Shown here piece by piece: positions 1 through 62,080 of a stretch of 62,080 bases of DNA. Position numbers and translations under genes: made by a program. How positions within the stretch are numbered: the first letter of the stretch is position 1; each line of letters begins with the position of its first letter. The notes under the pieces were generated by a model, which was given only the letters and a program-made list of their open reading frames with translations, ran no database searches and was not told the origin of the DNA. The DNA is from Elusimicrobiota bacterium (GTDB lineage Bacteria; Elusimicrobiota; Elusimicrobia; UBA1565; JACRDR01), in contig JBGFSC010000009.1 in NCBI GenBank assembly GCA_041694815.1, positions 1 through 62,080 of the forward strand, given 5' to 3'.

Positions 1-118
1 TTGATGCAGGACTGTGTTATAATGAGGCATAGGCGTCCTCCGTCGGTAGATTGCTTCCTCGCAGAAACATTCTACCAATGACGAAGGGCGCCTACGCTAT
101 TTTAACCGGACAGGAGTG
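1..118 (-). mobile_element. Left (5') end of an IS4-family insertion sequence: terminal IR, promoter, RBS and transposase start
   Basis: 101..118 reads CACTCCTGTCCGGTTAAA on the - strand, identical to 61961..61978 on +. It is followed by TGGTAGAAT (-10-like), GGAGG and an ATG at 30 giving MPHYNTVLHQ, which resembles IS4 (DUF4372-type) transposase N-termini. An imperfect hairpin spans 30..94. Confidence 0.85.
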
Positions 119-362
119 GATGTCTGGCCTCGTATGATTTATGCAGGCCTTCCAATATAAACATCCGCATAAGAACTTGATAGGGGACCCCGCGCCATTC
201 GGCGAGGGCCTTGAGCCCCTTGATTGTCTTCTCGTCCAATGCCACGCTGGTGGGCAGCCGGCGCTTCTTCTTGAGACGCTTCGCAGCCGCCAGGATTTTT
301 TTTGTTTCGAATTTCGAGACGGCTTGGTATTCTTTTTTAGATTTCGCGTATATATGTTTCAC
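102..362 (-). CDS. CopG/BrnA-like ribbon-helix-helix antitoxin-like protein; C-terminus supplied by the IS terminal repeat
   Basis: TSVALDEKTIKGLKALAEWRGVPYQVLMRMFI pattern. It ends PLLSG* inside the IR, exactly as the RT does. Confidence 0.6.
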   Translation of the reverse strand: MKHIYAKSKKEYQAVSKFETKKILAAAKRLKKKRRLPTSVALDEKTIKGLKALAEWRGVPYQVLMRMFILEGLHKSYEARHPLLSG

Positions 363-365
363 TAG

Positions 366-1202
366 TTACCGCAAGGGGTGGGGATTTGAATGGGTTATGA
401 GGCCCCAACCGAGCTTAAAGCGCTCTTCGGCGCTTTCGAGGCTTTTGGCGGATTCGCCGATGGCGGAGGCTTTTTGGGAAAGGCGTTCCGTTAGCGAGTG
501 AATTTCCTCCTGTGAGTGGGCGAGGCGCCATATATGCATCGTGCCGTCGTGACATCCAGTGACAACGTGCCTTTCATCGGGCGTGAAGGCGGCGGACACC
601 ACGCTACAGTCATGAACAAAAATACGTAGCGGCCGGCTATTAGATAGATCCCATACGATCGCCTTTTTATCGCTGCCGCCCGTAACGGCTTTGGTTTCAT
701 CGTGGTTAAATTCGTGGGAAAGCACATAATGACCCGCATGGCCCTTTAAGGTGGCGACGCACACTGGGCCATCATAAACTTCGACCGCGCGGCCAAAATC
801 GGGGATAGCAAATTTTGTAGCTGCGTGATTCCGAAATTCTTTTTTGTGCCCCCAATTCCGTCTGATATAGGAATCGTCACGCCGGACGATGGAGCCATCT
901 GATTCGATGTCTAACGGTGTGATGTAAGGGTCGCTAAGGTGTCCCGTGCGTAGGCGCTGCCATGAGTCGGTATCCCATACTGCAGCGATGGGGGGCTTAG
1001 GGCTATGTGCATCTTCTGGAAAACCAATGGTCAAAAGCTTGGAGCCATCAGGACTGAAGCGCTTGATTATAGCGCGTCTATCAAAAGCTTTGATTGCTTG
1101 ATGTCCGTCATCCAAAAAGCTTCGAGGAGACGCGACGGCGGTACTGGCGCCCGGCCCCAAGACGAGCGGGGCAAATAAACAAAGGCCTTTAATAAGAAAC
1201 AT
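366..1202 (-). CDS. Secreted WD40-repeat protein
   Basis: Signal-peptide-like N-terminus; GH...VTGGSDKKAIVWD and VVTGCHDGTMHIW repeats; lower GC than flanks. Confidence 0.8.
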   Translation of the reverse strand: MFLIKGLCLFAPLVLGPGASTAVASPRSFLDDGHQAIKAFDRRAIIKRFSPDGSKLLTIGFPEDAHSPKPPIAAVWDTDSWQRLRTGHLSDPYITPLDIESDGSIVRRDDSYIRRNWGHKKEFRNHAATKFAIPDFGRAVEVYDGPVCVATLKGHAGHYVLSHEFNHDETKAVTGGSDKKAIVWDLSNSRPLRIFVHDCSVVSAAFTPDERHVVTGCHDGTMHIWRLAHSQEEIHSLTERLSQKASAIGESAKSLESAEERFKLGWGLITHSNPHPLR

Positions 1203-1347
1203 CTAATCTAAGGATAACCGAAGGCTTGAACGGAGCAAGGGCCAATTGGTCTGTTCTAGTTTGGGCCTTTGGGGAAGGCGGTATTTTTAGCTCCGCCATT
1301 TTAACGGCGCAGAAAAAGGGTTTTCCACCGTCTTATATGCAGCCTCC

Positions 1348-4203
1348 TTATTCCGAGGATGATATTAAGAGAGCCGCCTGAAGGCGCGTGAAAATCTTGG
1401 ACACGAGAATACGGTTTTGCTCTATCCTGACTATCTTCTCCGTCCAGATATTACGGAACTCCAGGCCCTGCGCCCAATCGGGCAGCTCCAACGCGGTATC
1501 GCCCCAGTCCGGGCGGCCTTCGGGGCCCTCCAGGCCCGCGAAGAGGCGTCCGGCCGCCACCAAGGCGGCCGCCTCCTTGGATCGGCGCAGGAAGGCGACG
1601 ACGTGGCGGGCCCGGGAGCCGGAGGCCTGCAGGGGGATATAATCGCCCTCCAGGAACAATTCGGGATAACGGCGGCGCGCCAGCAAGCCTTTCCACAGCA
1701 CGAACAATTTCACCCGCGCATGCCCGGGGTCTTTCATCAGGATTCCCGCGGCGTTTTTCGCGCTCGTCTGCCGCCAGGACGCCAGCATCCCGCGGAGCGC
1801 GTCGTAATCGACCGGGACGCGGTTATCGGGATCCACGAGCCGGTAATTCCACGCCTCGGTTCCCTGGTATGTGTCCACGACGCCGACGGAGCCGAGCTTG
1901 AGTGTCAAGGCGGAGATGGAGTTGAGCTTGCCTAGGCGCGAAATCCTCCTCTGGAAAGGCTCGAAGTCCGCCAAGAAGAGGTTCCCCGGCTCCAGCAGCC
2001 CCGCCAGGAATTTCCGGCAGGCCTCCTCGAAAGGCAGGTTCGGATTGACCCAGTTGGTCTCGTTCTTGGTCTCGCGCAGCGCCTTGAGCAGGTAGGCCCA
2101 GAGACGCTTCAATAGAGCCGGCAGTTCCCGGGCGGCGGGGGGCGAATCCGGCCAGACGCCGACGAGCGTTTGGTAGAGGAAGTACTCCGTGTTGCGGTCC
2201 GGGGCCGGGCCTAAGCCCAGCGATGTCCGGTGCTTCTCATTGAGCATCGACCAGCGCGCGGCCGCCGATATCCATTCCTCCGGGATCTCGCTCAAGGCGG
2301 CGATGCGCAGGCGAGCGTCCTCGCTGCGCTTGGTGTCGTGGGTCGAGGAGGCGAGCAGGCCGTAGGGCCGCACGCGCCGTCGGGACAGATTTTGACGGTG
2401 GAATCGGCCCGGGGAAGCGCCGAAATGACCGGGATCCCCGCCCACCTCGTTGAGCGCGATAAGCCGGCCATGCGCGTAAAAGGCGGTGTCCTCCATCCCC
2501 TTGGCCATCACCGGAGCCGTCAGCTGCTGCAGGCGCAGCACGATGTCCTCGTAAAGCTCCTTGGCCGCCCGGCCGACCCGGCCGCCCAGCCGGCCGAGCA
2601 ACAGGTCCAGCAGGAAATCGTAGAGGCTCGAGTCGATCTCGGGGGTCTTGCGCTTGGCCTTCTCCACGGCGATGCGGATGTTGCGCGCGTCCCGGGCCGA
2701 GGTGTCCCTCGAGGGAGAGAGATAGCTGCGGTAGACCGGAAAGCAGTCGATGATCTCGCGGATGGCCAGGGTCAGGTGGTAGCGGGTGAAATCGCGGAAA
2801 TGTCGGCTCAGCTCCGAGACGCGGTCGAGCCGGAACCCGAGGGCGTGCACCTCGCTGGCCATGACGTCAGCCGCGAAGAATTTTTTGCTCCGGTAGAGCA
2901 GCGAGTCGAAATCGGCGGGGGCGCCGGCGAAGGAGGCGTACGCCTCGTCCATCTTGGCCTCGTTGCGGGACTCGACGAAGAGGCCGTTGACGGCGTTGAG
3001 GAACTCGTAGCCCACCGTGCCTTCCACCGGCCAATCGGGCAGGGCCTCGTTGCGACCCAGGATCTTCTCAACGACGATATAGAACGGTCCCGGGGCCGAG
3101 TCCGCGCAGGCGCGCCGCAGCCGCGCCAGGTAGGCCGCCGGCTCGCGCAGCCCGTCGGGGTGGTCGATCCTGAGCCCGTGGATTTTTCCTTTCCGGATCA
3201 GGCGCAATAGCAGGCCGTGGCAATGCTCGAACACGCGCTCGTCCTCCATCCTCAGGCAGGCCAGGTCGTTGATGTTGAAGAAGCGGCGGTAATTGATCTC
3301 CTCGGAGGCCACCTTCCAGTGCGCGAGCCGGTAGGCCTGCTGGTCGAGCAGTTCGTCGAGGCGGTCGAAGCTCGAGACGTCCCCGGGCGTCCCGTTGAAA
3401 AGGCTAAGGCGGCCGGCGATGAAGGATCTTAGCGCCCCGCTGCGCTCCGCCAGCGCGGCCAGCCGCCCCTTGGCCATCTCCTTTTCGCGGTCGCGCTCCT
3501 CGAGCGCGTCCCCTTGGAGCGGCTGCCTGGGCGGCAGGTTGTGGAAGGCCGTCCGGATGCTCAACAGTTCGGCGCGTTCTTCCCTCGACAGAGCGGTAGA
3601 GCCCCCCTCGAGCAGCAGGGGGTAGCACTCGGGAGCCAGGGGCAGCAGGCGCTGCCCGTATCGGAAAAAAAAGGCGCCGCGCCGGCGCTCGAGGCGTATG
3701 CCGCCCTCCTCGAGCACCTTGCCGTAGAAATCGGTCAAGATGGGCAGCAGGACGCGGTTCTTGAGCTCCGGCTTGGCCGGCTCCCAATCGATGTCGAAGA
3801 AATCGGCCCAAGCGGACGCCGGCCCGTTCTCGAGCACGTCGAGCCACAAGGCGTTCTCGTTACAGGCCACCCCCATGTGGTTGGGGACCCAATCGACGAT
3901 CTGCCGCATGCCGCGGCGGTTTAAGGCCGCGCAGAGGGCCTCGTATTCGTCGGGCGATCCCAGCTCGCCGTTGAGCGCATTATGGTCGACGACATCGTAG
4001 CCGTGGGGGCTGCCGGGAGCGGCGCGGAAAATCGGCGAGAGATAGACGGCGTCGACGCCCAAGGCCTGCAGGTAGCTGAGGCGCCGGGCGGCCTGCTTGA
4101 ACCCGAAGCCTTTCGAGAGCTGCAGGCGGTAGACCGACGTGGGAAAGGGATGGGGCTTGCGCACCATGGCGATTGTAGCAACGGCGCGCGTCGGCGCCGT
4201 CAC
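1348..4203 (-). CDS. treY: Malto-oligosyltrehalose synthase (start possibly 4167)
   Basis: YRLQL, SPHGYDVVD, VPNHMG, INYRRFF, LRIDHPDGL, STHDTKRSED and LVDPDNR motifs. Confidence 0.95.
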   Translation of the reverse strand: MTAPTRAVATIAMVRKPHPFPTSVYRLQLSKGFGFKQAARRLSYLQALGVDAVYLSPIFRAAPGSPHGYDVVDHNALNGELGSPDEYEALCAALNRRGMRQIVDWVPNHMGVACNENALWLDVLENGPASAWADFFDIDWEPAKPELKNRVLLPILTDFYGKVLEEGGIRLERRRGAFFFRYGQRLLPLAPECYPLLLEGGSTALSREERAELLSIRTAFHNLPPRQPLQGDALEERDREKEMAKGRLAALAERSGALRSFIAGRLSLFNGTPGDVSSFDRLDELLDQQAYRLAHWKVASEEINYRRFFNINDLACLRMEDERVFEHCHGLLLRLIRKGKIHGLRIDHPDGLREPAAYLARLRRACADSAPGPFYIVVEKILGRNEALPDWPVEGTVGYEFLNAVNGLFVESRNEAKMDEAYASFAGAPADFDSLLYRSKKFFAADVMASEVHALGFRLDRVSELSRHFRDFTRYHLTLAIREIIDCFPVYRSYLSPSRDTSARDARNIRIAVEKAKRKTPEIDSSLYDFLLDLLLGRLGGRVGRAAKELYEDIVLRLQQLTAPVMAKGMEDTAFYAHGRLIALNEVGGDPGHFGASPGRFHRQNLSRRRVRPYGLLASSTHDTKRSEDARLRIAALSEIPEEWISAAARWSMLNEKHRTSLGLGPAPDRNTEYFLYQTLVGVWPDSPPAARELPALLKRLWAYLLKALRETKNETNWVNPNLPFEEACRKFLAGLLEPGNLFLADFEPFQRRISRLGKLNSISALTLKLGSVGVVDTYQGTEAWNYRLVDPDNRVPVDYDALRGMLASWRQTSAKNAAGILMKDPGHARVKLFVLWKGLLARRRYPELFLEGDYIPLQASGSRARHVVAFLRRSKEAAALVAAGRLFAGLEGPEGRPDWGDTALELPDWAQGLEFRNIWTEKIVRIEQNRILVSKIFTRLQAALLISSSE

Positions 4204-4234
4204 GGCGCAATGACCGATCTTTTACGCCGGCTGT

Positions 4235-6151
4235 ATGGTCCGATCCGCCCGGCGGGTCTATAGTGATCCCGTGCAGGCCAAGCCCCTGTCCCGCTCCATG
4301 CCCATCGGCGCCGAGCTTTTCGAGGGCGGCGCTCACCTGCGCGTCTGGGCGCCGCGCCGCCGCGCGCTGGGCGTGCTGCTGGAAGATGAGCAGCGGGAGA
4401 TTCCCCTCAAAGCGGAGAGGGACGGGTATTTCTCCGGCTGGGTTCCCGGCGCCAAAGAGGGAATGCTCTATCGCCTCCGGCTCGACGGCAAGGAGTTGGC
4501 GCCCGATCCGGCCTCACGATTCCAGCCCCAAGGGCCTTGGGGACCCTCCCAACTGGTCGACGCCTCGCGCTACGCGTGGCGCGACGCGTCTTGGCGCGGC
4601 CCCTCTTTGGAAGGACAGGTCCTCTACGAGATGCACGTCGGCACGTTCACTCCCGAAGGCGGCTGGGAGGCGGCGCGCCGCCGCCTCGCGGAGCTCGCGG
4701 AGTTGGGAGTCACACTCGTCGAGCTGATGCCGATCGCCGAGTTTCCCGGACGCTTCGGCTGGGGCTACGACGGGGTCAACCTGTTCGCGCCCTACCACGC
4801 CTACGGGAGCCCGGACGATTTCAGGCGCTTCGTGGACGCCGCGCACGCGCTGCGCCTGGGCGTGATCCTGGACGTGGTCTACAACCATTTCGGGCCGGAC
4901 GGCAACACGCTGCCCTTGTTCTCGGAGGCGTACGCCAGCAGGCGTTACGAGACGGAGTGGGGGCCGGCCGTCAATTTCGACGGGCCCTCGAGCGGGCCAG
5001 TGCGCGAATTCGTCGTGTCCAACGCGGCGTATTGGATCTCCGAATTCCACCTCGACGGGCTCCGCCTGGACGCGACCCAGAACATATACGACGGATCCGC
5101 GGAGCATATACTCGCGGCAATCTCCAAGGCGGCCCGCGCCGCGGCCACGGGGCGCTCGCTGCTTTTGTTCGCCGAGAACCAGCCCCAGGACGTCCGCCTG
5201 ATCCGCCCGATCGAGCAGGGGGGCTTGGGGCTCGACGCGTTGTGGAACGACGATTTCCACCATAGCGCGATCGTGGCGATGACCGGCCGCCGGGAGGCCT
5301 ATTACGTCAACTATTCCGGAAGCCCCCAGGAGCTGATTTCCTCCGTCAAATGGGGATTCCTCTACCAAGGGCAGTACTACGGCTGGCACCGCAAGCCGCG
5401 GGGCACCCCGAGCCTAGGGATACCGGCGCCGCGCTTCGTCCATTATCTCGACAATCACGACCAGGTGGCCAATCTGCCGGGAAGCCGGCGCGGCGCCGCC
5501 TTCACCTCGCCGGGGCGCCAGCGGGCCATGACCGCGCTGCTTTTGCTCTGTCCGCAGACCCCGCTCCTGTTCCAGGGACAGGAATACGGCGCCGAGTCCC
5601 CCTTTCCTTATTTCGCCGACCATCGGGGCGAGCTCGCGCGGGCCGTAGCGCAGGGACGCCGGCAATTCATCAGTCAATTCCCGAGCCAGGCGCCGGCTTC
5701 CGGCCGGCCCGCCACGATCGGCGACCCGTCGGATCCCAAGCTCTTCCGCGGCGCCGTGCTGCGTGAGGACGCCGGGAGGGGGGCCTGGTGGCATCTGCAC
5801 CGCGATCTCCTGCTGCTCCGGCGCCGCGACCCCGTGTTCCGCCGGCAGGATGCGCGGCAGATCGACGGCGCCGTGCTCGGCACCGAGGCCTTCGCGCTCC
5901 GTTTTTTCGAGCGGGGGCGCAACGACCGGCTGCTGCTGGTCAACCTGGGCGTCGAAACGCGCCTGGAGCCTGCGGCCGAGCCGCTGCTCGCCCCTCCCGA
6001 ATCGGGCGCGTGGGCGCTGCTCTGGTCGAGCGAGGATCCGCGCTACGGCGGGGGCGGCACGCCACCCTTGGAGCGGCCCGCCTGGGTGCTGCCGCCCCAT
6101 TGCGCCATCGCGCTGGGCCCCTCGAATCTCTCCGATGGAAATCGCGCATAA
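4235..6151 (+). CDS. treZ: Malto-oligosyltrehalose trehalohydrolase (GH13)
   Basis: YEMHVGTFT, WGYDGV, DVVYNHFGP, GLRLDA and NHDQVAN motifs. Confidence 0.93.
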   Translation: MVRSARRVYSDPVQAKPLSRSMPIGAELFEGGAHLRVWAPRRRALGVLLEDEQREIPLKAERDGYFSGWVPGAKEGMLYRLRLDGKELAPDPASRFQPQGPWGPSQLVDASRYAWRDASWRGPSLEGQVLYEMHVGTFTPEGGWEAARRRLAELAELGVTLVELMPIAEFPGRFGWGYDGVNLFAPYHAYGSPDDFRRFVDAAHALRLGVILDVVYNHFGPDGNTLPLFSEAYASRRYETEWGPAVNFDGPSSGPVREFVVSNAAYWISEFHLDGLRLDATQNIYDGSAEHILAAISKAARAAATGRSLLLFAENQPQDVRLIRPIEQGGLGLDALWNDDFHHSAIVAMTGRREAYYVNYSGSPQELISSVKWGFLYQGQYYGWHRKPRGTPSLGIPAPRFVHYLDNHDQVANLPGSRRGAAFTSPGRQRAMTALLLLCPQTPLLFQGQEYGAESPFPYFADHRGELARAVAQGRRQFISQFPSQAPASGRPATIGDPSDPKLFRGAVLREDAGRGAWWHLHRDLLLLRRRDPVFRRQDARQIDGAVLGTEAFALRFFERGRNDRLLLVNLGVETRLEPAAEPLLAPPESGAWALLWSSEDPRYGGGGTPPLERPAWVLPPHCAIALGPSNLSDGNRA

Positions 6152-8195
6152 CCACGTCTACAGCCGGATGCCGTGGGCCAAGGAGAACGACGAGCCCGAG
6201 CGCCTGCTGACCCAGGAATGGCTCGTAACCAACGGCATCGGGGGCTACGCTTCAAGCTCCGTGGCCGGCGCCTGCACCCGCAGGTTCCACGGCCTGCTCA
6301 TCGCGGCGCTGCCCTCCCCGCTGGGCCGGACGCTGATGCTCAACCACCTCGCCGAGGAGCTGCGCCTTCCCGGCGGAAGCGTCCTGCGCCTGGGGGGAGA
6401 CGAGCTGGTGGGAGGCATCGACGTCCCCGCCGCGAAGGCCCTCTCCGAATTCCACTTGGAAACCGGGCTCCCCGTCTGGCGCTACGACAACGGGGGAGTC
6501 AAGCTCGAGAAGCGCATTTTTATGATGCACCAGCAGAATACCGTCCTCATCGAGTACCGCCTCCTGGCCGGCCCGCCGGTGCGCCTGAGGATGCGCCCCT
6601 CGATGCATTTTAGGCCGCACGAGGCGCGGCTCGACGAGGACCTAGACCATCCCTACAAGGTCTGCTGCTACGGAGAACGCTACGAGATCATCGAGGAGGG
6701 CCTGCCGCCCCTGCGCCTGACCGCCTACGGCGAGCGGGCCAGTTTCGTGATGGAGCGGGGCAGCTTCCGGCAGATACTCTACCGCGTGGAGGCCCGGCAC
6801 GGCTACGACGCCAGCGGCGTGCTATGGAGCCCTGGGTATTTCCGCGCGGAGCTGGCAATCGAGCAATCGGTGACCCTGATCGCCTCGACCGAATCCTGGG
6901 AGACGGTATTCGCCATGTCGCCATCGGAAAGCCGCGCCGCCGAGCTGGAGCGCCGCCGCCGGCTCCTGTCGCTGGCGCGGCCCGAGGCGAGGGAAGGGCG
7001 CGGCGCGGAGTACGTGCTGGCCGCCGACCAATTCGTCATCACTCCCGGCAGCCGGCCGGCCGAGACCGCGCGGGCCCATGCGGCGGGCGACGAGGTCCGC
7101 ACGATCATCGCCGGCTACCCTTGGTTCACGGACTGGGGGCGCGACACGATGATCAGCCTCGAGGGCCTGACCTTGGTGACGGGGCGCCACGAGGAGGCGG
7201 GATACATCCTGCGCTCGTACGCGCATTACGTCCGCGACGGGCTCATCCCGAACCTTTTTCCGGAAGGGACCAACAAGGCCGTATACCACACGGCCGACGC
7301 CACCCTCTGGTACTTCCACGCCATCGACCGCTACCTGCAGGCCACCGGCGACCGGGCGACGTTGCGCAAGCTCTTGCCGACGCTCCACTCCATCCTGGAG
7401 CAGCATCAGCGGGGCACCCGCTTCAACATCCGAATGGACTCCTCCGACGGGCTCCTGGGCCAAGGCGTGGAGGGATACCCGTTGAGTTGGATGGACGCCA
7501 AGGTGGACGGTTGGGTGGTCACCCCGCGTCGGGGCAAGACCGTCGAGATCAACGCCCTTTGGTACAACGCCTTGAGGCTCGCGGAGCAATGGTCCCGGCA
7601 ATCCGGGGACGCGGCGGCCGCCGAGGGCTACGCGCGGCTTGCCGAGCGCGCCCGAGAGTCCTTCAACCGCCGTTTTTGGAATGAGTCGGCGGGCTTTCTT
7701 TTCGACGTGGTCGACGGCGAGCGTGGCGATGATCCGGCGCTGCGGCCCAACCAAATCCTGGCGATCTCGCTGCCCAACCCCGTCCTCGACCGCTCCCGCT
7801 GGCGAGCGGTGATGGACGCGGTGGAGCGGGAGCTATTGACGCCGGTCGGGCTGCGCTCCCTATCGAGGCGGCACCCGGATTTCCGCAAGCGCTACGACGG
7901 CGACCTGCGCTCCCGCGACGCCGCCTACCACCAAGGGACGGTCTGGGCTTGGCTGATCGGGCCTTTCATCGACGCCTGGCTGAAGCTGCACCCGGAGGAG
8001 TCGGGTCGGGCCCGCCGGTTCTTGGACGGGTTCCATTCGCATTTATCGGAGGCCTGCATCGGCTCGGTCAGCGAGATCTTCGACGCGGAGCCGCCCTTTA
8101 TCCCGCGCGGCTGCATCGCCCAGGCGTGGAGCGTCGCGGAGGTGCTGCGCTGCTGGGCCAAGACCGCGCCGGCGCGAGCGGCCGTCGAGCGTTAG
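6135..8195 (+). CDS. Glycogen debranching enzyme (amylo-alpha-1,6-glucosidase)
   Basis: EWLVTNGIGGYAS, IAGYPWFTDWGRD, WMDAK, AYHQGTVW and AQAWSVAE motifs. ATG 6135 chosen to avoid a long overlap with treZ. Confidence 0.92.
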   Translation: MEIAHNHVYSRMPWAKENDEPERLLTQEWLVTNGIGGYASSSVAGACTRRFHGLLIAALPSPLGRTLMLNHLAEELRLPGGSVLRLGGDELVGGIDVPAAKALSEFHLETGLPVWRYDNGGVKLEKRIFMMHQQNTVLIEYRLLAGPPVRLRMRPSMHFRPHEARLDEDLDHPYKVCCYGERYEIIEEGLPPLRLTAYGERASFVMERGSFRQILYRVEARHGYDASGVLWSPGYFRAELAIEQSVTLIASTESWETVFAMSPSESRAAELERRRRLLSLARPEAREGRGAEYVLAADQFVITPGSRPAETARAHAAGDEVRTIIAGYPWFTDWGRDTMISLEGLTLVTGRHEEAGYILRSYAHYVRDGLIPNLFPEGTNKAVYHTADATLWYFHAIDRYLQATGDRATLRKLLPTLHSILEQHQRGTRFNIRMDSSDGLLGQGVEGYPLSWMDAKVDGWVVTPRRGKTVEINALWYNALRLAEQWSRQSGDAAAAEGYARLAERARESFNRRFWNESAGFLFDVVDGERGDDPALRPNQILAISLPNPVLDRSRWRAVMDAVERELLTPVGLRSLSRRHPDFRKRYDGDLRSRDAAYHQGTVWAWLIGPFIDAWLKLHPEESGRARRFLDGFHSHLSEACIGSVSEIFDAEPPFIPRGCIAQAWSVAEVLRCWAKTAPARAAVER

Positions 8196-8203
8196 GGGAG
8201 TCC

Positions 8204-8815
8204 TTAAACCAGTTTGGCGTGCCGCTTGGCCTGGCGGAGATTTTCCGACACCTTATTCCAGCCGATGTTCTTGAAAAAGGCCGAGATGTAATCCCCCTTG
8301 CCGTCGGCCCCCCAGTCCACCATGTAGGCGTGCTCCCAGACGTCCATCACCAAGAGCGGCGCGAACCCGGCCGGATGGCCGTCCTCGTGCAGGGTGATCC
8401 AGTGGTTGCTGCAGGTTTCATGGAGGGGATCGAAGTAGAGCACGGCCCAGCCGATCCCGCGCATTTTGCCGATGGCGGTGAATTCCCGCCTCCAGGTCTC
8501 GAATCCCCCGAAGGCCTCCTCGAGCATTCCGGAAAGCTCGGAGCCCTCCTCGGGGAGATGGCGCCCGGGCTTGAGGACGCTGAAGTAATGCTCGTGGAGG
8601 ATCATCCCGTTGTACTCGAAGCCGAGGCGGCGCTTCATCTCGCAGTATTCCGGCCCGAAATCGGCCTTCTGCACGAAGGTGCTCAGGCGCTTGTTGAGCG
8701 TGTTGACGTTGCTGACGTAGCCCTCGTAGAGCTGCCAGTGCTGCTGGATCTGCTCGTCGCTGATGCCGTCGAGCCCTCGGGGCTTGAGCTCGGTCCTCGG
8801 GTGGTAGACGTACAT
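8204..8815 (-). CDS. Fe/Mn superoxide dismutase family protein
   Basis: Metal-ligand motifs QQH, LHEHYF and DVWEHAY. Confidence 0.9.
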   Translation of the reverse strand: MYVYHPRTELKPRGLDGISDEQIQQHWQLYEGYVSNVNTLNKRLSTFVQKADFGPEYCEMKRRLGFEYNGMILHEHYFSVLKPGRHLPEEGSELSGMLEEAFGGFETWRREFTAIGKMRGIGWAVLYFDPLHETCSNHWITLHEDGHPAGFAPLLVMDVWEHAYMVDWGADGKGDYISAFFKNIGWNKVSENLRQAKRHAKLV

Positions 8816-8826
8816 GGGCTTTCTCC

Positions 8827-9252
8827 TTAGCGGTTGATATTAGTCCAGAGCAGGCGCTGGCCCGTCGGGGCCGTGGCCGTCGGGGCGGCCTCGGTCGTGA
8901 TGAACAGCTCGAAGCTCCTCAGCGGGGTGACGGTGCTCAGGCTGCCGTTTAAATCCTCGTCGACGGAGAGGGCCCCGATGTTCTGCGGGGGCGCCTCGGG
9001 GCTGTTGGCGCGGGTCCACACCACGTAGGTCGTCGCCGGGGGCGAGAGCTTGCCCGGGTCGGCCAGGTGCCGCACGCGCACGTCCAGCTGTGTGTTCTCA
9101 TTCTCCGCCTCCGAGGCGCGCACCGTCCCCTCGGCTCCGGGGATGACGGAGCTGACGGAGAGGGCCTGGGGGCGCGCCGTGGCGCAGGCGATGGAGAGCG
9201 CGCAAAGCCCGGCTACCGCCGTATAACTGCGGAAAAGAGAAATGCTTGACAT
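8827..9252 (-). CDS. Hypothetical lipoprotein
   Basis: Lipobox-like SIAC; YVVW...NIGAL...LFITTE pattern; GGAGG RBS. Confidence 0.65.
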   Translation of the reverse strand: MSSISLFRSYTAVAGLCALSIACATARPQALSVSSVIPGAEGTVRASEAENENTQLDVRVRHLADPGKLSPPATTYVVWTRANSPEAPPQNIGALSVDEDLNGSLSTVTPLRSFELFITTEAAPTATAPTGQRLLWTNINR

Positions 9253-9374
9253 GGGAACCTCCTTGTGCCGGCGTTGTTGCTTCGCGCAAAGGATAGCTCA
9301 ATGGGAAAGCGGCGTCGGTAACGCAGATGTAAAAAAATATTGGTATTGAGAGGACTGATTAGCCAAGGAACGGA

Positions 9375-10346
9375 TTATAACCGTGACAAGGCTTTCGGAA
9401 TATCGGGGAAAGGGCTTCGGCCGCCTTGCCGGGCGGAGCGGATTATCCCCGCTAGATATTCGTCCAACCCGAGCCAGGCTCTGGAATGCAATCCTCTCGC
9501 TATTTCGGCGTCGGTCAGTTGATCCAGTTGTATGGTTCTTTCAAGAATCTGGCTATAACTTTTCCCGAAGGCATCCCAGCCTCTTTCCGCGAAGCGCCTT
9601 CCGTAGACTCGTAGCGCGACCGTCTCCGCCTTGTCTATGTCGGCCGTCGTTCGGCCGTGCACGACGATCGTATCAAACCGAACCACATTCGCCTTAAAAG
9701 CCGCATTCCATTTTACCTGTCCGTTAAAACCGGCTTTGGCCAGCTCGATGCGGAAGCCGTCGTATCTATGATGGGTATGCTCTATGCACGAGAGGGTCAA
9801 ATATCCCTTTGGATCGGTGTGGCCGTCGGCTGTCCCGAGATTTATCTTCGTGCTATTCCAGGGGAACTTGAGATGCCCGTTATCATGGTAGATTTTTATC
9901 CCCGCGGCTAAGGGCCGGCCTGATTCCTGGTGCCTTATATTTTGTTCCTCTTCGCGCGCGAACTCGTCTCGCCATTGTTCGGCGACGCGTAAATCTTCCG
10001 GCAGGTAAGCGGCCCGTCGCGCGTGATCGATAGTCAATCCACGCAAGTGTCTTCGATGGGTCAATAAGTCGTATACGGCCGGAAAATCATCGCGTATCGG
10101 GTGGTTGGCAGGAAGGCGGGATATCCAACCGGCGTATTCGGCTAAGGACATGTCGCTTGGGTTCCTATCCGCGCCAGGCTGAGATCCGCTAACGGTTGAG
10201 GTGGTTTGCCTCTCCCGAATGGAACGCAACGCGGCATCGCGCTGTTGAATGGCCTGCCTTTCGGCTGATTCCAGATCGTCCAACTGGCCCAATCCTATCG
10301 ATGGCGCGAGCATGATAAGCGCAATGAGCCAAAGCGAACATCTCAT
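9375..10346 (-). CDS. Secreted hypothetical protein
   Basis: Long ORF with lower GC and a signal peptide MRCSLWLIALIMLAPSIGLG. Confidence 0.65.
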   Translation of the reverse strand: MRCSLWLIALIMLAPSIGLGQLDDLESAERQAIQQRDAALRSIRERQTTSTVSGSQPGADRNPSDMSLAEYAGWISRLPANHPIRDDFPAVYDLLTHRRHLRGLTIDHARRAAYLPEDLRVAEQWRDEFAREEEQNIRHQESGRPLAAGIKIYHDNGHLKFPWNSTKINLGTADGHTDPKGYLTLSCIEHTHHRYDGFRIELAKAGFNGQVKWNAAFKANVVRFDTIVVHGRTTADIDKAETVALRVYGRRFAERGWDAFGKSYSQILERTIQLDQLTDAEIARGLHSRAWLGLDEYLAGIIRSARQGGRSPFPDIPKALSRL

Positions 10347-10627
10347 GATCCAAGTATGCCTCGTAAAGGGGCATGCCGCCAGAAAAGAAAATTTCAAGAA
10401 ATAAGACCCTATTTTTTAAAGGCTTTTTAAGCGACCCGCTTTTTTCTTGTTGAAACTTGATCTAGAAGATGGCGACGAATGCTTCGACGCTGAGCCCGGC
10501 ATCCTTTCTGGGCCATTAGACTTAAGGCGGGTCCGAAGGACCTATCGTCCATAGGCATGAAGGCCTAGTTCGATATTGCCCAAACGCCTCACGCAAATTT
10601 CGGCCGCGAGAATCATAATGAGGGTGG

Positions 10628-11401
10628 ATGAAGAAAAACTGGACAGCCGTTCTTCTTTTAACGTTGGCCCCTTGGGCCCGCGCTCAGGATTTCATCCCTA
10701 AATTCGTCTACATCCCGCCCGGAGAGTTCGATATGGGCAGTCTTGATAACGAGCAAGATAGATCCTCAGACGAAACACTGCACCGCGTGCGCATAAGCCA
10801 GGGCTTCGAGATGCAGACTACCGAGGTGACGCAGCTCCAGTATTATCTGATCACCGGCAGCAACCCATCGTGGTTTAAGGACTGCGAAAAATACGGCCCC
10901 AAGCAGGAGCCGATCTGCCCCAATCATTCCGTGGAGCAGGTCTCGTGGGAAGATGCCCAGGCGTTCATCCAACGTCTAAATGAATTGCAAGATAAATGCG
11001 TCTACCGCCTTCCCACTGAGGCGGAATGGGAATATGCGGCAAGGGGAGGGAAGTCGACGAGCTATTCGTTCGGCTCGAATGCCTCCGAATTGGGCGCGCA
11101 TGCCTGGTATTACGACAACTCAAATGGCCGAACTCATGCCGTTGCTTCAAAAAAGTCGAACCCGTTTGGCCTCTATGACATGCATGGCAATGTGTGGGAG
11201 TGGGTGCAGGACTGGTATGGGGATTACCCAAGCGGCAGCGTGACGGATCCTAAGGGCCCGAGTTCAGGCTCGGGCCGCGTCATCCGTGGCGGCTCCTGGT
11301 GCCGCAATGCCAGGAACCTGCGGTCGGCGCACCGCGTCTTCAACGGCCCCGGCGATCGCAACTACGATGTGGGGTTCCGCCTGGCGAGATCATGCCGTTA
11401 G
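10628..11401 (+). CDS. Secreted formylglycine-generating-enzyme-like (FGE-sulfatase/CLec) protein; remote DGR target 1
   Basis: Signal peptide; F.MGS, RLPTEAEWEYAAR, GLYDMHGNVWEW and RVIRGGSW...GFRLA motifs; 3' VR matches the two island targets. Confidence 0.92.
   Translation: MKKNWTAVLLLTLAPWARAQDFIPKFVYIPPGEFDMGSLDNEQDRSSDETLHRVRISQGFEMQTTEVTQLQYYLITGSNPSWFKDCEKYGPKQEPICPNHSVEQVSWEDAQAFIQRLNELQDKCVYRLPTEAEWEYAARGGKSTSYSFGSNASELGAHAWYYDNSNGRTHAVASKKSNPFGLYDMHGNVWEWVQDWYGDYPSGSVTDPKGPSSGSGRVIRGGSWCRNARNLRSAHRVFNGPGDRNYDVGFRLARSCR
11265..11388 (+). repeat. DGR variable region VR1
   Basis: 124-nt ungapped match to 58962..59085 and 60133..60256, differing only at codon positions 1-2. Confidence 0.88.
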
Positions 11402-11458
11402 CGCTTGGACGCTCGGGCCCTTGGCACTTGGTCCGCGGTTTATTTGAAGTAAATTAAG

Positions 11459-11499
11459 GAAGCGAGCCGGACGCGTGCGAAGCCGCGTACGGCGAGCTG
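11459..11499 (+). other. Conserved post-VR hairpin (DGR target-recognition element)
   Basis: GAAGCGAGCCGGACGCGTGCGAAGCCGCGTACGGCGAGCTG is nearly identical to 60319..60360; GC-GAA-GC cap. Confidence 0.75.
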
Positions 11500-11575
11500 G
11501 CCGCTCAGCCTTCTCGTTTTGAAAACGGGCAATGGCTTAACTTTTATTATTGCATCGCCGTATTTCAAGGGGCTA

Positions 11576-13414
11576 CTAACAGCAGCCGCCGGGAAATTGG
11601 AGGGCGAAATTCGCGCCGTCTTCCGGTGGAAGGCGCCCGTCTTGCCAAGAGCGGCGGCAGCGGCGCAGGGCGTCGGCGAGGATGACGATCGCGCAGATCA
11701 TGATGGAGGCCGTCAAGGCCGTGTTGAGCCAGCCGAGCAGGGCGGTCTCGGGGTGCCGCGCCAGGGGAAGGAAATTGTCGCGTATGCTCAGCGTGCCACC
11801 GGCGAGCGTCGTCCCGGTGACAAAGAGAAAGGGGATCCCCGGCACCCACGCGTAACGCTTCTTGCCCGCGTTAATGAGCGCGGTCAGCGCCACGCTCAGG
11901 GCGACCCCGGCCAAAAGCTGGTTGGCGATGCCGAACATCGGCCAGATCGTGGCGATGCTGCCCGTCTTAATCAGCAGAGCCCAGGCGAGCACGACCAGCG
12001 CCGTGGAGCCGACGGCGCCGGGCAGCCAGTCGGGTCTCTGGAAAGGCGCGTAGAATTTGCCCAAGAATTCCTGGAGCAGGAATCGGCCGACCCTGGTTCC
12101 CGTGTCGATCGTGGTGAGGATGAAGAGCGCCTCGAACATGATGGCGAAATGGTACCAGTAGGCCATCCAAGAGCGCATGCCGGGAAGAGCCGAGAAAATC
12201 TGCGCGAACCCCACGGCCAGCGAGACCGCCCCTCCCGGCCGGCCCGCCACCTGCTCGCCCACCTGGCGCGAGAGCTCCTCGAGATGCACGGCCGGAATTC
12301 CCAGCGAGGCGAATTTCTGGGCGGGGACGTTGATGGCGAAGTAGTCCCCGGGCTCCAGCGCGCAGGCCGCGATCAAGGCCACGATGCCCACCAGCCCCTC
12401 GAGCAGCATCGCGCCGTAGCCGATCATGCGCGCGTCGCTTTCCTTGGAGATCATCTTCGGGGTGGTGCCCGAGGCGACGAGGCCGTGGAAACCGGAGATG
12501 GCCCCGCAGGCGATGGTGATGAATACGAATGGAAACAGCTTGCCGGCGATGATGGGCCCGCCGCCGTGGATAAATGGCGTCAGGGCGGGCATGCGTATGT
12601 CGGGCATCACGACGAGGGCGCAGGCGACGAGGGCGAAGATGGTGCCCAGCTTCATGTAGGAGCTCAGGTAATCGCGAGGGCAGAGCAGCATCCACACCGG
12701 AAGCACCGAGGCGACAAATCCGTAGGCCGCCATGGCCCAGGTGATCTGCGAGCGCGAAAGGGTCAAGGCCTCGCCGAGGGCCGTATGCGGCACCTTGGCA
12801 CCCAGGACGACGGCGGCCAGCACCAGGGCGACGCCGACGGCGCTGGCCTCGCCGACCGCCCCGGGGCGCAGGCGGTACATGTAGAGCCCCACGAAGAGGG
12901 CGATGGGGATCGTCGCGCCGATCGTGAAGGTCCCCCACGCACTCTCGAAGAGGGCGTTGACGACGGCTAGCCCAAGCCCTGCCAAGGCAATGACCACGAT
13001 GAAGAGGATGGCCACCGAGGCCACCGCGCCAGCTATGGGGCCGATCTCGCGCCGCGCTACCAAAGCCAAGGATCGCCCGTCATGGCGCAGGGAGAGGCCG
13101 AGCATCAGGAAATCATGGACGGCGCCCGCCAGCACCACGCCGACGAGCAGCCAGAGAAAGCCCGGCAGAAAGCCGAACTGCGCGGCGAGCACGGGCCCGA
13201 TCAGGGGGCCGGCCCCGGAGATGGCCGCGAAGTGATGGCCGAAGAGCACCCAGCGGTTGGTCGGGTGGTAGTTGCTTCCGTCCTTAAGGCGGTGCGCCGG
13301 AGTGAGCCGCGCGTCGTCGAGCGCCAGTATCTTGGCGGCGATGAAAGCGGAATAGTAGCGGTAGGCGATCGCCATGACGCAAAGGGTCCCGACCAAGAAG
13401 GGCGCCGCGTTCAT
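11576..13414 (-). CDS. cstA: Carbon starvation protein A peptide/pyruvate transporter
   Basis: [29 protein letters not shown] and FEALFILTT motifs. Confidence 0.95.
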
Positions 13415-14946
13415 GCTCCGATCCTCCTCAATTGCTCCAGATAGGCGGCGGCCTCCGGATAATCGGGCCGCACTTGCAGCGTTCGCTCCCAGAAGGCCCT
13501 GGCCTTGGCCGCGTTACCCTTGCGGTAATGGACCAGGCCGAGATTAAAGAGAGCGTGATCATAATTCGGGTTGAGCTCGAGTTCCACCAGAAACTCTCGT
13601 TCGGCCAGGTCCAGGCGGCCCGACGCCAGATGCAGCACCCCCAAATTGTTATGCACCAGGGGTTCTCGGGGATTGAGGGCCAAGGCCTTCGCATACTCGC
13701 TCTCGGCGCGCGCGTGATCCCGGCGGAAATAATGCATCACCCCGAGCTGCTTGTGCGCGAAGGCGGAATGCGGCGAGCAGGCGGCCGCGCTTTCCCAGTA
13801 CGAAAGCCCGTCGCGATAGCGCGCGCTGTTGAGAAAGGCCGCCACGGCGAAGGCCGCGAGTACGAGGCTTAGGGCCCGACGCCCGCCTCCGTCGCGCAGC
13901 AGCCCATTCTCACCCCAGGCGGCAAGCAACCCGAACAGGGGCAGGTAAGCGCGGTATTCGAAGAACACCGGCTCGATGTGGGATCGCGGGTACACGAAGG
14001 AGGGCAGCAGGAACAGCAACCACCAAGACAGCGCCCAAAACGCGAGGCGCGGCCGCCGCGGCGGACGTAGGAGGAAGGCCGTCAGCGTCGCGGCCAAGGC
14101 CGCGGCCCCTCCGAACAGGCGCATGTCCTTCAAAATGGGGTAACTGCAATATCCCGCGGGCCAGCTCATCTTGCCGAGATAGGACAGCGCCGCGGGAAGA
14201 TTGGAGATCATCGATCCGATCGCCGCGCCCGCCGAATACGCCTCGGCGCCGCCCAGGGCCGCGCGCCGCGCGAACGCCCATGCCGCAACGCAGCTCAGCC
14301 AACCCAAAAAGATCCAGGGATGCGGCCGCAGACCCCTGGCCCAAAGATAGAGCAGGCAGGCCACCGGAAGCATCACGGCCAGCTCCTTGGTCAGCAAGGC
14401 GGCCGCCAATAGAAGCAGGTGCAGGCATGCATGCCGCGCCTTTTTGGAATCGACGAAATCCAGGAAGGAGTTGAAGGAGCCCAGCACCCAAACGGCCAGT
14501 AGGGAATCGGTGCGCCCTGGCAGCCAGGAAACGGCCTGCGCGGATATCGGATGCGCGCAGAAAAGAAGGGCCAAGGGTAGGGCGTTTTGGCCGTTTCCTA
14601 GCTTGAACAGAAGCGTGTAGACCATGCAGGAGGAGGCCGCATGGAAAAGAAGATTCATCCCGTGGCTTAAGACAAGATTTCCGTTTCCCAATGCCGCATC
14701 CAGCATCATGGAGGCGATGAGCAGGGGTCGGTAAAAAACGCCTCCAGACTCTAAAAACGAGTTTGCGGAAAATAGCTTGGGCCAATTGGCCCAGTTCCTC
14801 AAAAATTCAAGTTTTTCCAGGAAAAAAACATTGTCATCGAGATAGGTCAACTGAAAGAATAGGCTGCGCCCGTAAAGGATGCCGGTGACGGCCGCGATCC
14901 AGGCATAGTGGGCCAGGTTCACTCCGTTTTCAGGCTGGCGAGGCAT
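13411..14946 (-). CDS. Multi-TM GT-C (TMTC-like) glycosyltransferase with C-terminal TPRs
   Basis: LDD, FYRPL, HP..V.W..GR, KE and EYRAYLP motifs; TPR repeats (HNNLG, LFNLG). Confidence 0.8.
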
Positions 14947-15033
14947 AATAAATAAACCCTTTAAATTTAAGCATATTTTTCTTGAAAGAAACCTTCCTAT
15001 GTCGAATTCGTCGCGGGTGTTATTCTAATAGCG

Positions 15034-16338
15034 ATGGGAGGGGAAAAGATGATCCAAGCCAGGGTGGGCGTGCAAAGGAATCAGCAGGCGGCGGTGCTGG
15101 GCGTCGGCGGGATGCTGCTGGGAGTGGCCGCGTTGTGGAGCTCCACGCTCGTCGCCGTCCCGGACCCGTCGGTGCTCGCGGTCCATGCGCGTTTTATGCG
15201 CCGCAACTTCGACGCGACGGCCCGCGAGCCCTTGGTCGATTCGGGCCGTTTATTCGAAGCGGCTTCCCGGCCGATGCGAGATTCGGTGTCGGTTTCGGAG
15301 AGCGTTTCAATCACCGAATCTTCTCGACATGGCGGTTTCGAGACCGGATTTCATCGGCCATCCATAAGCAGAGAATATGCTCCTGGGCGCGGAAATGGCT
15401 ATCGCGCTGCCTCGACGGGATTTTCCGGAGGTCGGAACTCGATGCCATCTGGCGCCTCCTCCGCTTCTTTAGGCGAGGCGTCCGCGCCGGCTTTCAGCCG
15501 CTGGCCTGCTGCCGGTTCGCGGTCGCGGAGCGCGGCGGCTCAAGCCGAGCAAAAGTTCCAGCCGTCCGAGCCGGTCGGTGGCTTGCCCGCGGGAGGCGCT
15601 TCGAACTCCGGCTTAAGCGCGAGGGAGCCTGCTCGCTTCAAGCAGGGCCTGGGGGCCGCGCCGATGCTGCATAATAGGCTTTCCGGAGATCTGCCCAAGA
15701 CCATCGCCTCGCAGGGCGGGGCCGCTTACGGCAGCCTTTCCCGATCGGGCGCCGACGCGAGGCCTTCCGCCTCCCAGTCTTTTAACGGCGGCGTTCTCGG
15801 CGGCCGGCGGGTGGAGGCTCAGGGGGAGCAAGAAAGGCAGGAGCCCGCATCGGATGAGTCGACGCCCGCCGTTTCAAAGGCGGTCGAAGCGGCGGCGGGC
15901 TCCGGCTCGGATATCGTCGAGATCGCCATGGACTTCATCAAGCACCCCAACGCGCACAGGAACCCGAATACCGGCGATTACAACTGGGACGGCTGGTGCC
16001 TGGGCTTCGTCAATCAGGTCGTGCTCGACGCCCGCGGTTACCGGGACCCGCAGCTCCGGCAGTCGGATGCCCGCGGCGCCTATTACGCCATGCGCAGCGC
16101 CGGCCGCCTCCAGACCGATATGTCGCGGATGCCGGCCGGGGCCATTGTCTTCTGGCCCTCGGCGGCCAACGGGCTAGGCCATGTCTCGATCTTCACCGGA
16201 CGCCGGGATGGGGACGGCGATCCGATTTACATAACCAGCACCGGACTCAACGGCATTACCGGTATTCGAGTGATGACTCAAAAGGCGCAGGGCGCCGGCG
16301 AGCCGGCCGGCTGGGCTACGGCGATCAATCCCAACTGA
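15034..16338 (+). CDS. Membrane-anchored protein with low-complexity linker and C-terminal CHAP/NlpC-P60-like domain
   Basis: N-terminal TM; WCLGFV ... GAIVFW ... GHVSI Cys-His pattern. Confidence 0.6.
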   Translation: MGGEKMIQARVGVQRNQQAAVLGVGGMLLGVAALWSSTLVAVPDPSVLAVHARFMRRNFDATAREPLVDSGRLFEAASRPMRDSVSVSESVSITESSRHGGFETGFHRPSISREYAPGRGNGYRAASTGFSGGRNSMPSGASSASLGEASAPAFSRWPAAGSRSRSAAAQAEQKFQPSEPVGGLPAGGASNSGLSAREPARFKQGLGAAPMLHNRLSGDLPKTIASQGGAAYGSLSRSGADARPSASQSFNGGVLGGRRVEAQGEQERQEPASDESTPAVSKAVEAAAGSGSDIVEIAMDFIKHPNAHRNPNTGDYNWDGWCLGFVNQVVLDARGYRDPQLRQSDARGAYYAMRSAGRLQTDMSRMPAGAIVFWPSAANGLGHVSIFTGRRDGDGDPIYITSTGLNGITGIRVMTQKAQGAGEPAGWATAINPN

Positions 16339-16406
16339 GGAACGGCGAGTTTTACGCGCCTCGGCGCGTGGCTTGGCGCGTCTGTTGTTAGACGTGGTCT
16401 TCGACG

Positions 16407-17384
16407 CTACCGGACCGCGCAGAGCCCGGCGGCGCTTAAGTCCGGGTGCGTGCCGCCCAGATACCACAGTCCGATCGAGCGCACTCCCTCCTTGCGCAAG
16501 GACTCGATCTTCTCCCGCAGGCTCCTTTCATCCTCGAACCATAACTCGCGGTTGCCGTCGTCGTCGCGGTAGGTGATGAAGGGTGAGGCGAAGCGCGCGT
16601 CCCATCGCGGGAGGGCGCCGGTGCGCAGGAGCGTTTCCCGCACCTCGCGGTAATGCAGGCGCCGCACCCGCCCCCGCAGCGAGGCGCCGGTCTTGTATTC
16701 GGTGCCGGCCAAAGACAGCGCGACACTCAGCCGCTCGGGACCGACGAGGCTTAGGGCCTTGCGCGCGGCGTCCTTGGCGTACTCGAGAGAGGCGCCGGGC
16801 CCGGGGACGAGCGACCATTCGCCGCGCTCGTAATAGCACATCAGCTGCAGACGGTCGGCGCTTTGGGCGAGCTGGGGCCAGTAGCGCTGCGCCTCGCGCC
16901 CCTTGCGGAGGCTGCCCGCCTCCACGTCCACGACGAGGGTCTTGCCCTGTCGGCGCAGCTCGGCGCCCAGGCGCGCGATGAACTCAACGAAGCGCCCCCA
17001 CAAGGGTTCGGGAATCCGTTCGTAGTCAATCTCGAGTCCCGAGAATTCCGGCGCCGAGGCGATGCGTAGGAGCTCCTGGACGTGCCGCTCCATCGCCTCG
17101 GGCTCGCCAAGTATACGGCGCAGCAGCTCCGGGGACTTGAGCGCGGCGGGCTTGCCGGAGCCCGCGACAACGTCGTTGACGACGACTGGCACGATCCGCG
17201 TCGCTTCCGATCGCTCCCGCAGGGCCCTCGCCAAAAGCTCGGGATGGGCGAGCACTACCTCGCCTCGGGGATTAAAGGCGTAGGCGAAGGGGTGCAGCTC
17301 ATCGAAGCAGCGCAGGGCCGGCGCTTCGGGCATGCGGTCCCACGGGACGAGCCAGGCGACTAGCAGAAGTTCCAATGAGTTCAT
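16407..17384 (-). CDS. Glycoside hydrolase family 18 protein
   Basis: FSGLEIDYE catalytic motif; LMCY, LWFED and GLWYLG motifs. Confidence 0.8.
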   Translation of the reverse strand: MNSLELLLVAWLVPWDRMPEAPALRCFDELHPFAYAFNPRGEVVLAHPELLARALRERSEATRIVPVVVNDVVAGSGKPAALKSPELLRRILGEPEAMERHVQELLRIASAPEFSGLEIDYERIPEPLWGRFVEFIARLGAELRRQGKTLVVDVEAGSLRKGREAQRYWPQLAQSADRLQLMCYYERGEWSLVPGPGASLEYAKDAARKALSLVGPERLSVALSLAGTEYKTGASLRGRVRRLHYREVRETLLRTGALPRWDARFASPFITYRDDDGNRELWFEDERSLREKIESLRKEGVRSIGLWYLGGTHPDLSAAGLCAVR

Positions 17385-18433
17385 GATTCCTCCCGAGGGT
17401 GTGTGACTTTCGAGGACATAAGGATCGCGGCGAAACGCAAGGACGGCGCCTCCTCGAGCATCAGCTTGAGCGCCGCCGTGATCGGGACCGCCAACAGCAG
17501 GCCGAGTATGCCCCAGAGCCAGCCCCAGAAGGCCAGGGCGATGATGACCATGATGGGGCTCAAGTCGAGCTGGTGGCCGGTAAAATTCGGCTCGACGCCG
17601 TAGGCGACCGCGAGGTGGCAAACGATCAGGGAGGCGCTCAAAAGCAGCGTGGCGGCAGCGGGCAGTTGGATCGCCGCGAGCGCAATCGGGGGCAGCAGCG
17701 TGATCGCGGATCCGAAATACGGAATAAAATTGCCGATGAAGATCAAAAATCCCCAGAGGGCCGCGAATTCGAGGCTAAACCCCAGCATGAGGGCGATGGA
17801 GGGGACGGCGATGAGCGCGCTCGTGACGCTCTTGACGTAGGTGTAGCGGATGAGGCTGCGCTTGATGCGGGCGCCGACGCGCAGCACCTTGAGCGAGCGC
17901 TCGCGCCCGAAGGCCTCGGCCAGCCGGTCGGGCATGGTGAAGGACTCGGCGAATAGGAAAAGCAGGTAGACGATGATGAGCACGCTCGCCGACATGGATT
18001 CGACGAAGCTGCCCAGCATCCCCGCTAGTGTCTCCAACGATGGGCTCGACTCCGGGCGTCCCGAGAGGACGTTGCCGATGTGGCGCTTGACGGGAGGAAG
18101 GCGCTCGAGCAGCGAGGAGATTCTTTCCTCCGATTTTTCGCGGTAGGTCGGCCAGCGTTCCCGCAGGGGAACAAGTTGGCTGCCCAGTAGCCAGGCGATA
18201 AGCGCCAGGACGGCGCCCACCAAGAGCGGCGGCGCCGAATACGCCAGAGGGCGCGGCACGCGCCGCGCGACGAGATAGTCGAAGACCGGCGCGGTGAGGC
18301 AGTAAAAGCCGAAGGCCACCAGGAAAGGGGCCAAGAGCGCGGCCATTTGCCTGAGGGCGAGGCCGATGATGAGCAAGACCAACAGGCCGGCGGCCGCGTT
18401 GAGCATGTTGGCGTTGAGCTCTCGCCCGTTCAT
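17381..18433 (-). CDS. AI-2E family transporter
   Basis: NFIPYFGS, VEP...LSP and WGWLWGILGLLLAVP motifs. Confidence 0.9.
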   Translation of the reverse strand: MNGRELNANMLNAAAGLLVLLIIGLALRQMAALLAPFLVAFGFYCLTAPVFDYLVARRVPRPLAYSAPPLLVGAVLALIAWLLGSQLVPLRERWPTYREKSEERISSLLERLPPVKRHIGNVLSGRPESSPSLETLAGMLGSFVESMSASVLIIVYLLFLFAESFTMPDRLAEAFGRERSLKVLRVGARIKRSLIRYTYVKSVTSALIAVPSIALMLGFSLEFAALWGFLIFIGNFIPYFGSAITLLPPIALAAIQLPAAATLLLSASLIVCHLAVAYGVEPNFTGHQLDLSPIMVIIALAFWGWLWGILGLLLAVPITAALKLMLEEAPSLRFAAILMSSKVTHPREES

Positions 18434-18529
18434 CTTCCCGCACTATATACGCTGGGCCTCCCGACGCCCATGGCGGCCGGGCAAAGAAAGATTGCTCCCT
18501 CTATGAAGGAACAGCCATAATGTAGGGCG

Positions 18530-19786
18530 GTGAAGCGCTTGGGGGTCGCGATCCGCCTCTTGCCGTTTCTCGCCGCCGCGGCGTCGGCCCAAGACATCCG
18601 GACCCTCTCTTGGGAGGATTGCGTCGCGATCGCCCTGCGGAACAATCCAGAGCTGTTTTCGGCCAAGAACGCGAAGGAATCGAGCCGTTACGCCTATTAC
18701 GGCAGCTTCAACGGCTTCCTGCCGCAGCTGAGCCTGTCGAATTCCGTGACGGACTCCAAGGGCGCCGACCGCTCCTCGCGCTGGCGGGCGGAGGCGGCGG
18801 CGAGCATGAACCTGTGGGACGCCTCGCGCCTGGCCTCCATTCGTTCGGCCTCGGCCCTGGCGGATCAGGCGGAAGCCGGCCTCCGCCAGGCCTCGGCCTC
18901 CCTGCGCTTTACGCTGCGGCAAGCCTTCGTGCAGCTCGTCGTCGCGCAGCGCGGCATCGATGTCTCGAGCTCCATCTTGGAAGTGCGCCGCAAAGGCGCC
19001 GAGCTGGTCACGCTCCGCTATAATTCCGGCCGGGAATCGAAGGGCAATATGCTGCGAGCCAAGGCGCAGCGTTTGGCGGCCCAGGTCGCCATGGCCCAGG
19101 CCGAAAGGGATCTTCGGGCCGCTCAGATGGCGCTCAACCGCGAGCTCGGCTTGGATTCCTTCGGATTGGTGCTAGCCTCCGGCAGCCTGGCCGTCGGCGA
19201 GGTCCCCTCACTTCCCGCCTCCTTCCATCCGTCGTTGTCGCTGCGGCCCGACGTCGCCGCCCAGCAAGCCCTGTTGCGGGCGGCCGAGGCCGCGTTGAGC
19301 CAGGCGCGCAGCCCCTTATGGCCCAGCGTGTCGGCGAGCTATACGCGTTCGACAACGGGTCCGACGGAGTTCCCGAATAATCGCTATAATTGGAGCGCGA
19401 CCGGCCTTTTGAGCTATCCGTTGTTCGGCGGCGGCCTCACCTCGACGTTGTTCAACACCGCTTCCGCCAGGCGCTCGCTCGAGCGAGCGCGGCAGGAGCT
19501 GCGCGCGGCGCGTAACCGGGCCTTGGCGGAGCTCGAATCGAGCTGGGCCTCGTTCGCCGGCGCGGCGCAGCAGGTCGAGGTACAGGAGGCCCTTCTCGAG
19601 GCGGCGCGCCAGCGCAACGACGAGGCGGACATCCGTTACGCGAGCGGGCTCTTGAGTTTCGATAATTGGGAGATCATCGTATCCGATCGCGTCAACATCG
19701 AACGCTCGGCTCTGCAATCGCAGGCCAACGCCGCCGTCGCCGAGGCGGCCTGGCACAGGGCCTTGGGAAGGCCATTGGGGGATTAA
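18530..19786 (+). CDS. TolC family outer-membrane efflux protein
   Basis: Signal peptide; ALRNNPEL, RPDV and PLFGGG motifs; operon context. Confidence 0.88.
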   Translation: MKRLGVAIRLLPFLAAAASAQDIRTLSWEDCVAIALRNNPELFSAKNAKESSRYAYYGSFNGFLPQLSLSNSVTDSKGADRSSRWRAEAAASMNLWDASRLASIRSASALADQAEAGLRQASASLRFTLRQAFVQLVVAQRGIDVSSSILEVRRKGAELVTLRYNSGRESKGNMLRAKAQRLAAQVAMAQAERDLRAAQMALNRELGLDSFGLVLASGSLAVGEVPSLPASFHPSLSLRPDVAAQQALLRAAEAALSQARSPLWPSVSASYTRSTTGPTEFPNNRYNWSATGLLSYPLFGGGLTSTLFNTASARRSLERARQELRAARNRALAELESSWASFAGAAQQVEVQEALLEAARQRNDEADIRYASGLLSFDNWEIIVSDRVNIERSALQSQANAAVAEAAWHRALGRPLGD

Positions 19787-19787
19787 G

Positions 19788-20768
19788 ATGAAGGTCAAAT
19801 GGGCGCTGCTGGCGGCCGCCGCGGCCCTCGTCGCGGCCCTCTGGTGGGGGCGCCAGAAATCGAGGAAGCCGGCCCAAGAAACGAGCTGGGTGGAGGTCGT
19901 CGAGGGTTCCATCGAGGAGACGGTGGAAGCCACCGGGGCGGTCGCACCGCTCAACCGGGTCGAGGTCAAGCCACCCATCTCCGGCCGCATCGAACAGCTG
20001 CTAGCGGAGGAGGGCGAGCGGGTCCGCTCGGGGCAGATCCTCGCCTGGATGAGCTCCAGCGACCGCGCGGCGATCTTGGACGCCGCCCGCGCGCAGGGTC
20101 CCGAGGAGCTCAAGCGCTGGATGGACTCCTACAAGCCGACGCCGATCGTCGCTCCCCTCTCGGGCGTGACGATACTGCGCAACGTGGTCGTGGGCCAGAC
20201 CGTCGACCCCAGCGTCGTGCTCTACGCCATGTCGGACAGCCTCATCGTGCTCGCCCAGGTGGATGAGTCCGACATCGGCCGCATCCGCGACGGCATGTCG
20301 GCCCGCATCGTGCTCGACGCCTACCCGGACCGGCCGGTGGAGGGGCGCGTCTTCGACGTGCTCTACGAGGGAAAGAACGTCTCCAACGTCATCACCTACG
20401 GCGTCAAGGTGCGGCCCAAGGAGGTGCCGTCCTTCTTCCGCTCCCAGATGACCGCCAACGTGAGCTTCATCCAGGCGCGCAAGGAGAAGGCGCTGCTGGT
20501 AAAGGCCGGGGCGGTGCGGGATATCCCGGGAGGGAGCAAGCAGGTCTCGGTCATGGGCCCCGACGGGCGTCCTGTCCCGAAGGCCGTGCGGACTGGCATC
20601 GAGAACGGCGAAAAGGTCGAGATACTCTCGGGCCTTTCCGTGGGGGATAGGGTGCTCCTCACGCAGGCGCGCTACGTGCCGCAGCAGGCCCCCCAAACGA
20701 GCCCACTCACCTTCGGCGGCCGCCGGGGCCAGCCGAGCGAATCGCCCAGGCCGACCCGCAAGAAATAA
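19788..20768 (+). CDS. macA: MacA-like periplasmic adaptor
   Basis: VEATG, ISGRI, VDESDIG and VEILSGL motifs. Confidence 0.82.
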   Translation: MKVKWALLAAAAALVAALWWGRQKSRKPAQETSWVEVVEGSIEETVEATGAVAPLNRVEVKPPISGRIEQLLAEEGERVRSGQILAWMSSSDRAAILDAARAQGPEELKRWMDSYKPTPIVAPLSGVTILRNVVVGQTVDPSVVLYAMSDSLIVLAQVDESDIGRIRDGMSARIVLDAYPDRPVEGRVFDVLYEGKNVSNVITYGVKVRPKEVPSFFRSQMTANVSFIQARKEKALLVKAGAVRDIPGGSKQVSVMGPDGRPVPKAVRTGIENGEKVEILSGLSVGDRVLLTQARYVPQQAPQTSPLTFGGRRGQPSESPRPTRKK

Positions 20769-20772
20769 CGTC

Positions 20773-22803
20773 GTGTCCCTCATCGAGCTCGATCAAATCC
20801 GAAGATCCTATCCCATGGGCGACTCGGAGCTCGAGGTGCTCAAGGGCATCGACCTGCGCATCGAGGAGGGGGAGTTCGTCGCCATCATGGGGCCCTCCGG
20901 CTCGGGCAAGTCGACCCTGATGCAGATCCTCGGGCTGCTGGACCGGCCCAGCTCCGGAGCCTACCGCCTGATGGGTCGCGACGTCTCGCGCCTCTCCGAC
21001 GACGAGGGGGCGGCGCTGCGCTCGCGCACCATCGGCTTCGTGTTCCAAATGTTTAATCTTCTGGCCCGCACCAGCGCGGCCGACAACGTCGCCCTGCCGA
21101 TGATCTACGCCGGCGCCGAGGGCCGGCCCGAGCGAGCGCGGGAAATGCTCCGCCGCGTCGGGCTCGAGGACCGCCTCGACCACAAGCCCAACCAGCTCTC
21201 GGGCGGCCAACAGCAGCGCGTGGCGATCGCCCGAGCCTTGGTCAACGGCCCCCGCGTGCTCTTCGCCGACGAGCCTACGGGAAACCTGGCCTCGGCCCAG
21301 GCCGAGGAAGTCCTGCGCCAGCTCCGCGAGCTGCACCAAAGCGGCCTCACCTTGATCCTCGTGACGCACGAGCCCGACATCGCCGCCTACGCGGAGCGGA
21401 TCGTGCGCATCAAGGACGGAAGCATCGTCTCCGATGAGCGCAAGGGTCGAGTCGCGGCCGCCGTTCTTACGGTGCCAGGGATTGACTTTCACCTAGGCGA
21501 AAGTCAATCCCTGGCACCGTCGTTACAGCGCCCAGGCGAAAGTCAATCCCTGGTACCATCCGGCCCGCTTTCGGGAGTCGCGGGCGCGGCGGGGTTGCGC
21601 GAGAATGTCGCGGCCGCGCTCCGCGCGATGGCGGCCAACAAGCTGCGCAGCGCCCTCTCGATGCTCGGCATACTCATCGGGGTGGCGGCGGTCATCGCGA
21701 TGCTAGCCGTGGGCCGGGGTGCGCAGAAGGCCATCGAGGCGCGCATCTCCAGTCTCGGCTCCAACCTGGTGATGCTATTCCCGGGCGGCCGTTCGGTGGG
21801 CGGGGTGCACATGGCGGCCGGGGGGTTCAGCCGTTTGACGCTCGAGGACATGGCGGCCATCGCCAAGGCCGACCCTAAGATCCTGCGAGTCGATGGCAAC
21901 GTTGACGACAATGTCCAGGCGGTCTACGAGGACCAGAACGTGAACACGCAGCTCACCGGCGCCACGGAGCGCTACGCGCCGATGCGGGCCTCGCAGCCCT
22001 ACTACGGTCGCTTCTTCACCGCGGAGGAAAACGAGCGGCAGGAGCGCGTGGCGGTTCTGGGGCAGACCGTGATCAATGCTCTGTTCGGCAAGGAGAATCC
22101 CGTCGGCAAGTCCATTAAGATCAACCGGGTCAATTTCGAGGTGATCGGCGTGCTTCCCATGAAGGGAGCCAGCGCCTGGCGGGACCAGGATGATAAGATC
22201 GTAGTACCGCTTAAGACCGCTATGAAGCGCGTCTTGGGCCGGAAATACCTGGGCAGCATCAGCATCGAATGCGACGCGCCGGAGAACATCCCCGCGGTGA
22301 TGCAGAGCGTCGAGCGGCTCATGCGCCACCGCCATCATCTGCCGGCCTATAAGGAAAACGATTTCGAGATACGGAACTTGGCCGATATCCAGGCCGCGCT
22401 TTCAGGAACGACGCAAACCTTTACGCTGCTCTTGGGCATCGTCGCGGCCATATCGCTCGTCGTGGGCGGGATCGGGATCATGAATATCATGCTCGTCTCG
22501 GTCAGCGAGCGGACCCGCGAGATCGGCCTGCGCAAGGCCGTCGGGGCACCTCGCCGAGCGATCCTGGCTCAATTCCTCATCGAGTCGGCTGTGCTCTCGA
22601 CCGTCGGCGGGCTTATCGGCATCGCCCTGGGCATCGGCGTCTCGCTGATTTTGTCGAAATTCGCGGGTTGGGCCGCCTTCGTGACCCCGCAGGCGGTGAT
22701 GATGGCCTTCGCCTTCTCCGCCGGGGTGGGGCTGCTTTTCGGGTACTGGCCCGCGCGGAAGGCGTCGCTCCTGTCGCCCATCGAAGCCCTCCGGTACGAA
22801 TAA
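20773..22803 (+). CDS. macB: MacB-type fused ABC ATPase/permease
   Basis: [43 protein letters not shown] and PIEALRYE motifs. Confidence 0.92.
21469..21559. repeat. Palindromic REP-like element in frame within macB
   Basis: 22-bp perfect IR (21469..21490 / 21499..21520) plus a further arm copy at 21534..21559. Confidence 0.8.
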
Positions 22804-22807
22804 GCCT

Positions 22808-23896
22808 TTAAAAAAACCGCTGGCTCAAAGGAAGAGTCGCGGCCTCCTTGGAAGTCAGAAGCCTGGTCATGCCTATTATGTGGCAGAGCTCATCCTCGCC
22901 CAGGTCCGGATTAACCGGCTGGCTCTCGATTATCCACGAATTGCGGGTCCGGAAGCTGTACCGGCCGGCGCCGTCCTGGCGCAAGCCCACGACGAGCACG
23001 GAGTGATTGAGCGTGTTTCCCACGGCGTCGCTCGGCCTATGCGTGGCATGCTTCCAGGCAGGCATCCCCAACAACGCCAAGGACACCTCCACGGGGCGCC
23101 CGGCCTTTAATTCGGCGATCAGTTTTTTACGCCGGTCCCGGCTTATCTCGCCGCATTCCTTGGGTGAGATATGGAGATAACGTTCGGGGGGTAACCGGTC
23201 AAAATATAGGTGCGCGACTTCAAAGCCAGCCAATGCGTCCCGCACCCTGCGCCGGATCTCCGAGGCGAAAGGCACCGACTCCCATATTATCTTTTGCAAT
23301 TTCTTGAGCGCGGGGGTAGGGGATTGCTTGATCTTGAGACCGCGTGAATGGAGATGCGATAGAGAGGCCTCAATGGGTTTTTTAAGGTCTTCAATGTAGT
23401 CTTGAGCGAACTGCTCATAAGAAACTCCTCCGGCATTAGCAGGTAGAATGCCAAAGTTTAGAATGAACTGTAGATTTTCTGCAGGCCACGCACCCTCGCC
23501 GAGCATGCATTTATCCGTGCCAGCGTAGGTCTTGCAGACAGATGCTTCCGAATAGATGGCTCCGGTGCCGACTCGAGATTGGGCGAATAAATCGGCCTCC
23601 GAAAACGCGATATGGCTGCCATAGCGGCGATAATACGCGGCTTCGAGCAGGCCGACCGTCGCGAAGACGTGGCAGGTGCCGACTTTGCCTTGATCGGGGA
23701 CCTTGCCGGGAGGGAATTGATCCCGCAAATCCACTATATCCCTTATCGTGAAGGCCGGTAGGGCCAGCATGGCTTTCGGCGCCGACAGGGCCCTTGCCTG
23801 CTGAAAACCTTGGGCGAGCGCATCGAAGTCCTGTCCATGGATCGTGATGGAGCAAAACCCTTGAAAAAAAATGAGAAGTATCTTTAGATGTGCCAT
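22808..23896 (-). CDS. Secreted papain-like (C1) cysteine peptidase
   Basis: VDLR, DQGKVGTCH, FSEADL, NHSVLVVG and RNSW motifs. Confidence 0.82.
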   Translation of the reverse strand: MAHLKILLIFFQGFCSITIHGQDFDALAQGFQQARALSAPKAMLALPAFTIRDIVDLRDQFPPGKVPDQGKVGTCHVFATVGLLEAAYYRRYGSHIAFSEADLFAQSRVGTGAIYSEASVCKTYAGTDKCMLGEGAWPAENLQFILNFGILPANAGGVSYEQFAQDYIEDLKKPIEASLSHLHSRGLKIKQSPTPALKKLQKIIWESVPFASEIRRRVRDALAGFEVAHLYFDRLPPERYLHISPKECGEISRDRRKKLIAELKAGRPVEVSLALLGMPAWKHATHRPSDAVGNTLNHSVLVVGLRQDGAGRYSFRTRNSWIIESQPVNPDLGEDELCHIIGMTRLLTSKEAATLPLSQRFF

Positions 23897-23897
23897 G

Positions 23898-24989
23898 CTA
23901 TGGGGTCCTGGAGGCCTCCGCCGGGGTCAAAAAAGTGGTCATATGAAACACCCGGCAAAGATCCTCCTGGCGAAGGTCCGGGCTGAAGGCTCGGCCGTTA
24001 CGGAACCATGAATTGCGCGTCTTAAAGATGAATCGTCCTGCGGAGTCCTGCTGGAATCCCACCACGACAACGGAATGAGCAAGCGTCGATCCAACGGGAT
24101 CGTTCGGACGGTGTTTGGCTGTTCCCCAAAAGGCGATGCCTAGGGTGTGGACTGACGCCTCCACCGGAATACCCGTTCTTAATAACGCGAGCAATTGGTC
24201 TCGTTGCGCCATTCCTCGATTCGTGCATTCCCCCGAGGATATCTTCAAAAGGGTATCGTGTTTCAAACTTTCGAAGGCTCGGTGTCGCACAGAGAATCCC
24301 TGCAATGCTTCCCGAACCATTGCTCTAATTTCGGAAGCATAAGGGGCTGCTTGAAGGAGTTCTTCTGCCGTATCCGTCATTGGCTGTCGGGTCTTAGAAA
24401 GTTGAACCCCGCAGGTGCTGAGTCGTAATATGCTTTCACGAAACGGTATTTGGAATTTCTTGATGTAGTTCTTGGCGAATTCCTCATAGGATGTGCAACC
24501 TGCCGTATCGGGCAATACGCCTTCTCTCATGATAAAGAGCAGGTCTTGATAAGCCCAACCGGTCTCACCGAGGGCGCATTTGGTTTCGCCCCCATAGGTT
24601 TTGTAAATAACGGCATCGTTGAGCACGTGGGCGCCGGCCAACTTCGTTCGAGCAAATAGATCCGCCTCGGAGAAGGCGACATGTTGCCCGGAGTGACGGT
24701 AATAGGCTGCCTCCAGCAAGGCGATCGCGGTAAAATCGTGACAGGACGCGATGCTTCCTTGGTTAGGCGTCTTCTTTGGAGGAAATTGCCAGCTTAAATC
24801 CGCCCCCTTTGTTAGCGAGCCGGCCGGCAAGGCCAGCATGGCTTTCGGCGCCGACAGGGCCCTTGCCTGCTGAAAACCTTGGGCGAGCGCATCGAAGTCC
24901 TGTCCATGGACCGCGACGGAATAAAGCCCCGGAAAAATGCCGAGAATCAGTTCGAAAAGTCTTTTTCGATGCCGCATAGCTTCGTCCAA
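23898..24989 (-). CDS. Secreted papain-like (C1) cysteine peptidase, tandem paralog
   Basis: NQGSIASCH, FSEADL, AHSVVVVG and RNSW motifs. Confidence 0.82.
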   Translation of the reverse strand: MDEAMRHRKRLFELILGIFPGLYSVAVHGQDFDALAQGFQQARALSAPKAMLALPAGSLTKGADLSWQFPPKKTPNQGSIASCHDFTAIALLEAAYYRHSGQHVAFSEADLFARTKLAGAHVLNDAVIYKTYGGETKCALGETGWAYQDLLFIMREGVLPDTAGCTSYEEFAKNYIKKFQIPFRESILRLSTCGVQLSKTRQPMTDTAEELLQAAPYASEIRAMVREALQGFSVRHRAFESLKHDTLLKISSGECTNRGMAQRDQLLALLRTGIPVEASVHTLGIAFWGTAKHRPNDPVGSTLAHSVVVVGFQQDSAGRFIFKTRNSWFRNGRAFSPDLRQEDLCRVFHMTTFLTPAEASRTP

Positions 24990-25260
24990 TAGTTTAACGC
25001 AGGGCCGTCGGGCGCAAAAGGAAAGTTTGGTTCAAGAAAACTATTTCTTTAAAATAAGGATAATTTTGTGCCGAACTCCTATTTTGAGTTCTGCTTGATT
25101 TATGGAGACGCAGTAGAAAACGGCGATCTGTCTATTAAAAAGAGTTTATTTTTTAAACCTTTTCTTTTGATTTCCTTCAGCGCTGAACGTGATCGCTAAT
25201 TATGCTGTAAAAATATGCACTGTGTAAAAGCTCGCGTACGAAACGCCGCTACCTTCAGCT

Positions 25261-25365
25261 GCGCCTCGGGCGCGTGGCTTGGCGCACTACACGTGCCAAG
25301 CTCGGGATATGTCGCGATAAGACTCGAACTTCGCCGCCCTTCGCGCGGCGAGGCACGCGCCCAAG
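25261..25365. repeat. Inverted pair of the dispersed structured repeat
   Basis: Two copies diverge from a shared TCGCGA (25312..25317); similar to 37631..37705, 37860..37932 and 16341..16381. Confidence 0.6.
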
Positions 25366-25501
25366 ATGGGATATCCAACAATGCCTAGGCTCGTCATCGC
25401 CAGCATATTGACGAAAGAGCCCCGCCGCTACCGGGGAGGCGCTTGGGATTGACAGAATTTGGAACGAGGGTTACACTCCCCACGTTCTCAAAGGGGGCTC
25501 G

Positions 25502-26164
25502 ATGAAAAATAGGACGGTAGTTTTGGCTATTGCGTCGATTTTTTGCTGGAACGCGTCTCTATCGGCCGAACACGGCGCTTGGCAGGCCTGCGAAGAAGAT
25601 AGGGAGCGGCTTTGCAAGGATGTCGAGCCCGGAGGCGGGCGCATCATCGAATGCATGCTCAAAAACGAGGCCTCCTTGTCGGAGGGCTGCCGGGAGCATA
25701 TGGCCCAAAAGAAGAAACATTTCAACGCCGCCCAGAAAATGCACGACGCCTGCGGCGGCGATGTCGAGCGCTTCTGCAAGAATGTCGAGCCCGGAGGCGG
25801 CCGGCTCATGGAATGCCTCAAGGAGCACAAGGACGAGCTATCCCCAGCCTGCCGCGAGATGAAGTTTAGGGCCAAGGCGTACATGAAGGAGCACAAGAAG
25901 GAGCGCATGGCCGCCGTGGAGGACGCCTGCCGGGGCGACGTCAATGAGTTCTGCAAGGACGTGGAGCCGGGCGATGGGCGCATCATGCATTGCCTCAAGG
26001 ATCACAAAAGCGAGCTTTCGGAGGGCTGCCGCAACGCCTTCCATCATAAGCATAAGGGCCATGGGAAACACGGCAAGCATAAGGGCGGATATCATGAGGG
26101 CGACAAACATCGCCACCACGACGACAAGCACCACCATCACGACAAGCATCATCACGACGATTAG
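25502..26164 (+). CDS. Secreted cysteine-rich repeat protein with His-rich tail
   Basis: Three C..D..(R/E).CK.VEPG.GR...CL......LS..C repeats; His/Lys/Asp-rich C-terminus. Confidence 0.85.
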   Translation: MKNRTVVLAIASIFCWNASLSAEHGAWQACEEDRERLCKDVEPGGGRIIECMLKNEASLSEGCREHMAQKKKHFNAAQKMHDACGGDVERFCKNVEPGGGRLMECLKEHKDELSPACREMKFRAKAYMKEHKKERMAAVEDACRGDVNEFCKDVEPGDGRIMHCLKDHKSELSEGCRNAFHHKHKGHGKHGKHKGGYHEGDKHRHHDDKHHHHDKHHHDD

Positions 26165-26167
26165 CCC

Positions 26168-26437
26168 CTATCGGGTCAGATAGTCGCAATAGGCGAGCAG
26201 GGCCAGCACGCCCAGCCACACGAACCCGGCCGAGGCGAATACCGCCAGCAAGCCACGTTCGTAGCGCAGATGCATGAAGTAAAGCGCCACCAGGATCGCC
26301 TTGAAGGCGGCGATCGAGAACGCCGCCGCCGCGCCGAAGGGACCCAGGTCGACGGCGCTTAGGGCCATCGTGACCCCCAATAGGGCCATGAGCGCGGCGT
26401 ACACCGCCGCATAGACGCGCGGCCCCGGCCCCTTCAA
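26168..26437 (-). CDS. Cytochrome c oxidase subunit IV
   Basis: KAILVALYFMHL motif; TTG start overlapping the subunit III stop. Confidence 0.85.
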   Translation of the reverse strand: MKGPGPRVYAAVYAALMALLGVTMALSAVDLGPFGAAAAFSIAAFKAILVALYFMHLRYERGLLAVFASAGFVWLGVLALLAYCDYLTR

Positions 26438-27057
26438 GGTGCCCTCCCCATCAGATAGAGCATCGGGTAAAGGAAGATCCACACCATATCGACCAGATGC
26501 CAGTAGAGCCCCGTGTTCTCGACCGCTGCCACCGAGCGCGGGTCCAAGCGCGCTCGGAAGGCGGACAGCCAAAGCCACGCGAGCGCGGCCAGCCCGGCGC
26601 TCACATGCGCGGCGTGAAGGCCCGTCAGGGCGTAATAAAAGTTGAAGAAAAGCCTGGCCGGCGCGGGCCCCTGCCAGGTAAACCGCCCCGGGAATAATCC
26701 GTGCTCGTACTCCGTGCGGTATTCGATCGCTTTGACGCCGAGAAACGCGGCTCCGAGCAGCATCGTCGCGGCGAGGTAGGCGAGCAAAGAACGGCGCCGG
26801 CCGGCCGCGGCCGAATGCACGGCCATGGCCATGGTCCAGCTGCTCGACAAGAGCACGGCCGTGTTTGCTCCGGCGAGAAGGTGCTCCAACCGGCGGGCGG
26901 CCTCGCGGAAGGCGTCGGCGTGCAGATGATAGTTGAGGGCGTAGGCGACGAACAAGGCCCCGAAGAGCAGCACCTCGGTGGCCAGGAAGGTCCACATGCC
27001 GAGCGCGGCGGCCTGCCGGCGCTCGAGGGCGTCCTCGAAGATCGCTTCCTCAGGCAT
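26434..27057 (-). CDS. coxC: Cytochrome c oxidase subunit III
   Basis: [17 protein letters not shown] and GLYWHLVD motifs. Confidence 0.92.
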
Positions 27058-28660
27058 CGCGCAGCTCCCCGTCCGGGCCGTAGGCGTAGGCGCCGTGCCG
27101 GACCACGGGCGTCGCGTCGAAGTTATGGACGGGAGGCGGGCAAGGCGTCTTCCATTCGAGGCCGGAGGCCAGCCACGGGTTGCCTTCCGCCCTGGGCCCG
27201 TAGCGCAGCGACCACAGCAGATAGGCCAGGGGAAGCAGGTAGCCGACGCCGAGTATCGAGGCCCCCGCGGTGGAGAACACGTTGAAGACCTGGAATTCGG
27301 GCGGGTAGACATGATAGCGGCGCGGCATGCCCAGATAGCCGAGCAAAAATTGCGGGAAAAAGGTGAGGTTGAAGCCGATAAAGATGATGAGCGCGGAAAG
27401 CCTGCCCCACCATTCCGAGTACAGCCGGCCACTGATCTTGGGCCACCAGAAATGCACGCCCCCGAGGTATCCCATCACTGCTCCGCCGACCATGATGTAA
27501 TGGAAATGGGCGATGACGAAATACGTATCGTGCATGTGCACGTCGAGCCCCAGGGTCGCCAACATCACTCCCGTCAGGCCTCCCAAGGTGAACAGCCCGA
27601 TGAAGCCGAGCGCGTAGAGCATGGGGGTCGAGAGCCGTATGCGCCCCTTGTGCAGGGTGGCCGTCCAGTTGAACACCTTGATCGCCGAGGGCACGGCCAC
27701 CAGGAAGCTCAGGAAGGAGAAGACCATGCCGGCGTACATCGACTGGCCCGAGACGAACATGTGATGCCCCCAGACCAAGAAGCCGATGAGGGCGATGGCG
27801 AGGCTCGCGAAGGCGATGAAGGAATAGCCGAAGATGCGCCGCCGCGAGAAGCAGGTGATCGTCTCGCTGACGACGCCCATCGCCGGCAGGATCATGATGT
27901 AGACGGCGGGGTGTGAGTAGAACCAGAACAGGTGCTGGAAGAGCAGGGGGTCTCCCCCCAGGCGGGGGTCGAAGATGCCGATGCCAAGGCCGCGCTCCAG
28001 CGCGACGAGCACCAGCACCGTCGCGAGCACGGGGGTACCCAGCACCATGATGAGGCTGGTCGCGTAGATGGCCCATAAGAACAGCGGCATGCGGAACCAA
28101 TGCATCCCCGGCGCGCGCAGGGTATGGATCGTCACGATGAAATTGAGCCCGGTCAAGATCGAGGAGAAGCCCGCCACGAAGACCCCGAGCGCGGTCAGCA
28201 TCACGTTGGAGTTGGAATATAGGCTGCTGAAGGGGGTGTAGAACGTCCATCCCGTGTCGACCCCTCCGAAGAGCAGGGCCACCAGGCAAAGCGAGCCGCC
28301 CAGCATGAAGATATACCAGCTCGCGAGGTTGAGCTTCGGGAAGGCCAGGTCCGGAGCGCCGATCATGAGCGGAACCAGGAAATTGCCCAACACGGCGGGA
28401 ATGGCGGGGATGAGGAAGAAGAACACCATGATCACGCCGTGGATCGTAAAGAGCCGGTTGTAGGTCTCGGCGACCACGAGGTCGGCCTGGGGGCTTAGAA
28501 GTTCCAGGCGCAGCAGTACGGCCGCGGCGCCGCCGACGAAGAAAAAGAAGGTGATCGACACCATATACAGCAGGGCGATGCGCTTATGATCGAGCGTCAG
28601 AAGCCACGACCGCGCGGTGTAGGCGGCGTTCAAGTAGCTGGTCGCCGTGGGTTCAGCCAT
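27050..28660 (-). CDS. coxA: Cytochrome c oxidase subunit I (A2 type)
   Basis: [20 protein letters not shown] (YS motif), WGHHM, AHFHY and MPRRY motifs. Confidence 0.95.
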
Positions 28661-29603
28661 GCCGGGCGCCTCGCTGCAAGGAACGGATATAGGCGATGAG
28701 CTGCAGGATCTCTTCCTCGTCAAGCCGGCCCGCGTAGGCGGGCATGATCGGCGCGAACCCGGCGACGAGCTTCCATCCCGGCGTCAGGATGGACTTGCGC
28801 AGGTACTCCTCGTCGGCGAGAACGCTGCGGCCGTCGGCGAGGAGCACGCGGCGGCCGTAGAGCCCCTCGAGCGTCGGCGCCCGTCCGTCCGAAGCGCGAT
28901 GGCAGACCGCGCAGCCCATCTTCTCGAAGAGCGCCGCCCCGGCCGCCTGCGGCGAGACGGGCGGCTGCTGCGCCGCGCCGAAGCCGGAGAGCCAGCGCTG
29001 GTACTCGGCGGGGTCGAGCGCGACGACGCGCCCGACCATGCGCGCGTGCGAGGTCCCGCAGTATTCGGCGCAGAAGAGGTGGTAGCTTCCGCCCCGGGTC
29101 GCCGTAAACCACAGCTCGCTGTAGCGCCCCGGCAGTACGTCCTGCTTGACGCGGAAGGCCGGCACGAAGAAGCTGTGGATGACGTCCTGGGAGATCATGC
29201 GCAGCCGTACGGGCCAGCCGATCGGCACATGCAGCTCGTTGATCTCCCTGCGGCCGTTCGGATGCTGCACCTTCCACATCCACTGCCTGCCAACGACATG
29301 GATTTCCAGCGCCTCGGCGGGGGAGCGGCGAAGGGCAAAAAAGAGCTTCGCGCCTAGAAAGAAGAGAAGCATCACCAGCGCGAGCGGAACGGCCGTCCAG
29401 AGAAGCTCGAGTCCCAGGCTCTCCTCGACCGCGTTGGAGCGGTCTACCTCGCGCCGGTACTCGTAGCGCACGGCGAGGCTCAGCAAGAGCCCGGCGATCA
29501 GCAGGGAAAAAAAGAGGGCGATGCCCAGGCTCAAGGCATAGAGCCAGTCCGTCTGCGCCGCCATGCTGGAGGCTTGGGGAGGGAAAAACGGGACGCTATC
29601 CAT
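28653..29603 (-). CDS. coxB: Cytochrome c oxidase subunit II with fused cytochrome c (caa3)
   Basis: [16 protein letters not shown] CuA site and C-terminal CAVCH. Confidence 0.93.
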
Positions 29604-30348
29604 GACCGCGCCCTCGCTTGACGGCCAGCAATGCCAGGGCGACGAGCGTCGCCGCGCTGGCGGCGCGCAACAGTCTGAGGATGAGCGGCCCATGCTTGCC
29701 GCTGGCGGGGTTGTAGCGGGAGCAATAGAGCGCGATGCGTTCGGAAGCCGATCCGACGCGGCCTCCCGACGCCTCGACGATTGCCCGCCGGATCTCCCGC
29801 GCCGGGAACTCGACGCCGAAGAAATGGCGCGAGATCTTTCCTTCCGGTGTGAGCAATACGAAGCCCGAGGGATGGGCGTATTGCCGCGTCTGGGGCTCGT
29901 AGGCGTAGCGAAAGCCGACCGCGTTGGTCAAGGCGCGGATGCTGGGGGCCTCTCCTACGAGGAAATGCCACGGAGCGGACGGACGGCCATAGGAATCCAG
30001 CACCGCTAGCCGCTTGCGCGAGGCCGAAGGGGGGTCGTCCTTCGGATCGAAGCTTATCGAGAGCAGCTCGAAGTCCCTGCCGGGAACCAGGGGCAAGTCC
30101 CGAAGGGCTTTCGTAAGGCCCTCGTATACGAAGCCGCAGAGCATGGGGCACTCGTAATAGCTGAGGGTGAGCAGGACGGGCCCTCGGCCGAAATAATCGC
30201 CGAGGCGCACCGGCTTCCCTCCTTCGTCGCGGAAAGGAATGTCTCGGGGCACCCAAGCGCCGCGCCGCTCCTGCCAGCGCACTTCGCGCGGTGCGTCCGC
30301 CTCCGCGCCGGAGCCGATAAGAGCGATGGCCAGGATCAGGGTTTTCAT
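29596..30348 (-). CDS. SCO family copper chaperone
   Basis: YYECPMLC, SISFDP and YAH motifs. Confidence 0.9.
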   Translation of the reverse strand: MKTLILAIALIGSGAEADAPREVRWQERRGAWVPRDIPFRDEGGKPVRLGDYFGRGPVLLTLSYYECPMLCGFVYEGLTKALRDLPLVPGRDFELLSISFDPKDDPPSASRKRLAVLDSYGRPSAPWHFLVGEAPSIRALTNAVGFRYAYEPQTRQYAHPSGFVLLTPEGKISRHFFGVEFPAREIRRAIVEASGGRVGSASERIALYCSRYNPASGKHGPLILRLLRAASAATLVALALLAVKRGRGHG

Positions 30349-30659
30349 CGGGCGGTTAGCTCCATCGCCCGTTCGATCGGGATGCGCACGATCTTGTGTC
30401 GCCGGTCGACCCATGCGTAGCTCGTCAGGATTTCCCTTTCCCGGCGGCGCAGCGCCTCAAGCTCCGCGGCCGGATCGACCTGCAGCCTGGGCTCCGGGGG
30501 AAGCCGCCCGGCCCACCGACCGGCCTGGCGTCCCTGAGTCCGCTCGAGCATCCACGTCAGCGCTCCCGAAAAACCGAATCCCGCCGCAAGAAGGGCGAGC
30601 AGGGCGGCTGCGAGCAGCCATACGAAGCGCCGCTCCACTCCGGGGTCTTCACGCCGCAT
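30345..30659 (-). CDS. Small ACIII-associated membrane protein (ActG-like)
   Basis: PPEPRLQ and Y.WVD....RIPIERAM motifs; operon position. Confidence 0.75.
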   Translation of the reverse strand: MRREDPGVERRFVWLLAAALLALLAAGFGFSGALTWMLERTQGRQAGRWAGRLPPEPRLQVDPAAELEALRRREREILTSYAWVDRRHKIVRIPIERAMELTAR

Positions 30660-31689
30660 GCGCGATTTCCTCCCGGCGGGGGTCGTCGGGAAGCGGCGAG
30701 GCCCTCCGTAGGCAATAGCGGAAACTCAGCAGCCAAAGCGCGCCCATCGCCAGGCACAACGGGTTCCCGGCGGCGGTCCCTGCGCGGGCGGGTTCGAAAG
30801 CGGGTAGGATCTGCCAGCAGAGATAGCCCCATCGTCCCAACAAGATCAACAGGGCGATGGCGGCGAGGCTTCGCGCGCGTCGCTTGATTGAACGCTGTAG
30901 TAGGAGCATGAAGGGAATAAGGAAGTGGAGCACGAACAAAATGGCTGGCGCCAGGCGCCAGGCGCCGTCGAGGCGGCGGAGGTACCAGGCGATCTCCTCC
31001 GGCAGGTTTCCGGCCCAGATGATCAGGTATTGGGAGAACGCCATGTAGGCCCATAGCATCAGAAAGGCCAGCAAGAGGTTCCCGAGGTCCTGCCAAAGAT
31101 CCCACGAACCGCCCGGCATCGCCCGGGCTCCGAACGCGGAGCTCAAGGTCAGGAAGGCCAGAGCCGCCAGGGCATGCCCCGTCAACATCTCCAAACCGTA
31201 GATCGTCGAATACCAGTGCGGCTCCAACGACATCGCCCAATCGATCGAGGCGAAGCTAACAGTCAAGGTCCAGAGCACCAGGCCGAGGGCGCAGAAAAGC
31301 TGTAGGCGGGCGATGGGAACGAGGCGGCCGCGATCCATCTCGAGCGAGCTGCGCCTAAGGAAGAAATAGGCGAGGACCCAAAGCGTGAAATAGCCCAGGG
31401 AACGGATCAAGAAAAAGGGAACATTGAGATAAAGCGCCTTGTTTCCCGCTCCCGGCCCGTGGGAACCAGAGCTCGTCCAGGGATAGAGCTCGTCCAAGCC
31501 AAAGGCCAAGGGCAAGGCAAGAAGAGCCATGAGCAGTATGCCCGCGGATGCCGCCTCCATGCGCCGCTGTAGGGCGAAGCCCCAGCGGCCTCCCACGACG
31601 TGGTGGAGCATCAAGAGTCCCAAGGAGCCCAGGGATATCCCGGTCCAGAACAGCCACGCCGCAAGATAGGCGGAAAGCCAGTAGCTCAT
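30649..31689 (-). CDS. actF: Alternative complex III subunit ActF
   Basis: DWAMSLEPHWYSTIYG, DLGNLL and SQYLIIWAGNLPEE motifs. Confidence 0.88.
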   Translation of the reverse strand: MSYWLSAYLAAWLFWTGISLGSLGLLMLHHVVGGRWGFALQRRMEAASAGILLMALLALPLAFGLDELYPWTSSGSHGPGAGNKALYLNVPFFLIRSLGYFTLWVLAYFFLRRSSLEMDRGRLVPIARLQLFCALGLVLWTLTVSFASIDWAMSLEPHWYSTIYGLEMLTGHALAALAFLTLSSAFGARAMPGGSWDLWQDLGNLLLAFLMLWAYMAFSQYLIIWAGNLPEEIAWYLRRLDGAWRLAPAILFVLHFLIPFMLLLQRSIKRRARSLAAIALLILLGRWGYLCWQILPAFEPARAGTAAGNPLCLAMGALWLLSFRYCLRRASPLPDDPRREEIAHAA

Positions 31690-32216
31690 GGCCGCGCCTC
31701 CAGGCGGCGCCGCTCGTGCGCGGGCACGTCGGCGAGCGAGGCATGCTGGCTGCGCTGCAACGCGCGGATGTAGGCAGCCACGGCCCAGCGCTCTTCGGGA
31801 GAAAGGCGCTCGGCGTATGAAAACATACGCCCATAACCGTTCGTGATGACAAGGAAGAAATGCTCGAGTCCCGCCGCGCGGAGGCGGCCTGAGTGATAGG
31901 AGGCCGGGGCGGGGAAGCCCCGCCGCACGACCATTCCGTCGCCGTGGCCCGAGTAGCCGTGGCAGACGGCGCAATGGATGTCGAAGCGTTCGCGGCCGCG
32001 TTTCAAGAGATCCAGAGTGATCCGCGGCGGCGCGTCGGCGCGCGCGGGGAACGACCCATGCGCGACGGTGCCGCCGGGCAACGGGCGTGCGGAGCGTTTA
32101 TCCGGAAAAAAACCGCTTTCTTGAAGGGGAAGCAGTTTCGCCTGCTGCGCCATCTCGCCGCCGCATCCGCAGGCGAGCGCCAAGAGAAATATCCTAGGCC
32201 GGCACATCCGCCACAT
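31686..32216 (-). CDS. actE: Alternative complex III monoheme cytochrome c lipoprotein ActE
   Basis: Lipobox Cys; CAVCH; RWAVAAYIRALQ. Confidence 0.88.
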   Translation of the reverse strand: MWRMCRPRIFLLALACGCGGEMAQQAKLLPLQESGFFPDKRSARPLPGGTVAHGSFPARADAPPRITLDLLKRGRERFDIHCAVCHGYSGHGDGMVVRRGFPAPASYHSGRLRAAGLEHFFLVITNGYGRMFSYAERLSPEERWAVAAYIRALQRSQHASLADVPAHERRRLEARP

Positions 32217-32742
32217 CGAGGGCTCCTTGCCGTCGCAGGAATCTGCGCGTGTCTTGCAGGTCAAAAAGCGGGTCCGAGGACTCAATATAAAGGAAAAAGC
32301 GATCCCGCGAAGCCCGCGCGAAGGCCGGCACGTTGAAGACGGGGTGATAGGGTCTGGGCAGTCCGTTGAGAAGCAGCATGCCGAAAACCGCCGCCAGCGC
32401 CGCAAAGAGTATGGTCATCTCGTAGATGACGGGGACGAAGGCGGGCCAGCTGTGAAGGGGACGCCCTCCCACATTGAGCGGGTAATGGACGGCCGAGAGG
32501 TAATACTGCATGGCGTAGCCGACGCCGGCCCCCAGGACTCCCCCGCCGAGCACGACCGGCGCCAGGGCGTCCCGGTGGAAGCCGATCGCTTCGCTCAACC
32601 CTTCGACGGGGAAGGGGGAGAAGGCGTCGAGGCGGCGGTAGCCGGCCGCATAAGCTCCGCGCGCGGCGGCCACGAGGGCCTTATGATCGGCGAACTCTGC
32701 CAGCAGTCCGCAGGAAGGCGCTCGCTCCGTCGCCGTGTTCAT
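32194..32742 (-). CDS. actD: Alternative complex III subunit ActD (DUF3341)
   Basis: GLLAEF, SPFPVEGL and GGRPLHSWPAF motifs. Confidence 0.9.
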   Translation of the reverse strand: MNTATERAPSCGLLAEFADHKALVAAARGAYAAGYRRLDAFSPFPVEGLSEAIGFHRDALAPVVLGGGVLGAGVGYAMQYYLSAVHYPLNVGGRPLHSWPAFVPVIYEMTILFAALAAVFGMLLLNGLPRPYHPVFNVPAFARASRDRFFLYIESSDPLFDLQDTRRFLRRQGALDVADVPA

Positions 32743-34082
32743 GAGCGCGACGCTCCTGGTTCGCTCAGAAGCTCCCGGGTCTCCGAAACGGAGATGACGG
32801 GCAGAAACCGGATGAAAAGGAACATCGCCGTGAAGAACAGCCCCAGGCTGCCGAGGAAGGTGGCCCAGTCCCAGCGGGTGGGATAGTACATGCCCCACGA
32901 GGAGACGAGGAAATCGCGGTGAAGGCTCGTGATCACGATCACGAAGCGCTCGAGCCACATGCCGAGGTTGACGCTCAGGGAGACCGCCAGCAGCGCCCAA
33001 GGGGAGGCGCGCACGCGCCGCCACCAGAGCGACTGCGGGATGATCACGTTGAAGAGAAGCAGGGCCCAATAGGCGGGGGCATAGGGCCCGCGCATCCGGT
33101 TGATCGTCACGGCGTGCTCATACGCGTTTTCGCCGTACCAGGACATGAAATGCTCCATGAGATAGCCGTAGGCGACGATCAGGCCGGTGGCCAGCATCAC
33201 GTTGGCCATGTTGTTGAGATGGCGCTCGGTGATGAACGCCTCCAGGCCGTAATAGGCCCTCAGGGGGATGGCCAGCGTCAGGACCATGGCGAAGCCGGAG
33301 TAGATCGCCCCCGAGACGAAGTAAGGCGGGAAGATGGTGGTGTGCCATCCCGGAAGAAGCGAGGCGGCGAAGTCGAGGCTTACGATGCTGTGCACCGAGA
33401 CGACGAGGGCGGTGGCCAGTCCGGCCAGGAGCAGATAGGCCGTCTCGTAGCGATGCCAATGCCGGGCGGAACCGCGCCAGCCCATGGCCAGGAACCCGTA
33501 GACCTTGCTCGCCCACGGGCGCCTGGCGCCGTCGCGCAGCGTCGCCAGGTCTGGGATCAATCCGACGTACCAGAAAAGCAGGGAGACGGTGCCGTAGGTG
33601 CTGATGGCGAAGAAATCCCAGATGAGCGGGCTTCTAAACTGCGGCCACACTCCCATGGTGCTCGGGTAGGGGATGAGCCAGTAGAACTTGTCGGGGCGGC
33701 CCAGATGCAGGACCGGGAACAAGGCCGCGCAGACGACGGCGAACAAGGTCATCGCTTCGGCGAAGCGGTTGATCGAGGTCCGCCATTTCTGGCGGAGCAG
33801 CAGCAGGATCGCCGAGATCAGCGTTCCCGCGTGCCCAATGCCGATCCACCACACGAAATTGATGATCGCGAAACCCCAGGAGACCGGAACATTCACCCCC
33901 CAAACGCCGATGCCGGCGGCGAAGAGATAAACCGTCGCCGCCACCAGCATCGAAAGCAGCAGCAGAGAGACACCAAACCCCCAGAGCCAGGCGCGGGGGG
34001 CCTTTTCGGTCAGCACGATGGCGCTGATCTTGTCCGTGACGGAGGCGTACGTATGCTCCGGGCCGATCCAAGGGCGGTTCAT
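32739..34082 (-). CDS. actC: Alternative complex III subunit ActC (NrfD family)
   Basis: NFVWWIGIGHAGTLISA, SPLIWD and GMWLERF motifs. Confidence 0.93.
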   Translation of the reverse strand: MNRPWIGPEHTYASVTDKISAIVLTEKAPRAWLWGFGVSLLLLSMLVAATVYLFAAGIGVWGVNVPVSWGFAIINFVWWIGIGHAGTLISAILLLLRQKWRTSINRFAEAMTLFAVVCAALFPVLHLGRPDKFYWLIPYPSTMGVWPQFRSPLIWDFFAISTYGTVSLLFWYVGLIPDLATLRDGARRPWASKVYGFLAMGWRGSARHWHRYETAYLLLAGLATALVVSVHSIVSLDFAASLLPGWHTTIFPPYFVSGAIYSGFAMVLTLAIPLRAYYGLEAFITERHLNNMANVMLATGLIVAYGYLMEHFMSWYGENAYEHAVTINRMRGPYAPAYWALLLFNVIIPQSLWWRRVRASPWALLAVSLSVNLGMWLERFVIVITSLHRDFLVSSWGMYYPTRWDWATFLGSLGLFFTAMFLFIRFLPVISVSETRELLSEPGASRS

Positions 34083-36910
34083 GAGGCCAGCTCCGGGGCG
34101 GGGTTCGTCAGTCGCGCCAGGTAGCTCGTGCGCGGACGGGTGCCTAGCGAGGCGAGCAGATCGTAGTTGAGCGGGTCCGCCTTCTGGCCCGAAAGCCGGC
34201 TTTGGGCGTCGCGGAGGTCCCCGAAGACGATGGCCTCGGCTGGGCAGGCGGCCTGGCAGGCGGTGACGACCTCGCCGTCGCGGATCCTCCGGCCTTCCTT
34301 CTTGGCCGCGATGCGGGCCGCGCTGATGCGCTGCACGCAATAGGTGCATTTCTCCATGACGCCGCGCTCGCGGACGCTGACCTCCGGATTGCGCAGCATC
34401 TTGAGCGACTCGGTCTTTAGGTCCGCGTACTGGAAAAAGTTGAAGCGCCTGACCTTGTAGGGGCAGTTGTTCGAGCAGTAACGGGTGCCCACGCAGCGGT
34501 TATAGACCATCTCATTGAGGCCTTCTTGGCTATGCACCGTGGCGCCGACGGGGCAGACCAGCTCGCAGGGCGCGTTTTCGCAGTGCATGCAGGGCACCGG
34601 CTGGTGCAGCATCCGCGGCGGGTGCTCCTCGACGTAACGGTCGACCCGCAGCCAGTGCATCTCCCTTCCCCGAAGCACCTCTTGCTTTCCTACGACGGGG
34701 CTGTTGTTCTCCGCCTGGCAGGCGATGACGCAGGCGCTGCAGCCGATACAGGAGTTGAGGTTGACCGTCATGCCCCAGGCGTATTCGCCGGGCTCCCAGC
34801 GCGGGTAGAGCGACTCTTCCGCGGCGGGGCCGGGCTCCGTCTGGCGCGCGAAATCGGGTCGCGCCTTAAATTGCGCGAGGGTCGCGGCGCGGACATGCCG
34901 GCGGCCTTCCATGGAGTGGTGCCCCTGCGTCGCGGCGAGCGCGCGCCGTCCCGAGCGTTTGGCCAATTCGAGCCCCGAGCCGCCCCACGGCTCGGCGCCC
35001 TGCCGCAAGGCATAGGCGTCCACCCCAAGGCCCGCCGCCGTCTTCCCGCCCGCGCGGCGACCGTAGCCGAGATGCAAGGTGACGCTTCGTTCCGCCTGGT
35101 TGGCGAGGACCCAGGCCGGCGCCTCCAGCAGCCGGCCGCGGAAGCGAAGCTCGAGCAGGTCTCCGTTCTCGACCTCCAGCGTCCGCGCCGTTAGGGGGCT
35201 AATCAGGGCCGCGTTATCCCAGGTCAGGGTCGTCTGGGGCTTGGGCAGCTCCTGCAGCCAACCGTTGTTGGCATGCCGGCCGTCGAGGACCGTCGGGTCA
35301 GGGCGCAGCAGGAGCTCGTAGCCCGCCTGCGAGACGGGTTCAAGGCGCTCGGCGAGGGTCCGGCGGGGCTCGACGCGCTGCGGCGAGTAGCGTGTGCCCG
35401 CGACCACGCCCTCGCTTAAGCTCTCGAGCCAGAACCGCTCGAAGGAGGGCCGATGCCTCCAGCGCGCGCGCAGCAGCTCGTAGCCGGAGCGGGGATTTTC
35501 GTCGAAGAGGGCGGAAAGCAGCTCCGAGGCCGACTTGCCTTCATAGAGCGGTGCGATCAAGGGTTGGCAGAGCGTGACCGTGCCGTCGGAGGCCCTGAGA
35601 TCTCCCCAGGATTCTAGGGGGTGCGCCAGGGGCAGATGCCAGTGCGAGATCGCCGCGGTCTCGTCCGCGTAGTGGCCCGCGTGCACGCGAAAGGGCAGGC
35701 GCCTATACAGCCCCGGAAAGTCCAGATCGGCCGGTGCCGCGTAGGCCGGATTGCAGTCGACCGTCACCAGCGCGCTCACTCGGCCGGCGCCCATGTCGCG
35801 CGCGAGCGTCCCCATGGAGCGGGCGTGGCTCTCGGGCCGGAAGTCCGGAGGCGGGAGGTATTCCACGGTGGAGCCCGCGTTGCCCAGCGCGTGATTGACC
35901 GCGTGCGCCAGGGCATGCACCATGGGGGGCTGGAATTCCCCGACCGCGAGCAGGCCGCGGCCGCGGCTTCTCTTGAGATCCGCCGCCGCGGCCGCGGCCC
36001 AGCGGCGGGCCGGCTCTTCCAGCGGCAGGCGCGCGCAGCGCGCGCCGCATGCCCAAGCGATCTGCCTGGCCATGGCTTCGATCTGCAACTGGGAGGCCGG
36101 CAAATGATGGTCGGCCATCGAGCCGGTGATGCTCGGCGTTCCTTCGGCGACGTAGAGGCGGCTCATCGGCTGTCCTCTTTCCGGCCGCCGGCGCGAGGCG
36201 AACTCCCGCGCGTACGCCAGACGCCCGGGACCCGAGCCGAGGAAATCGGAGTCCAGGGACACGATGATCTCCGCCTCCCGAAGGCGGTAGCGCGGCAGCA
36301 GCCTTCGGCCGAAGGCCAGCAAGGAGCCTTCTTGGGGCGCGTCGCTGGCGACCGGTTCGTACTGGTGCCAACGGGCGCCGGGATAACGTTTGAGAATTCG
36401 GCTCAATTGATCGCCTAAGCTGGGGGATATCACCGCGCCGGTGAGTATCCGCAGGCCCTCGCCGTTGCGAAGGCCGCTTAAAACCCGCGTCCACGCGGCG
36501 GCGAAGGTCTGCCAATGGCTCGGCTGGCCCGCCTCCAATACCACTTGCGAGCGGTCGGGATCATACAGGTTGAGTATTTCCGCCTGCGTGAATATGTCGG
36601 CGGCTCCGAGGCTGTCGGGGTGCCGCGGATTGCCGTCGATCCGTGTCGGCCGTCCCATGTGGCTGGTCACCAGGACCCCGCAGGCGGATCGGCCCTGCGC
36701 GAGGGCGGTCGCAAACGATAGAGGCTTTCCCGCGACGAGATTCTCGGGCTCCTGCCCGTAGGGGATGATCTTCTCGAGGGGCTGCCGGCAGGCGGATAGC
36801 AGGGCGAGCGCTAGCGAGGCGCCGCTCCACTTGAGAAAATCCCTGCGGCTTAGATCCGTCGGCCAGCCCTCCGGCCATTCGTCGATCGTCAACGGTGGCA
36901 TACGGTGCAA
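34079..36910 (-). CDS. actB: Alternative complex III subunit ActB (molybdopterin-like plus Fe-S)
   Basis: Tat motif SRRDFLK; NNGWLQELP; CIGCSAC, CMHCENAPC, CVGTRYC and EKCTYC clusters. Confidence 0.93.
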   Translation of the reverse strand: MHRMPPLTIDEWPEGWPTDLSRRDFLKWSGASLALALLSACRQPLEKIIPYGQEPENLVAGKPLSFATALAQGRSACGVLVTSHMGRPTRIDGNPRHPDSLGAADIFTQAEILNLYDPDRSQVVLEAGQPSHWQTFAAAWTRVLSGLRNGEGLRILTGAVISPSLGDQLSRILKRYPGARWHQYEPVASDAPQEGSLLAFGRRLLPRYRLREAEIIVSLDSDFLGSGPGRLAYAREFASRRRPERGQPMSRLYVAEGTPSITGSMADHHLPASQLQIEAMARQIAWACGARCARLPLEEPARRWAAAAAADLKRSRGRGLLAVGEFQPPMVHALAHAVNHALGNAGSTVEYLPPPDFRPESHARSMGTLARDMGAGRVSALVTVDCNPAYAAPADLDFPGLYRRLPFRVHAGHYADETAAISHWHLPLAHPLESWGDLRASDGTVTLCQPLIAPLYEGKSASELLSALFDENPRSGYELLRARWRHRPSFERFWLESLSEGVVAGTRYSPQRVEPRRTLAERLEPVSQAGYELLLRPDPTVLDGRHANNGWLQELPKPQTTLTWDNAALISPLTARTLEVENGDLLELRFRGRLLEAPAWVLANQAERSVTLHLGYGRRAGGKTAAGLGVDAYALRQGAEPWGGSGLELAKRSGRRALAATQGHHSMEGRRHVRAATLAQFKARPDFARQTEPGPAAEESLYPRWEPGEYAWGMTVNLNSCIGCSACVIACQAENNSPVVGKQEVLRGREMHWLRVDRYVEEHPPRMLHQPVPCMHCENAPCELVCPVGATVHSQEGLNEMVYNRCVGTRYCSNNCPYKVRRFNFFQYADLKTESLKMLRNPEVSVRERGVMEKCTYCVQRISAARIAAKKEGRRIRDGEVVTACQAACPAEAIVFGDLRDAQSRLSGQKADPLNYDLLASLGTRPRTSYLARLTNPAPELAS

Positions 36911-37545
36911 TTGGTCAGGGCGAGGGCGTCATGATGCCGCGAAAACCATTCCCGCACCTGCCTTTCTTCGGGCGAGCCCGTCGGTTTCCATCCCATCTGG
37001 AAGACGGCCGGCTGCGGGCGCAGGGCCGGCGACGGGTTGCGGTGGCAGTCCAAGCACCACCCCATCTGTAGGGACTTGGCCCGGAAGGTCCAAGGCATCT
37101 CGTCGACGCGGCCGTGGCAGGAGACGCAACCGACTCCTCGCTTGACGTGGATGCTGTGGTCGAAGTAGGCGTAGTCGGGAAGATTATGGACCCGCACCCA
37201 TTCGAGCGCGCGCCCGCTGCGCCAGCTATCTCGCACCGGCTCGAGCGCGGGGCTGTCGCTCCAGACCTGGGAATGGCAGCTCATGCAGGTCTTGGTGGAC
37301 GGCATGCCGGCGAAGGCGCTCCTCTCCACCGAGGCGTGGCAGTAGCGGCAATCGATGCCGAGGCCGCCCACGTGGTGCTGGTGGCTGAAGGCCACCGGCT
37401 GCTCGAGCAGCACGCCGGCCCAGGTCAGATACGGCGAGCGGTAGAGCTTGAAAGCGAAGACGAGGACCGCCAAAAGCAGGACGAGCGCCAAGACCAGGCT
37501 GGCGCGGGAAAGGGCGTTGGTGAAGGGATGGAATATCTGCGCCAT
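36889..37545 (-). CDS. actA: Alternative complex III pentaheme cytochrome ActA
   Basis: Five CxxCH motifs; QPVAFSH. Confidence 0.93.
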   Translation of the reverse strand: MAQIFHPFTNALSRASLVLALVLLLAVLVFAFKLYRSPYLTWAGVLLEQPVAFSHQHHVGGLGIDCRYCHASVERSAFAGMPSTKTCMSCHSQVWSDSPALEPVRDSWRSGRALEWVRVHNLPDYAYFDHSIHVKRGVGCVSCHGRVDEMPWTFRAKSLQMGWCLDCHRNPSPALRPQPAVFQMGWKPTGSPEERQVREWFSRHHDALALTNCTVCHR

Positions 37546-37630
37546 GGGGGAACATGCATTTAACGCATGGCGCCGGGGGGCGTCTATGATATCGTGGCAA
37601 ACTCTGTGTTAATTCGTATGGACGAAAATT

Positions 37631-37932
37631 CTCGCGGGAAACCCCGAACTTCGTCGCGCGAAGCGCGACGAAGTCACGCGCCCAAAGCGCGTAAAAGCTG
37701 CCGTTCGTCAACGGTCCGGGTCCTGTCGCCGTGGGGCCCCATCGACGCCGACCGCTTCGGCGGTCGGGTGTCCGAAGCGAAGCAAGACGGCAGCCGAGTC
37801 CACGCTGCGCGCTTACGCGCGCACCCGGCGATCAAACCCCACGGCGCCACCCGGACCTACTCGCGAGAAACCCCGAACTCGCCGCGCTACGCGCGTCGAG
37901 TCACGCGCCCGGGGCGCGTAAAAGTTGCCGTT
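37631..37932. repeat. Two ~75-bp direct repeats flanking a highly self-complementary spacer (REP/MITE-like)
   Basis: CTCGCG.GAAACCCCGAACT-hairpin-TCACGCGCCC...GCGCGTAAAAG.TGCCGTT at 37631..37705 and 37860..37932. Confidence 0.75.
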
Positions 37933-37945
37933 GTTTTTGTGCCGT

Positions 37946-38932
37946 TTAAATAAAGAGCAGCAACCCGTATGATGCAGCCGCGATCATCGCCGCGATCGGA
38001 ATAGTGAGCACCCAGGCCCAGACGATGCGCCCGCCCACTCCCCATTTGACGGCCGTCATGCGCTTAAGCGAGGCGACTCCCATGATCGCGCCGGTGATCG
38101 TGTGCGTCGTGCTCACCGGTGCCCCTAGCGCGGAGGCGGCGAAGATCGTCGCCGCGCCCCCCGTCTCGGCGCAGAAACCGTCGAAGGGGCGCAGGCGCGC
38201 CACCCCCTGGCCCATCGTCTTGACGATCCTCCAGCCCCCGAACAGCGTGCCTAGAGCGATCGCGGCGTAGCAGGAGACGGAGACCCAGGTCGGCACGTGG
38301 AACGTCGGGCCGAGCAGCCCGTTGGAGAACAGAAGAACCGAGATGATGCCCATCGTCTTCTGAGCGTCGTTGCCACCGTGCCCCAGGCTGTAGAGGGCCG
38401 CCGAGAGCAGCTGTCCCTTGCGGAAGATATGGTCGACCCGGGCGGGAACCGAATGGCGGAATACCCTGTAGAAGAAGATGCCGATGAGCGCGCCGATGAG
38501 CAGTCCGAGGATGGGAGCCAAAACCATGAAGATCAAGGTCTTCTGTATGCCCGCCCACACCAGGGCGTCGGGGCCGACCTTGACGAGCGCCGAGCCGATG
38601 AACCCGCCGATGAGCGCGTGCGATGAGCTCGTCGGCAGCCCCCAATACCAGGTGATGAGATTCCAAATGCAGGCGCCCAAGAGCGTTGCCCCGATGACCC
38701 GGTTATCGACGATCGTGGGGTCCACGATGCCCTTGCCGACGGTGTTGGCGACATGCTGCTCGAAGAAAAGGAAGGCGATGCAGTTGAAGAACGCGGCCCA
38801 GACGACGGCCTTCTGGGGGGAGAGCACGCGCGTCGAGACGACGGTCGCGATGGAGTTGGCCGAATCGTGGAAGCCGTTGAGGAAGTCGAAGAACAGTGCC
38901 AGCAGGACGAGAACGACCAGCGCCGTGGTCAC
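37946..38932 (-). CDS. pit: Inorganic phosphate transporter (PiT family), copy 1
   Basis: NGFHDSANSIAT, PTSSSHAL, HGGNDAQKTMG and PVSTTH motifs. Confidence 0.93.
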   Translation of the reverse strand: MTTALVVLVLLALFFDFLNGFHDSANSIATVVSTRVLSPQKAVVWAAFFNCIAFLFFEQHVANTVGKGIVDPTIVDNRVIGATLLGACIWNLITWYWGLPTSSSHALIGGFIGSALVKVGPDALVWAGIQKTLIFMVLAPILGLLIGALIGIFFYRVFRHSVPARVDHIFRKGQLLSAALYSLGHGGNDAQKTMGIISVLLFSNGLLGPTFHVPTWVSVSCYAAIALGTLFGGWRIVKTMGQGVARLRPFDGFCAETGGAATIFAASALGAPVSTTHTITGAIMGVASLKRMTAVKWGVGGRIVWAWVLTIPIAAMIAAASYGLLLFI

Positions 38933-38964
38933 GTCCCTACCCTACCCAATCCGTCGCCCGGGCG

Positions 38965-39624
38965 TCAAGAGGCCTTGAAATGGCGTATATCCTTGCCGAG
39001 CACCATGAAGACGACGTCCTCGGCGATGTTGGTGGCATGGTCCGCTATCCTCTCGAGGTTCCGGGCGATGAGGATCATGTCCATCGCTCTTTTGATGGTG
39101 GAGGCGTCCGATTGCATCAGCCCGAGCAGCTCGTTGAAGGTCTGGGACTTGAGTCGGTCTTCTTCATCATCGCGGCCGATGACCTCGCGCGCTAGCTCCA
39201 CGTCCTTCCGGGCGAAGGACTCCAAGCTGTGGCGCAGCATCGAGCTCGCGACCTCCACCATGCGGGGGATGTCGTAGAGCTTCATCACGGGCTCGCGGCT
39301 CAGGAACACCCCGGTCTCGGCGATGTTGACGGCCTGGTCGCCCACACGCTCCAAATCGGAATTGATCTTGAGGGCCGCGGTGATCAGGCGCAGGTCGCCG
39401 GCGGCCGGCTGGTGCAGGGCGATGAGCTTCAAGGCGCGGTCGTCGATCTCGATGTGGAGATCGTTGACGGAGTGCTCGCGGCTGGAGACCTCATCGATGA
39501 GGCCGGGCTTGCGTTCGGAGATGATGCGCACGGCGAATTGGATCATCTCCTCGCAGAGTTCGCCCATGTGAAGCAGGCGGGCACGCAGGGCTTCCAGGTC
39601 GTCGTCGAAATGGCGTTTGATCAT
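38965..39624 (-). CDS. phoU: Phosphate signaling protein PhoU
   Basis: QPAAGDLR, DLERVGD and LERIADHATNIAE motifs. Confidence 0.95.
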   Translation of the reverse strand: MIKRHFDDDLEALRARLLHMGELCEEMIQFAVRIISERKPGLIDEVSSREHSVNDLHIEIDDRALKLIALHQPAAGDLRLITAALKINSDLERVGDQAVNIAETGVFLSREPVMKLYDIPRMVEVASSMLRHSLESFARKDVELAREVIGRDDEEDRLKSQTFNELLGLMQSDASTIKRAMDMILIARNLERIADHATNIAEDVVFMVLGKDIRHFKAS

Positions 39625-39627
39625 AGG

Positions 39628-40386
39628 CTATCCGAAGCGTCCCGTGATGTAGTCCTCGGTGCGCCGATCCGAGGGCTTGGTGAAGATTTTTTGCGTTTCG
39701 TCGTACTCGATGAGCTCGCCCATGAGCAGGAAGGCCGTCCGGTCCGAGACCCGGGCCGCCTGCTGCATGTTATGGGTCACGATGACGAGGGTCAGCTCCT
39801 TCTTGATCTCGAGCAATAGCTCCTCGATGCGCGCCGTCGCGATCGGGTCCAAGGCCGAGCAGGGCTCATCAAGCAGGAGCACCCGAGGCTCCACCGCCAG
39901 CGCCCGAGCGATGCACAAGCGCTGCTGCTGCCCGCCCGAGAGGCTCAATCCCGGCTCGCGCAGCTTGTCCTTGACCTCGTCCCAAAGCGCGGCCGAGCGC
40001 AGGCTTTTTTCCACCGCCTCGGCCAGGCGCCGCCGGTCGCCCAGTCCGTTGAGCTTGAGCCCGGAGGCGACATTATCGAAGATGCTCATCGTCGGGAAAG
40101 GGTTGGGCCGTTGGAACACCATGCCGACCTGCCGGCGCAGCAGCACCGGGTCCATTTTCATGACGTCGCGGCCGTCGAGCAGGATGCGGGCGTGCAGCTC
40201 GGCGCCCGGGGTGATCTCGTGCATGCGGTTGAGGCAGCGGATGAACGTCGACTTGCCGCAGCCCGATGGTCCGATGATGGCGGTAATCTCGCGCTCCCTA
40301 AATTGCAGGTTGATCGACTTGAGCACCGGCGGCCCGCCGTACCCCGCGCTGAGTGCCTGGGCCTCGAGGATCACGGGAGCGCTCAA
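39628..40386 (-). CDS. pstB: Phosphate ABC transporter ATPase
   Basis: [29 protein letters not shown] and YITGRFG motifs. Confidence 0.95.
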
Positions 40387-41225
40387 CGCGCACCTCCCGC
40401 GGGCCGAAAGAGCAGCCTCGCCGAGACGTTGACGGCCAGCACGAAGAGCATGAGCAGCAGGGCGGCGGCCCAGGCCTGCGCGTGCCAGTCCTTGTACGGA
40501 GAGATGGCGTACGTGTAGATCGTGTGTGGCAATGACGCCATGGGATTGAGCAGTCCATTGTCCCAAAAATGGTTGCCGAATGCGGTAAATATCAGGGGGG
40601 CGGTCTCTCCGGCGATGCGGGAGGTGGCCAGGAGGGCTCCGGTGAGTATGCCCGGCGCGGCCGTCGGCAGCACCACGCGCAGTACCACCTTCCACTGGGG
40701 CACACCGAGGGCCAGCGCCGCCTCGCGGATCGAATGCGGCACCAGGCGCACGAACTCCTCGGTATTACGCAGCACGACAGGGATCATGATGAGGGCCAGG
40801 GCAACGCTGCCTGAAAGGGCGGAAAAGCGCTTTAGTGGAACGACGAGCAGCGTGTAGGCGAAGATACCCATGACGATCGACGGCATTCCGTTGAGCACGT
40901 CGGCGGCGTAGCGGATGATAAACCCCGTCCGGTTGCTTCCGAATTCCGCCAGGTAAAGCCCGCCCAGAACGCCGATGGGAGCCCCCATAAGGGCGGCGAG
41001 GCCGACGATCTTGGCGGAGCCGACGATCGCGTTGGCGATTCCGCCTCCCGTCTCGCCCACCGGCTTGGGGAGCCTCGTCAGGAACCCCCAGTTGATCGAG
41101 GATAGTCCGTGCCAGGCGATGTAGCCGAGTATCGTGAAAAGGCCCGCCAGCGCGGCGGCGGCGCATAAGGCGCATACGGCGAACATCGCCGCCTGCGTCC
41201 ATCGGCGCCTTTGGTAGGAGTTCAT
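40383..41225 (-). CDS. pstA: Phosphate ABC transporter permease
   Basis: [18 protein letters not shown] and RIAGETAPL motifs. Confidence 0.93.
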
Positions 41226-42151
41226 GCCTTGCGGACGCGGTAGATGAGCAACCGCGCGATGCCGTTGACGGCGATCGTCACGCCGAATAGGACCAATCCG
41301 ACGGAGATCAAGGCGCTTAAATGCTCGTCGCTGGCGGCCTCGGCTAGCTCATTGGCGATGACGGCCGCCATCGAATATCCTGGCGCCAGGAGCGAGGCTG
41401 AGATTTTCGGCGTGTTGCCGATGACCATCGTGACAGCCATCGTCTCGCCGAGCGCCCGTCCCAGGGCGAGGAATATTCCGCCGAGTATGCCCGCGCGGGC
41501 GAAGGGCAGGCTGACGCCGACGACGGTCTCCCAGCGCGTGGCCCCCAGGGCGAGCATCGCCTCCTTAAGGGGCTGCGGGACGGCCAGGAGCACCTCGCGT
41601 GTGATGACGGTGATGTAGGGAAGCACCATGAGCGTCAAGATCAGGCCGGCCGTCAGCATGCCCACCCCGTAGGGTTCTCCGCGGAACAAGGGGGACCAGC
41701 CGAGCCAGCGCGCGAGGGCGGGTTCCACCGAGCGCACCGTCGGCACCAAGAGAAAAATCCCCATGAGGCCCAGGATCACGCTCGGCACGGCGGCCAGAAG
41801 CTCCACCAGGAAGGTGCAGGCGTCAGCCACTCGGCGCGGAGCCAACTCGGTGAGGAATATCGCGCAGCCCACACCCAGCGGGACGGCCACGAGCAGGGCC
41901 AGGGCCGAGGAGACCAGCGTGCCGTAGATGAAAGGCAAAGCGCCGAAATTCTCCTGCACTGGGTCCCATTCCTTGGACCATAGGAAGGCCGGCCCCAACG
42001 ACTTCCACGTGAGCCGGGAGCCGTCGGCCAGGCTCCAGGCGAGCAGGAGCACGACGGCGACCACGAATAAGGCGACGCTCAGAAGGGCGCGCCGAAAGAC
42101 CAGGTCGCCCGTCCGTTGTCTGGGGCCCGCGAGATGGGGGACTTCCGGCAT
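41222..42151 (-). CDS. pstC: Phosphate ABC transporter permease
   Basis: WDP, ELLAAVPSV and LGRALGETMAV motifs. Confidence 0.93.
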   Translation of the reverse strand: MPEVPHLAGPRQRTGDLVFRRALLSVALFVVAVVLLLAWSLADGSRLTWKSLGPAFLWSKEWDPVQENFGALPFIYGTLVSSALALLVAVPLGVGCAIFLTELAPRRVADACTFLVELLAAVPSVILGLMGIFLLVPTVRSVEPALARWLGWSPLFRGEPYGVGMLTAGLILTLMVLPYITVITREVLLAVPQPLKEAMLALGATRWETVVGVSLPFARAGILGGIFLALGRALGETMAVTMVIGNTPKISASLLAPGYSMAAVIANELAEAASDEHLSALISVGLVLFGVTIAVNGIARLLIYRVRKA

Positions 42152-42153
42152 CG

Positions 42154-43152
42154 CTACTGGATCTTCTCGATCGTATCTTCGACCATTTTCTTGACCCGCT
42201 CGGGAAGCGGCGCAAATCCCAGTTCCGGCGCCATCTTCTGGCCGTCCTCGAGCATCCATTTGAGGAACTCACGGATGACGGGGCCCTTGCCCCCTGCGTT
42301 CTTTTCGTAAATCAGCAGCCAGGTAAAGGTCGAGATCGGGTAAGCATTCTCATTGGGCGAGTTGGTGACCGACACCCGGTAATCGGCCGGGATCTTGACC
42401 CCGTCGGCCGAGGCGGCGATGCTTTCGACGTTGGCTTGGATCACCTTGCCAGAGGAATTCTTGACGCTGCCGTAGGCGATGCCGTTCTGCTTGGCATAGG
42501 CGAGCTCGACGTAGCCTATGGAATTCGGGGTCTGCATGATCAGTCCCGACACCCCCTCGTTGCCGCGAGCCCCCAGTCCTATGGGCCAGGCCAAGGCGAC
42601 CGCCACGCCCACCTTTTTCTCCCACTCCTTGCTGACCTTGGCGAGATAATCGGCCCAGCAATAAGTTGTGCCGGAGCCGTCGGAGCGGTGCACGACGACG
42701 ATGGGCATATCCGGGAGCTTGACGCCGGGATTCTCTTTTTGGATCTTTGGGTCGTTCCAACGCAGTATCTTGGCGAGGAAGATATCGGCCAGGATTTCGC
42801 CGGTGAAATTCAGCGTGCCGATGCCCTGCAGGTTATAGACCGGGACCACCGCGCCCAGCACCGTGGGGATGTGTAGCAATTTGCCGTCGATCTTAAAGAG
42901 CTGTTTGTTGGTCATCGGAGCGTCGGAGGCGCCGAAATCGACGGTGCGCCGCGTGATCTGCTGGATGCCGCCCCCGGAGCCGATCGACTGGTAATTGATC
43001 TCCAGATCGGGCTTGACCTTGTTGTACTCGGCGAACCATTTCGAATAGATCGGGAATGGGAACGTCGCCCCGCCTCCGTTCAACGTCGACACCGCCAAGG
43101 CGGGGGTTGCGGCCATTAAGACCATGGCTGCTGCGCTCTTGATTGCTTTCAT
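42154..43152 (-). CDS. pstS: Phosphate-binding protein
   Basis: GATFP, YQSIGSGGG, DFGASD and RSDGSGTT motifs. Confidence 0.95.
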   Translation of the reverse strand: MKAIKSAAAMVLMAATPALAVSTLNGGGATFPFPIYSKWFAEYNKVKPDLEINYQSIGSGGGIQQITRRTVDFGASDAPMTNKQLFKIDGKLLHIPTVLGAVVPVYNLQGIGTLNFTGEILADIFLAKILRWNDPKIQKENPGVKLPDMPIVVVHRSDGSGTTYCWADYLAKVSKEWEKKVGVAVALAWPIGLGARGNEGVSGLIMQTPNSIGYVELAYAKQNGIAYGSVKNSSGKVIQANVESIAASADGVKIPADYRVSVTNSPNENAYPISTFTWLLIYEKNAGGKGPVIREFLKWMLEDGQKMAPELGFAPLPERVKKMVEDTIEKIQ

Positions 43153-43174
43153 GATTCCTCCGTTCGGGATTGCA

Positions 43175-44398
43175 CTAGAATCGTACCATGAAATCGAGTA
43201 TAAGACGGCGGACCGCCTTGTCGAAAGGAGCGAACTGCGTATCCAGTGTGTCCACGTTAAAGAATCTTGCCCGCAGTGTCATCCAGTCTGCCGGCGTGTA
43301 GGCCACCCAGAATATCTGTCCCTGCTGGTTGATGCCGCTGTCACCGAAATTCGAATCGGCGACATCCGCGATGGTGGCGTCCGTTTCAACATACTTTTGG
43401 AAAGCGCCGACCTCCCAGGTTCCGAAGACCCTTGCCTCGCCGACAATAATACCGAATTGATAGCCGTCGCGCCCCGGCGGACAGGTCTGTGCCGCGGGGC
43501 AGCCCGTGGTGCCGTTGAGTCCTCGAGCCAGCACGTTGCGAATGAAGCTGCCTTGGATGGAGATCGGAATCTGTCCCGCCCATGCCGAGAACTGATTACT
43601 TAGCTCCGCGACCCCGAAACGGTTGAGCAGCACGCCGTTGGGCGATCGGCGATTGCCGTCTTGTACCCTAAATGGGTTTAACGTATTGCGCTGCGTGTCC
43701 GTCCAGAGGTGATAGGCCGCCGCACTGCGCAGACGGGTATTGAACGGAAGTCGGAATTCGGTCCCCAATTGTTCGGAGAAGAACCACTGGTTTCTTGAGG
43801 AATTGGTGTCCTCATCAGCCACTCCCTGCATGGCGTTAGCGAACAACACCTGGCCCGTCGGCAGCAGCCATTCCGCGCCCTGGGCGAAGCCCTCCGGGTT
43901 TAGGTCCTCGTCCCATAGCATGTCGGAGCTATAGATGCGCCACAGAGAATTCGGCATCCGTCCGGACTGCATATAGACTACGAGATCGCCATCCTGTGAG
44001 ACAATCGGCGACCAACGCAAGAAGGTCAGGTCCAGCCATAACGGCTTCTGGCTGGAGAGATTGTCAAAGCTTTGGTTGCTCGAGGTCTGTTCGCCGGCTC
44101 CCGAGCCCAGCCGAACGGCTGCCGTTAAATCCCATGGCAGAAGAGCCTCGAATCCGAATCGCACGCGGTAACGCATTCGGTTGCGGTCACTCAAGCCCTG
44201 CGCCGTACCCCGCTTGTAGGCGCCATCGTTGCGCAGGCGCAGATCTCCGGAGAATGTGAGCATCTGCAAATATTCGAAGAAGCGAAGGTCCGGGGGTGTC
44301 CTCATCCGGTATTTCTCGATCCACACCTGGGCGGCGCCAGGAGACGCGAAAAAAAGGAGCGCCAGGAAACCGATCCGGCTCGCCCACCTTTGGTTCAT
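43175..44398 (-). CDS. Putative (phosphate-regulated) porin
   Basis: Signal peptide; GDLRLR, WDEDLNPEG and terminal F; position in the pho operon. Confidence 0.75.
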   Translation of the reverse strand: MNQRWASRIGFLALLFFASPGAAQVWIEKYRMRTPPDLRFFEYLQMLTFSGDLRLRNDGAYKRGTAQGLSDRNRMRYRVRFGFEALLPWDLTAAVRLGSGAGEQTSSNQSFDNLSSQKPLWLDLTFLRWSPIVSQDGDLVVYMQSGRMPNSLWRIYSSDMLWDEDLNPEGFAQGAEWLLPTGQVLFANAMQGVADEDTNSSRNQWFFSEQLGTEFRLPFNTRLRSAAAYHLWTDTQRNTLNPFRVQDGNRRSPNGVLLNRFGVAELSNQFSAWAGQIPISIQGSFIRNVLARGLNGTTGCPAAQTCPPGRDGYQFGIIVGEARVFGTWEVGAFQKYVETDATIADVADSNFGDSGINQQGQIFWVAYTPADWMTLRARFFNVDTLDTQFAPFDKAVRRLILDFMVRF

Positions 44399-44405
44399 GT
44401 GCTTC

Positions 44406-45398
44406 CTAGGCGCGCCAGAGGGTAAAGATCCAGTACGACGCCGCCGAGATCAAGGCGGAGACCGGGATCGTCATGATCCACGCCCAGATGATCCGGCCTC
44501 CCACTCCCCACTTGACCGCCGTGATGCGCTTAAGCGACCCGACGCCCATGATCGCTCCGGTGATGGTATGCGTGGTGCTGACGGGGACGCCCAGGGAGGA
44601 GGCCATGAACAACGTCAGCGCCCCGCCGGTCTCCGCGCAAAATCCGTCGAACGGGCGAAGCTTGGCGACCCGTTGGCCCATGGTCTTGACGATCCTCCAG
44701 CCTCCGAATAGCGTCCCCAACCCCATGGCCCCGTGGCAGGAGAGTACGACCCAGGTGGGGACATGGAAGGTGGGACCCAGCAGGCCCGCCGAGAAGAGAA
44801 GGACGGTGATGATGCCCATGGTCTTTTGGGCGTCGTTGCCGCCATGCCCCAGGCTGTAAAGAGCGGCGGATAGAAGCTGTCCTCGTCGGAAAAGGAAATC
44901 GACCTTGCTGGGGACCGAGTGGCGGAAAATCCAGTAGAAGAGGATCCCGATCGCGCAGCCGATGCTCATGCCCAGCAGGGGGGCCAATACCATGAAGACG
45001 ATCGTCTTCGTGATCCCAGCCCAGACCAGAGCGGAGGCTCCGACCTTGACCAGGGCCGAGCCGATGAAGCCGCCGATCAAGGCATGCGAGGAGCTCGTCG
45101 GCAGTCCCCAATACCAGGTGATGAGGTCCCAAAGGGAAGCGCCGATGAGGGTCGCGGCGATCACCCGATTGTCGACGATGCGAGGATCGACGATCCCCTT
45201 GCCGATCGTATTGGCCACGTGCAGGTCAAAGAACAGAAAGGCGATGAAGTTGAAGAAGGCCGCCCAGAATACGGCCGCGCGCGGCGAGAGCACCCGCGTG
45301 GAGACCACCGTGGCGATGGAATTGGCCGAATCGTGGAAGCCGTTGATGAAGTCGAAGATAAGGGCCAGGGCGATGATGGCGATCAGGGTCGTAGTCAT
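44406..45398 (-). CDS. pit: Inorganic phosphate transporter (PiT family), copy 2
   Basis: Same PiT motifs; closely similar to copy 1. Confidence 0.93.
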   Translation of the reverse strand: MTTTLIAIIALALIFDFINGFHDSANSIATVVSTRVLSPRAAVFWAAFFNFIAFLFFDLHVANTIGKGIVDPRIVDNRVIAATLIGASLWDLITWYWGLPTSSSHALIGGFIGSALVKVGASALVWAGITKTIVFMVLAPLLGMSIGCAIGILFYWIFRHSVPSKVDFLFRRGQLLSAALYSLGHGGNDAQKTMGIITVLLFSAGLLGPTFHVPTWVVLSCHGAMGLGTLFGGWRIVKTMGQRVAKLRPFDGFCAETGGALTLFMASSLGVPVSTTHTITGAIMGVGSLKRITAVKWGVGGRIIWAWIMTIPVSALISAASYWIFTLWRA

Positions 45399-45402
45399 GA
45401 CG

Positions 45403-46029
45403 TCAGCCCTGCTTGACCAATATCGACTCGATCGTGTTGGCCACGTCCTCGCATTTGTCGATGGCGGCCTCTATCCCCTCGTAGACCTCCTTCCACTTGA
45501 TGACCTCGAGTGGACCCGGCCGGCCGCCGAATAGCTTGGCCAAGGCCGCCTCCATGATGCGGTCGGCGGTGTTCTCGAGCCGGTTGACCTCGATGCAGTA
45601 GTCGAGGGTGCGTCGGATCTTTTCGGGCTTGCCCAGCTCGACGACGGCCTTGCGCACGTTGTCGACGGCTTGGCGCAGCGTGTCGCTCAGATCGATGAGC
45701 TCGGGCGTCGGCTCCTCGATCCGGTAGAGGTGCATGCGCAAGGCCACGTGCTGCACGAGATCGACGATGTCGTCGAGCTCGCTGGCCAAGGCGTGAATGT
45801 CCTCGCGGTCGAGCGGGGTGATGAAGGTGCGGTTGAGTCGGTCGTGTATCTCGTGGGCGGTGATGTCGGCCTCATGCTCGATGGCGTGGAGCTTATCGAT
45901 CTCCTCCTGCCTGGCTGGCCAGCGCTTGGCCATCTCGTGGAACAGGCGAGCCGCGGCCAGGTTGTGTTCGGCCTGCAGCTCGAAGAGCTCGAAGAACTTC
46001 TCTTCTTTCGGGATCAGGGTGAGTTTCAT
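45403..46029 (-). CDS. DUF47 Pit accessory protein
   Basis: EHEAD, TFITPLDREDI, RLEN.AD and D.CEDVAN motifs. Confidence 0.9.
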   Translation of the reverse strand: MKLTLIPKEEKFFELFELQAEHNLAAARLFHEMAKRWPARQEEIDKLHAIEHEADITAHEIHDRLNRTFITPLDREDIHALASELDDIVDLVQHVALRMHLYRIEEPTPELIDLSDTLRQAVDNVRKAVVELGKPEKIRRTLDYCIEVNRLENTADRIMEAALAKLFGGRPGPLEVIKWKEVYEGIEAAIDKCEDVANTIESILVKQG

Positions 46030-46105
46030 TCATGTCTCCTGGATTTGCCTTTTTTTTGACGGGGGCATGATAACAGAAGGCGGGATGCGGCCCGATAGTC
46101 GGCGG

Positions 46106-46134
46106 GTAAAGCCTGCATGACAACGGCGTGACAG
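46106..46134 (-). promoter_or_regulatory. Pho box
   Basis: CTGTCAC-N4-TTGTCAT-N4-GCTTTAC with 11-bp period, upstream of the DUF47-pit-porin-pst operon; TATCAT further downstream. Confidence 0.8.
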
Positions 46135-46140
46135 GCGGGA

Positions 46141-47064
46141 TTAGGCGGCGGGTAGGGAGAAGCGGAAGCTCGAGCCCTGGCCGGGCTCGCTGTCGACGGA
46201 GACGCACCCGCCGTGTCCCTCGACGATATGCTTGACGATCGCCAGGCCCAGCCCCGCGCCCCCGAGCTCGCGGGCCCGAGCCTTGTCGACGCGGTAGAAG
46301 CGCTCGAAGAGGCGGGGCAGGTCCTGGGCCGGGATGCCGGGCCCGTTATCCTGCACCGATACGGTGACCGTCCCATTTTGGGCCGCCGCCGAGACTAGTA
46401 CCGTCGCCTTCTCCGGTGAGAATTTGACTGCATTGTCGATGAGATTGATAAAGACCTGGCGCATCTGCCCGCGGTCGGCGCGCACGTTCGGGATATTATG
46501 GAACGGCTCCACGCGCAGCACGGTCCGCTTCTTGGAGGCCAGCGGCTTGAGGCTGGCCGCGGCCTCGGCGGCCACCCGCATCAAGGAGAGCGGCTCGAAA
46601 TTGGGCGGCATGCGCCCCGACTCCAGGGCCGAGAGGTCGAGTAGTTCATCGACCAAGCGCGACATGCGCTCGGCGTTGCTCTCGATCTCGCGCGCGAACT
46701 CAAGCCGCTGGGAGGGCTCCTCGACGGCGCCGGAGCCCAGCGTCTCGGCGAAGGCCTTGATCGAGGCCAGCGGCGTGCGGAGCTCGTGCGACGCGTTGGC
46801 TACGAACTCCTTGCGGAGGCTCTCGAGCCTTTTGAGCTCGCGGATGTCGTGCTGGAAGCGCTCGGCGAGAAGGTTGATGCTCGAGGCGAGCCGGCCCAGA
46901 CTACCGCCGCGCGGCCCCGCGCGGGCGGCATGCTCGCCGCGGGCTAAGCGCTCGGCCGTTTCCGAGATTTCCGCGAGTGGGCGCAGCCAGAAGCGGCGCA
47001 TCCAGAGGGCCACGAGTAGGGCGGCGAAGGCCAGGCCGGCGAGAAAGCCGAAGAAGGCCTGCAT
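46141..47064 (-). CDS. phoR: Sensor histidine kinase (PhoR-like, HAMP)
   Basis: ANASHELRTPL, NLIDNAVKF, DNGPGI, FERFYRVD and GLGLAI motifs. Confidence 0.85.
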   Translation of the reverse strand: MQAFFGFLAGLAFAALLVALWMRRFWLRPLAEISETAERLARGEHAARAGPRGGSLGRLASSINLLAERFQHDIRELKRLESLRKEFVANASHELRTPLASIKAFAETLGSGAVEEPSQRLEFAREIESNAERMSRLVDELLDLSALESGRMPPNFEPLSLMRVAAEAAASLKPLASKKRTVLRVEPFHNIPNVRADRGQMRQVFINLIDNAVKFSPEKATVLVSAAAQNGTVTVSVQDNGPGIPAQDLPRLFERFYRVDKARARELGGAGLGLAIVKHIVEGHGGCVSVDSEPGQGSSFRFSLPAA

Positions 47065-47738
47065 CAGTCCAGCTTGAGCCGATAGCCGACGTTCTTGACC
47101 GTCACGAGACGGGCGGCCTCGGGGCCCAGTTTCTCGCGCAGCCGCGCGATATGCTGGTCGATCGTGCGCGTGTCGATCTCCATCGACTTGTCGTAGCCCC
47201 AGACGCGCTCGAGCAGCTGGTCCCGGGTGAGCGCCTTGCCGTCGGACTCCAAGAGGCACTTGAGGAAATCGAACTCCTTGGAGCTAAGAGCTACGGCCGT
47301 CCCCCGGACCCGCGCCTCGTAGCGCTCGACGTCCACTTCGAGCGTGCCGGCTCGCCGCACGCCCGTCTCCACCGGGCGGCTCCTCTTGAGGATCGCCTTC
47401 ACGCGCGCCATCAGCTCGCGCACGCTGAAGGGCTTGGTAACGTAGTCATCGGCCCCGAGCTCTAGTCCGAGCACGCGGTCGACTTCCTCCTTGCGCGCGG
47501 TGAGCAGTAGCACCGGGATCTGGGATTGGCGCCGCAGCTGCTTTAAGAGCTCGAAGCCGTCGAGCTTGGGGAGCATCAAGTCCAGAATGACCAGATCCGG
47601 CTTCTCCTTGCGGAAGGCGGCCAGACCCGACTCGCCGTCGCAGGCCGCGGAGACGGCGTAGCCTTCCTTCTCCAGATTGAAGCGGAGCACCTTGACGAGC
47701 GGCTTTTCGTCTTCGACTAGCAGTATTTTACCGGGCAT
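47064..47738 (-). CDS. phoB: OmpR/PhoB response regulator
   Basis: LLVEDE, DLMLP, GADDYVTKPF and winged-helix C-terminus; pho context. Confidence 0.85.
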   Translation of the reverse strand: MPGKILLVEDEKPLVKVLRFNLEKEGYAVSAACDGESGLAAFRKEKPDLVILDLMLPKLDGFELLKQLRRQSQIPVLLLTARKEEVDRVLGLELGADDYVTKPFSVRELMARVKAILKRSRPVETGVRRAGTLEVDVERYEARVRGTAVALSSKEFDFLKCLLESDGKALTRDQLLERVWGYDKSMEIDTRTIDQHIARLREKLGPEAARLVTVKNVGYRLKLD

Positions 47739-47743
47739 GTCAC

Positions 47744-47786
47744 GGCGCGGGTGGCGGGCATGGGACCCATGCCCGCCACCCGCGCC
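47744..47786. repeat. Perfect 21-bp palindrome immediately upstream of phoB
   Basis: GGCGCGGGTGGCGGGCATGGG-A-CCCATGCCCGCCACCCGCGCC. Confidence 0.85.
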
Positions 47787-47874
47787 ATTTTAGCATTTGG
47801 GCGCTCACGAAAAAGTTGCGCGCCCGTCAGGCTGCGTCGACGGCTCCGGGGTACGATGAAAGAGGAGGTGGATT

Positions 47875-48156
47875 ATGGCTACTCGAGAATCTAGCTCAGG
47901 ATGGGTGTATGGATTGCTCGGCTGCGTGACCGGGATCGGCATCGGCATCGTGCTCGCGGCGATGGCCGAGCAGGAGCAGCGGCAAAAGGGCGTGGCTTCG
48001 AGGATCTTGGAGAAGATCCCGCGGCGCATCAAGGTCGCCGGAGCGGTTGGAGCGGTAAAGGGAGCGGGGGGCGAGGCCTATCGCGAGATCAAGCACAAGG
48101 CCGGAGAGACGTTCGGGAGAGAGGAGGAAAAAACCTTCGGCGAGCAAAATCTGTAG
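47875..48156 (+). CDS. Small membrane-anchored hypothetical protein (YtxH-like)
   Basis: Strong AGGAGGT RBS; Gly-rich TM followed by a charged tail. Confidence 0.6.
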   Translation: MATRESSSGWVYGLLGCVTGIGIGIVLAAMAEQEQRQKGVASRILEKIPRRIKVAGAVGAVKGAGGEAYREIKHKAGETFGREEEKTFGEQNL

Positions 48157-48167
48157 GGAACGAGGGC

Positions 48168-48641
48168 TTAATTCCAGGACTTGAAATAATACCTCAACCC
48201 CACCCCACCGACCACGTAGACCCCGCCGTCAGGGGCCATGCGGAAGAATGGGCCGAGTTCGGCGAAGAGCTCCAGAGGGTGCCCCTCAAGCCAGTAGCTG
48301 GCTCCGCTGATGAGCCTCAGGCCGAATTCGGCCTCCGAGGCGGCTTCGATCCGCGGGCCGCCGCCCACGTAGGCGGCTAGGCGGCCCTGCGACGGCTGGG
48401 GGAAGGCCTTCCAACCGTGGTAGAGGAAGTCGCCGTAGACGGCGAAATTGCCCTGGCTGATGTCCTGGCCCATCGCCAGATCGAGGGCCGAGAACTTATC
48501 GAGCCATAGCTTTCCGCTGGCGCCGATCACGTCTCCGGCCGTTAGCCCCACGCCGATCTCCCGAGCGCTTTGCGCCGCGCCGAGCGAGGGAATAAGGACG
48601 GCCATCAACGTCCATAAGGCGACTTTCACGGCGGTGAGCAT
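48168..48641 (-). CDS. Small outer-membrane beta-barrel protein
   Basis: Signal peptide; alternating beta strands; GLRYYF terminus. Confidence 0.7.
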   Translation of the reverse strand: MLTAVKVALWTLMAVLIPSLGAAQSAREIGVGLTAGDVIGASGKLWLDKFSALDLAMGQDISQGNFAVYGDFLYHGWKAFPQPSQGRLAAYVGGGPRIEAASEAEFGLRLISGASYWLEGHPLELFAELGPFFRMAPDGGVYVVGGVGLRYYFKSWN

Positions 48642-48697
48642 ATAAAAACTGAAGGCGGTCGATCAAGGGAATCAATCATTGCCTGCGTCCTCGCAGT

Positions 48698-49987
48698 ATG
48701 CTATCAAGTCGACGGAGGCACACGATCCCGACGGCCAGATTCCGCTCCTATGCCGCGTCGCTCAAGGCCGTTCCCGCGAAGGATTGGCGTGTCGCCGCCA
48801 TTGTCTTCCTTAACTTCTTCTTGATCATCGCCTGCTACGCGATGCTCAAGCCCGTGCGCAGCGCGCTCTTGGTGGCGCAATTGGGCGCCTCCTTCCTTCC
48901 CTATCTATGGTGCGCCTCAGGCGTCACGATCGCCCTGTTCGTGATGGTCTACAACCGGCTCATCGACCGGTTCCTGCCCCGGCTAGTCGTCATCGGCACG
49001 GCGGCCTTCTTCCTGGCGGTGCTCTACTTCACGCGCCGGGGCTTGGCCGGCGGGCTGTGGTGGGCGGTGCCGGCGCTCTACATTTGGTGCGACCTGTTCT
49101 CGATCGTGATGATCGAGCAGCTCTGGTCCTTGTCGGACGATCTCTTCAAGACGGAGGAGGCCAAATGCCTCTATGGGCTCATCGGTAGCGGCCCGATTTT
49201 CGGAGGCATCGCCGGCGGCGCGCTCGCCTCGGCGGCGGGACGGTATTTCCGGACGGAGGGGCTGCTGTCCTTGTCGATCGCGCTGCTCGTCGCCCTCATC
49301 CTATCGAGCGCGGTCCTCGCCTGGATACTGCACCGGCGCGGTTTCCGCCAGGAGCTGCGCCGCGGCGATTCCTTCAGCCTGCTCGAAGGCTTCAAGATGG
49401 TGTGGGCGAGCCGGTATCTGTCCTGGATACTTGCCGCCGTCGTCTTAAGCCAGGTCATCAGCAACATCATCGACCTCCAGTTCAATTACATGCTCGAGAC
49501 CCGCTTTTCCACGATCGATTCCCGCACTGCGTTCCTGGGGGCCTTCCACGTCTGGCTCAACCTGGGCAGCCTCTTCATCATGCTCGTGGTGACGCCTTTC
49601 TTCCATAACGCCCTCGGCCTGTTGCCGTCGCTGATGGCGCTGCCGGTGACGAATCTGGCCTGGCTGGCCGCCTCGATCCTCTACCCGGCGCAATGGACGA
49701 TGTTCGGGCTTAAATTCGCCGACAAGGGCCTCAATTACTCCATCAACCGCGCCACCAAGGAGCTACTCTACATCCCTACTTCTAAAGAAGAGAAATATAA
49801 GGCCAAGGCGGTCATCGACATGTTCGGCTACCGCGTCAGCGAGATGGCGGGGGCGGCCCTGGTGCTGCCGGCGCTGCGCTATCTGCCGATCATGTCCTTG
49901 GGGGCCATTAACGTGCTGCTCATCGCGGGACTCATCGCGGTCAATTGGCGGCTCAAAAGGGGCTACGATCGACTGGCGACCGCCTGA
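48698..49987 (+). CDS. Npt1/Npt2 (TLC-family) nucleotide transporter-like protein
   Basis: Y.MLKPVRS, QLWS...D, YSINRATKELLYIP and KYKAKAVID motifs. Confidence 0.8.
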   Translation: MLSSRRRHTIPTARFRSYAASLKAVPAKDWRVAAIVFLNFFLIIACYAMLKPVRSALLVAQLGASFLPYLWCASGVTIALFVMVYNRLIDRFLPRLVVIGTAAFFLAVLYFTRRGLAGGLWWAVPALYIWCDLFSIVMIEQLWSLSDDLFKTEEAKCLYGLIGSGPIFGGIAGGALASAAGRYFRTEGLLSLSIALLVALILSSAVLAWILHRRGFRQELRRGDSFSLLEGFKMVWASRYLSWILAAVVLSQVISNIIDLQFNYMLETRFSTIDSRTAFLGAFHVWLNLGSLFIMLVVTPFFHNALGLLPSLMALPVTNLAWLAASILYPAQWTMFGLKFADKGLNYSINRATKELLYIPTSKEEKYKAKAVIDMFGYRVSEMAGAALVLPALRYLPIMSLGAINVLLIAGLIAVNWRLKRGYDRLATA

Positions 49988-49995
49988 CCTGCTCC

Positions 49996-50030
49996 AAAAA
50001 GCGCTGACGAATCCCGGCGCTTTTTTATTT
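49996..50030. terminator. Bidirectional intrinsic terminator
   Basis: AAAAAGCGCTG...CGGCGCTTTTTTATT between convergent genes. Confidence 0.7.
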
Positions 50031-50128
50031 CGCCTCGGCCAACCGGTTGGTAAAAAGCGGGGACCCCCAAGCCTTACGTGCTCACTTGCCGAAACAAACT
50101 GCCAAGTAGAACTCGCCAAAGAAAAACT

Positions 50129-50803
50129 TTATTTTTGTAGAGCTCTTTGTGCCATCCGATGCAGATCTGGATCAGCAAGAGCTTGAAGTTTCTTTTTGAC
50201 GACACGCGAGAAATACTCTCTTTCTGTTTTATTCATGGGCTCGTGCCGGAGCCTCTTCTTGAGGAGATCCTTTTGTTTGGGTGAAAAAACTAGCGAGAGA
50301 AGAAAGGCATTCCGAAACTCCTCCCGGAGTTTTTCTTTTCCGGAGGAAGCATCATGCTCCTTTTGCCGGACGACGTAATTGAGAAACGTTGTCTTGAGGC
50401 GATCCAAGTCCAATTCTTTGCCGCCCGCCAGTTTTGCCGCATGACTTCCGGCGAGCTGTTTCTTGAATTCTGGCTCATCCTTTAGGCCGAGCTTTTTTGC
50501 CTTGTTGCGCAAATCCTCAAGGCCATACAGCTCGAACAGGAAGAGTGAGACCTGAACGAGCGCCCTTAGTTTTTTGCGCTCTTCAAGATTTCCAAGTTGA
50601 GCTTCTGCTTTCGCCAGATCCACCCCGGAGTCTTCGCGGCTCAATGCGTTGGCCAGAACGACAGGAAAGCCTTCGAGCATCCGCGTATTCTCGCTCTCGA
50701 CAAGGGAGGCGAGAAGATCGTTCGGATCGGCGTTCGGGCGCAAAAGAGGGTACCCGTACTCGTTTAGCGCGGCTGCAAGTGATGTAGAATCGTCGGATTC
50801 CAT
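50129..50803 (-). CDS. Hypothetical partner of the nucleotidyltransferase (putative antitoxin/regulator)
   Basis: Tightly coupled downstream of 50808..51380; C-terminal helical FSPKQK...TEREYFSR segment. Confidence 0.55.
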   Translation of the reverse strand: MESDDSTSLAAALNEYGYPLLRPNADPNDLLASLVESENTRMLEGFPVVLANALSREDSGVDLAKAEAQLGNLEERKKLRALVQVSLFLFELYGLEDLRNKAKKLGLKDEPEFKKQLAGSHAAKLAGGKELDLDRLKTTFLNYVVRQKEHDASSGKEKLREEFRNAFLLSLVFSPKQKDLLKKRLRHEPMNKTEREYFSRVVKKKLQALADPDLHRMAQRALQK

Positions 50804-50807
50804 TTGT

Positions 50808-51380
50808 TTAGTCCTCCAGGCGTTTTAATAAGAACGCCAGGTTTCCCAAAACACTCTGCTCATTGTTGACATACAACGCGGCCTCTTCATATCGACCTTT
50901 TAACTTTTCCACGTCGAAGACCTGGCCGCGGTTACGTATTAACCTCAGGCAGTCCTCGACGTCGACTTCCGTGCCCCTGAACATTTTGGTTATGACCAAG
51001 TCATAATCATTAAGAGCGCTGACCTCGAGCTTCTTAAAGGCTTTGATGGGGATATGGTTGCCTTTATCAAGTGGCGACTCGAGCAGCTCGGTCTGAAATA
51101 CCGTGTTGCCGGCGAATAGGTCGAATACTAGGCCGTCGCCCCGCGACCATCCACTGCCGCTCGTCGGGCGGTAATCAAGTTTTTTGAGTGTTCGAACCAG
51201 CTCTCGATACTCGTCGTCATGGGGGACAAGGAAATCGACGTCTTTAGTCGATTCCTTGAGGTCCTGGAGAGTAAGGGCCGTTCCACCGCATGCGACGACG
51301 CGGACTTTGCTCGGAAGGTAGGGATCCCATCCCTCAAGGACCGCCCAGAGGCCTTCTTTTGTGAGTCTGTAATTATTCAT
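50808..51380 (-). CDS. DUF6036/AbiEii-like nucleotidyltransferase
   Basis: GGTAL...TKDVDF motif; DLVITK; D..D. Confidence 0.75.
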   Translation of the reverse strand: MNNYRLTKEGLWAVLEGWDPYLPSKVRVVACGGTALTLQDLKESTKDVDFLVPHDDEYRELVRTLKKLDYRPTSGSGWSRGDGLVFDLFAGNTVFQTELLESPLDKGNHIPIKAFKKLEVSALNDYDLVITKMFRGTEVDVEDCLRLIRNRGQVFDVEKLKGRYEEAALYVNNEQSVLGNLAFLLKRLED

Positions 51381-51616
51381 ACATTATATTGCATATAATA
51401 AATCAATTATATGTACATTATAGTACAATATTTGCTTCTGTCAAGGGGTTTTTGGGAATTAAAACTTTCCGGTACGTTATGCATTAAGAGCCTATCCATC
51501 GGTGAAAATTTTTCGGTTGCTCGTAGACGTCTACTTGCGAACTCGTGCGACGCCTCAAAAACCGCCTTTCTCGACGATAAACTTGCTTTCTCGCACCGCT
51601 TTTGATATCCTAATTC

Positions 51617-51693
51617 CGCGGGGTAGAGCAGCCTGGTAGCTCGCAAGGCTCATAACCTTGAGGTCGCTGGTTCAAATCCAGCCCCCGCAACCA
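51617..51693 (+). tRNA. tRNA-fMet (CAT), initiator
   Basis: CGCGGGG...CTCATAA...GGTTCAAATCC...CCCGCAACCA; 77 nt; C1:A72 mismatch; encoded CCA. Confidence 0.95.
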
Positions 51694-51725
51694 TTTCCCT
51701 AGGTTTCTCGACGAAAAACTGAACT

Positions 51726-51757
51726 AACCCGGGCTCAAAAGGCCCGGGTTTTTCTTT
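51726..51757 (+). terminator. Intrinsic terminator after tRNA
   Basis: AACCCGGGC-TCAAAAG-GCCCGGGTT followed by a T-run. Confidence 0.75.
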
Positions 51758-51801
51758 GCTCGCTAGGCCTGCAAGGTCTCAAGGTTAGCGGAGGATCTCG
51801 C

Positions 51802-52770
51802 ATGGGAAATGGCATCGGATACGCGCCGCAGAGCGTCAACCAAGTCCCCATAGGTAATGCCTCGGAGGCCTTCATGCTCCGATGCCACGCGCAGAATCTT
51901 ACCAATGGGACCATCACTTGGTACACCGACCTCCTGCGCCTCTGGAATAGGTACCTCGAGTCGAAAGGCGTGACCCTCGCCAAGGAGGTTACGCCGGAGC
52001 TCATCCGGTCCTATTTTGACGACATGCGCAAGCGCGGCCTGGCGTCAGGCACGATCGCGCACACCTACGGTGCGCTGCGCTGCTTCTTTGGATTCCTTGC
52101 GCGCGAACGGATGATCCCGCAGAACCCCTTCGCCCTGGTCGCCAAACCGCGGATGGAGAAGAAGCTCATCAAGCCGCTCTCGATGGATCAGGCGCGGTTG
52201 CTTCTGGCGGCCATCAACAAGCGGCCTTTCCAAGGACAGCGGCTTTGGACCATGGTTGTCCTAATTCTCGATACTGGCCTGCGCGTCGCGGAAGTCATGG
52301 GGCTCAGGATGGACGATGTGGACTTTCAGGTGGGAGCGCTGCGCGTGTTAGGTAAGGGCGGCAAGGAGAGGCAGGTTCCGTTTAGCTCCACGGCCAAGCA
52401 GGCGCTTTGGAACTACATCGCGCGGCGCGGGGAAATCCCGGGGCAAGACTTTGTTTTCGTCAGCCAATTCGGGCAGCCGCTGGACCGCTGCTGGATGAGG
52501 AAGGCATTGCGTTGTGTCAACCGCAGGCTCGGGCTCAAGGGAGTCCGTCTATCGCCGCATACCTTAAGGCATACCTTCGCGACACAATACATCATCAACG
52601 GCGGAGACGCCTTCAGCCTCCAGGCGATCCTCGGTCATTCGACGATCGATATGGTCAAGGTTTACGTGGCGCTCGCCAACCGGGACATTGCCTTGCTTCA
52701 TCGGCGCTTCAGCCCGATGGAACGCATGGGAGTCGTGCCTGGCAGCAGGCGCCGCATCATGATCCGCTGA
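51802..52770 (+). CDS. Tyrosine recombinase/integrase
   Basis: DTGLR, GKGGKER, HTLRHTFA and LGHS...Y motifs; adjacent to the tRNA 3' end. Confidence 0.92.
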   Translation: MGNGIGYAPQSVNQVPIGNASEAFMLRCHAQNLTNGTITWYTDLLRLWNRYLESKGVTLAKEVTPELIRSYFDDMRKRGLASGTIAHTYGALRCFFGFLARERMIPQNPFALVAKPRMEKKLIKPLSMDQARLLLAAINKRPFQGQRLWTMVVLILDTGLRVAEVMGLRMDDVDFQVGALRVLGKGGKERQVPFSSTAKQALWNYIARRGEIPGQDFVFVSQFGQPLDRCWMRKALRCVNRRLGLKGVRLSPHTLRHTFATQYIINGGDAFSLQAILGHSTIDMVKVYVALANRDIALLHRRFSPMERMGVVPGSRRRIMIR

Positions 52771-52801
52771 AACATTTATCGAGATCAATCGTATTGAATA
52801 T

Positions 52802-53170
52802 ATGCTCGAACCCCGCGCCGGCTACTGGTCTCTCGTCGCCTTCTCGATCGCATTCTGGGCGGTCCTTTTCGCGCTCTGGTCCTTGACCGGCGTCCGTCTC
52901 CTGGATCGCTGGCTCCGCAGATGCTCCTGGCTGCTGCCGGCCCTGCTTTACCTGGCATACCGCGGACATCATATCGCCGTCGACCCACGCTCGATCCGCA
53001 CCTTCGAGGATTACAACCTGTTCATGACCCGCCTCTTCGTCCATGACACGGAAGTGCTTGCCGCGCGCTCTATTCCTGGTCTAACGCTTTCGCTCTTGGT
53101 CTTGATCGCATTGATTGTCCTGCGCAATCGCATCCAGCCTCGTCTTTCCCGATTTCAATCCGGCGTTTAA
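52802..53170 (+). CDS. Hypothetical membrane protein
   Basis: About three hydrophobic segments; co-oriented with the integrase. Confidence 0.5.
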   Translation: MLEPRAGYWSLVAFSIAFWAVLFALWSLTGVRLLDRWLRRCSWLLPALLYLAYRGHHIAVDPRSIRTFEDYNLFMTRLFVHDTEVLAARSIPGLTLSLLVLIALIVLRNRIQPRLSRFQSGV

Positions 53171-53453
53171 TCCAGTCGCACCTCTCCTCCGGCTGCCAGG
53201 AGTAAAGCGCCTTTCCTGCGGCATAAGCGGTCCATCCCCTCCGGAAAGCTGAAAATCCGGCCCAACCCCCGCCGTAGCCCCGGATTTTCAGCCTCCCCGG
53301 TGGGGTCCCACCAGTTATTCCTCGTTCAGGCCGGCTTTCTCGGCGCCTTCGCCCTCCGGGTGGGCGGAGGTGCGACATGGAAAAACAAACTGAAAATAAG
53401 ATCGGAAAAGAGGAAGCCGGCTGGTCAAGGCAAACAATCGAGGAGGGTCTCCG

Positions 53454-53876
53454 ATGAAGGTTCGCGTGATGCTGGTCCGTGAGGGCCGCTCAACCAAGAA
53501 AATCGAGATCGCGAGTCCCGCGCTGGCCTATCTCTTCCTCAGGCCAAAGGCCAAGGGGCTCGACCGCGAATATTTCTGGCGAATAGACCTCGATGCCAGA
53601 AATGTCGTTGCGTCCGTCGAGGTGTGCTCTATCGGTACCTTGGCGGCCAGCTTGGTCCACCCCCGCGAATTTTTCCTGGGGGCCATCTTGGCGAAATCGG
53701 CGAGCGTCATCTGCGCCCACAACCATCCGAGCGGGGAGCTATCCCCGAGCGCGGAGGACCGCGCAGTAACCCGCCGCCTCCAAAAGGCTGGGGAGCTTTT
53801 AGGCATACCGCTTCAGGATCATCTCATCGTAAGCGATGATGGCTTCTTTAGCTTCAAAGAGCGAGGGCTGCTCTGA
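53454..53876 (+). CDS. radC: RadC/JAB domain protein
   Basis: DREYF, VHPRE, AHNHPSG..SPS.ED and DHLI motifs. Confidence 0.9.
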   Translation: MKVRVMLVREGRSTKKIEIASPALAYLFLRPKAKGLDREYFWRIDLDARNVVASVEVCSIGTLAASLVHPREFFLGAILAKSASVICAHNHPSGELSPSAEDRAVTRRLQKAGELLGIPLQDHLIVSDDGFFSFKERGLL

Positions 53877-54427
53877 TGGCGGACTTTAAATCCCTCGAAA
53901 GGTTCATCCAAGATTCAAGCGGCCGGGCGTTCTTGGCCACCTATAGATTGGCTGGCAATCCTGAGGAGGCCGAGGAGCTTATTCAAGAGACTCTGTATCG
54001 GATCGTCAAGGGATGGGATCGCTATGATCCGTCGAGGCCGCTGGAAGGGTGGTTCATGACGATCATGCGCCACGCTTTCCTCGACAGCCGCCGGCGCCAT
54101 TCCGCTAAGCGCAATATGTCGATAAACTTGCCGCTCAGCGATGGGAAGACGACATGCGCCGACCTGCCATCCGGCGAAGAAGACATCTTGCGCCGATTGG
54201 AGCGCCAAGAGACTGCCGAGGCTGTTCGCAGGGCGGTCAATTCCCTTGGGCCGGAACAAAAAGCCGTCTTAATCCTTTGCGATTTCAAGCTCCTAAGACA
54301 TCGAGACGTTGCGCGCGTTCTTAAGCTATCGCTCGGCACCGTTCGATCCCGGCTTTTTCGAGCCAGGAGCATGCTTCGTCGTTCGGTTTTTCTGAGCGCG
54401 TTGACTGGAGTTGATATGCGGGCATAA
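53876..54427 (+). CDS. ECF RNA polymerase sigma factor
   Basis: AEELIQET, W...I.RH..LD and GTVRSRLFRAR motifs. Confidence 0.88.
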   Translation: MADFKSLERFIQDSSGRAFLATYRLAGNPEEAEELIQETLYRIVKGWDRYDPSRPLEGWFMTIMRHAFLDSRRRHSAKRNMSINLPLSDGKTTCADLPSGEEDILRRLERQETAEAVRRAVNSLGPEQKAVLILCDFKLLRHRDVARVLKLSLGTVRSRLFRARSMLRRSVFLSALTGVDMRA

Positions 54428-54666
54428 GGGCCTTTTCAAGGCAGTTTCCGGATTTAAAAAAGACGTTTATTTCAAAGCATTTTTAGGCTGATGTAATCTT
54501 TCCTGGTCGCTTTTGCCGTTTGGGGCTACCCTTCGATATATGCAGACAACAGGCATTTTAATCATCCTGGTTCAAAAAGGCCTATCGAGTGCGGGCCTAA
54601 AGACCCAGCTCATTTTTGGGCCGAATTGCTCAGGCGAAGTTAGGGATCGGAGGGCATACTAACCCC

Positions 54667-55341
54667 ATGACCAAGAGATTCTTGATCGGAGTTTTAGCCT
54701 TATTGGTCCCGGCGGCTCTCTCCATAGCCGGCCCCTGCGTGTCCCAGCGTCAATTCGAAGAGCAGGAAGCAGCGCGGCGGGCGCTGGAAGACGAGCGCCG
54801 CCGCCAGCAGGCCTATCAGAGCCTGCGCGAGCAATTCTGGATTCAGGCGATGGAGATGGAAAAAAAGCTCACCGCGCGCAAGGCGAAGGTTTTGGTGGAC
54901 ACCGAGCTCGTGACCCACGCGGCGATCAACGCCACGGTCAAGACCATGGATCTGCTCTGGCAGCGCTGGACGCACGAGGATCCTGGCAAGGATGCCGGCA
55001 AGGCCTGGGATAACACTTTAAAGGAGAACATGTCGCAGTGGCTCAAGCAATACGGCATGCTTGGCTCTTCCGAGGACTTGGATGCGCTCGTGGCCGAAAA
55101 CGCTCCGGCTTTCGCCGCGATCGCGGAGAAATGGCAGAAGGAGTTCGCCGTGTCCGAGAATCTTCAGGCCCAGGCCGTCAAAGTGCGTGAGGAGAACGCC
55201 CTGGCGATGCAGAGAGCCGGCGTGCGCATCGAAGCTGCGGCCGAGGAGGCGCGTAGCGCCACGCAGGAAACAACCGTTTCAGCCAGGAAGGAAGCCAAGG
55301 CCAAAAAGGAAAAGACCGCCGAAGGATCGGAGGGGAAATGA
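54667..55341 (+). CDS. Secreted helical hypothetical protein
   Basis: Signal peptide MTKRFLIGVLALLVPAALSIA; stop overlaps the next ATG (ATGA). Confidence 0.7.
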   Translation: MTKRFLIGVLALLVPAALSIAGPCVSQRQFEEQEAARRALEDERRRQQAYQSLREQFWIQAMEMEKKLTARKAKVLVDTELVTHAAINATVKTMDLLWQRWTHEDPGKDAGKAWDNTLKENMSQWLKQYGMLGSSEDLDALVAENAPAFAAIAEKWQKEFAVSENLQAQAVKVREENALAMQRAGVRIEAAAEEARSATQETTVSARKEAKAKKEKTAEGSEGK

Positions 55342-58088
55342 GCGTTCTCTTTTCAGCGATCGCGTTGCTCTGGCCGGCGCTTGGAATTTCCGTTTCTGCT
55401 TCAGCGCAGGCGGCGGCCGTCACTTCGGCCCAGGCGAGCTTCGAGGATTTCCTGCGCGAGAACTACGACAATCAAACCCAGCCCTTGGCGCGGGCGGTCT
55501 TGACCGACTTAAGCGCCCTTCCCGCGCGTCCCTTCGCCGGCCGCGCCGAGGAGGTCGGAGGCATCCTGGCCGTGCTGGCCCAGAAGCAGGGCCAGAAGCG
55601 TTCGGTGCTTCTGACCGGCCCATCCGGCATCGGCAAGGGCGCCTTGATCCAGCATCTGGCCTCCGAGGTGAAGGTAGGCAATCTTTCCTTAGACGCCAAG
55701 TTCCTGGAGCTCGACCTGGCCCGCCTGTCGGGCATGGCCTCGCAGATGGCTCCGGCGCCGGGCCAAAAACCTCCATTTGAGGCCTTCTTCGAGGATGTTT
55801 TGCCGCCCTTGCGCGACAAGGCGATCATCGTGATGAAGGGGATCGAGGGCCTGCTTCAGCCCGGCGCCAATAGCCAGTTCGTGGAGCGCCTGCGCAACCC
55901 GATGGAGCGCTCGGGACAGCGCTTCATCTTCCTTTTAGAGAACGATGCCTCGCTGCCGGCCGATCATTTCATCCGCAAATACGCCCAGAAGATCGAGCTC
56001 AAGGAGCCCGATGAAAAAGGCGCCATGACGATGCTTTTGGCCAACAAAGGCAATTGGGAGTCCGCCTATGGTCTCAAGATCAAGGACGAGGCCATCGAGG
56101 ACTTGGTCGGGGTTTCCAAGGAGTTCCTACGCCGCCTGCAGCCATTGGAGCTCATCGACAATATGGAGGCGGCTCTCCGGGAAAATCAGCCGGAGGCTCG
56201 CAAGAACACCGCGCGGGCCTCGGCCAATGATCTGTTCTCCCGGCTTTCGCTCGCCCTGGCGAAGTACCGCAGGACCCAGTCCCCGAAGGACTATAACGAG
56301 GTCCTGGCCCTGGCCAAACAGTTGGAGGCCGAGCGGGCGCGGCTTAAGGCGGCCGGCGAGGTAGAGCTCGATTCGCAACAGGTCAAGGAGATCATGGCGG
56401 AAATCTACGACAATCCCATGATCTTAAAGAGCGACGATTTCCGCAAAACACTGCTTGCGGCGGTGCCGAAAGTCCGCGCTGGCGTCGTGGGCCAGGATGA
56501 GGCGGTCAACGCCGTCAGTGCCGTGCTGAAAAACACTGCGGCGGGGCTCGTCAGCAACAAGCGGCCCTTGGGCTCGTTTCTGCTCCTGGGCCCTACCGGC
56601 GTCGGCAAGACCCAATTGGCCCGCGTGCTCGCTCGCTCGCTTTTCGGCGATGAGAACGCCATGGCTCGGCTCGACATGTCCGAATACATGGAAAAGCACA
56701 CAGTTTCCCGGCTTATCGGCTCGCCTCCGGGATACGTGGGCTACGGCGAGGGGGGCCAGCTTACGGAGGTGGTGCGCAAGCGGCCCTATTCGGTGATCCT
56801 GTTCGATGAGATCGAAAAGGCTCATGCCGATGTCTTAAACGTGCTGCTTCAAATCCTTGAAGACGGGCGCCTGACCGACGGTCAGGGCCGCACGGTCGAT
56901 TTCCGCAGGACGGTTGTGTTCATGACCTCGAACCTGTCGAGCCGGCTGATCCAGCGCATGCAGGAGCAGGGCAAGACGTTCGAAGAAATCCAGGCGGCGG
57001 TCAAGGAGGACTTAAAGGGCCAGCTCCGGCCGGAACTGATCGGCCGACTAGATAAGGTCATCGTCTTTACGCCGCTCAATCGTGACCAGGTGTTGGGCAT
57101 TGGCGAGCTTCTGGCTAATGAGGAGATCGCCAAGCCCCTGGCCCAGGGTGGCCACGAGCTGGGCTATTTAGGGAAGAACGTTCTGGCCCACGTGGCCGAT
57201 CATGGCGGCTTCGACCCGGAATACGGCGCGCGTCCCATGCGCCGCGCCATGCAGGAGCAGATCCGCGACGCGGTGACCCAACACCTGCTCAACCAATCCG
57301 AAGGTCCGCGGAAAATCTCGATCGACTTAAATAAAGAGGGCAGGATCGAGGTGAAAAGCGAGGCTTTGGCCAAGAAGGTCGAGTCCAAGAACGCTTTGCC
57401 GGAAGGTTTGGGAAGCATCTGGCTGAGGCATATCCTCGATCCCAATGTCTGGCAGGACATGACGGTGTCGGCCTTGAAAGCGGTTTATGAGAGCTTCGGC
57501 CAAAAGCCGCTGCAATCCCAGAAATTCGACAATTTCGGCCTCCAGATAGCGTCCCCTAAGGGCGAGACGGTCCATCAGCTCAAGGCCAAGCATATGGATG
57601 CCAACTTGAACGACCCTGCTTTGACCTCGGAGAAAGCCCCTGGCGGCGGGCTTTTCGGCTGGATGGACAAATTGCGCAAAGAGGGCTACGGCGATGAGGA
57701 GCTTCGGGCGATCCAGGCCTGGGCGGCCAAGGCCCTTCGCTGCGGCAAGAGCGCTGCGGCAGCGCAGGTGCCCTCCTCCAAGCTCACCTTGGAATGGCAG
57801 GATTCATCGCTCGGCCATGTTTTGAGGGTCGATGCCCCGCCGCTCAACGAGCAAGAATTGGCCGAGGCCTACGGCAGCTATGAGGCGCATTTCTCGAGAA
57901 AGCCAGGCTCGCTCGAGGAAACCCTTAAGGAATCCGACGGCCTGAGCGCCGAAGGCCATCGCAGCCGGGCGCAGCTCATGGAGATCAAGCGGACCCTAGG
58001 TCAGATCCCGAACGCCTACTTCGGCGCTTATTGGGACAAGAGCAATTCGACGTACTGGCTGCTCGTTCCTAAGAGGAAACAGTCATGA
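55338..58088 (+). CDS. ClpB/ClpC-like AAA+ ATPase with signal peptide and unique C-terminal extension
   Basis: D2: GQDEAV, GPTGVGKT, DMSEYMEKH, PPGYVGY, DEIEKAH, GARPMRR. D1: GPSGIGKG with degenerate Walker B. Confidence 0.85.
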   Translation: MSVLFSAIALLWPALGISVSASAQAAAVTSAQASFEDFLRENYDNQTQPLARAVLTDLSALPARPFAGRAEEVGGILAVLAQKQGQKRSVLLTGPSGIGKGALIQHLASEVKVGNLSLDAKFLELDLARLSGMASQMAPAPGQKPPFEAFFEDVLPPLRDKAIIVMKGIEGLLQPGANSQFVERLRNPMERSGQRFIFLLENDASLPADHFIRKYAQKIELKEPDEKGAMTMLLANKGNWESAYGLKIKDEAIEDLVGVSKEFLRRLQPLELIDNMEAALRENQPEARKNTARASANDLFSRLSLALAKYRRTQSPKDYNEVLALAKQLEAERARLKAAGEVELDSQQVKEIMAEIYDNPMILKSDDFRKTLLAAVPKVRAGVVGQDEAVNAVSAVLKNTAAGLVSNKRPLGSFLLLGPTGVGKTQLARVLARSLFGDENAMARLDMSEYMEKHTVSRLIGSPPGYVGYGEGGQLTEVVRKRPYSVILFDEIEKAHADVLNVLLQILEDGRLTDGQGRTVDFRRTVVFMTSNLSSRLIQRMQEQGKTFEEIQAAVKEDLKGQLRPELIGRLDKVIVFTPLNRDQVLGIGELLANEEIAKPLAQGGHELGYLGKNVLAHVADHGGFDPEYGARPMRRAMQEQIRDAVTQHLLNQSEGPRKISIDLNKEGRIEVKSEALAKKVESKNALPEGLGSIWLRHILDPNVWQDMTVSALKAVYESFGQKPLQSQKFDNFGLQIASPKGETVHQLKAKHMDANLNDPALTSEKAPGGGLFGWMDKLRKEGYGDEELRAIQAWAAKALRCGKSAAAAQVPSSKLTLEWQDSSLGHVLRVDAPPLNEQELAEAYGSYEAHFSRKPGSLEETLKESDGLSAEGHRSRAQLMEIKRTLGQIPNAYFGAYWDKSNSTYWLLVPKRKQS

Positions 58089-59098
58089 GAAACATTCCCA
58101 TGCACGCGATGAAGGCAACAAGGATGATGGTCTTGGCGGCACTGATAGGGCAACTTTATGCGCCGGTCTGGGGCTACGAGATCCCCGACGGTCCTACGGA
58201 GGACCAGAGCTTCGAGGCTCATTTCCTGAACGCCAAGCAAAAGGTGACGGAGGGCGCGGCCGCCCTGGCCCCGAACGGGCAAAAGAACGAGACGCCGGTC
58301 ATCTCTGACGGTCAGGCCGGCATCGAGGCGATGGACGGCAAGCGGGTAGGCCTGGCGGCGCGATTCATTACGATCCAGCCTGGGACCTTCCAGATGGGAA
58401 GCCCGAGCAATGAATCTGGGCGCTATGACAACGAGATCCAGCACTCGGTCACCCTGACCCGGGGCTTCGAGCTGCAGGCGACCGCCGTGACCCAGATGCA
58501 GTACTTCTTGGTCATGGGCCGTAACCCATCTTACTTTCACGCTCGCGAGAATTGCGATCAAAGCAATGCTCCAGGCGCCAATAATTTCCGGGTCATCAAC
58601 GGCGCGGAAATCTGCGTCGACCATCCCGTAGAGCAGGTATCGTGGGAGGACGCTCAGGAATTCATCCGGCGGTTGAATGAACTCCAAAACCAATACACGT
58701 ATCGCCTGCCCACCGAAGCTGAACGGGAGTACGCGACAAGAGCCGGGACCTTATCGAGCTATTCGTTCGGCTCAAGCGAGTCCGATCTGGGCGACAATGC
58801 CTGGTATTATGGGAACTCTAATAACCGCACGCACGCGGTGGCGACGAAGCGGGCCAATCCGTGGGGCCTCTATGACATGCACGGCAACGTATGGGAATGG
58901 GTGCAGGACTGGTATGGGGACTATCCAAACCAGAGTGTGACGGACCCTAAAGGCCCGAATACAGGCTCGTACCGCGTCATCCGTGGCGGCTCCTGGGGCA
59001 ACAGTGCCGGGGGCCTGCGGTCGGCGTTCCGCTACTACGGCGGCCCCGGCGGTCGCAGCGGCTATGTGGGGTTCCGCCTGGCGAGGTCGCGACGTTGA
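58085..59098 (+). CDS. Secreted FGE-sulfatase/CLec protein; DGR target 2
   Basis: FQMGS, RLPTEAE, DMHGNVWEW and RVIRGGSW..GFRLARS motifs; C-terminal VR. Confidence 0.93.
   Translation: MRNIPMHAMKATRMMVLAALIGQLYAPVWGYEIPDGPTEDQSFEAHFLNAKQKVTEGAAALAPNGQKNETPVISDGQAGIEAMDGKRVGLAARFITIQPGTFQMGSPSNESGRYDNEIQHSVTLTRGFELQATAVTQMQYFLVMGRNPSYFHARENCDQSNAPGANNFRVINGAEICVDHPVEQVSWEDAQEFIRRLNELQNQYTYRLPTEAEREYATRAGTLSSYSFGSSESDLGDNAWYYGNSNNRTHAVATKRANPWGLYDMHGNVWEWVQDWYGDYPNQSVTDPKGPNTGSYRVIRGGSWGNSAGGLRSAFRYYGGPGGRSGYVGFRLARSRR
58962..59085 (+). repeat. DGR variable region VR2
   Basis: Ungapped match to VR1/VR3; downstream hairpin ATCGCCC-GTAAA-GGGCGAT within 59162..59189. Confidence 0.9.
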
Positions 59099-59207
59099 AA
59101 TTTGAACCCTTGGACACTCGGCCCTTGGCGGGAATTTTCAGCCAGGGAAAGCGCAGCCGGAGCGCATCGCCCGTAAAGGGCGATCGCGCAGGCGGAGCGA
59201 ACGGAGC

Positions 59208-60269
59208 ATGAATAGGAGCAAACTTGAGAGAACAAATATGAAAGAGCGCGTGATGATCTTGACGATGACATTGAGTTTGGTCTGCTCGAGCTCTCGCGCC
59301 TACGAGATTCCCGACGGCCCCACCGAGGATCAGAGCTTTGAGGCTCATTTTCTCAAGGCGAAGCAGAAAACAGCCGAAACCGTTCAAAAGGTCGAGGAAC
59401 GCAGAGCGGATGAGGCAGGACCCGCGGCTCAGGTCGTAGCCGAAACCTTGAACGCCATCGATGCCTTAAACGGCCAGCGCGTCGGCATGGCGGCACGGTT
59501 CATCGCGATCCAGCCGGGAACCTTCCAGATGGGAAGCCCCGGCGATGAGGCAAGCCGCGACAACGACGAGACCCAGCACTCGGTCACCCTGACCCAGGGT
59601 TTCGAGATGCAGGCCACGCCGGTGACGCAGATGCAGTATTTCCTGGTCACCGGCCGCAATCCATCGAACTTTCGAAACCGGGAGAACTGCGATCCCAATA
59701 ACTTTCGCGTTGTCAACGGGCTCGGGTTCTGCGCCGAGCACCCCGTCGAGATGGTCTCCTGGGAAGACGCGCAGGACTTCATCCGGCGTCTTAACGAGAT
59801 GCAAAACCAATATACGTATAGGCTTCCAACCGAGGCCGAATGGGAATATGCGGCGCGGGCGGGCACCCAGCCCGGCTTTCCTTATTCGTTCGGTCATAAC
59901 GATACAGGCGAACTCGACAATTACGCCTGGTATTCGAACAATTCAGGCAATCGAACGCACGCGGTTGCGATGAAGCGGCAGAATCCTTGGGGGCTTTACG
60001 ACATGCATGGCAATGTCTGGGAGTGGGTGCAGGATTGGTTCGGAGCTTATCCCAATACGGGAAGCGGCGGCTTCTTGGGCATAGGTGGCAATAGAGGCAA
60101 TGGCGCTGTGACCGACCCTAAGGGCCCGAATACAGGCTCGAGCCGCGTCATCCGTGGCGGCTCCTGGTACCGCAATGCCGGGCGCCTGCGGTCGGCGAGC
60201 CGCCTCTACAGCGGCCCCGGCTATCGCGGCAGCTATGTGGGGTTCCGCCTGGCGAGGTCGCGACGTTGA
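59208..60269 (+). CDS. Secreted FGE-sulfatase/CLec protein; DGR target 3 (start possibly 59238)
   Basis: Same motifs as target 2; C-terminal VR. Confidence 0.93.
   Translation: MNRSKLERTNMKERVMILTMTLSLVCSSSRAYEIPDGPTEDQSFEAHFLKAKQKTAETVQKVEERRADEAGPAAQVVAETLNAIDALNGQRVGMAARFIAIQPGTFQMGSPGDEASRDNDETQHSVTLTQGFEMQATPVTQMQYFLVTGRNPSNFRNRENCDPNNFRVVNGLGFCAEHPVEMVSWEDAQDFIRRLNEMQNQYTYRLPTEAEWEYAARAGTQPGFPYSFGHNDTGELDNYAWYSNNSGNRTHAVAMKRQNPWGLYDMHGNVWEWVQDWFGAYPNTGSGGFLGIGGNRGNGAVTDPKGPNTGSSRVIRGGSWYRNAGRLRSASRLYSGPGYRGSYVGFRLARSRR
60133..60256 (+). repeat. DGR variable region VR3
   Basis: Ungapped match to VR1/VR2; downstream hairpin at 60326..60354. Confidence 0.9.
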
Positions 60270-60377
60270 AATTTGAACCCTTGGACACTTAGCCCTTGGG
60301 TCGGCTGTTTGCAGTGAAGAAGCGAGCCGGGCGCGTGCGTAAGCCGCGCTCGGCGAGCTGTATAGAGGGAAGTAGAC

Positions 60378-60884
60378 ATGAAGCTCAAAGTGTTCACCCT
60401 GCGCATGAACCCGACGACAGGAAATTTCGATGACGCGGGGCTGTCGGAGTTTCAGTTAGGCAAGGACGTGCTGGAGGCGTCCGAGCACCTTCTCGTTCAC
60501 GAGAAAACCCCCACGCTGGTCTTGGTGTTGCGCTATCGGGAGGTCCCCGACGACAGGCGCTCGCCTGATGCCGCGCGCAAGGACTGGCGCGCGGAGCTGG
60601 ACCCCGCCGGCCAGCGGATTTACGACGAGCTGCGCCTCTGGCGCGGACGGCGGGCCAAGCAGGAGGGCATGCCACCGTATCTCATCCTCAATAATCGGGA
60701 ACTCGCGGAACTGGCCATGAAGAAGCCGACCAGTCTCGCCAAGCTGCAAGAGATAGAAGGCATCGGCGAGGCCAAGTCGCAGCGCTGGGGCGAGGAATTG
60801 CTCGGTCTCTTGGAAAAACTTGTCGCGCCCAAGGTGGAAACCGCAGCGGCCCCGGCTCAGCCGGGGGGGGGGGGTAATCTATGA
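60378..60884 (+). CDS. HRDC domain protein (DGR accessory)
   Basis: YDELRLWR...A..EGMPPYLILNN..L.ELA...P.....L..IEGIG..K...WG pattern. Confidence 0.88.
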   Translation: MKLKVFTLRMNPTTGNFDDAGLSEFQLGKDVLEASEHLLVHEKTPTLVLVLRYREVPDDRRSPDAARKDWRAELDPAGQRIYDELRLWRGRRAKQEGMPPYLILNNRELAELAMKKPTSLAKLQEIEGIGEAKSQRWGEELLGLLEKLVAPKVETAAAPAQPGGGGNL

Positions 60885-61225
60885 GCTCCGTGGAGCTTCC
60901 CCTCTTCGTCCATTGGACGCAAGTGCTCAAGGACATTTTATCGCGCACCGAAAAATTTCCCAAACGCGTTCGTTTTACCCTGTCTTCGCGCATCGATAAC
61001 CTGACGCTCGACGTCCTGGAAAAAATCGTCGAGGCGAGATACGCCAAGGACAAGGACGCCTCGCTCCAGCAGGCCAGCCTATATCTTGAGAAGCTTCGCG
61101 TGCTTCTTCGGATCAGCCATGAGGAGAAACATCTCGATCATCGCGGCTTTGAGCATGTGGCCCGCAATATCGACGAGGCCGGGCGCATGCTGGGCGGCTG
61201 GATACGGAGCAGAAAAGAAAAATGA
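60881..61225 (+). CDS. avd: DGR accessory variability determinant (four-helix bundle)
   Basis: KFPKRVRFTLSSRI, LEKLRVLLR and EAGRMLGGW motifs; overlaps the RT start. Confidence 0.9.
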   Translation: MSSVELPLFVHWTQVLKDILSRTEKFPKRVRFTLSSRIDNLTLDVLEKIVEARYAKDKDASLQQASLYLEKLRVLLRISHEEKHLDHRGFEHVARNIDEAGRMLGGWIRSRKEK

Positions 61226-61977
61226 AGCGAACCGGGCATCTTTTCGAGCAGGTCGCGGATTTCCACGCCCTTTGCGCTGCGGCCAGGCGGGCGGCGCGTG
61301 GCAAGGGCGGAACGCAGTCCGCGTCGTCTTTTCTATTCCACATGGAAGGCGAAGTGCTTCAGCTTCAGCGCGAGATATTGGATGGGACCTATCGCCCTCG
61401 CCAGTACCGCACATTCTACATTTCCGATCCCAAGCCTAGGACGATCTCGGCCGCAGATTTCAGGGACCGCGTGGCCCATCACGCCCTTTGCGCCATTTTG
61501 GAGCCGCTATTCGAACGGACGGCCATTGAGGATAGCTACGCCTGCCGAGCAGGTAAGGGTTCCCACCTGGCCGTGCAGAGGGCTCAATATTTCGCGAGAC
61601 GCTTGGGTCGCTTTCTGAAGCTCGATATCCGCAAATTCTTCGAGACCTTGGATCATGATGTGCTCAAGGCCGCCTTGCGGCGCATCATCAAAGACGAGCG
61701 CCTATTGGAGCTTACGGGCCGGATCATCGACCATGGCGCTCCGGGTTCACCGCGAGGCAGGGGGCTCCCCATAGGTAACCTGACGAGCCAGCATTTCGCT
61801 AACTTTTACCTCGGCCCGTTGGATCGCTTCATCAAGCAGGAGCTCCGCGTATTGGGCTATGTGCGCTATATGGACGACTTTCTGCTTTTTTCTGATTCCA
61901 AGGAGTTCCTGCGCCAAGCCCATCGGCGCATTTGCGAGTTCGTTGAAAGCGAGCTCAAGCCACTCCTGTCCGGTTAA
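61222..61977 (+). pseudogene. DGR reverse transcriptase, interrupted at 61960/61961 by an IS4 element
   Basis: PKPRTI...FRDRVAHHA, LKLDIRKFF, GLPIGNLTSQ..AN.YL and YVRYMDD motifs. The FLG motif and thumb are absent; the last codons PLLSG* come from the IS IR. Confidence 0.88.
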
Positions 61978-62080
61978 AGTTGGAGGCATAGCTGGAGGTC
62001 TTGACGCCTGAGGCGGTCGAGCCTTTTGGGGTTGAGGTGGAGCAGATCGAAAAGCGAGGCTCGCTCAAGCAAGGTTTCTT
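61961..62080 (-). mobile_element. Right (3') end of IS4-family element with transposase C-terminus
   Basis: IR CACTCCTGTCCGGTTAAA; the - strand frame ETLLERASLFDLLHLNPKRLDRLRRQDLQLCLQL* ends inside the IR at 61974. Confidence 0.82.

Follow-up and report, generated by a model that had tools for sequence, protein, structure and literature searches.

The window (the whole 62,080-nt stretch of DNA that was analysed) corresponds to the whole of contig C25, one of 54 contigs in an assembly of 2.77 Mb. A stand-alone gene for a protein of the FGE-sulfatase family is encoded in its first part, and a DGR cassette lies about 48-50 kb away, at the other end. The following features were identified at the stand-alone locus:

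10628..11401, + strand: stand-alone gene, very probably a DGR target; 257 aa, FGE-sulfatase / C-type-lectin fold (Pfam PF03781, E = 2e-50)
11263..11388, + strand: variable repeat (VR) of 126 nt, apparently written from the template TR1; 14 of 30 TR1 adenines and 0 of 94 other positions are changed in a 124-nt core
11389..11401, + strand: end of the coding sequence after the VR, with the stop codon; this is VR-side flank and is unlike the template-side flank (VR/template alignment)
11404..11431, + strand: array of CTTGG direct repeats, three copies (11404, 11420, 11427) that lie 15, 31 and 38 nt after the VR end (GGCGAG)
11466..11493, + strand: GC-rich hairpin with a bulge and a GC-GAA-GC apex (DNA fold -15.5 kcal/mol, z = -2.7)
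11576..13414, - strand: cstA, a convergent chromosomal neighbour (Pfam CstA, E = 1e-211)

The FGE-sulfatase match spans the whole length of the 10628-11401 product, and the best PDB match of this protein is TvpA of Treponema denticola (2y3c, E = 1.7e-36). The product looks like a secreted protein, as the N-terminus (MKKNWTAVLLLTLAPWARA/QD), judged by eye, resembles a signal peptide. The neighbours of the gene are cstA and an ORF to which Pfam gave no assignment; thus, it is located outside any DGR cassette. An FGE gene adjoining cstA had been reported in the initial annotation, and both Pfam matches are strong enough to uphold this. The alignment also agrees with its statement that the N-terminus differs from those of the island targets: an N-terminal extension of ~75 residues is common to both island genes and is missing here. 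A promoter scan found no sigma-70-like promoter for the gene, and no convincing terminator was found at the hairpin (11466-11493).

In catalytic formylglycine-generating enzymes (FGE), two conserved cysteines of the C-terminal segment serve in catalysis. At the corresponding positions the template encodes Asn, and the translations show that the stand-alone protein has one Cys there, which arose from adenine mutagenesis. We therefore did not class the protein as a catalytic FGE: it has the FGE fold, but the Cys pair is absent at those variable positions. TvpA has been reported to be without FGE activity (Wu et al., 2018; PMC5758913).

We searched 40 relatives, none of the same genus, at the DNA level with positions 9375-13414. 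The matches to cstA reach 78% identity, and none of them extends into the FGE gene. Among public sequencing runs, a query with positions 10400-11700 listed none. An exact 24-mer scan of metagenome contigs returned four loci, none of which is a same-species copy; three of them are FGE genes that are unrelated apart from this word, and the fourth (L013) is a different DGR. Other strains of the host species were not present in the collections of relatives and metagenomes that were searched.

A repeat search of the window identified one family of 193 nt, with copies at 11239, 58936 and 60107. The second and third copies fall in two FGE-sulfatase genes of the DGR cassette (island targets T1 and T2), and the distance from the stand-alone repeat to the first island repeat is 47,697 bp. 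The initial annotation described VR nucleotides that are invariant among these genes, including at third codon positions. Indeed, both of the motifs that it singled out occur exactly three times in the window (at 11276, 58973 and 60144, and at 11369, 59066 and 60237), and 0.00 and 0.01 matches are expected in dinucleotide-preserving shuffles. A scan of the 54 contigs, which it had proposed as a check, recovered one extra exact copy of each motif, on contig C31, and this is the template repeat. More targets elsewhere in the genome, which it thought possible, were not seen: we found no further TR1 target in the assembly (54 contigs, scored 97.8% complete).

There is no template repeat within the window. 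By BLAST of the repeat against the assembly we identified TR1 as an AAC-rich copy on the minus strand of C31, at about 9470-9345. Mismatches to TR1 were counted in a 124-nt core that extends from CAGGCTCG to GGCGAG. The stand-alone repeat is changed at 14/30 adenines and at none of the 94 other positions (Fisher p = 1.3e-10); in the same core T1 is changed at 19/30 and T2 at 17/30 adenines, again with 0/94 at other positions. Thus, over all three TR1 repeats, drift at non-adenine positions is 0/282. Non-adenine mismatches to the real template, which the initial annotation had named as evidence against a DGR relationship, are absent. If a 2-nt extension at the 5' end is included, the stand-alone repeat is changed at 15/31 adenines (seven A>G, six A>T and two A>C), and all 15 substitutions are at codon positions 1 or 2, as are 30 of the 31 adenines of TR1 itself. 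In the alignment, VR and template diverge immediately past GGCGAG.

The pattern of substitutions is specific to the stand-alone repeat, which differs from T1 at 22/31 adenine sites and from T2 at 17/31, so it is not a copy of either island repeat. This bears on a possible origin of the repeat without reverse transcription, in which homologous recombination or gene conversion would have used an island repeat or the template DNA as donor. Such an origin might be considered given three to four similar segments of ~125 nt in one genome, and the stand-alone repeat and T2 do have the same base at six of the nine adenine sites that are mutated in both. However, with the differences from T1 and T2 given above and 15/31 sites different from the template, no existing copy can have been the donor, and differences that arose in this way would not stay limited to adenines. 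We consider gene conversion very improbable.

The DGR cassette is encoded in an island. The features at this end of the window are:

51617..51693, + strand: tRNA-Met, the island boundary on the att side (ARAGORN, Rfam)
51802..52770, + strand: island integrase, a tyrosine recombinase (Pfam Phage_integrase, E = 3e-37)
58085..59098, + strand: island target T1 (FGE-sulfatase, E = 2e-48), with VR at 58960-59085 and hairpin at 59162-59189 (z = -4.2)
59208..60269, + strand: island target T2 (FGE-sulfatase, E = 2e-48), with VR at 60131-60256 and hairpin at 60326-60354 (z = -3.0)
60378..60884, + strand: HRDC-domain accessory gene (Pfam HRDC, E = 1e-17)
60881..61225, + strand: Avd accessory gene (Pfam bAvd, E = 5e-17)
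61222..61960, + strand: 5' part of the RT gene, residues 1-246, including IGNLTSQ and YMDD (Pfam RVT_1, E = 3e-16; motifs read from the translation)
61961..62080, no strand given: end of a multi-copy insertion sequence (IS) within the RT gene, and the contig end (identical sequence at 13 contig ends)

Rfam matched nothing in the window except the tRNA. A copy of the final 52 nt of the tRNA-Met is present at C54:94485-94536, inside a degenerate pseudo-tRNA. The GC content is 0.59 at C25:51.7-62.0 kb, 0.576 in C31 and 0.55-0.60 in C54 above 94.5 kb, and outside the island it is 0.63 in the remainder of C25 and 0.63-0.68 in C54 below 94 kb. From the tRNA-Met, the integrase, the copy of the tRNA 3' end and the step in GC content, we conclude that the integrated element to which the DGR belongs is about 39 kb or longer; its contigs are probably ordered C25, C31 and, further on, C54. 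The stand-alone gene is about 41 kb outside the tRNA-side boundary of this island.

RTs of the DGR clade are recognized by (I/L)GxxxSQ in motif 4 together with YxDD. Here, the RT ORF terminates at residue 251, and the IS interrupts it after residue 246. The IS has terminal inverted repeats of 18 bp and is bordered on both sides by a 9-bp duplication, AGCTCAAGC. The reverse complement of C31 opens with the other end of the same IS. The 116-120 nt of IS end that were assembled at 13 contig ends are identical. The C-terminal part of an ORF is encoded on the minus strand of this end, and this ORF is conserved in a related element from a different genome; the IS is thus protein-coding. The 163-aa ORF of a related element (L098) has no Pfam match; the C-terminus may be similar to those of IS4-type transposases.

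A second, related DGR on contig C37 is intact, and it served as a guide to the interrupted gene. Its RT (C37:31581-30445) is 378 aa long. Residues 1-246 align to C25:61222-61959 with 79% identity and residues 244-377 align to C31:9759-9352 with 66% identity. The two alignments overlap by three residues, ELK, which correspond to the duplicated 9 bp, and the RT frame resumes on C31. TR1 is located directly behind the RT part on C31 and overlaps the 3' end of the RT frame; the template of the second DGR (TR2) is placed likewise. C25 thus probably leads through the IS into C31, a join that is made by inference and not by assembly.

Because the assembly is in 54 contigs and this join was not assembled, it might be argued that the template contig derives from another strain or organism, so that the relation between repeat and template is a binning or assembly artefact and not intragenomic. 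However, the IS ends known from 13 other contig ends are also present at both ends of C31, the RT frame continues across the gap with a matching 9-bp duplication, and the GC content of C31 is that of the island. In addition, two adjacent repeats within the island match TR1 equally perfectly. We therefore regard an artefact as highly unlikely.

The genome encodes 11 FGE paralogues (tblastn), and these, with the second DGR, provide internal controls. Non-adenine sites are perfect relative to TR1 in three paralogues: the stand-alone gene, T1 and T2. A target on C37 has the same relationship to TR2, with 96/96 non-adenine positions matching and 19/28 adenines changed. For the remaining seven, non-adenine mismatches number 10-34 with either template. 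The closest paralogues of the stand-alone gene are not the island genes (57-61% amino acid identity) but other stand-alone genes on C8, C40 and C38 (77-80%), and these have 15, 11 and 19 non-adenine mismatches to TR1, respectively, in the same 94 positions.

The two DGRs are closely related (74% identity for HRDC and 77% for Avd, in addition to the RT values above), and the 171 nt downstream of TR1 and TR2 are 84% identical. One alternative is that the stand-alone gene is a target of the C37 DGR and not of the island DGR. That element is intact, and the 3' flank of the stand-alone gene is nearer to the tail of the C37 target than the island tails are (shared CTTGGCACTTGGTCCGCG and an ending in ...CCGTTAG). 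However, the repeat departs from TR2 at 13 non-adenine positions and from TR1 at none. We thus rejected TR2 as the template, and a target of the C37 DGR in that sense has almost no probability; this leaves proteins of the second element acting on TR1 RNA.

Comparison of codons in the stand-alone and island genes indicates that sequence homogenization is confined to the repeat. Upstream of the repeat, third-position identity is 101/212 with T1 and 103/207 with T2 (48-50%), compared to 42/45 (93%) from the repeat to the stop codon. Among identical residues, the same codon is used at 63/120 (T1) and 62/116 (T2) positions upstream of the repeat; inside the repeat, the counts are 26/28 and 28/30. 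Synonymous divergence outside the VR, which was part of the initial annotation, is thus confirmed, and the gene-wide high third-position identity that it had listed as a counter-indication is not observed. A C-terminal RVIRGGSW...VGFRLA scaffold is indeed present in 11/11 FGE paralogues, but the idea that the shared nucleotides reflect recent duplication, or purifying selection on this scaffold without retrohoming, is scarcely credible given the drop in third-position identity outside the repeat, the seven other paralogues that share the scaffold yet have 10-34 non-adenine mismatches, and the restriction of TR1 mismatches to adenines.

We conclude that the 10628-11401 gene is, with high confidence, a genuine non-adjacent target of the DGR at 58-62 kb. 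The repeat is related to TR1 by changes at adenines only, its pattern of changes is independent of those in the island repeats, and homogenization with the island genes ends where the repeat begins. The proposal of the initial annotation that an island-borne DGR diversified, in trans, a gene outside the island is supported by the adenine-only mismatches to TR1 and by the repeat-confined identity. It called this target remote; by the usage of Wu et al. (2018) the label should be non-adjacent, as the distance is <100 kb.

The multi-copy IS splits the RT gene, so the cognate enzyme is probably dead in the assembled genotype. As the template is behind the IS that splits the RT, writing of the stand-alone gene may be historical instead of ongoing. 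A split RT together with 0/282 drift fits a recent insertion, given the identical IS ends at 13 contig ends. Continued writing by proteins of the second DGR would fit these observations equally well.

The region downstream of the repeat may be important for target choice. A CTTGG-repeat tail and hairpin shared with the island targets were noted in the initial annotation, and both were found; the hairpin at 11466-11493 aligns with the T2 hairpin at 60326-60354. The CTTGG tail itself was considered as a folded structure and rejected, as it folds no better than shuffles (z = 0.2 and 1.0, the former for the array at 11404-11431). The stand-alone hairpin is homologous to those behind T2, the C37 target and the targets of two DGRs from other assemblies (L015 and L016). 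Relative to T2, one pair is changed on both sides (G:C to A:T), there is one stem mismatch, and the loop is 1 nt shorter. The apex is GTAA in T2, the C37 target, L015 and L016, GTGA in L017 (a third DGR from another assembly), a 5-nt GTAAA loop in T1 and GAA in the stand-alone gene.

In this genome, each of the four clean repeats is followed within 45 nt by two to three CTTGG copies, and also by a hairpin in which a base bulges out beneath the GC pairs of the apex. Among the seven eroded paralogues, there is no case with at least two CTTGG copies and none with the apex motif at its place. Common descent confounds this correlation of the tail with target status. The three closest DGRs found in other metagenome-assembled genomes (L015, L016 and L017; RT 76-78% identical) all have the same tail layout, with two to four CTTGG copies each and, 53-122 nt downstream, a hairpin. 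L017 has kept the bulge and a GC-GTGA-GC apex on an outer stem whose sequence is wholly different.

We also conducted a wider, rough survey of 80 related loci. Of these, 35 have an adenine-type template/repeat pair (36 pairs), and all 35 tails were usable. At 17 of the 35 loci, which are from many phyla, the first 90 nt behind the VR include a direct repeat with a period of 7-8 nt (z >= 2.5) and a sequence of the CYTTKRM type, e.g., CTTTTAC. Periodicity is greater in VR tails than in template tails (paired Wilcoxon p = 9e-6, a value overstated by the relatedness of the loci). The CTTGG array is specific to the VR side and is absent behind templates. No description of a CTTGG-type array was found in the portions of the DGR literature that were searched; in Wu et al. 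(2018), the phrase "direct repeat" has zero occurrences and "tandem" is used in other senses.

The events at this locus can be reconstructed as follows. A transcript of TR1, which lies at the presumed 3' end of the RT gene of the DGR, would have been copied by reverse transcription, with random bases incorporated opposite adenines. The resulting cDNA would have replaced the last ~126 nt of the 10628-11401 coding sequence in trans, about 48-50 kb from the cassette. Homing may have been directed by the GC-rich 3' end of the repeat (GTGGGGTTCCGCCTGGCGAG), the downstream CTTGG array and the GC-rich hairpin beyond it. The product would be a secreted, TvpA-like lectin with a ligand-binding face that varies at about 13 codons. 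A role for the tail elements in addressing is suggested by their distribution. The stand-alone hairpin is a candidate but unproven recognition element, located 77 nt from the repeat, which is beyond the 4-34 bp of phage DGRs.

Most of these features have counterparts in known systems. FGE-sulfatase proteins are the largest class of DGR targets (71/372) in the survey of Wu et al. (2018), where HRDC cassettes constitute architecture C, typified by Treponema, and GC-rich inverted repeats are located behind 34% of repeats. Action in trans is documented in the same work, in which 45 of 372 DGRs have 73 non-adjacent targets, and 76 remote targets were reported in cyanobacteria (Vallota-Eastman et al., 2020; PMC7517822). 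The stand-alone repeat has the characters by which Wu et al. (2018) recognized such targets, namely A-to-N differences only, a location outside other DGRs and separation from the RT. Compared to the targets catalogued in these two surveys, it is not different in kind; it is about 48-50 kb away, and "remote" denotes >100 kb.

The system is similar to the Treponema denticola DGR in having HRDC in the cassette, FGE-sulfatase C-type-lectin targets, a C-terminal VR and several targets, not all of which adjoin the cassette (Wu et al., 2018). It differs in the host phylum, in the presence of Avd as well in a cassette that is within a tRNA-Met island, in the IS-split RT and in the co-resident second, related DGR. 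We found one non-adjacent target, compared to seven in Treponema (Wu et al., 2018). In Thiohalocapsa PB-PSB1, trans diversification occurs between DGR loci, and transposons have contributed to decay of DGR parts (Dore et al., 2024; PMC10907252). The two genomes thus have in common that several related DGR loci coexist, that some of these are incomplete and that transposons have damaged them. However, there are two loci here versus seven, and activity in Thiohalocapsa was established from population data; the case for past writing here is built on assembled sequence. A non-adjacent target, co-resident DGRs and IS damage therefore all have precedents, and the principle that a diversifier can take over resident surface-protein genes is documented for Treponema, cyanobacteria and Thiohalocapsa.

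In BPP-1, efficient homing depends on a GC-rich hairpin that follows the repeat at 4-34 bp; its GRNA loop is under constraint, whereas the sequence of its stem can vary freely (Guo et al., 2011; PMC3240598). Similar features here are a repeat with a GC-rich 3' end and a downstream GC-rich hairpin of ~10 bp, with a variable stem and a conserved apex. Unlike BPP-1, the hairpins are 53-122 nt from the repeat and the apex is GTAA or GTGA (GAA in the stand-alone gene) and not GRNA. Also unlike BPP-1, a CTTGG-type array with a period of ~8 nt is located between repeat and hairpin.

It is possible, although we are doubtful, that the CTTGG-type array (~8-nt period) and the distal GTRA-apex hairpin constitute a portable address tag by which DGRs of this RT clade choose a lectin paralogue. 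If so, paralogues would join or exit the target set by keeping or losing the tag. This would explain why one of the four stand-alone paralogues is still in perfect template register and the other three are eroded, and would account for the capture of a resident chromosomal gene by a DGR on an island.

In summary, clean internal controls within one genome (11 paralogues and two templates) indicate that a tRNA-linked island DGR has very probably written a host gene outside the island. The series of stand-alone paralogues, one in the template register and three eroded, with 3' tails that differ, points to determinants of the target site. The combination of an IS-broken cognate RT and an intact related DGR constitutes a natural test case for cross-complementation between DGRs. 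More generally, the case illustrates how a mobile diversifier may take over resident genes for surface proteins.

An intact second DGR and seven more FGE-lectin paralogues are encoded outside the window, on the following contigs of the same assembly:

C37, about 30440-33540, minus strand: second DGR, intact
C8:7068-7841, C40:455-1165, C38:541-1314, C19 (three genes) and C34:3765-4466: FGE-lectin paralogues

The C37 DGR has the layout of the island element (a target with its hairpin, then HRDC, Avd and RT, with the template overlapping the end of the RT gene), and its proteins share 74-79% identity with those of the island element. Relative to its own template, the C37 variable repeat (VR) has 19 of the 28 adenines changed and none of the 96 other positions. 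The C-terminal segments of the seven paralogues are template-like, yet carry 10-34 non-adenine mismatches; these genes look like eroded former DGR targets. The paralogue on C8 shares the first ~55 nt of its 3' flank with the remote window gene and lacks the hairpin found in the tail of that gene.

The 3' end (52 nt) of the window's tRNA-Met gene (51617-51693) recurs as a direct repeat at C54:94485-94536, with a GC step at either side. Together, the repeat and the GC steps delimit an integrated element, at least about 39 kb long, that extends over three contigs. The DGR reverse transcriptase gene is interrupted by a multi-copy insertion sequence, located as follows:

Window 61961-62080 and 2-118; both ends of C31 (the contig with the island DGR template); further contig ends of the assembly

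The insertion sequence has 18 bp terminal inverted repeats and generates a 9 bp target duplication. It flanks the window contig at either side, and 13 contig ends are identical for one of its end types. The assembly includes its ends without the interior.

Further repeat families in the window were identified by a repeat scan:

25578-26032: three 116-nt repeat units, spacing 162-177 nt
23583-24946: paralogous gene pair in tandem, 73% identical
37964-38263 and 44430-44729: 300-nt repeat pair, 76% identical, 6.5 kb apart

Also present (48698-49987) is a gene with a match to TLC ATP/ADP transporters (PF03219, E = 5e-19), a family known mainly for its occurrence in obligate intracellular bacteria.

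Upstream of the island lectin targets, 55338-58088 encodes a ClpB-like double-AAA+ protein (916 aa) whose N-terminus is hydrophobic. The stop codon of this gene and the start codon of island target 1 overlap (ATGA at 58085), suggesting that the gene and the diversified lectin form one operon. The HRDC gene has a run of 12 G (60863-60874) at its 3' end, with the avd start codon 6 nt further on; the tract may be prone to slippage, or the assembly may be unreliable here.

In 17 of 35 related DGR loci from other assemblies, the VR is followed immediately by short direct repeats of 7-8-nt period, such as CCCTTGGA and CTTTTACC (z >= 2.5). Behind the templates, direct repeats of this kind were not seen. 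The portions of the DGR literature covered by our search contain no description of a VR-side direct-repeat array. The array may be a VR-side recognition element.

Follow-up and report, generated by a model that had tools for sequence, protein, structure and literature searches.

Organization of the locus

The window analyzed here is a 62,080-nt stretch of DNA from an Elusimicrobiota bacterium (GenBank assembly GCA_041694815.1, contig JBGFSC010000009.1). Toward its right end lie an operon and a DGR, both within a tRNA-Met conjugative island and, like the other features placed between 51617 and 62080, on the + strand. A tRNA-Met(CAT) gene (51617..51693) marks the left end of this integrated element, and a second copy of the 3' part of this tRNA was located on contig C54, two IS-broken contigs onward. 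The tRNA is followed by the tyrosine integrase of the island (51802..52770; PF00589, E 2.6e-37), a RadC-like JAB gene carried as cargo (53454..53876; PF04002), and a gene for an ECF sigma factor (53876..54427). No type VI secretion system genes were seen among the island genes scanned.

The operon begins with an ORF for a helical protein of 224 aa, counted from its ATG (54667..55341; the 54667 protein), followed by an ORF for a Clp/Hsp100-derived ATPase of 916 aa (55338..58088). The next genes encode two FGE-type CLecs: DGR target 2 (58085..59098; 337 aa; PF03781, E 1.9e-48) and, after a gap of 109 bp, DGR target 3 (59208..60269; 353 aa; with a second ATG at 59238). The ATGA overlaps noted in the original prediction are present between the 54667 and ATPase genes (55338-55341) and between the ATPase and target 2 genes (58085-58088), and all four ORFs were recovered. 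Further downstream are the HRDC (60378..60884; PF00570) and Avd (60881..61225; NF033474, 94.1 bits against a cut-off of 80) accessory genes of the DGR and the 5' part of its reverse transcriptase (RT; 61222..61960). The RT is interrupted by the end of a multicopy insertion sequence (61961..62080) with a 9-bp target duplication common to contig C31, which holds the 3' part of the RT and the template repeat. The RT was matched by RVT_1.

The ECF sigma gene lies upstream of the operon as originally described, but nothing ties it to the operon beyond this position. An ECF homolog was present in 1 of 33 loci of the protein family described below, ruling it out as a conserved partner. Promoter and terminator scans performed no better than chance.

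A Clp-derived ATPase with a degenerate D1 and an intact D2

The ATPase contains tandem AAA+ modules with lid and D2-small domains (AAA_16, residues 65-125; AAA_lid_9, 226-312; AAA_2, 409-573; ClpB_D2-small, 595-654) and a short middle coil. Its best NCBIfam match was ClpB (TIGR03346), whose 404 bits fall far below the cut-off of 1232; the score for TssH (TIGR03345), 316 bits, likewise fell far short of its cut-off of 885. As had been proposed, the Clp N-domain is absent. None appeared among the 25 of 33 Pfam matches listed, and D1 starts near residue 60, leaving no room for a Clp_N domain.

The motifs of the two modules agreed with the first description. Between its Walker A and Walker B motifs (55617..55847), D1 is degenerate: Walker B reads IIVMKGIE, Walker A is also changed (GPSGIGKG), and the Tyr pore loop is absent. 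All five clade members compared lack the D-E of the D1 Walker B. In D2, the segment from Walker A (GPTGVGKT) to the pore loop (GYVGY) is intact (56589..56744), and the Walker B DE, sensor 1, Arg finger, and GARP are kept. D1 thus looks dead from its motifs, and the ATPase is probably a motor driven by D2 only. A G-F motif corresponding to the IGF loop was not found between TSN and RPE in the ATPase, and both ClpP proteins of this genome are without a leader; ClpP was rejected as a partner.

The conserved C-terminal domain

The approximately 240 C-terminal residues, which the original prediction left unrecognized, form a conserved domain (57378..58085) that models as a GHKL fold (pLDDT 86). The model matched SiaB (6kko; Z 10.7, rmsd 3.5, 148 aligned), SpoIIAB (1l0o; Z 10.3), and RsbW (6m36; Z 10.0), and Foldseek returned 1til (E 4.6e-3). 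The ATP-binding boxes N, G1, and G2 of GHKL proteins are the motifs Asn-Ala, DxGxG, and GxGL; none of them is recognizable as conserved in sequence alignment A3. A first homolog search with residues 660-916 of the ATPase retrieved only the protein itself. This post-Clp domain is the hallmark of a family of giant proteins and occurs in 38 of 401 genomes of the phylum, with a class-restricted distribution. An anti-sigma role was rejected because the domain lies behind a leader and sigma genes are absent from the family loci.

The operon as a split member of a family of giant proteins

Judged by sequence comparison, the operon belongs, in split form, to a hitherto undescribed family of large proteins with leaders in Elusimicrobiota. 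The order of elements in this family is a leader, an optional M50 protease, a hydrophobic hairpin, the 54667 domain, another hairpin, the Clp module, the post-Clp domain, and a variable tip. Chains range from 900 to 17,000 aa, most having 1,200-3,400 aa. In three of five close relatives (L011, P0034, and L177) the 54667 protein is joined with the ATPase in a single chain; the 54667 protein is 44% identical to L011 (418-606), 42% to P0034 (395-547), and 36% to L177 (from residue 5). In a relative, a single chain of 1848 aa has its domains in the order of the operon, and its ATPase part is 54% identical.

The 54667 protein modeled as helical (pLDDT 88), and a fold search with this model gave no clear fold, the best match being a helical protein at Z 7.9. 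Its hydrophobic N-terminus ends in G-x-C, with G and C invariant in all seven aligned rows. A lipobox has G, A, or S directly before the Cys. Here the invariant Cys is preceded by G-P, G-R, G-V, or G-T, which does not fit a lipobox.

Two of the four close relatives with a visible tip carry a CLec (FGE) fused at this position (L011/P0039 and L012/P0032). As the CLec is fused to the ATPase and the 54667 domain is fused ahead of it, these are the genes of one machine; the common descent of the 54667 protein and the ATPase as parts of it is very probable on the alignments. Tips can also differ within a species: P0039 and P0033 share every residue up to 1589 and 192 of the 259 that follow. The P0033-type tip was found in two further assemblies.

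Association of the ATPase with both FGE and DGR genes had been expected. Its homologs do go with FGE, as the fusions above, but not with DGRs. Of 33 family loci, none had RT, Avd, or HRDC genes and only two had FGE. In the fusion genomes G010 and G006 no RT was detected, nor was a template repeat for the L011 tip in G010, and ATPase and DGR stood together in no relative examined. One further genome (G099) has the ATPase and no FGE match.

The close clade was recovered with a support of 100. Its sister group (support 84) includes giants with a 54667-like domain fused in front, which makes the fused form the parsimonious ancestral state. Branching order within the clade was weakly supported in the D1+D2 tree (43-65), and the split form is known from one genome only. 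The D2 tree comprised 87 of 132 candidates, after thinning of 44 of 76 usable unrelated canonical Clps and loss of one more candidate that had no D2 match. A contig-level scan returned 80 loci dominated by canonical Clps, whose only use was for control and as an outgroup. The D1 alignment matched nothing in metagenome and viral scans. A second metagenome scan gave one weak locus, which on re-checking had no match to the ATPase or other operon genes. No match was found in plasmids or phages; the ESM Atlas gave no usable match, and solved structures, searched by sequence, yielded no genuine match.

Adenine-specific variation in the two CLec genes

Comparison with the template on C31 revealed 19 mismatches over 124 nt in the variable repeat of target 2 (58961..59084), all at the 31 adenines of the template and none elsewhere. 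The repeat of target 3 (60132..60255) had 17 mismatches over 124 nt, again all at template adenines. By this pattern, both CLec genes are true DGR targets. Each has a signal peptide and a short N-terminal leader common to both proteins. The same template has a remote target at position 11264 of the window. As the RT is interrupted, diversification in cis may have stopped. A second DGR in this genome (contig C37) has a CLec target with no adjoining Clp gene.

Targets 2 and 3 group with the other FGE genes of the genome, not with the fused tips. The fused CLecs have an insert of approximately 40 aa and form a separate subclade (support 0.99) in an FGE tree that is without the L012 tip and the C37 target, both missed by the filter. 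FGE domains are common in the order (74 of 101 genomes), many in long ORFs. Given 11 FGE matches in the 2.77 Mb of the present genome, it is unlikely that a CLec became coupled behind the ATPase by chance; our rough estimate, assuming about 2,600 genes, is ~0.4%. A complex prediction pairing the D2 and post-Clp part of the ATPase with target 2 (score 0.00, mark 0.32) gave no answer.

Leaders and topology

All four proteins had been described as having signal-peptide-like N-termini. Each passed our hydrophobicity test (2.15-2.79), which scores an uncharged hydrophobic 11-mer and is our own heuristic, not SignalP; the ATPase leader has a net n-region charge of 0. This leader (residues 1-24; 55338..55409; score 2.18) has a hydrophobic core and ends in an A-S-A site, without a positive charge. 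Other family leaders passing the test have n-region net charges of +1 to +6. Only 2 of 71 canonical full-length Clps passed, and leaders were present in 31 of 41 proteins of the family or of this genome. A start beyond the hydrophobic segment was rejected. GGAGG precedes the ATG at 55338, and residues 31-64 are conserved in relatives. Apart from this ATG, the first 30 codons contain a single possible start, the TTG at codon 10, which has no GGAGG-like site.

The original prediction of an exported module holds best at the level of the family. Its leaders consist of K/R, a hydrophobic core, Pro/Gly, and mostly A-x-A, and so resemble ordinary cleavable Sec-like peptides. Two relatives, L012 and L041, carry a leader, and in neither was a transmembrane segment detected between it and the ATPase (D1). 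For the ATPase itself the case is weaker, its leader aligning to an internal hydrophobic hairpin of the giants; its export is plausible. K/R exceeded D/E ahead of the M50 hairpin of the giants in 16 of 17 cases, a charge pattern that suits cytoplasm-facing domains. In S2P proteases the loop after HExxH enters from the cytoplasmic side, as described in PMC4597795. Leaders in this genome were also found on three other Clps, Lon, FtsH, an adenylate kinase, and a double-AAA_5 protein. TLC-type carriers, which the profile scores weakly, were detected in 5 of the 38 genomes having the post-Clp domain and, with the same weakly scoring profile, not in G010; they were rejected as a general ATP source.

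Proposed model and alternatives

Our tentative model is of a split motor working outside the cytoplasm, with CLecs that separately supply the fused tip; taken whole, we hold it to be somewhat short of an even chance. In this model, fission of a modular envelope protein of Elusimicrobiota gave rise to the 54667 protein and the ATPase, and the CLec genes provide in separate form the part that is a fused tip in two relatives. The ATPase could assemble into a hexamer tethered to the membrane, in which D2 alone drives the threading or remodeling of proteins and D1 serves as a scaffold. As it has neither a Clp N-domain nor the ClpP loop, substrate choice would have to come from attached modules, and the CLec may be the aiming module of the motor. 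A relative shows slow exchange of tips, a process that capture beside a DGR may have converted to hypermutation. The site of action would most likely be outside the cytoplasm of the producer, at the envelope or a cell-contact site; location of the machine beyond the inner membrane is, by a small measure, the probable case. Whether targets 2 and 3 functionally serve the ATPase we consider evenly balanced, and direct binding between CLec and ATPase doubtful. One might further infer, as did the original prediction, that the CLecs are adaptors at work inside a host or prey cell. The fullest version, in which Elusimicrobiota export Hsp100 polyproteins and DGR-hypermutated adaptors here yield an antibody-like, ATP-driven unfoldase past the inner membrane (periplasm, host, or prey), appears rather improbable.

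The same parts could instead form a motor that faces the cytoplasm, with leaders and hairpins as anchors. It would act like the sensor-NTPase conflict systems that pair CLecs with MoxR, STAND, or AAA domains: once the binder has recognized a foreign molecule, the ATPase would remodel an effector (the M50 protease, for example) or set it free. Such a motor needs no extracytoplasmic ATP, it agrees with the positive charges beside the hairpins (16 of 17 ahead of the M50 hairpin), and the cytoplasm is the normal location of both GHKL folds and Clp motors. The literature also describes AAA+ and STAND ATPases that have a DGR-diversified CLec next to them or in the same chain (PMC10907252, PMC5758913). 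We nevertheless regard it as improbable, since the family leaders resemble cleavable Sec peptides, L012 and L041 lack a second hydrophobic segment that would return the ATPase to the inside, and targets 2 and 3, with signal peptides of their own, would sit across the membrane from it.

It is likewise unlikely, in our view, that the island carries the ATPase operon and the DGR as cargo independently of each other, the CLecs being ordinary surface or periplasmic binders and the coupling mere promoter sharing. This would accommodate targets encoded separately, each with a leader of its own and FGE kin in the same genome, a template that serves a remote target too, the C37 target without a Clp neighbor, and the want of a Clp with a DGR in any relative. 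ATGA coupling together with CLec fusion at the same position in two of four close relatives would then be an improbable coincidence. The split itself might result from a recent frameshift, from misassembly, or from decay, the actual or past product being one chain of 54667 protein plus ATPase and the second "signal peptide" an old internal hairpin. The ATGA overlap is indeed one base from an in-frame join within a short G/A run, the 54667 domain is fused in all relatives having it, the island has received IS insertions, and the split is seen in this single genome. A GGAGG site ahead of the ATPase ATG, two genes that are otherwise intact, and the retention of every D2 motif make this very unlikely. 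The 54667 protein also has a K/R-led leader in place of the long N-terminal part of the giants, which implies at least one real rearrangement.

Overall, the observations of the original prediction were confirmed and its interpretation partly so: the single machine and the family leaders stood, while the DGR link did not extend to relatives. Bacterial Clp motors are held to be cytoplasmic and the periplasm to be free of ATP. Leader-bearing Clp polyproteins would either break this rule or reveal an unknown topology or targeting route, and the split ATPase, at 916 aa, is small enough for expression, making the question testable. With a CLec tip swapped in one relative and CLecs mutated by a DGR here, the aiming part of the motor seems to be replaceable. 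Few DGR targets have an identifiable partner. The family also offers a way into the question of how these uncultured bacteria live.

Comparison with known systems

Clp-type motors outside the cytosol include mitochondrial Skd3/CLPB and the torsins of the ER, each with a single D2-like ring. Plasmodium HSP101 of PTEX also works beyond the cytosol, unfolding cargo and threading it through a pore (PMC6550532). HSP101, Skd3, and torsins act in eukaryotic compartments with an ATP supply, whereas no pore partner was identified here.

The DGR resembles architecture C, as described for Treponema denticola TvpA (PMC5758913), in its HRDC, Avd, RT, template, and adenine-specific changes, and in having two adjacent FGE targets plus a remote one. 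It differs in that the first target is coupled to a Clp-derived ATPase and the RT is IS-interrupted. Diversified CLecs behind or fused to a P-loop ATPase, as here, are reported among CLec sensor-NTPase systems (MoxR/VMAP ternary, STAND-CLec, and CPR AAA-CLec; PMC10907252). Those NTPases are MoxR, STAND, or midasin-like and mostly predicted to be cytoplasmic, whereas the present ATPase is of Hsp100 type and all parts bear leaders; the main text of PMC10907252 does not use the term "Clp".

The giant membrane proteins of Omnitrophota (10.1101/2023.11.21.568195, PMC10066038) are, like this family, long and multidomain with a signal peptide and many hydrophobic segments. They include proteases and normally cytoplasmic enzymes, with cleavage proposed and topology described as uncertain. 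The present family belongs to another phylum and has another domain set, and neither "Clp" nor "M50" appears in the main text of the preprint (10.1101/2023.11.21.568195). In its motor the ATPase resembles class I Hsp100/Clp proteins (ClpB, ClpA, ClpC, and ClpV/TssH), with which it has in common the tandem AAA+ layout and the D2 motifs. It departs from them in lacking the N-domain, the D1 motifs, and the IGF loop, and in having a hydrophobic leader and a C-terminus of GHKL fold.

Operon architecture and gene starts

The window is a complete contig of 62,080 bases from a 2.77 Mb genome (98% complete). Because the named homologs of its proteins come from Elusimicrobiota, the source organism was assigned to this phylum. 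All four open frames of the original prediction were recovered, together with their two ATGA overlaps, the upstream ECF sigma factor, and the motif pattern. These encode a helical 224-aa protein (54667-55341; hereafter the 54667 protein), a 916-aa Clp/Hsp100-derived ATPase (55338-58088), and two diversified FGE-type CLec proteins (target 2, 58085-59098; target 3, 59208-60269). The hydrophobic segment of the ATPase lies inside its open frame. A start beyond it was excluded because a GGAGG site precedes position 55338 and sequence conservation begins at residue 31; the single alternative start before that residue, a TTG at codon 10, has no GGAGG-like site.

In the 54667 gene, a Cys lies two residues past a Gly, both invariant (codons 23-24; 54733-54738). 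This G-x-C closes a hydrophobic hairpin in all seven aligned homologs, and the sequence does not match a standard lipobox. Past their signal peptides, targets 2 and 3 alone have in common a leader of ~23 residues (58175-58242 and 59301-59368; 84% DNA identity), which is a possible docking tag.

Fused relatives and descent

Our homolog survey covered 41 genomes (40 relatives and the source genome), in many of which the Clp modules sit in open frames of 1,200-3,400 aa. The closest full-length relative of the operon, L011 (P0039, 1848 aa), consists from N- to C-terminus of a signal peptide, linker, M50 protease, hairpin, 54667 homolog (44% identity), second hairpin, Clp and post-Clp domains (54% identity), Pro-rich linker, and FGE/CLec domain. 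This chain is the window operon in a single protein. L012 (P0032) runs leader, Clp, and CLec, while L041 has a leader and Clp. P0034 is composed of a leader, M50, 54667 domain, Clp, post-Clp domain, and a non-CLec tail; L177 has a leader, 54667 domain, and the start of Clp, where its contig ends.

The window and these five relatives form a clade with support of 100 (internal branches 43-65), whose sister (support 84) includes giants fronted by a distant 54667-like domain. With D2 only, the window pairs with P0034 (0.93). The parsimonious reading is that the 54667 protein and ATPase arose by fission of a fused ancestor. The clade is scarce (5 of 393 class genomes); L011 and L012 belong to two of the three further clusters that two database searches returned.

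Related architectures were also observed. The longest frame with the post-Clp domain (L148; G225 contig C37; 17,755 aa) contains two Clp modules with M50, M14, zincin, and M48 peptidase domains in the 6,666 aa scanned. P0026 (3378 aa) carries a Clp and post-Clp module, and its N-terminus presumably resembles those of Omnitrophota large proteins. Repetitive helical proteins lie directly upstream of the leader-Clp genes in L012 (12837-15971, minus strand; G006) and L041 (3-1757, plus strand; G099).

Motor anatomy

The D-E of the D1 Walker B motif is gone in all five clade members compared. D1 is also without the Tyr pore loop, and GKT is missing in four of the five. The ATPase keeps every catalytic motif of D2, while the N-domain and ClpP loop are absent. 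Its C-terminus of ~240 aa, previously termed unrecognised, adopts a GHKL fold in a structure model of the last 236 residues (pLDDT 86), with similarity to SiaB (Z 10.7, rmsd 3.5, 148 aligned), SpoIIAB (Z 10.3), and RsbW (Z 10.0). The ATP-binding motifs of GHKL domains are the N, G1, and G2 boxes. As these were not recognisable in the post-Clp alignment, the domain may not bind ATP. It marks the family, occurring in 38 of 401 phylum genomes, all of one class, in frames of up to 17,755 aa. Among 1.84 billion representatives there were 31 matches; a Pfam scan of 16 of these found 15 to be long, all 15 with Clp-type AAA domains.

The island and its DGR

The element with the operon starts at tRNA-Met (51617) with an integrase. 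Target duplications of 9 bases, flanking a multicopy IS, join the window to contig C31 and, beyond it, to C54, which contains a copy of the tRNA 3' part. The linked stretch encodes a TraG/VirB4-type ATPase, a TrbI-like protein, two AbiEii proteins, another integrase, and a coupling-protein domain, which makes the island ICE-like. A DUF6036 nucleotidyltransferase gene and an unknown partner (50129-51380, minus strand) lie beside the tRNA in a toxin-antitoxin-like layout.

The DGR of the window is real. HRDC, Avd (above the cut-off), and RT are present, with the template on C31. Over 124 bases, target 2 differs from the template at 19 positions and target 3 at 17, all of them template adenines; a distant target at 11264 has 15 adenine mismatches and no others. 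The multicopy IS interrupts the RT. This DGR architecture is already known (PMC5758913). A second, intact DGR with its own template and target resides on contig C37 of the source genome. FGE genes on C8, C38, and C40, with VR-like ends and 10-19 non-adenine mismatches to both templates, are probably former DGR targets.

Pairing of CLec with the motor

Co-occurrence of the ATPase with FGE domains extends to relatives. Among the four close ones whose tip is visible, two have CLec fused at the matching position; in the window, CLec is coupled through ATGA to the ATPase, and the source genome contains 11 FGE matches. However, FGE was present in only 2 of 33 family loci and DGR genes in none, and no FGE match was found in G099, which has the ATPase. 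The pairing is thus recurrent but not obligatory. FGE domains are common across the order, being present in 74 of 101 genomes, which weakens the link. No RT match was found in G010 (which holds L011) or G006, and DGR control of the pairing was observed only in the source genome.

The sequences of P0039 (L011 2603-8149) and P0033 match fully up to residue 1589; beyond it, 192 of 259 positions are identical. P0040 and P0041 end in the P0033 tip, and their bodies differ from that of P0039 at 1 and 10 positions. One of the two CLec tips has, close to its end, a duplicated segment. In the L011 species the tip thus seems exchangeable, although these are protein comparisons and an assembly chimera is possible. 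Fused tips have an insert of ~40 aa and group apart from the window targets, which also counts against the link.

Leaders, topology, and ATP supply

A heuristic detected hydrophobic leaders in 31 of 41 proteins from the family or the source genome, as against 2 of 71 canonical Clps; several of the proteins missed were apparent fragments or scored just below threshold. Many family leaders follow the pattern K/R - hydrophobic - (S/T)PG - x - A-x-A. In L012 and L041, the leader is of this kind and no transmembrane segment was detected before D1; ordinary Sec rules predict that these motors are exported.

In the source genome, 11 of 72 P-loop ORFs were positive: four Clps, Lon, FtsH, adenylate kinase, a double-AAA_5 protein, and three expected membrane proteins. 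The AAA_5 (MoxR/dynein-related) protein has 899 aa (C20 63843-66542, minus strand; L192). The adenylate kinase, with a signal-peptide-like N-terminus (C9 74299-74958, plus strand; L190:2300-2956), lies tail to tail with the gene for a Clp of 1573 aa that bears a leader. Leader-bearing Clps on C2 (22715-25135) and C15 (3073-5367) retain two intact rings as well as IGF-like loops (LGF and VGF); neither ClpP bears a leader. Since the C15 protein groups with canonical Clps, leaders may have been gained repeatedly.

The 54667 protein and ATPase had been credited with signal-peptide-like N-termini. Both are indeed hydrophobic, but the 54667 leader aligns internally in P0034 (from its own residue 16) and L177 (from its residue 5), as does the ATPase leader, which has no positive charge, in L177 (from its residue 11). 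They are counterparts of internal hydrophobic hairpins, not independent export signals.

In 16 of 17 M50-bearing giants, K/R exceeds D/E ahead of the first hairpin, and the post-HExxH loop of S2P proteases comes in from the cytoplasmic side (PMC4597795). This suggests that the soluble domains of giants occupy a cytoplasm-like face, whereas with a cleaved leader the same domains would end up outside. The contradiction would be solved by insertion into another cell's membrane or by a leader serving as a mere anchor.

A distant TLC/NTT ATP/ADP-transporter family gene (48698-49987, plus strand; Pfam E 4.7e-19) lies just outside the island, and a second distant TLC-type carrier gene follows the leader-bearing FtsH on C9. 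Because such carriers were found in only 5 of 38 genomes with the post-Clp domain, and not in G010, a self-made periplasmic ATP pool is unsupported as a general explanation.

Interpretation and comparison with known systems

We tentatively propose that the ATPase forms a membrane-tethered, presumably hexameric ring, driven by D2, which would thread or remodel proteins. Attached modules would take the place of the lost N-domain, CLec would bind and aim the motor, and its action would lie outside the producer's cytoplasm. Descent, motifs, fold, and mutagenesis are demonstrated, while hexamer assembly, activity, location, and binding are part of the model. As a whole, it is the likeliest of the readings, if somewhat short of probable. 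Independent carriage of the ATPase operon and DGR as cargo would suit the DGR-free family loci but not the ATGA coupling or fused tips, and seems unlikely. A cytoplasm-facing sensor-motor agrees with the charge and S2P evidence, to which cleaved leaders would be contrary; we consider it quite unlikely. Similarly doubtful is the exported, adaptor-guided unfoldase originally predicted, with which the exportable motors of L012 and L041 are consistent and the hairpin-like leaders are not. The split could also be a frameshift or remnant, as the fused relatives might imply; given the ATPase's own GGAGG site and intact D2, this is improbable.

The feature itself is real, with known parts in a new arrangement. 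In a literature represented mostly by titles and abstract starts, we found no report of Elusimicrobiota Clp proteins that are giant or exported, nor of Clp coupled to DGR targets; the supplements of PMC5758913 and 10.1101/2023.11.21.568195 may include architectures of this kind. The novelty lies in an undescribed family of Clp polyproteins with leaders; its member in the window is divided into separate genes and coupled to DGR targets. By their defining tests, the ATPase belongs to none of ClpB, ClpA/C, or ClpV. Skd3 and torsins are motors outside the cytosol. Plasmodium HSP101 is a ClpB-type motor also able to work there (PMC6550532). Omnitrophota giant proteins are of similar build to the Elusimicrobiota giants (10.1101/2023.11.21.568195; PMC10066038). 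Nearest to the window system in way of working are the CLec-plus-NTPase systems (PMC10907252).

What the first reader, a model, noticed from the sequence alone, without database searches (positions are those of the whole stretch)
58085..61977. Multi-target DGR (two FGE/CLec targets-HRDC-avd-RT) on a tRNA-integrated island
Seen: three 124-nt VRs align without gaps. They differ at 24 columns in 14 codons, all at codon positions 1-2 and none at position 3, and 20 of the 24 columns show A in at least one copy. Just upstream of the VRs the genes do show ordinary synonymous differences. Known: this is the footprint of adenine-specific mutagenic retrohoming from AAC/AAT codons; the RT has the DGR-type LTSQ and YMDD motifs and lies next to Avd. 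Inference: the TR should read approximately GGCTCG AAC CGCGTC A.C CGTGGCGGCTCCTGG AAC AAC AAT GCC AGG AAC CTGCGGTCGGCG AAC CGC AAC AAC AAC ..C CCCGGC AAT CGC AAC AAC AAT GTGGGGTTCCGCCTGGCG.
Basis: partly seen in the sequence, partly recalled or inferred. Interest (0 to 1): 0.9.

Follow-up and report, generated by a model that had tools for sequence, protein, structure and literature searches.

The report
Three-target DGR with IS-broken reverse transcriptase
This is a genuine diversity-generating retroelement that rewrites the tips of three exported lectin-fold proteins, carried on a conjugative island, but its reverse transcriptase gene has been cut in two by a jumping gene; the element type is already well known.

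Summary
Three gap-free 124-nt repeats (window 58962-59085, 60133-60256, 11265-11388) differ at 24 columns in 14 codons, 12 at codon position 1, 12 at position 2 and none at position 3. The predicted template repeat (TR) exists, on another contig (C31 9345-9468, minus strand). The three variable repeats (VRs) differ from it at 19, 17 and 14 of 30 adenines and at 0 of 94 other bases.

The cassette is FGE/C-type-lectin target x2, HRDC, Avd, RT, TR, plus a third target 47 kb upstream. This is the known HRDC-containing architecture.

- The RT gene is split after YMDD by a 13-copy IS4-type element with a 9-bp target duplication. The window ends inside that element.
- A second, intact paralogous DGR sits on contig C37 with its own TR and VR.
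- The third target lies outside the roughly 41-kb tRNA-Met conjugative island that carries the cassette.

I also saw a covariation-supported RNA structure just 3' of TR, and short tandem repeats plus a hairpin 3' of each VR.

Verdict: real, a new member of a known kind, moderate interest. Current activity could not be tested because no reads were listed.

The parts
10628..11401 (+). Target gene T3 (257 aa, signal-peptide-like N-terminus, FGE-sulfatase/C-type-lectin fold). It is the remote target, 47 kb upstream of the cassette and about 40 kb outside the island.
   Evidence: Pfam PF03781 E 2e-50. It is 77-80% identical to the chromosomal paralogs on C8, C38 and C40, but only about 60% to T1/T2.
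11265..11388 (+). VR3, the variable repeat of T3.
   Evidence: 14 of 30 TR adenines changed, 0 of 94 other bases changed.
11404..11493 (+). VR3 3' flank: four CTYRG units at 11404, 11412, 11420 and 11427 (spacing 8, 8, 7), then a GC-rich hairpin at 11466-11493.
51617..51697 (+). tRNA-Met (51617-51693) and the attL-like repeat (51646-51697).
   Evidence: ARAGORN. The 52 nt are repeated 100% identical at C54 94485-94536 on the minus strand.
51802..52770 (+). Tyrosine integrase of the island.
   Evidence: Pfam Phage_integrase E 3e-37.
58085..59098 (+). Target gene T1 (337 aa). Its start overlaps the stop of the upstream ClpB-like AAA+ gene by 4 nt.
   Evidence: Pfam PF03781 E 2e-48. Best solved relative is 2Y3C, Treponema denticola variable protein 1, E 4e-28.
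58962..59085 (+). VR1.
   Evidence: 19 of 30 TR adenines changed, 0 of 94 other bases changed.
59109..59189 (+). VR1 3' flank: CTYRG units at 59109, 59117 and 59124, then a hairpin at 59162-59189.
59208..60269 (+). Target gene T2 (353 aa).
   Evidence: Pfam PF03781 E 2e-48. 62% identical to T1.
60133..60256 (+). VR2.
   Evidence: 17 of 30 TR adenines changed, 0 of 94 other bases changed.
60280..60354 (+). VR2 3' flank: CTYRG units at 60280, 60288 and 60295, then a hairpin at 60326-60354 (interrupted 12-bp stem, loop GTAA).
60378..60884 (+). HRDC-domain accessory gene (168 aa).
   Evidence: Pfam HRDC E 1e-17. A homolog occupies the same position in 60 of 80 related loci.
60881..61225 (+). avd accessory gene (114 aa).
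   Evidence: Pfam bAvd PF22296 E 5e-17.
61222..61960 (+). 5' part of the DGR reverse transcriptase gene (aa 1-246, through IGNLTSQ and YMDD). The ORF then reads 5 codons into the IS and stops at 61977.
   Evidence: RVT_1 E 3e-16. Best solved relative 8UB7 'Reverse transcriptase' E 8e-43, against 1e-19 for a group II intron RT. Aligns to aa 1-246 of the intact 378-aa RT on C37.
61952..61960 (.). 9-bp target-site duplication AGCTCAAGC of the IS insertion.
   Evidence: The same 9 bp follow the IS right end on C31.
61961..62080 (+). Left end of an IS4-type insertion sequence (18-bp terminal inverted repeat). The contig ends inside it.
   Evidence: 13 left and 13 right ends, all at contig ends; 12 of the 13 left ends pair with a right end by an exact 9-bp duplication. 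A full 1268-bp copy in L110 encodes a DDE_Tnp_1 + DUF4372 transposase.

Best explanation
This is a diversity-generating retroelement (DGR) of the HRDC-plus-Avd type. Its template repeat TR1 lies at the 3' end of the RT gene. TR1 carries 10 AAC and 3 AAT codons in the target reading frame.

Inferred by analogy with the Bordetella phage system: the TR RNA, together with the structured RNA just downstream of it, is copied by the RT-Avd complex into cDNA with random bases opposite adenines. The cDNA then replaces the 124-nt variable repeat at the 3' end of each target gene, guided by the GC-rich 3' homology (IMH).

Shown: three exported FGE/C-type-lectin-fold proteins carry VRs that are copies of TR1 changed only at adenines. 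Two of these genes lie in the cassette and one lies 47 kb away in the chromosome outside the island. So all three were rewritten from TR1, recently enough that no other substitution has accumulated.

Shown: the cassette rides on a roughly 41-kb integrative conjugative-type island inserted in tRNA-Met.

Shown: in the assembled genotype the RT gene is cut after the YMDD motif by a recently expanded IS4-type element, with a clean 9-bp duplication and no other damage.

Inferred: DGR-1 can therefore no longer make its own RT, and the three VRs are frozen. The exceptions would be that the intact sibling DGR on contig C37 supplies RT-Avd in trans, or that IS-free cells persist in the population.
For: TR/VR pattern:
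- VR1, VR2 and VR3 differ from TR1 at 19, 17 and 14 of 30 adenines and at 0 of 94 non-adenines. All 24 columns that vary among the VRs are TR adenines at codon positions 1-2.

Proteins:
- FGE-sulfatase x3, HRDC, bAvd, RVT_1.
- The RT is closest to solved chain 8UB7 (E 8e-43). Target T1 is closest to Treponema TvpA 2Y3C (E 4e-28).

RT break:
- The window ends in an IS left end. The reverse complement of C31 starts in the IS right end, followed by the same 9 bp and then the RT reading frame and TR.
- The two RT parts align to aa 1-246 and 245-377 of the intact RT on C37, at 79% and 66% identity.

IS:
- 12 of 13 left ends pair with a right end by an exact 9-bp duplication.

Family layout:
- 17 of 23 related loci tested have an A-biased TR/VR pair. 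In the loci aligned with the RT start at base 6001, the TR begins about 1.0 kb after the RT start.
- HRDC was found in 60 of 80 related loci, Avd in 57 and an FGE target in 58.

RNA 3' of TR:
- 23 pairs, 91.6% of cells paired against 32-49% in slid controls; covariation score 0.713 against 0.095-0.187; 0 of 500 shuffles reach it.

Island:
- Integrase, a 52-nt tRNA repeat on C54, and TrbI, TrbL, VirB4-like and coupling-protein genes.
Against: - No sequencing run was listed, so neither ongoing variation at the VRs nor fixation of the IS insertion could be examined.
- The C25-IS-C31 join is inferred from the 9-bp duplication and reading-frame continuity. No contig spans it, and the IS body is not in the assembly.
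- Whether the third target is rewritten as efficiently as the two cassette targets is unknown (14 changed adenines against 17-19).
- The DNA folds of the VR flanks are not more stable than shuffles (z -0.4 to -1.2). The hairpins therefore rest on conservation only.
- No relaxase was found among the 40 island and neighbouring ORFs scanned, so 'conjugative' is incomplete.
Confidence: 0.9

Rival explanations
1. DGR-1 is still diversifying its three targets because the intact sibling DGR on contig C37 (RT 378 aa, Avd, HRDC) supplies the proteins in trans and accepts TR1 RNA.
For: The C37 RT is intact, and the cassette proteins are close: RT N-part 79%, Avd 77%, HRDC 81% identity. The ~170 nt 3' of TR, where the RT-Avd-binding RNA elements lie in the Bordetella system, are the best-conserved part of the 3' region between the two cassettes, and differences in stems are compensatory or wobble. 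Wu et al. 2018 (passage seen) states that avd, TR and brt can be expressed in trans from a plasmid.
Against: Each TR has only its own VRs. VR1-3 carry 12-14 non-adenine mismatches to TR2, and the C37 VR carries 11 to TR1, so no cross-templating is seen. The loop of the first hairpin differs between the two RNAs. The IS also separates TR1 from the avd-RT promoter region, so TR1 may no longer be transcribed (inference).
Confidence: 0.25
2. The IS insertion in the RT is polymorphic. Part of the population still has an intact RT, and DGR-1 is active there. The assembly shows only the IS-bearing haplotype, or breaks at the repeat regardless.
For: The IS ends are 100% identical in all 13 copies, so the expansion is recent. 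Both RT halves are otherwise undamaged. The VRs show no decay at non-adenine positions.
Against: No contig of the genome joins the two RT halves directly. None of the 21 metagenome stretches fetched with the IS end matches this junction. Neither result can exclude a minority haplotype.
Confidence: 0.2
3. The TR on C31 belongs to a third, separate cassette, and the window's RT is simply truncated at a contig end, so the join is an artefact of my scaffolding.
For: The join is not spanned by any contig, and the IS has 13 copies.
Against: The 9 bp before the IS in the window equal the 9 bp after the IS on C31, as in 11 other pairs. The RT frame resumes at exactly the residue where the window copy stops (aa 245-246 of the C37 RT). 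tblastn finds only two RT N-parts in the genome.
Confidence: 0.03
4. There is no retroelement activity. The three repeats are paralogs kept similar by gene conversion, with diversifying selection on ligand-binding codons.
For: The genome has 11 FGE paralogs with similar C-termini.
Against: Selection does not explain 0 of 94 non-adenine differences beside 14-19 of 30 adenine differences to a non-coding-frame template next to an RT-Avd pair. It also does not explain third-position divergence resuming immediately upstream.
Confidence: 0.01

Closest known systems
HRDC-containing DGRs ('Architecture C' of Wu et al. 2018, NAR 46:11, PMC5758913; type example the Treponema denticola DGR with target TvpA)
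   Same: HRDC accessory gene. FGE-sulfatase/C-type-lectin target with a C-terminal VR. Several targets, including non-adjacent ones. AAC-rich TR. T1's best solved relative is TvpA 2Y3C. The paper reports HRDC in 14 of 372 DGRs (about half of them also with avd), more than one cassette target in about 15%, non-adjacent targets in 45 of 372, and several DGRs per genome in about 10% of completed DGR-containing genome sequences (passages seen).
   Different: Here the gene order is target-target-HRDC-avd-RT with the TR inside the RT 3' end. In T. denticola the HRDC gene lies between TR and RT (PMC4891356, passage seen). The RT here is IS-disrupted. The clade is far larger than the 14 examples of 2018: 527 relatives were confirmed in one scan.
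Bordetella phage BPP-1 DGR (mtd-avd-TR-brt)
   Same: Adenine-specific TR-to-VR transfer. Avd. RT with IGxxxSQ and YMDD. GC-rich IMH at the VR 3' end with a TR counterpart that diverges right after it. A hairpin 3' of the VR (Guo et al. 2011, PMC3240598, passages seen). A stem-loop just 3' of TR, like the Avd-binding stem-loop that Handa et al. predict in 207 of 278 Avd-DGRs (bioRxiv 10.1101/2023.10.23.563531, passage seen).
   Different: Chromosomal/ICE-borne, not phage-borne. Three targets. An extra HRDC gene. TR downstream of the RT instead of upstream. The hairpin lies about 70-78 nt from the end of TR/VR homology, against the 4-34 bp reported, with 3-4 short tandem repeats in between.
Legionella pneumophila DGR on a genomic island
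   Same: A DGR as cargo of a horizontally transferred island in a bacterial chromosome, diversifying an exported protein.
   Different: In Wu et al. 2018 (passage seen) the Legionella element is listed with the MutS-like accessory gene, not HRDC, and has a single target as far as I recall.

Membership tests
Diversity-generating retroelement | TR/VR repeat pair whose differences fall at TR adenines | tested here: met
   19, 17 and 14 of 30 adenines changed and 0 of 94 other bases changed, for three VRs.
Diversity-generating retroelement | RT of the DGR clade (IGxxxSQ in motif 4, YxDD) | tested here: met
   IGNLTSQ and YMDD are in the translation. Best solved relative 8UB7 E 8e-43, against group II intron RT 1e-19. 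The I181/G182/Q187 spacing is quoted in the Handa preprint passage.
Diversity-generating retroelement | Uninterrupted RT gene (needed for autonomous activity) | tested here: not met
   IS insertion at window 61961 with a 9-bp duplication; the rest of the gene is on C31. This lowers 'active DGR', not 'is a DGR'.
Diversity-generating retroelement | Accessory variability determinant (Avd) and/or HRDC gene in the cassette | tested here: met
   bAvd PF22296 E 5e-17; HRDC PF00570 E 1e-17.
Diversity-generating retroelement | VR at the C-terminus of a C-type-lectin-fold (FGE-sulfatase) or Ig-fold target | tested here: met
   PF03781 E 1e-48 to 1e-50, covering the protein to within 3 residues of the end. 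TvpA 2Y3C E 4e-28.
Diversity-generating retroelement | IMH at the VR 3' end versus a non-identical IMH* at the TR | tested here: met
   Homology ends at ...GGCGAG. The next bases differ between TR and all VRs, while the VR flanks resemble each other. Their function was not testable.
Diversity-generating retroelement | Structured RNA next to TR (Avd-binding stem-loop type) | tested here: met
   A 10-bp hairpin with a 4-nt loop starts 20 nt after the TR homology ends. 8 of its 10 pairs show changes on both sides across 16 loci.
Diversity-generating retroelement | Ongoing VR variation within a population | not testable with these tools
   No sequencing run was listed.
Integrative conjugative element | Integrase next to a tRNA, direct repeat of the tRNA 3' end at the far border, type IV secretion genes, relaxase | tested here: inconclusive
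   Integrase, 52-nt repeat, and TrbI, TrbL, TraG P-loop and TraG-D_C are present. No relaxase family was hit among the ORFs scanned. Contiguity rests on IS duplications.
IS4-family insertion sequence | DDE_Tnp_1 transposase, terminal inverted repeats, fixed-length target duplication | tested here: met
   18-bp inverted repeats and 9-bp duplications in 12 pairs. A full 1268-bp copy in metagenome locus L110 has DDE_Tnp_1 E 4e-26 and DUF4372 E 6e-26. The body of the window's own copy is not assembled.

The most novel reading that the evidence does not exclude
The 3-4 tandem ~8-nt units (core CTTGG / CTTKR) between the end of each VR and the GC hairpin may be a so far undescribed cis element of target recognition in the HRDC-plus-Avd DGR clade, for instance the docking site of the HRDC protein. 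This element, rather than VR homology alone, could be what lets an island-borne DGR capture a chromosomal paralog such as T3. Separately, the IS-broken DGR-1 may be kept running by the RT-Avd of the sibling DGR, which would be natural sharing of one RT between two template repeats.
Probability: 0.25. Interest if true: 0.6.

Novelty: new member of a known kind. Interest (0 to 1): 0.35.

Why it matters
The finding shows that a DGR template can be predicted from its variable repeats alone: the prediction was met base for base. It adds a well-resolved example of several things at once. An island-borne DGR writes into a chromosomal gene outside its own island. Two sibling DGRs keep separate template/target sets in one 2.8-Mb genome. 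A DGR is caught just after inactivation by an IS burst. For DGR biology, the useful leads are the covariation-supported RNA 3' of TR in this large clade, which no Rfam family matched in this contig, and the conserved tandem repeats 3' of the VRs. Both are directly testable in reconstituted systems. None of this changes the picture of what DGRs are.

Tried and rejected
- Sequencing runs for window 58085-61961: none was listed.
- Rfam on the whole of C31: only a chance microRNA match, E 0.89.
- IS family from relatives' genomes: the ORFs of locus L091 gave no Pfam or NCBIfam hit, and the G028 copy is cut by a contig end. This was solved instead with a metagenome copy.
- The metagenome stretches fetched with the IS end do not include this RT junction.
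- The ClpB-like AAA+ gene whose stop overlaps the T1 start is not a DGR part. tblastn found it beside 1 of 80 related loci, weakly.
- I looked by eye for complementarity between the VR-flank repeats and the conserved ACCAAAG segment of the post-TR RNA. It does not covary across loci, so I dropped it.
- The FGE paralogs on C40, C8, C38 and two of the three on C19 are not current targets of TR1 or TR2: they carry 11-36 non-adenine mismatches. The third C19 copy (62 of 124 identical) and the C34 copy (a 54-nt match) were not put through that count. C40, C8 and C38 still show more mismatches at TR1-adenine sites (14-19 of 29) than elsewhere (12-20 of 95). I read them as former or orphan targets; no third TR or RT was found.
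- 30 relatives of the same family and order have no close homolog of this RT (best 34% identity).

Full report
**Observation**

The window is a whole contig (C25) of a 2.77-Mb, 54-contig genome rated 97.8% complete. Repeat search and a pattern search find three copies of the repeat, not only the two inside the given coordinates.
- VR1 at 58962-59085 ends ORF 58085-59098.
- VR2 at 60133-60256 ends ORF 59208-60269.
- VR3 at 11265-11388 ends ORF 10628-11401.

The three copies align without gaps. They differ at 24 columns in 14 codons: 12 at codon position 1, 12 at position 2 and none at position 3. Twenty columns keep an A in at least one copy. Immediately upstream the paralogs diverge in the ordinary way, mostly at third positions (5/8/26 and 17/15/47 differences at positions 1/2/3).

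**The template repeat**

A low-stringency blastn of the VRs against the genome found a further copy on contig C31. On the reverse complement of C31 the sequence runs: IS end, 9 bp, an open frame that continues the RT, then the repeat (C31 9345-9468). This copy has AAC or AAT at every diversified codon: 10 AAC and 3 AAT in the target frame.

VR1, VR2 and VR3 differ from it at 19, 17 and 14 of its 30 adenines and at 0 of its 94 other bases (Fisher p 5e-15, 3e-13, 1e-10). Homology stops at ...GGCGAG. The next bases differ between TR and VRs, while the VR flanks resemble one another. That is the IMH/IMH* arrangement described for DGRs (Wu et al. 2018, passages seen). From the codon table, 13 NNC/NNT codons plus one NGG and one NTC allow about 2e16 protein variants per target (my arithmetic).

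**Genes**

Pfam gives FGE-sulfatase for all three targets (E 1e-48 to 1e-50), HRDC (1e-17), bAvd (5e-17) and RVT_1 (3e-16). The best solved relative of T1 is the Treponema denticola variable protein 2Y3C (E 4e-28). The best solved relative of the RT is 8UB7, 'Reverse transcriptase', at E 8e-43, far ahead of group II intron RTs at 1e-19. The RT has IGNLTSQ and YMDD. All three targets begin with signal-peptide-like N-termini (by eye).

**The RT is broken**

The 251-aa ORF at 61222-61977 is not a complete gene. From 61961 the window is the left end of an insertion sequence, and the contig stops 120 nt into it. The reverse complement of C31 begins in the right end of the same IS. The 9 bp before the IS in the window (61952-61960) equal the 9 bp after it on C31.

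The genome holds 13 left ends and 13 right ends of this IS, all at contig ends and 100% identical. Twelve of the 13 left ends pair with a right end by an exact 9-bp duplication. The two RT parts align to residues 1-246 (79% identity) and 245-377 (66%) of an intact 378-aa paralog on contig C37. So nothing is lost except continuity.

The IS body is not in the assembly. A full 1268-bp copy with its own 9-bp duplication, in a metagenome contig (L110), encodes a 388-aa DDE_Tnp_1 + DUF4372 transposase, i.e. IS4-type.

**A second DGR and orphan paralogs**

Contig C37 carries target-HRDC-avd-RT-TR in the same order, on the minus strand. Its TR2 differs from TR1 at 15 positions. Its VR differs from TR2 at 19 of 28 adenines and at no other base. 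VR1-3 carry 12-14 non-adenine mismatches to TR2, and the C37 VR carries 11 to TR1. Each template therefore serves only its own targets.

Seven more FGE paralogs (C40, C8, C38, three on C19, C34) have VR-like ends. The five that were scored (C40, C8, C38 and two of the C19 copies) match neither TR, with 11-36 non-adenine mismatches. No third RT or TR was found.

T3 belongs by sequence to the chromosomal paralog group: 77-80% identity to C8, C38 and C40, about 60% to T1/T2. Yet its last 124 nt are TR1-derived. I read this as capture of a chromosomal paralog by the island's DGR (inference).

**The island**

tRNA-Met (51617-51693) is followed by a tyrosine integrase, RadC, an ECF sigma factor, an unknown ORF, a 916-aa ClpB-like AAA+ protein and then the DGR. 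The IS duplications scaffold C25(+)-IS-C31(-)-IS-C54(-). On C54, in the same orientation, the last 52 nt of the tRNA region recur 100% identical (94485-94536).

Between the two repeats lie about 41 kb, counting two IS copies (my arithmetic). This stretch includes two AbiEii genes (one beside an AbiEi antitoxin gene), a sigma-54-type regulator set, and TrbI, TrbL, a VirB4-like TraG P-loop ATPase and a coupling-protein homolog. This is an integrative conjugative-type island. No relaxase was recognised. T3 lies about 40 kb upstream of the tRNA and so outside the island.

**Relatives**

One scan of species-representative genomes found 527 relatives of the RT. The best are 76-78% identical, in MAGs labelled Bacillota, Elusimicrobia and 'bacterium'. 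The rest, at 41-57%, spread over many phyla.
- Of the 23 closest loci tested, 17 have an A-biased TR/VR pair. In the loci aligned with the RT start at base 6001, the TR begins about 1.0 kb after the RT start, as here.
- tblastn finds HRDC in 60, Avd in 57 and an FGE target in 58 of the 80 loci, many of which are cut by contig ends.
- In 30 genomes of the same family and order, the best RT match is 34% identical. This fits horizontal arrival on the island.
- Earlier notes of this scan call the genome Elusimicrobiota. I did not test that.

**RNA next to TR**

The roughly 170 nt after TR1 (C31 about 9345 to 9174) are the best-conserved part of the 3' region between the two cassettes. An alignment of 16 loci gives three helices with 23 pairs, 17 of them with changes on both sides. 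On that structure 91.6% of cells pair, against 32-49% when partners are slid. The covariation score is 0.713 against 0.095-0.187, and 0 of 500 shuffles reach it.

The first helix is 10 bp with a 4-nt loop and starts 20 nt after the TR homology ends. It corresponds to the Avd-binding stem-loop that Handa et al. predict just downstream of TR in 207 of 278 Avd-containing DGRs (bioRxiv 10.1101/2023.10.23.563531, passages seen). Rfam has no match in this contig.

**DNA next to the VRs**

After each true VR come 3-4 units of about 8 nt with core CTTGG/CTYRG: at 59109/59117/59124, 60280/60288/60295, and 11404/11412/11420/11427. About 25-35 nt further on lies a GC-rich hairpin: 59162-59189, 60326-60354, 11466-11493.

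The hairpins fold as drawn, but the flanks as a whole are not more stable than shuffles (z -0.4 to -1.2).

Related DGRs from other phyla show the same kind of repeat after their VRs.
- A strict pattern hits 22 of 66 VR flanks against 9 of 4000 random windows.
- A periodicity score of at least 14 of 20 is reached by 28 of 66 VR flanks, 0 of 60 TR flanks and 64 of 3200 random windows.
- These loci are kin, so the counts are not independent.

Guo et al. 2011 describe the hairpin as 7-10 bp, loop GRNA, 4-34 bp from the VR (passages seen). I found no mention of the tandem repeats in the passages returned by term searches of Wu 2018, Guo 2011 and the Treponema paper, nor among the titles and abstract openings of the 12 papers listed (of 92 matching) in one search. 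That is not a full reading of the literature.

**Verdict**

By the published surveys, every headline feature is known: HRDC plus Avd, several targets, non-adjacent targets, several DGRs per genome. This is therefore a new member of a known kind.

Particular to this case are the IS-split RT beside an intact sibling DGR, a target outside the carrying island, and the flank repeats. Whether DGR-1 still works could not be decided without reads. The possibilities are in trans via the sibling DGR, in IS-free cells, or not at all.

Noticed in passing
window 59109-59128, 60280-60299, 11404-11431; also L008-L034, L051, L058, L084 just 3' of their VRs: There are 3-4 tandem ~8-nt pyrimidine-rich units (core CTTGG/CTTKR) between the VR end and the GC hairpin, conserved in kind across related DGRs of several phyla. 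They are enriched in VR flanks (28 of 66) against TR flanks (0 of 60) and random windows (64 of 3200). Function unknown; I did not see it described.
   Followed up: partly
L001 (contig C31) about 9345 to 9174, minus strand; L002 (C37) equivalent: A structured RNA about 170 nt long lies directly 3' of TR: three helices, 23 pairs, strong covariation across 16 loci. No Rfam family matches.
   Followed up: yes
L002 (contig C37 30444-33478, minus strand): A second, intact DGR (target, HRDC, avd, 378-aa RT, TR2) with one cognate VR. It lies 3.4 kb from another copy of the same IS.
   Followed up: yes
window 2-118 and 61961-62080; 24 other contig ends of the genome: A 13-copy IS4-type element (18-bp inverted repeats, 9-bp duplications, 100% identical ends) accounts for many of the contig breaks. 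The duplications let 12 contig junctions be scaffolded.
   Followed up: yes
L005 (C40 455-1162), L003 (C8 7068-7841), L004 (C38 541-1314), L006 (C19, three copies), L007 (C34): Seven further FGE/lectin-fold paralogs have VR-like C-termini; the five scored match no TR in the genome. C40, C8 and C38 still differ from TR1 more at its adenine sites (14-19 of 29) than elsewhere (12-20 of 95). They may be former targets of lost templates.
   Followed up: partly
window 55338-58088: A 916-aa ClpB-like double AAA+ protein has its stop overlapping the start of target T1 by 4 nt. It is not found beside related DGRs.
   Followed up: partly
L001 7387-8863 and L088 1185-3421: Two AbiEii toxin genes lie on the same island: one (L001) directly follows an AbiEi antitoxin gene, the other (L088) follows a DUF6088 gene.
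   Followed up: no
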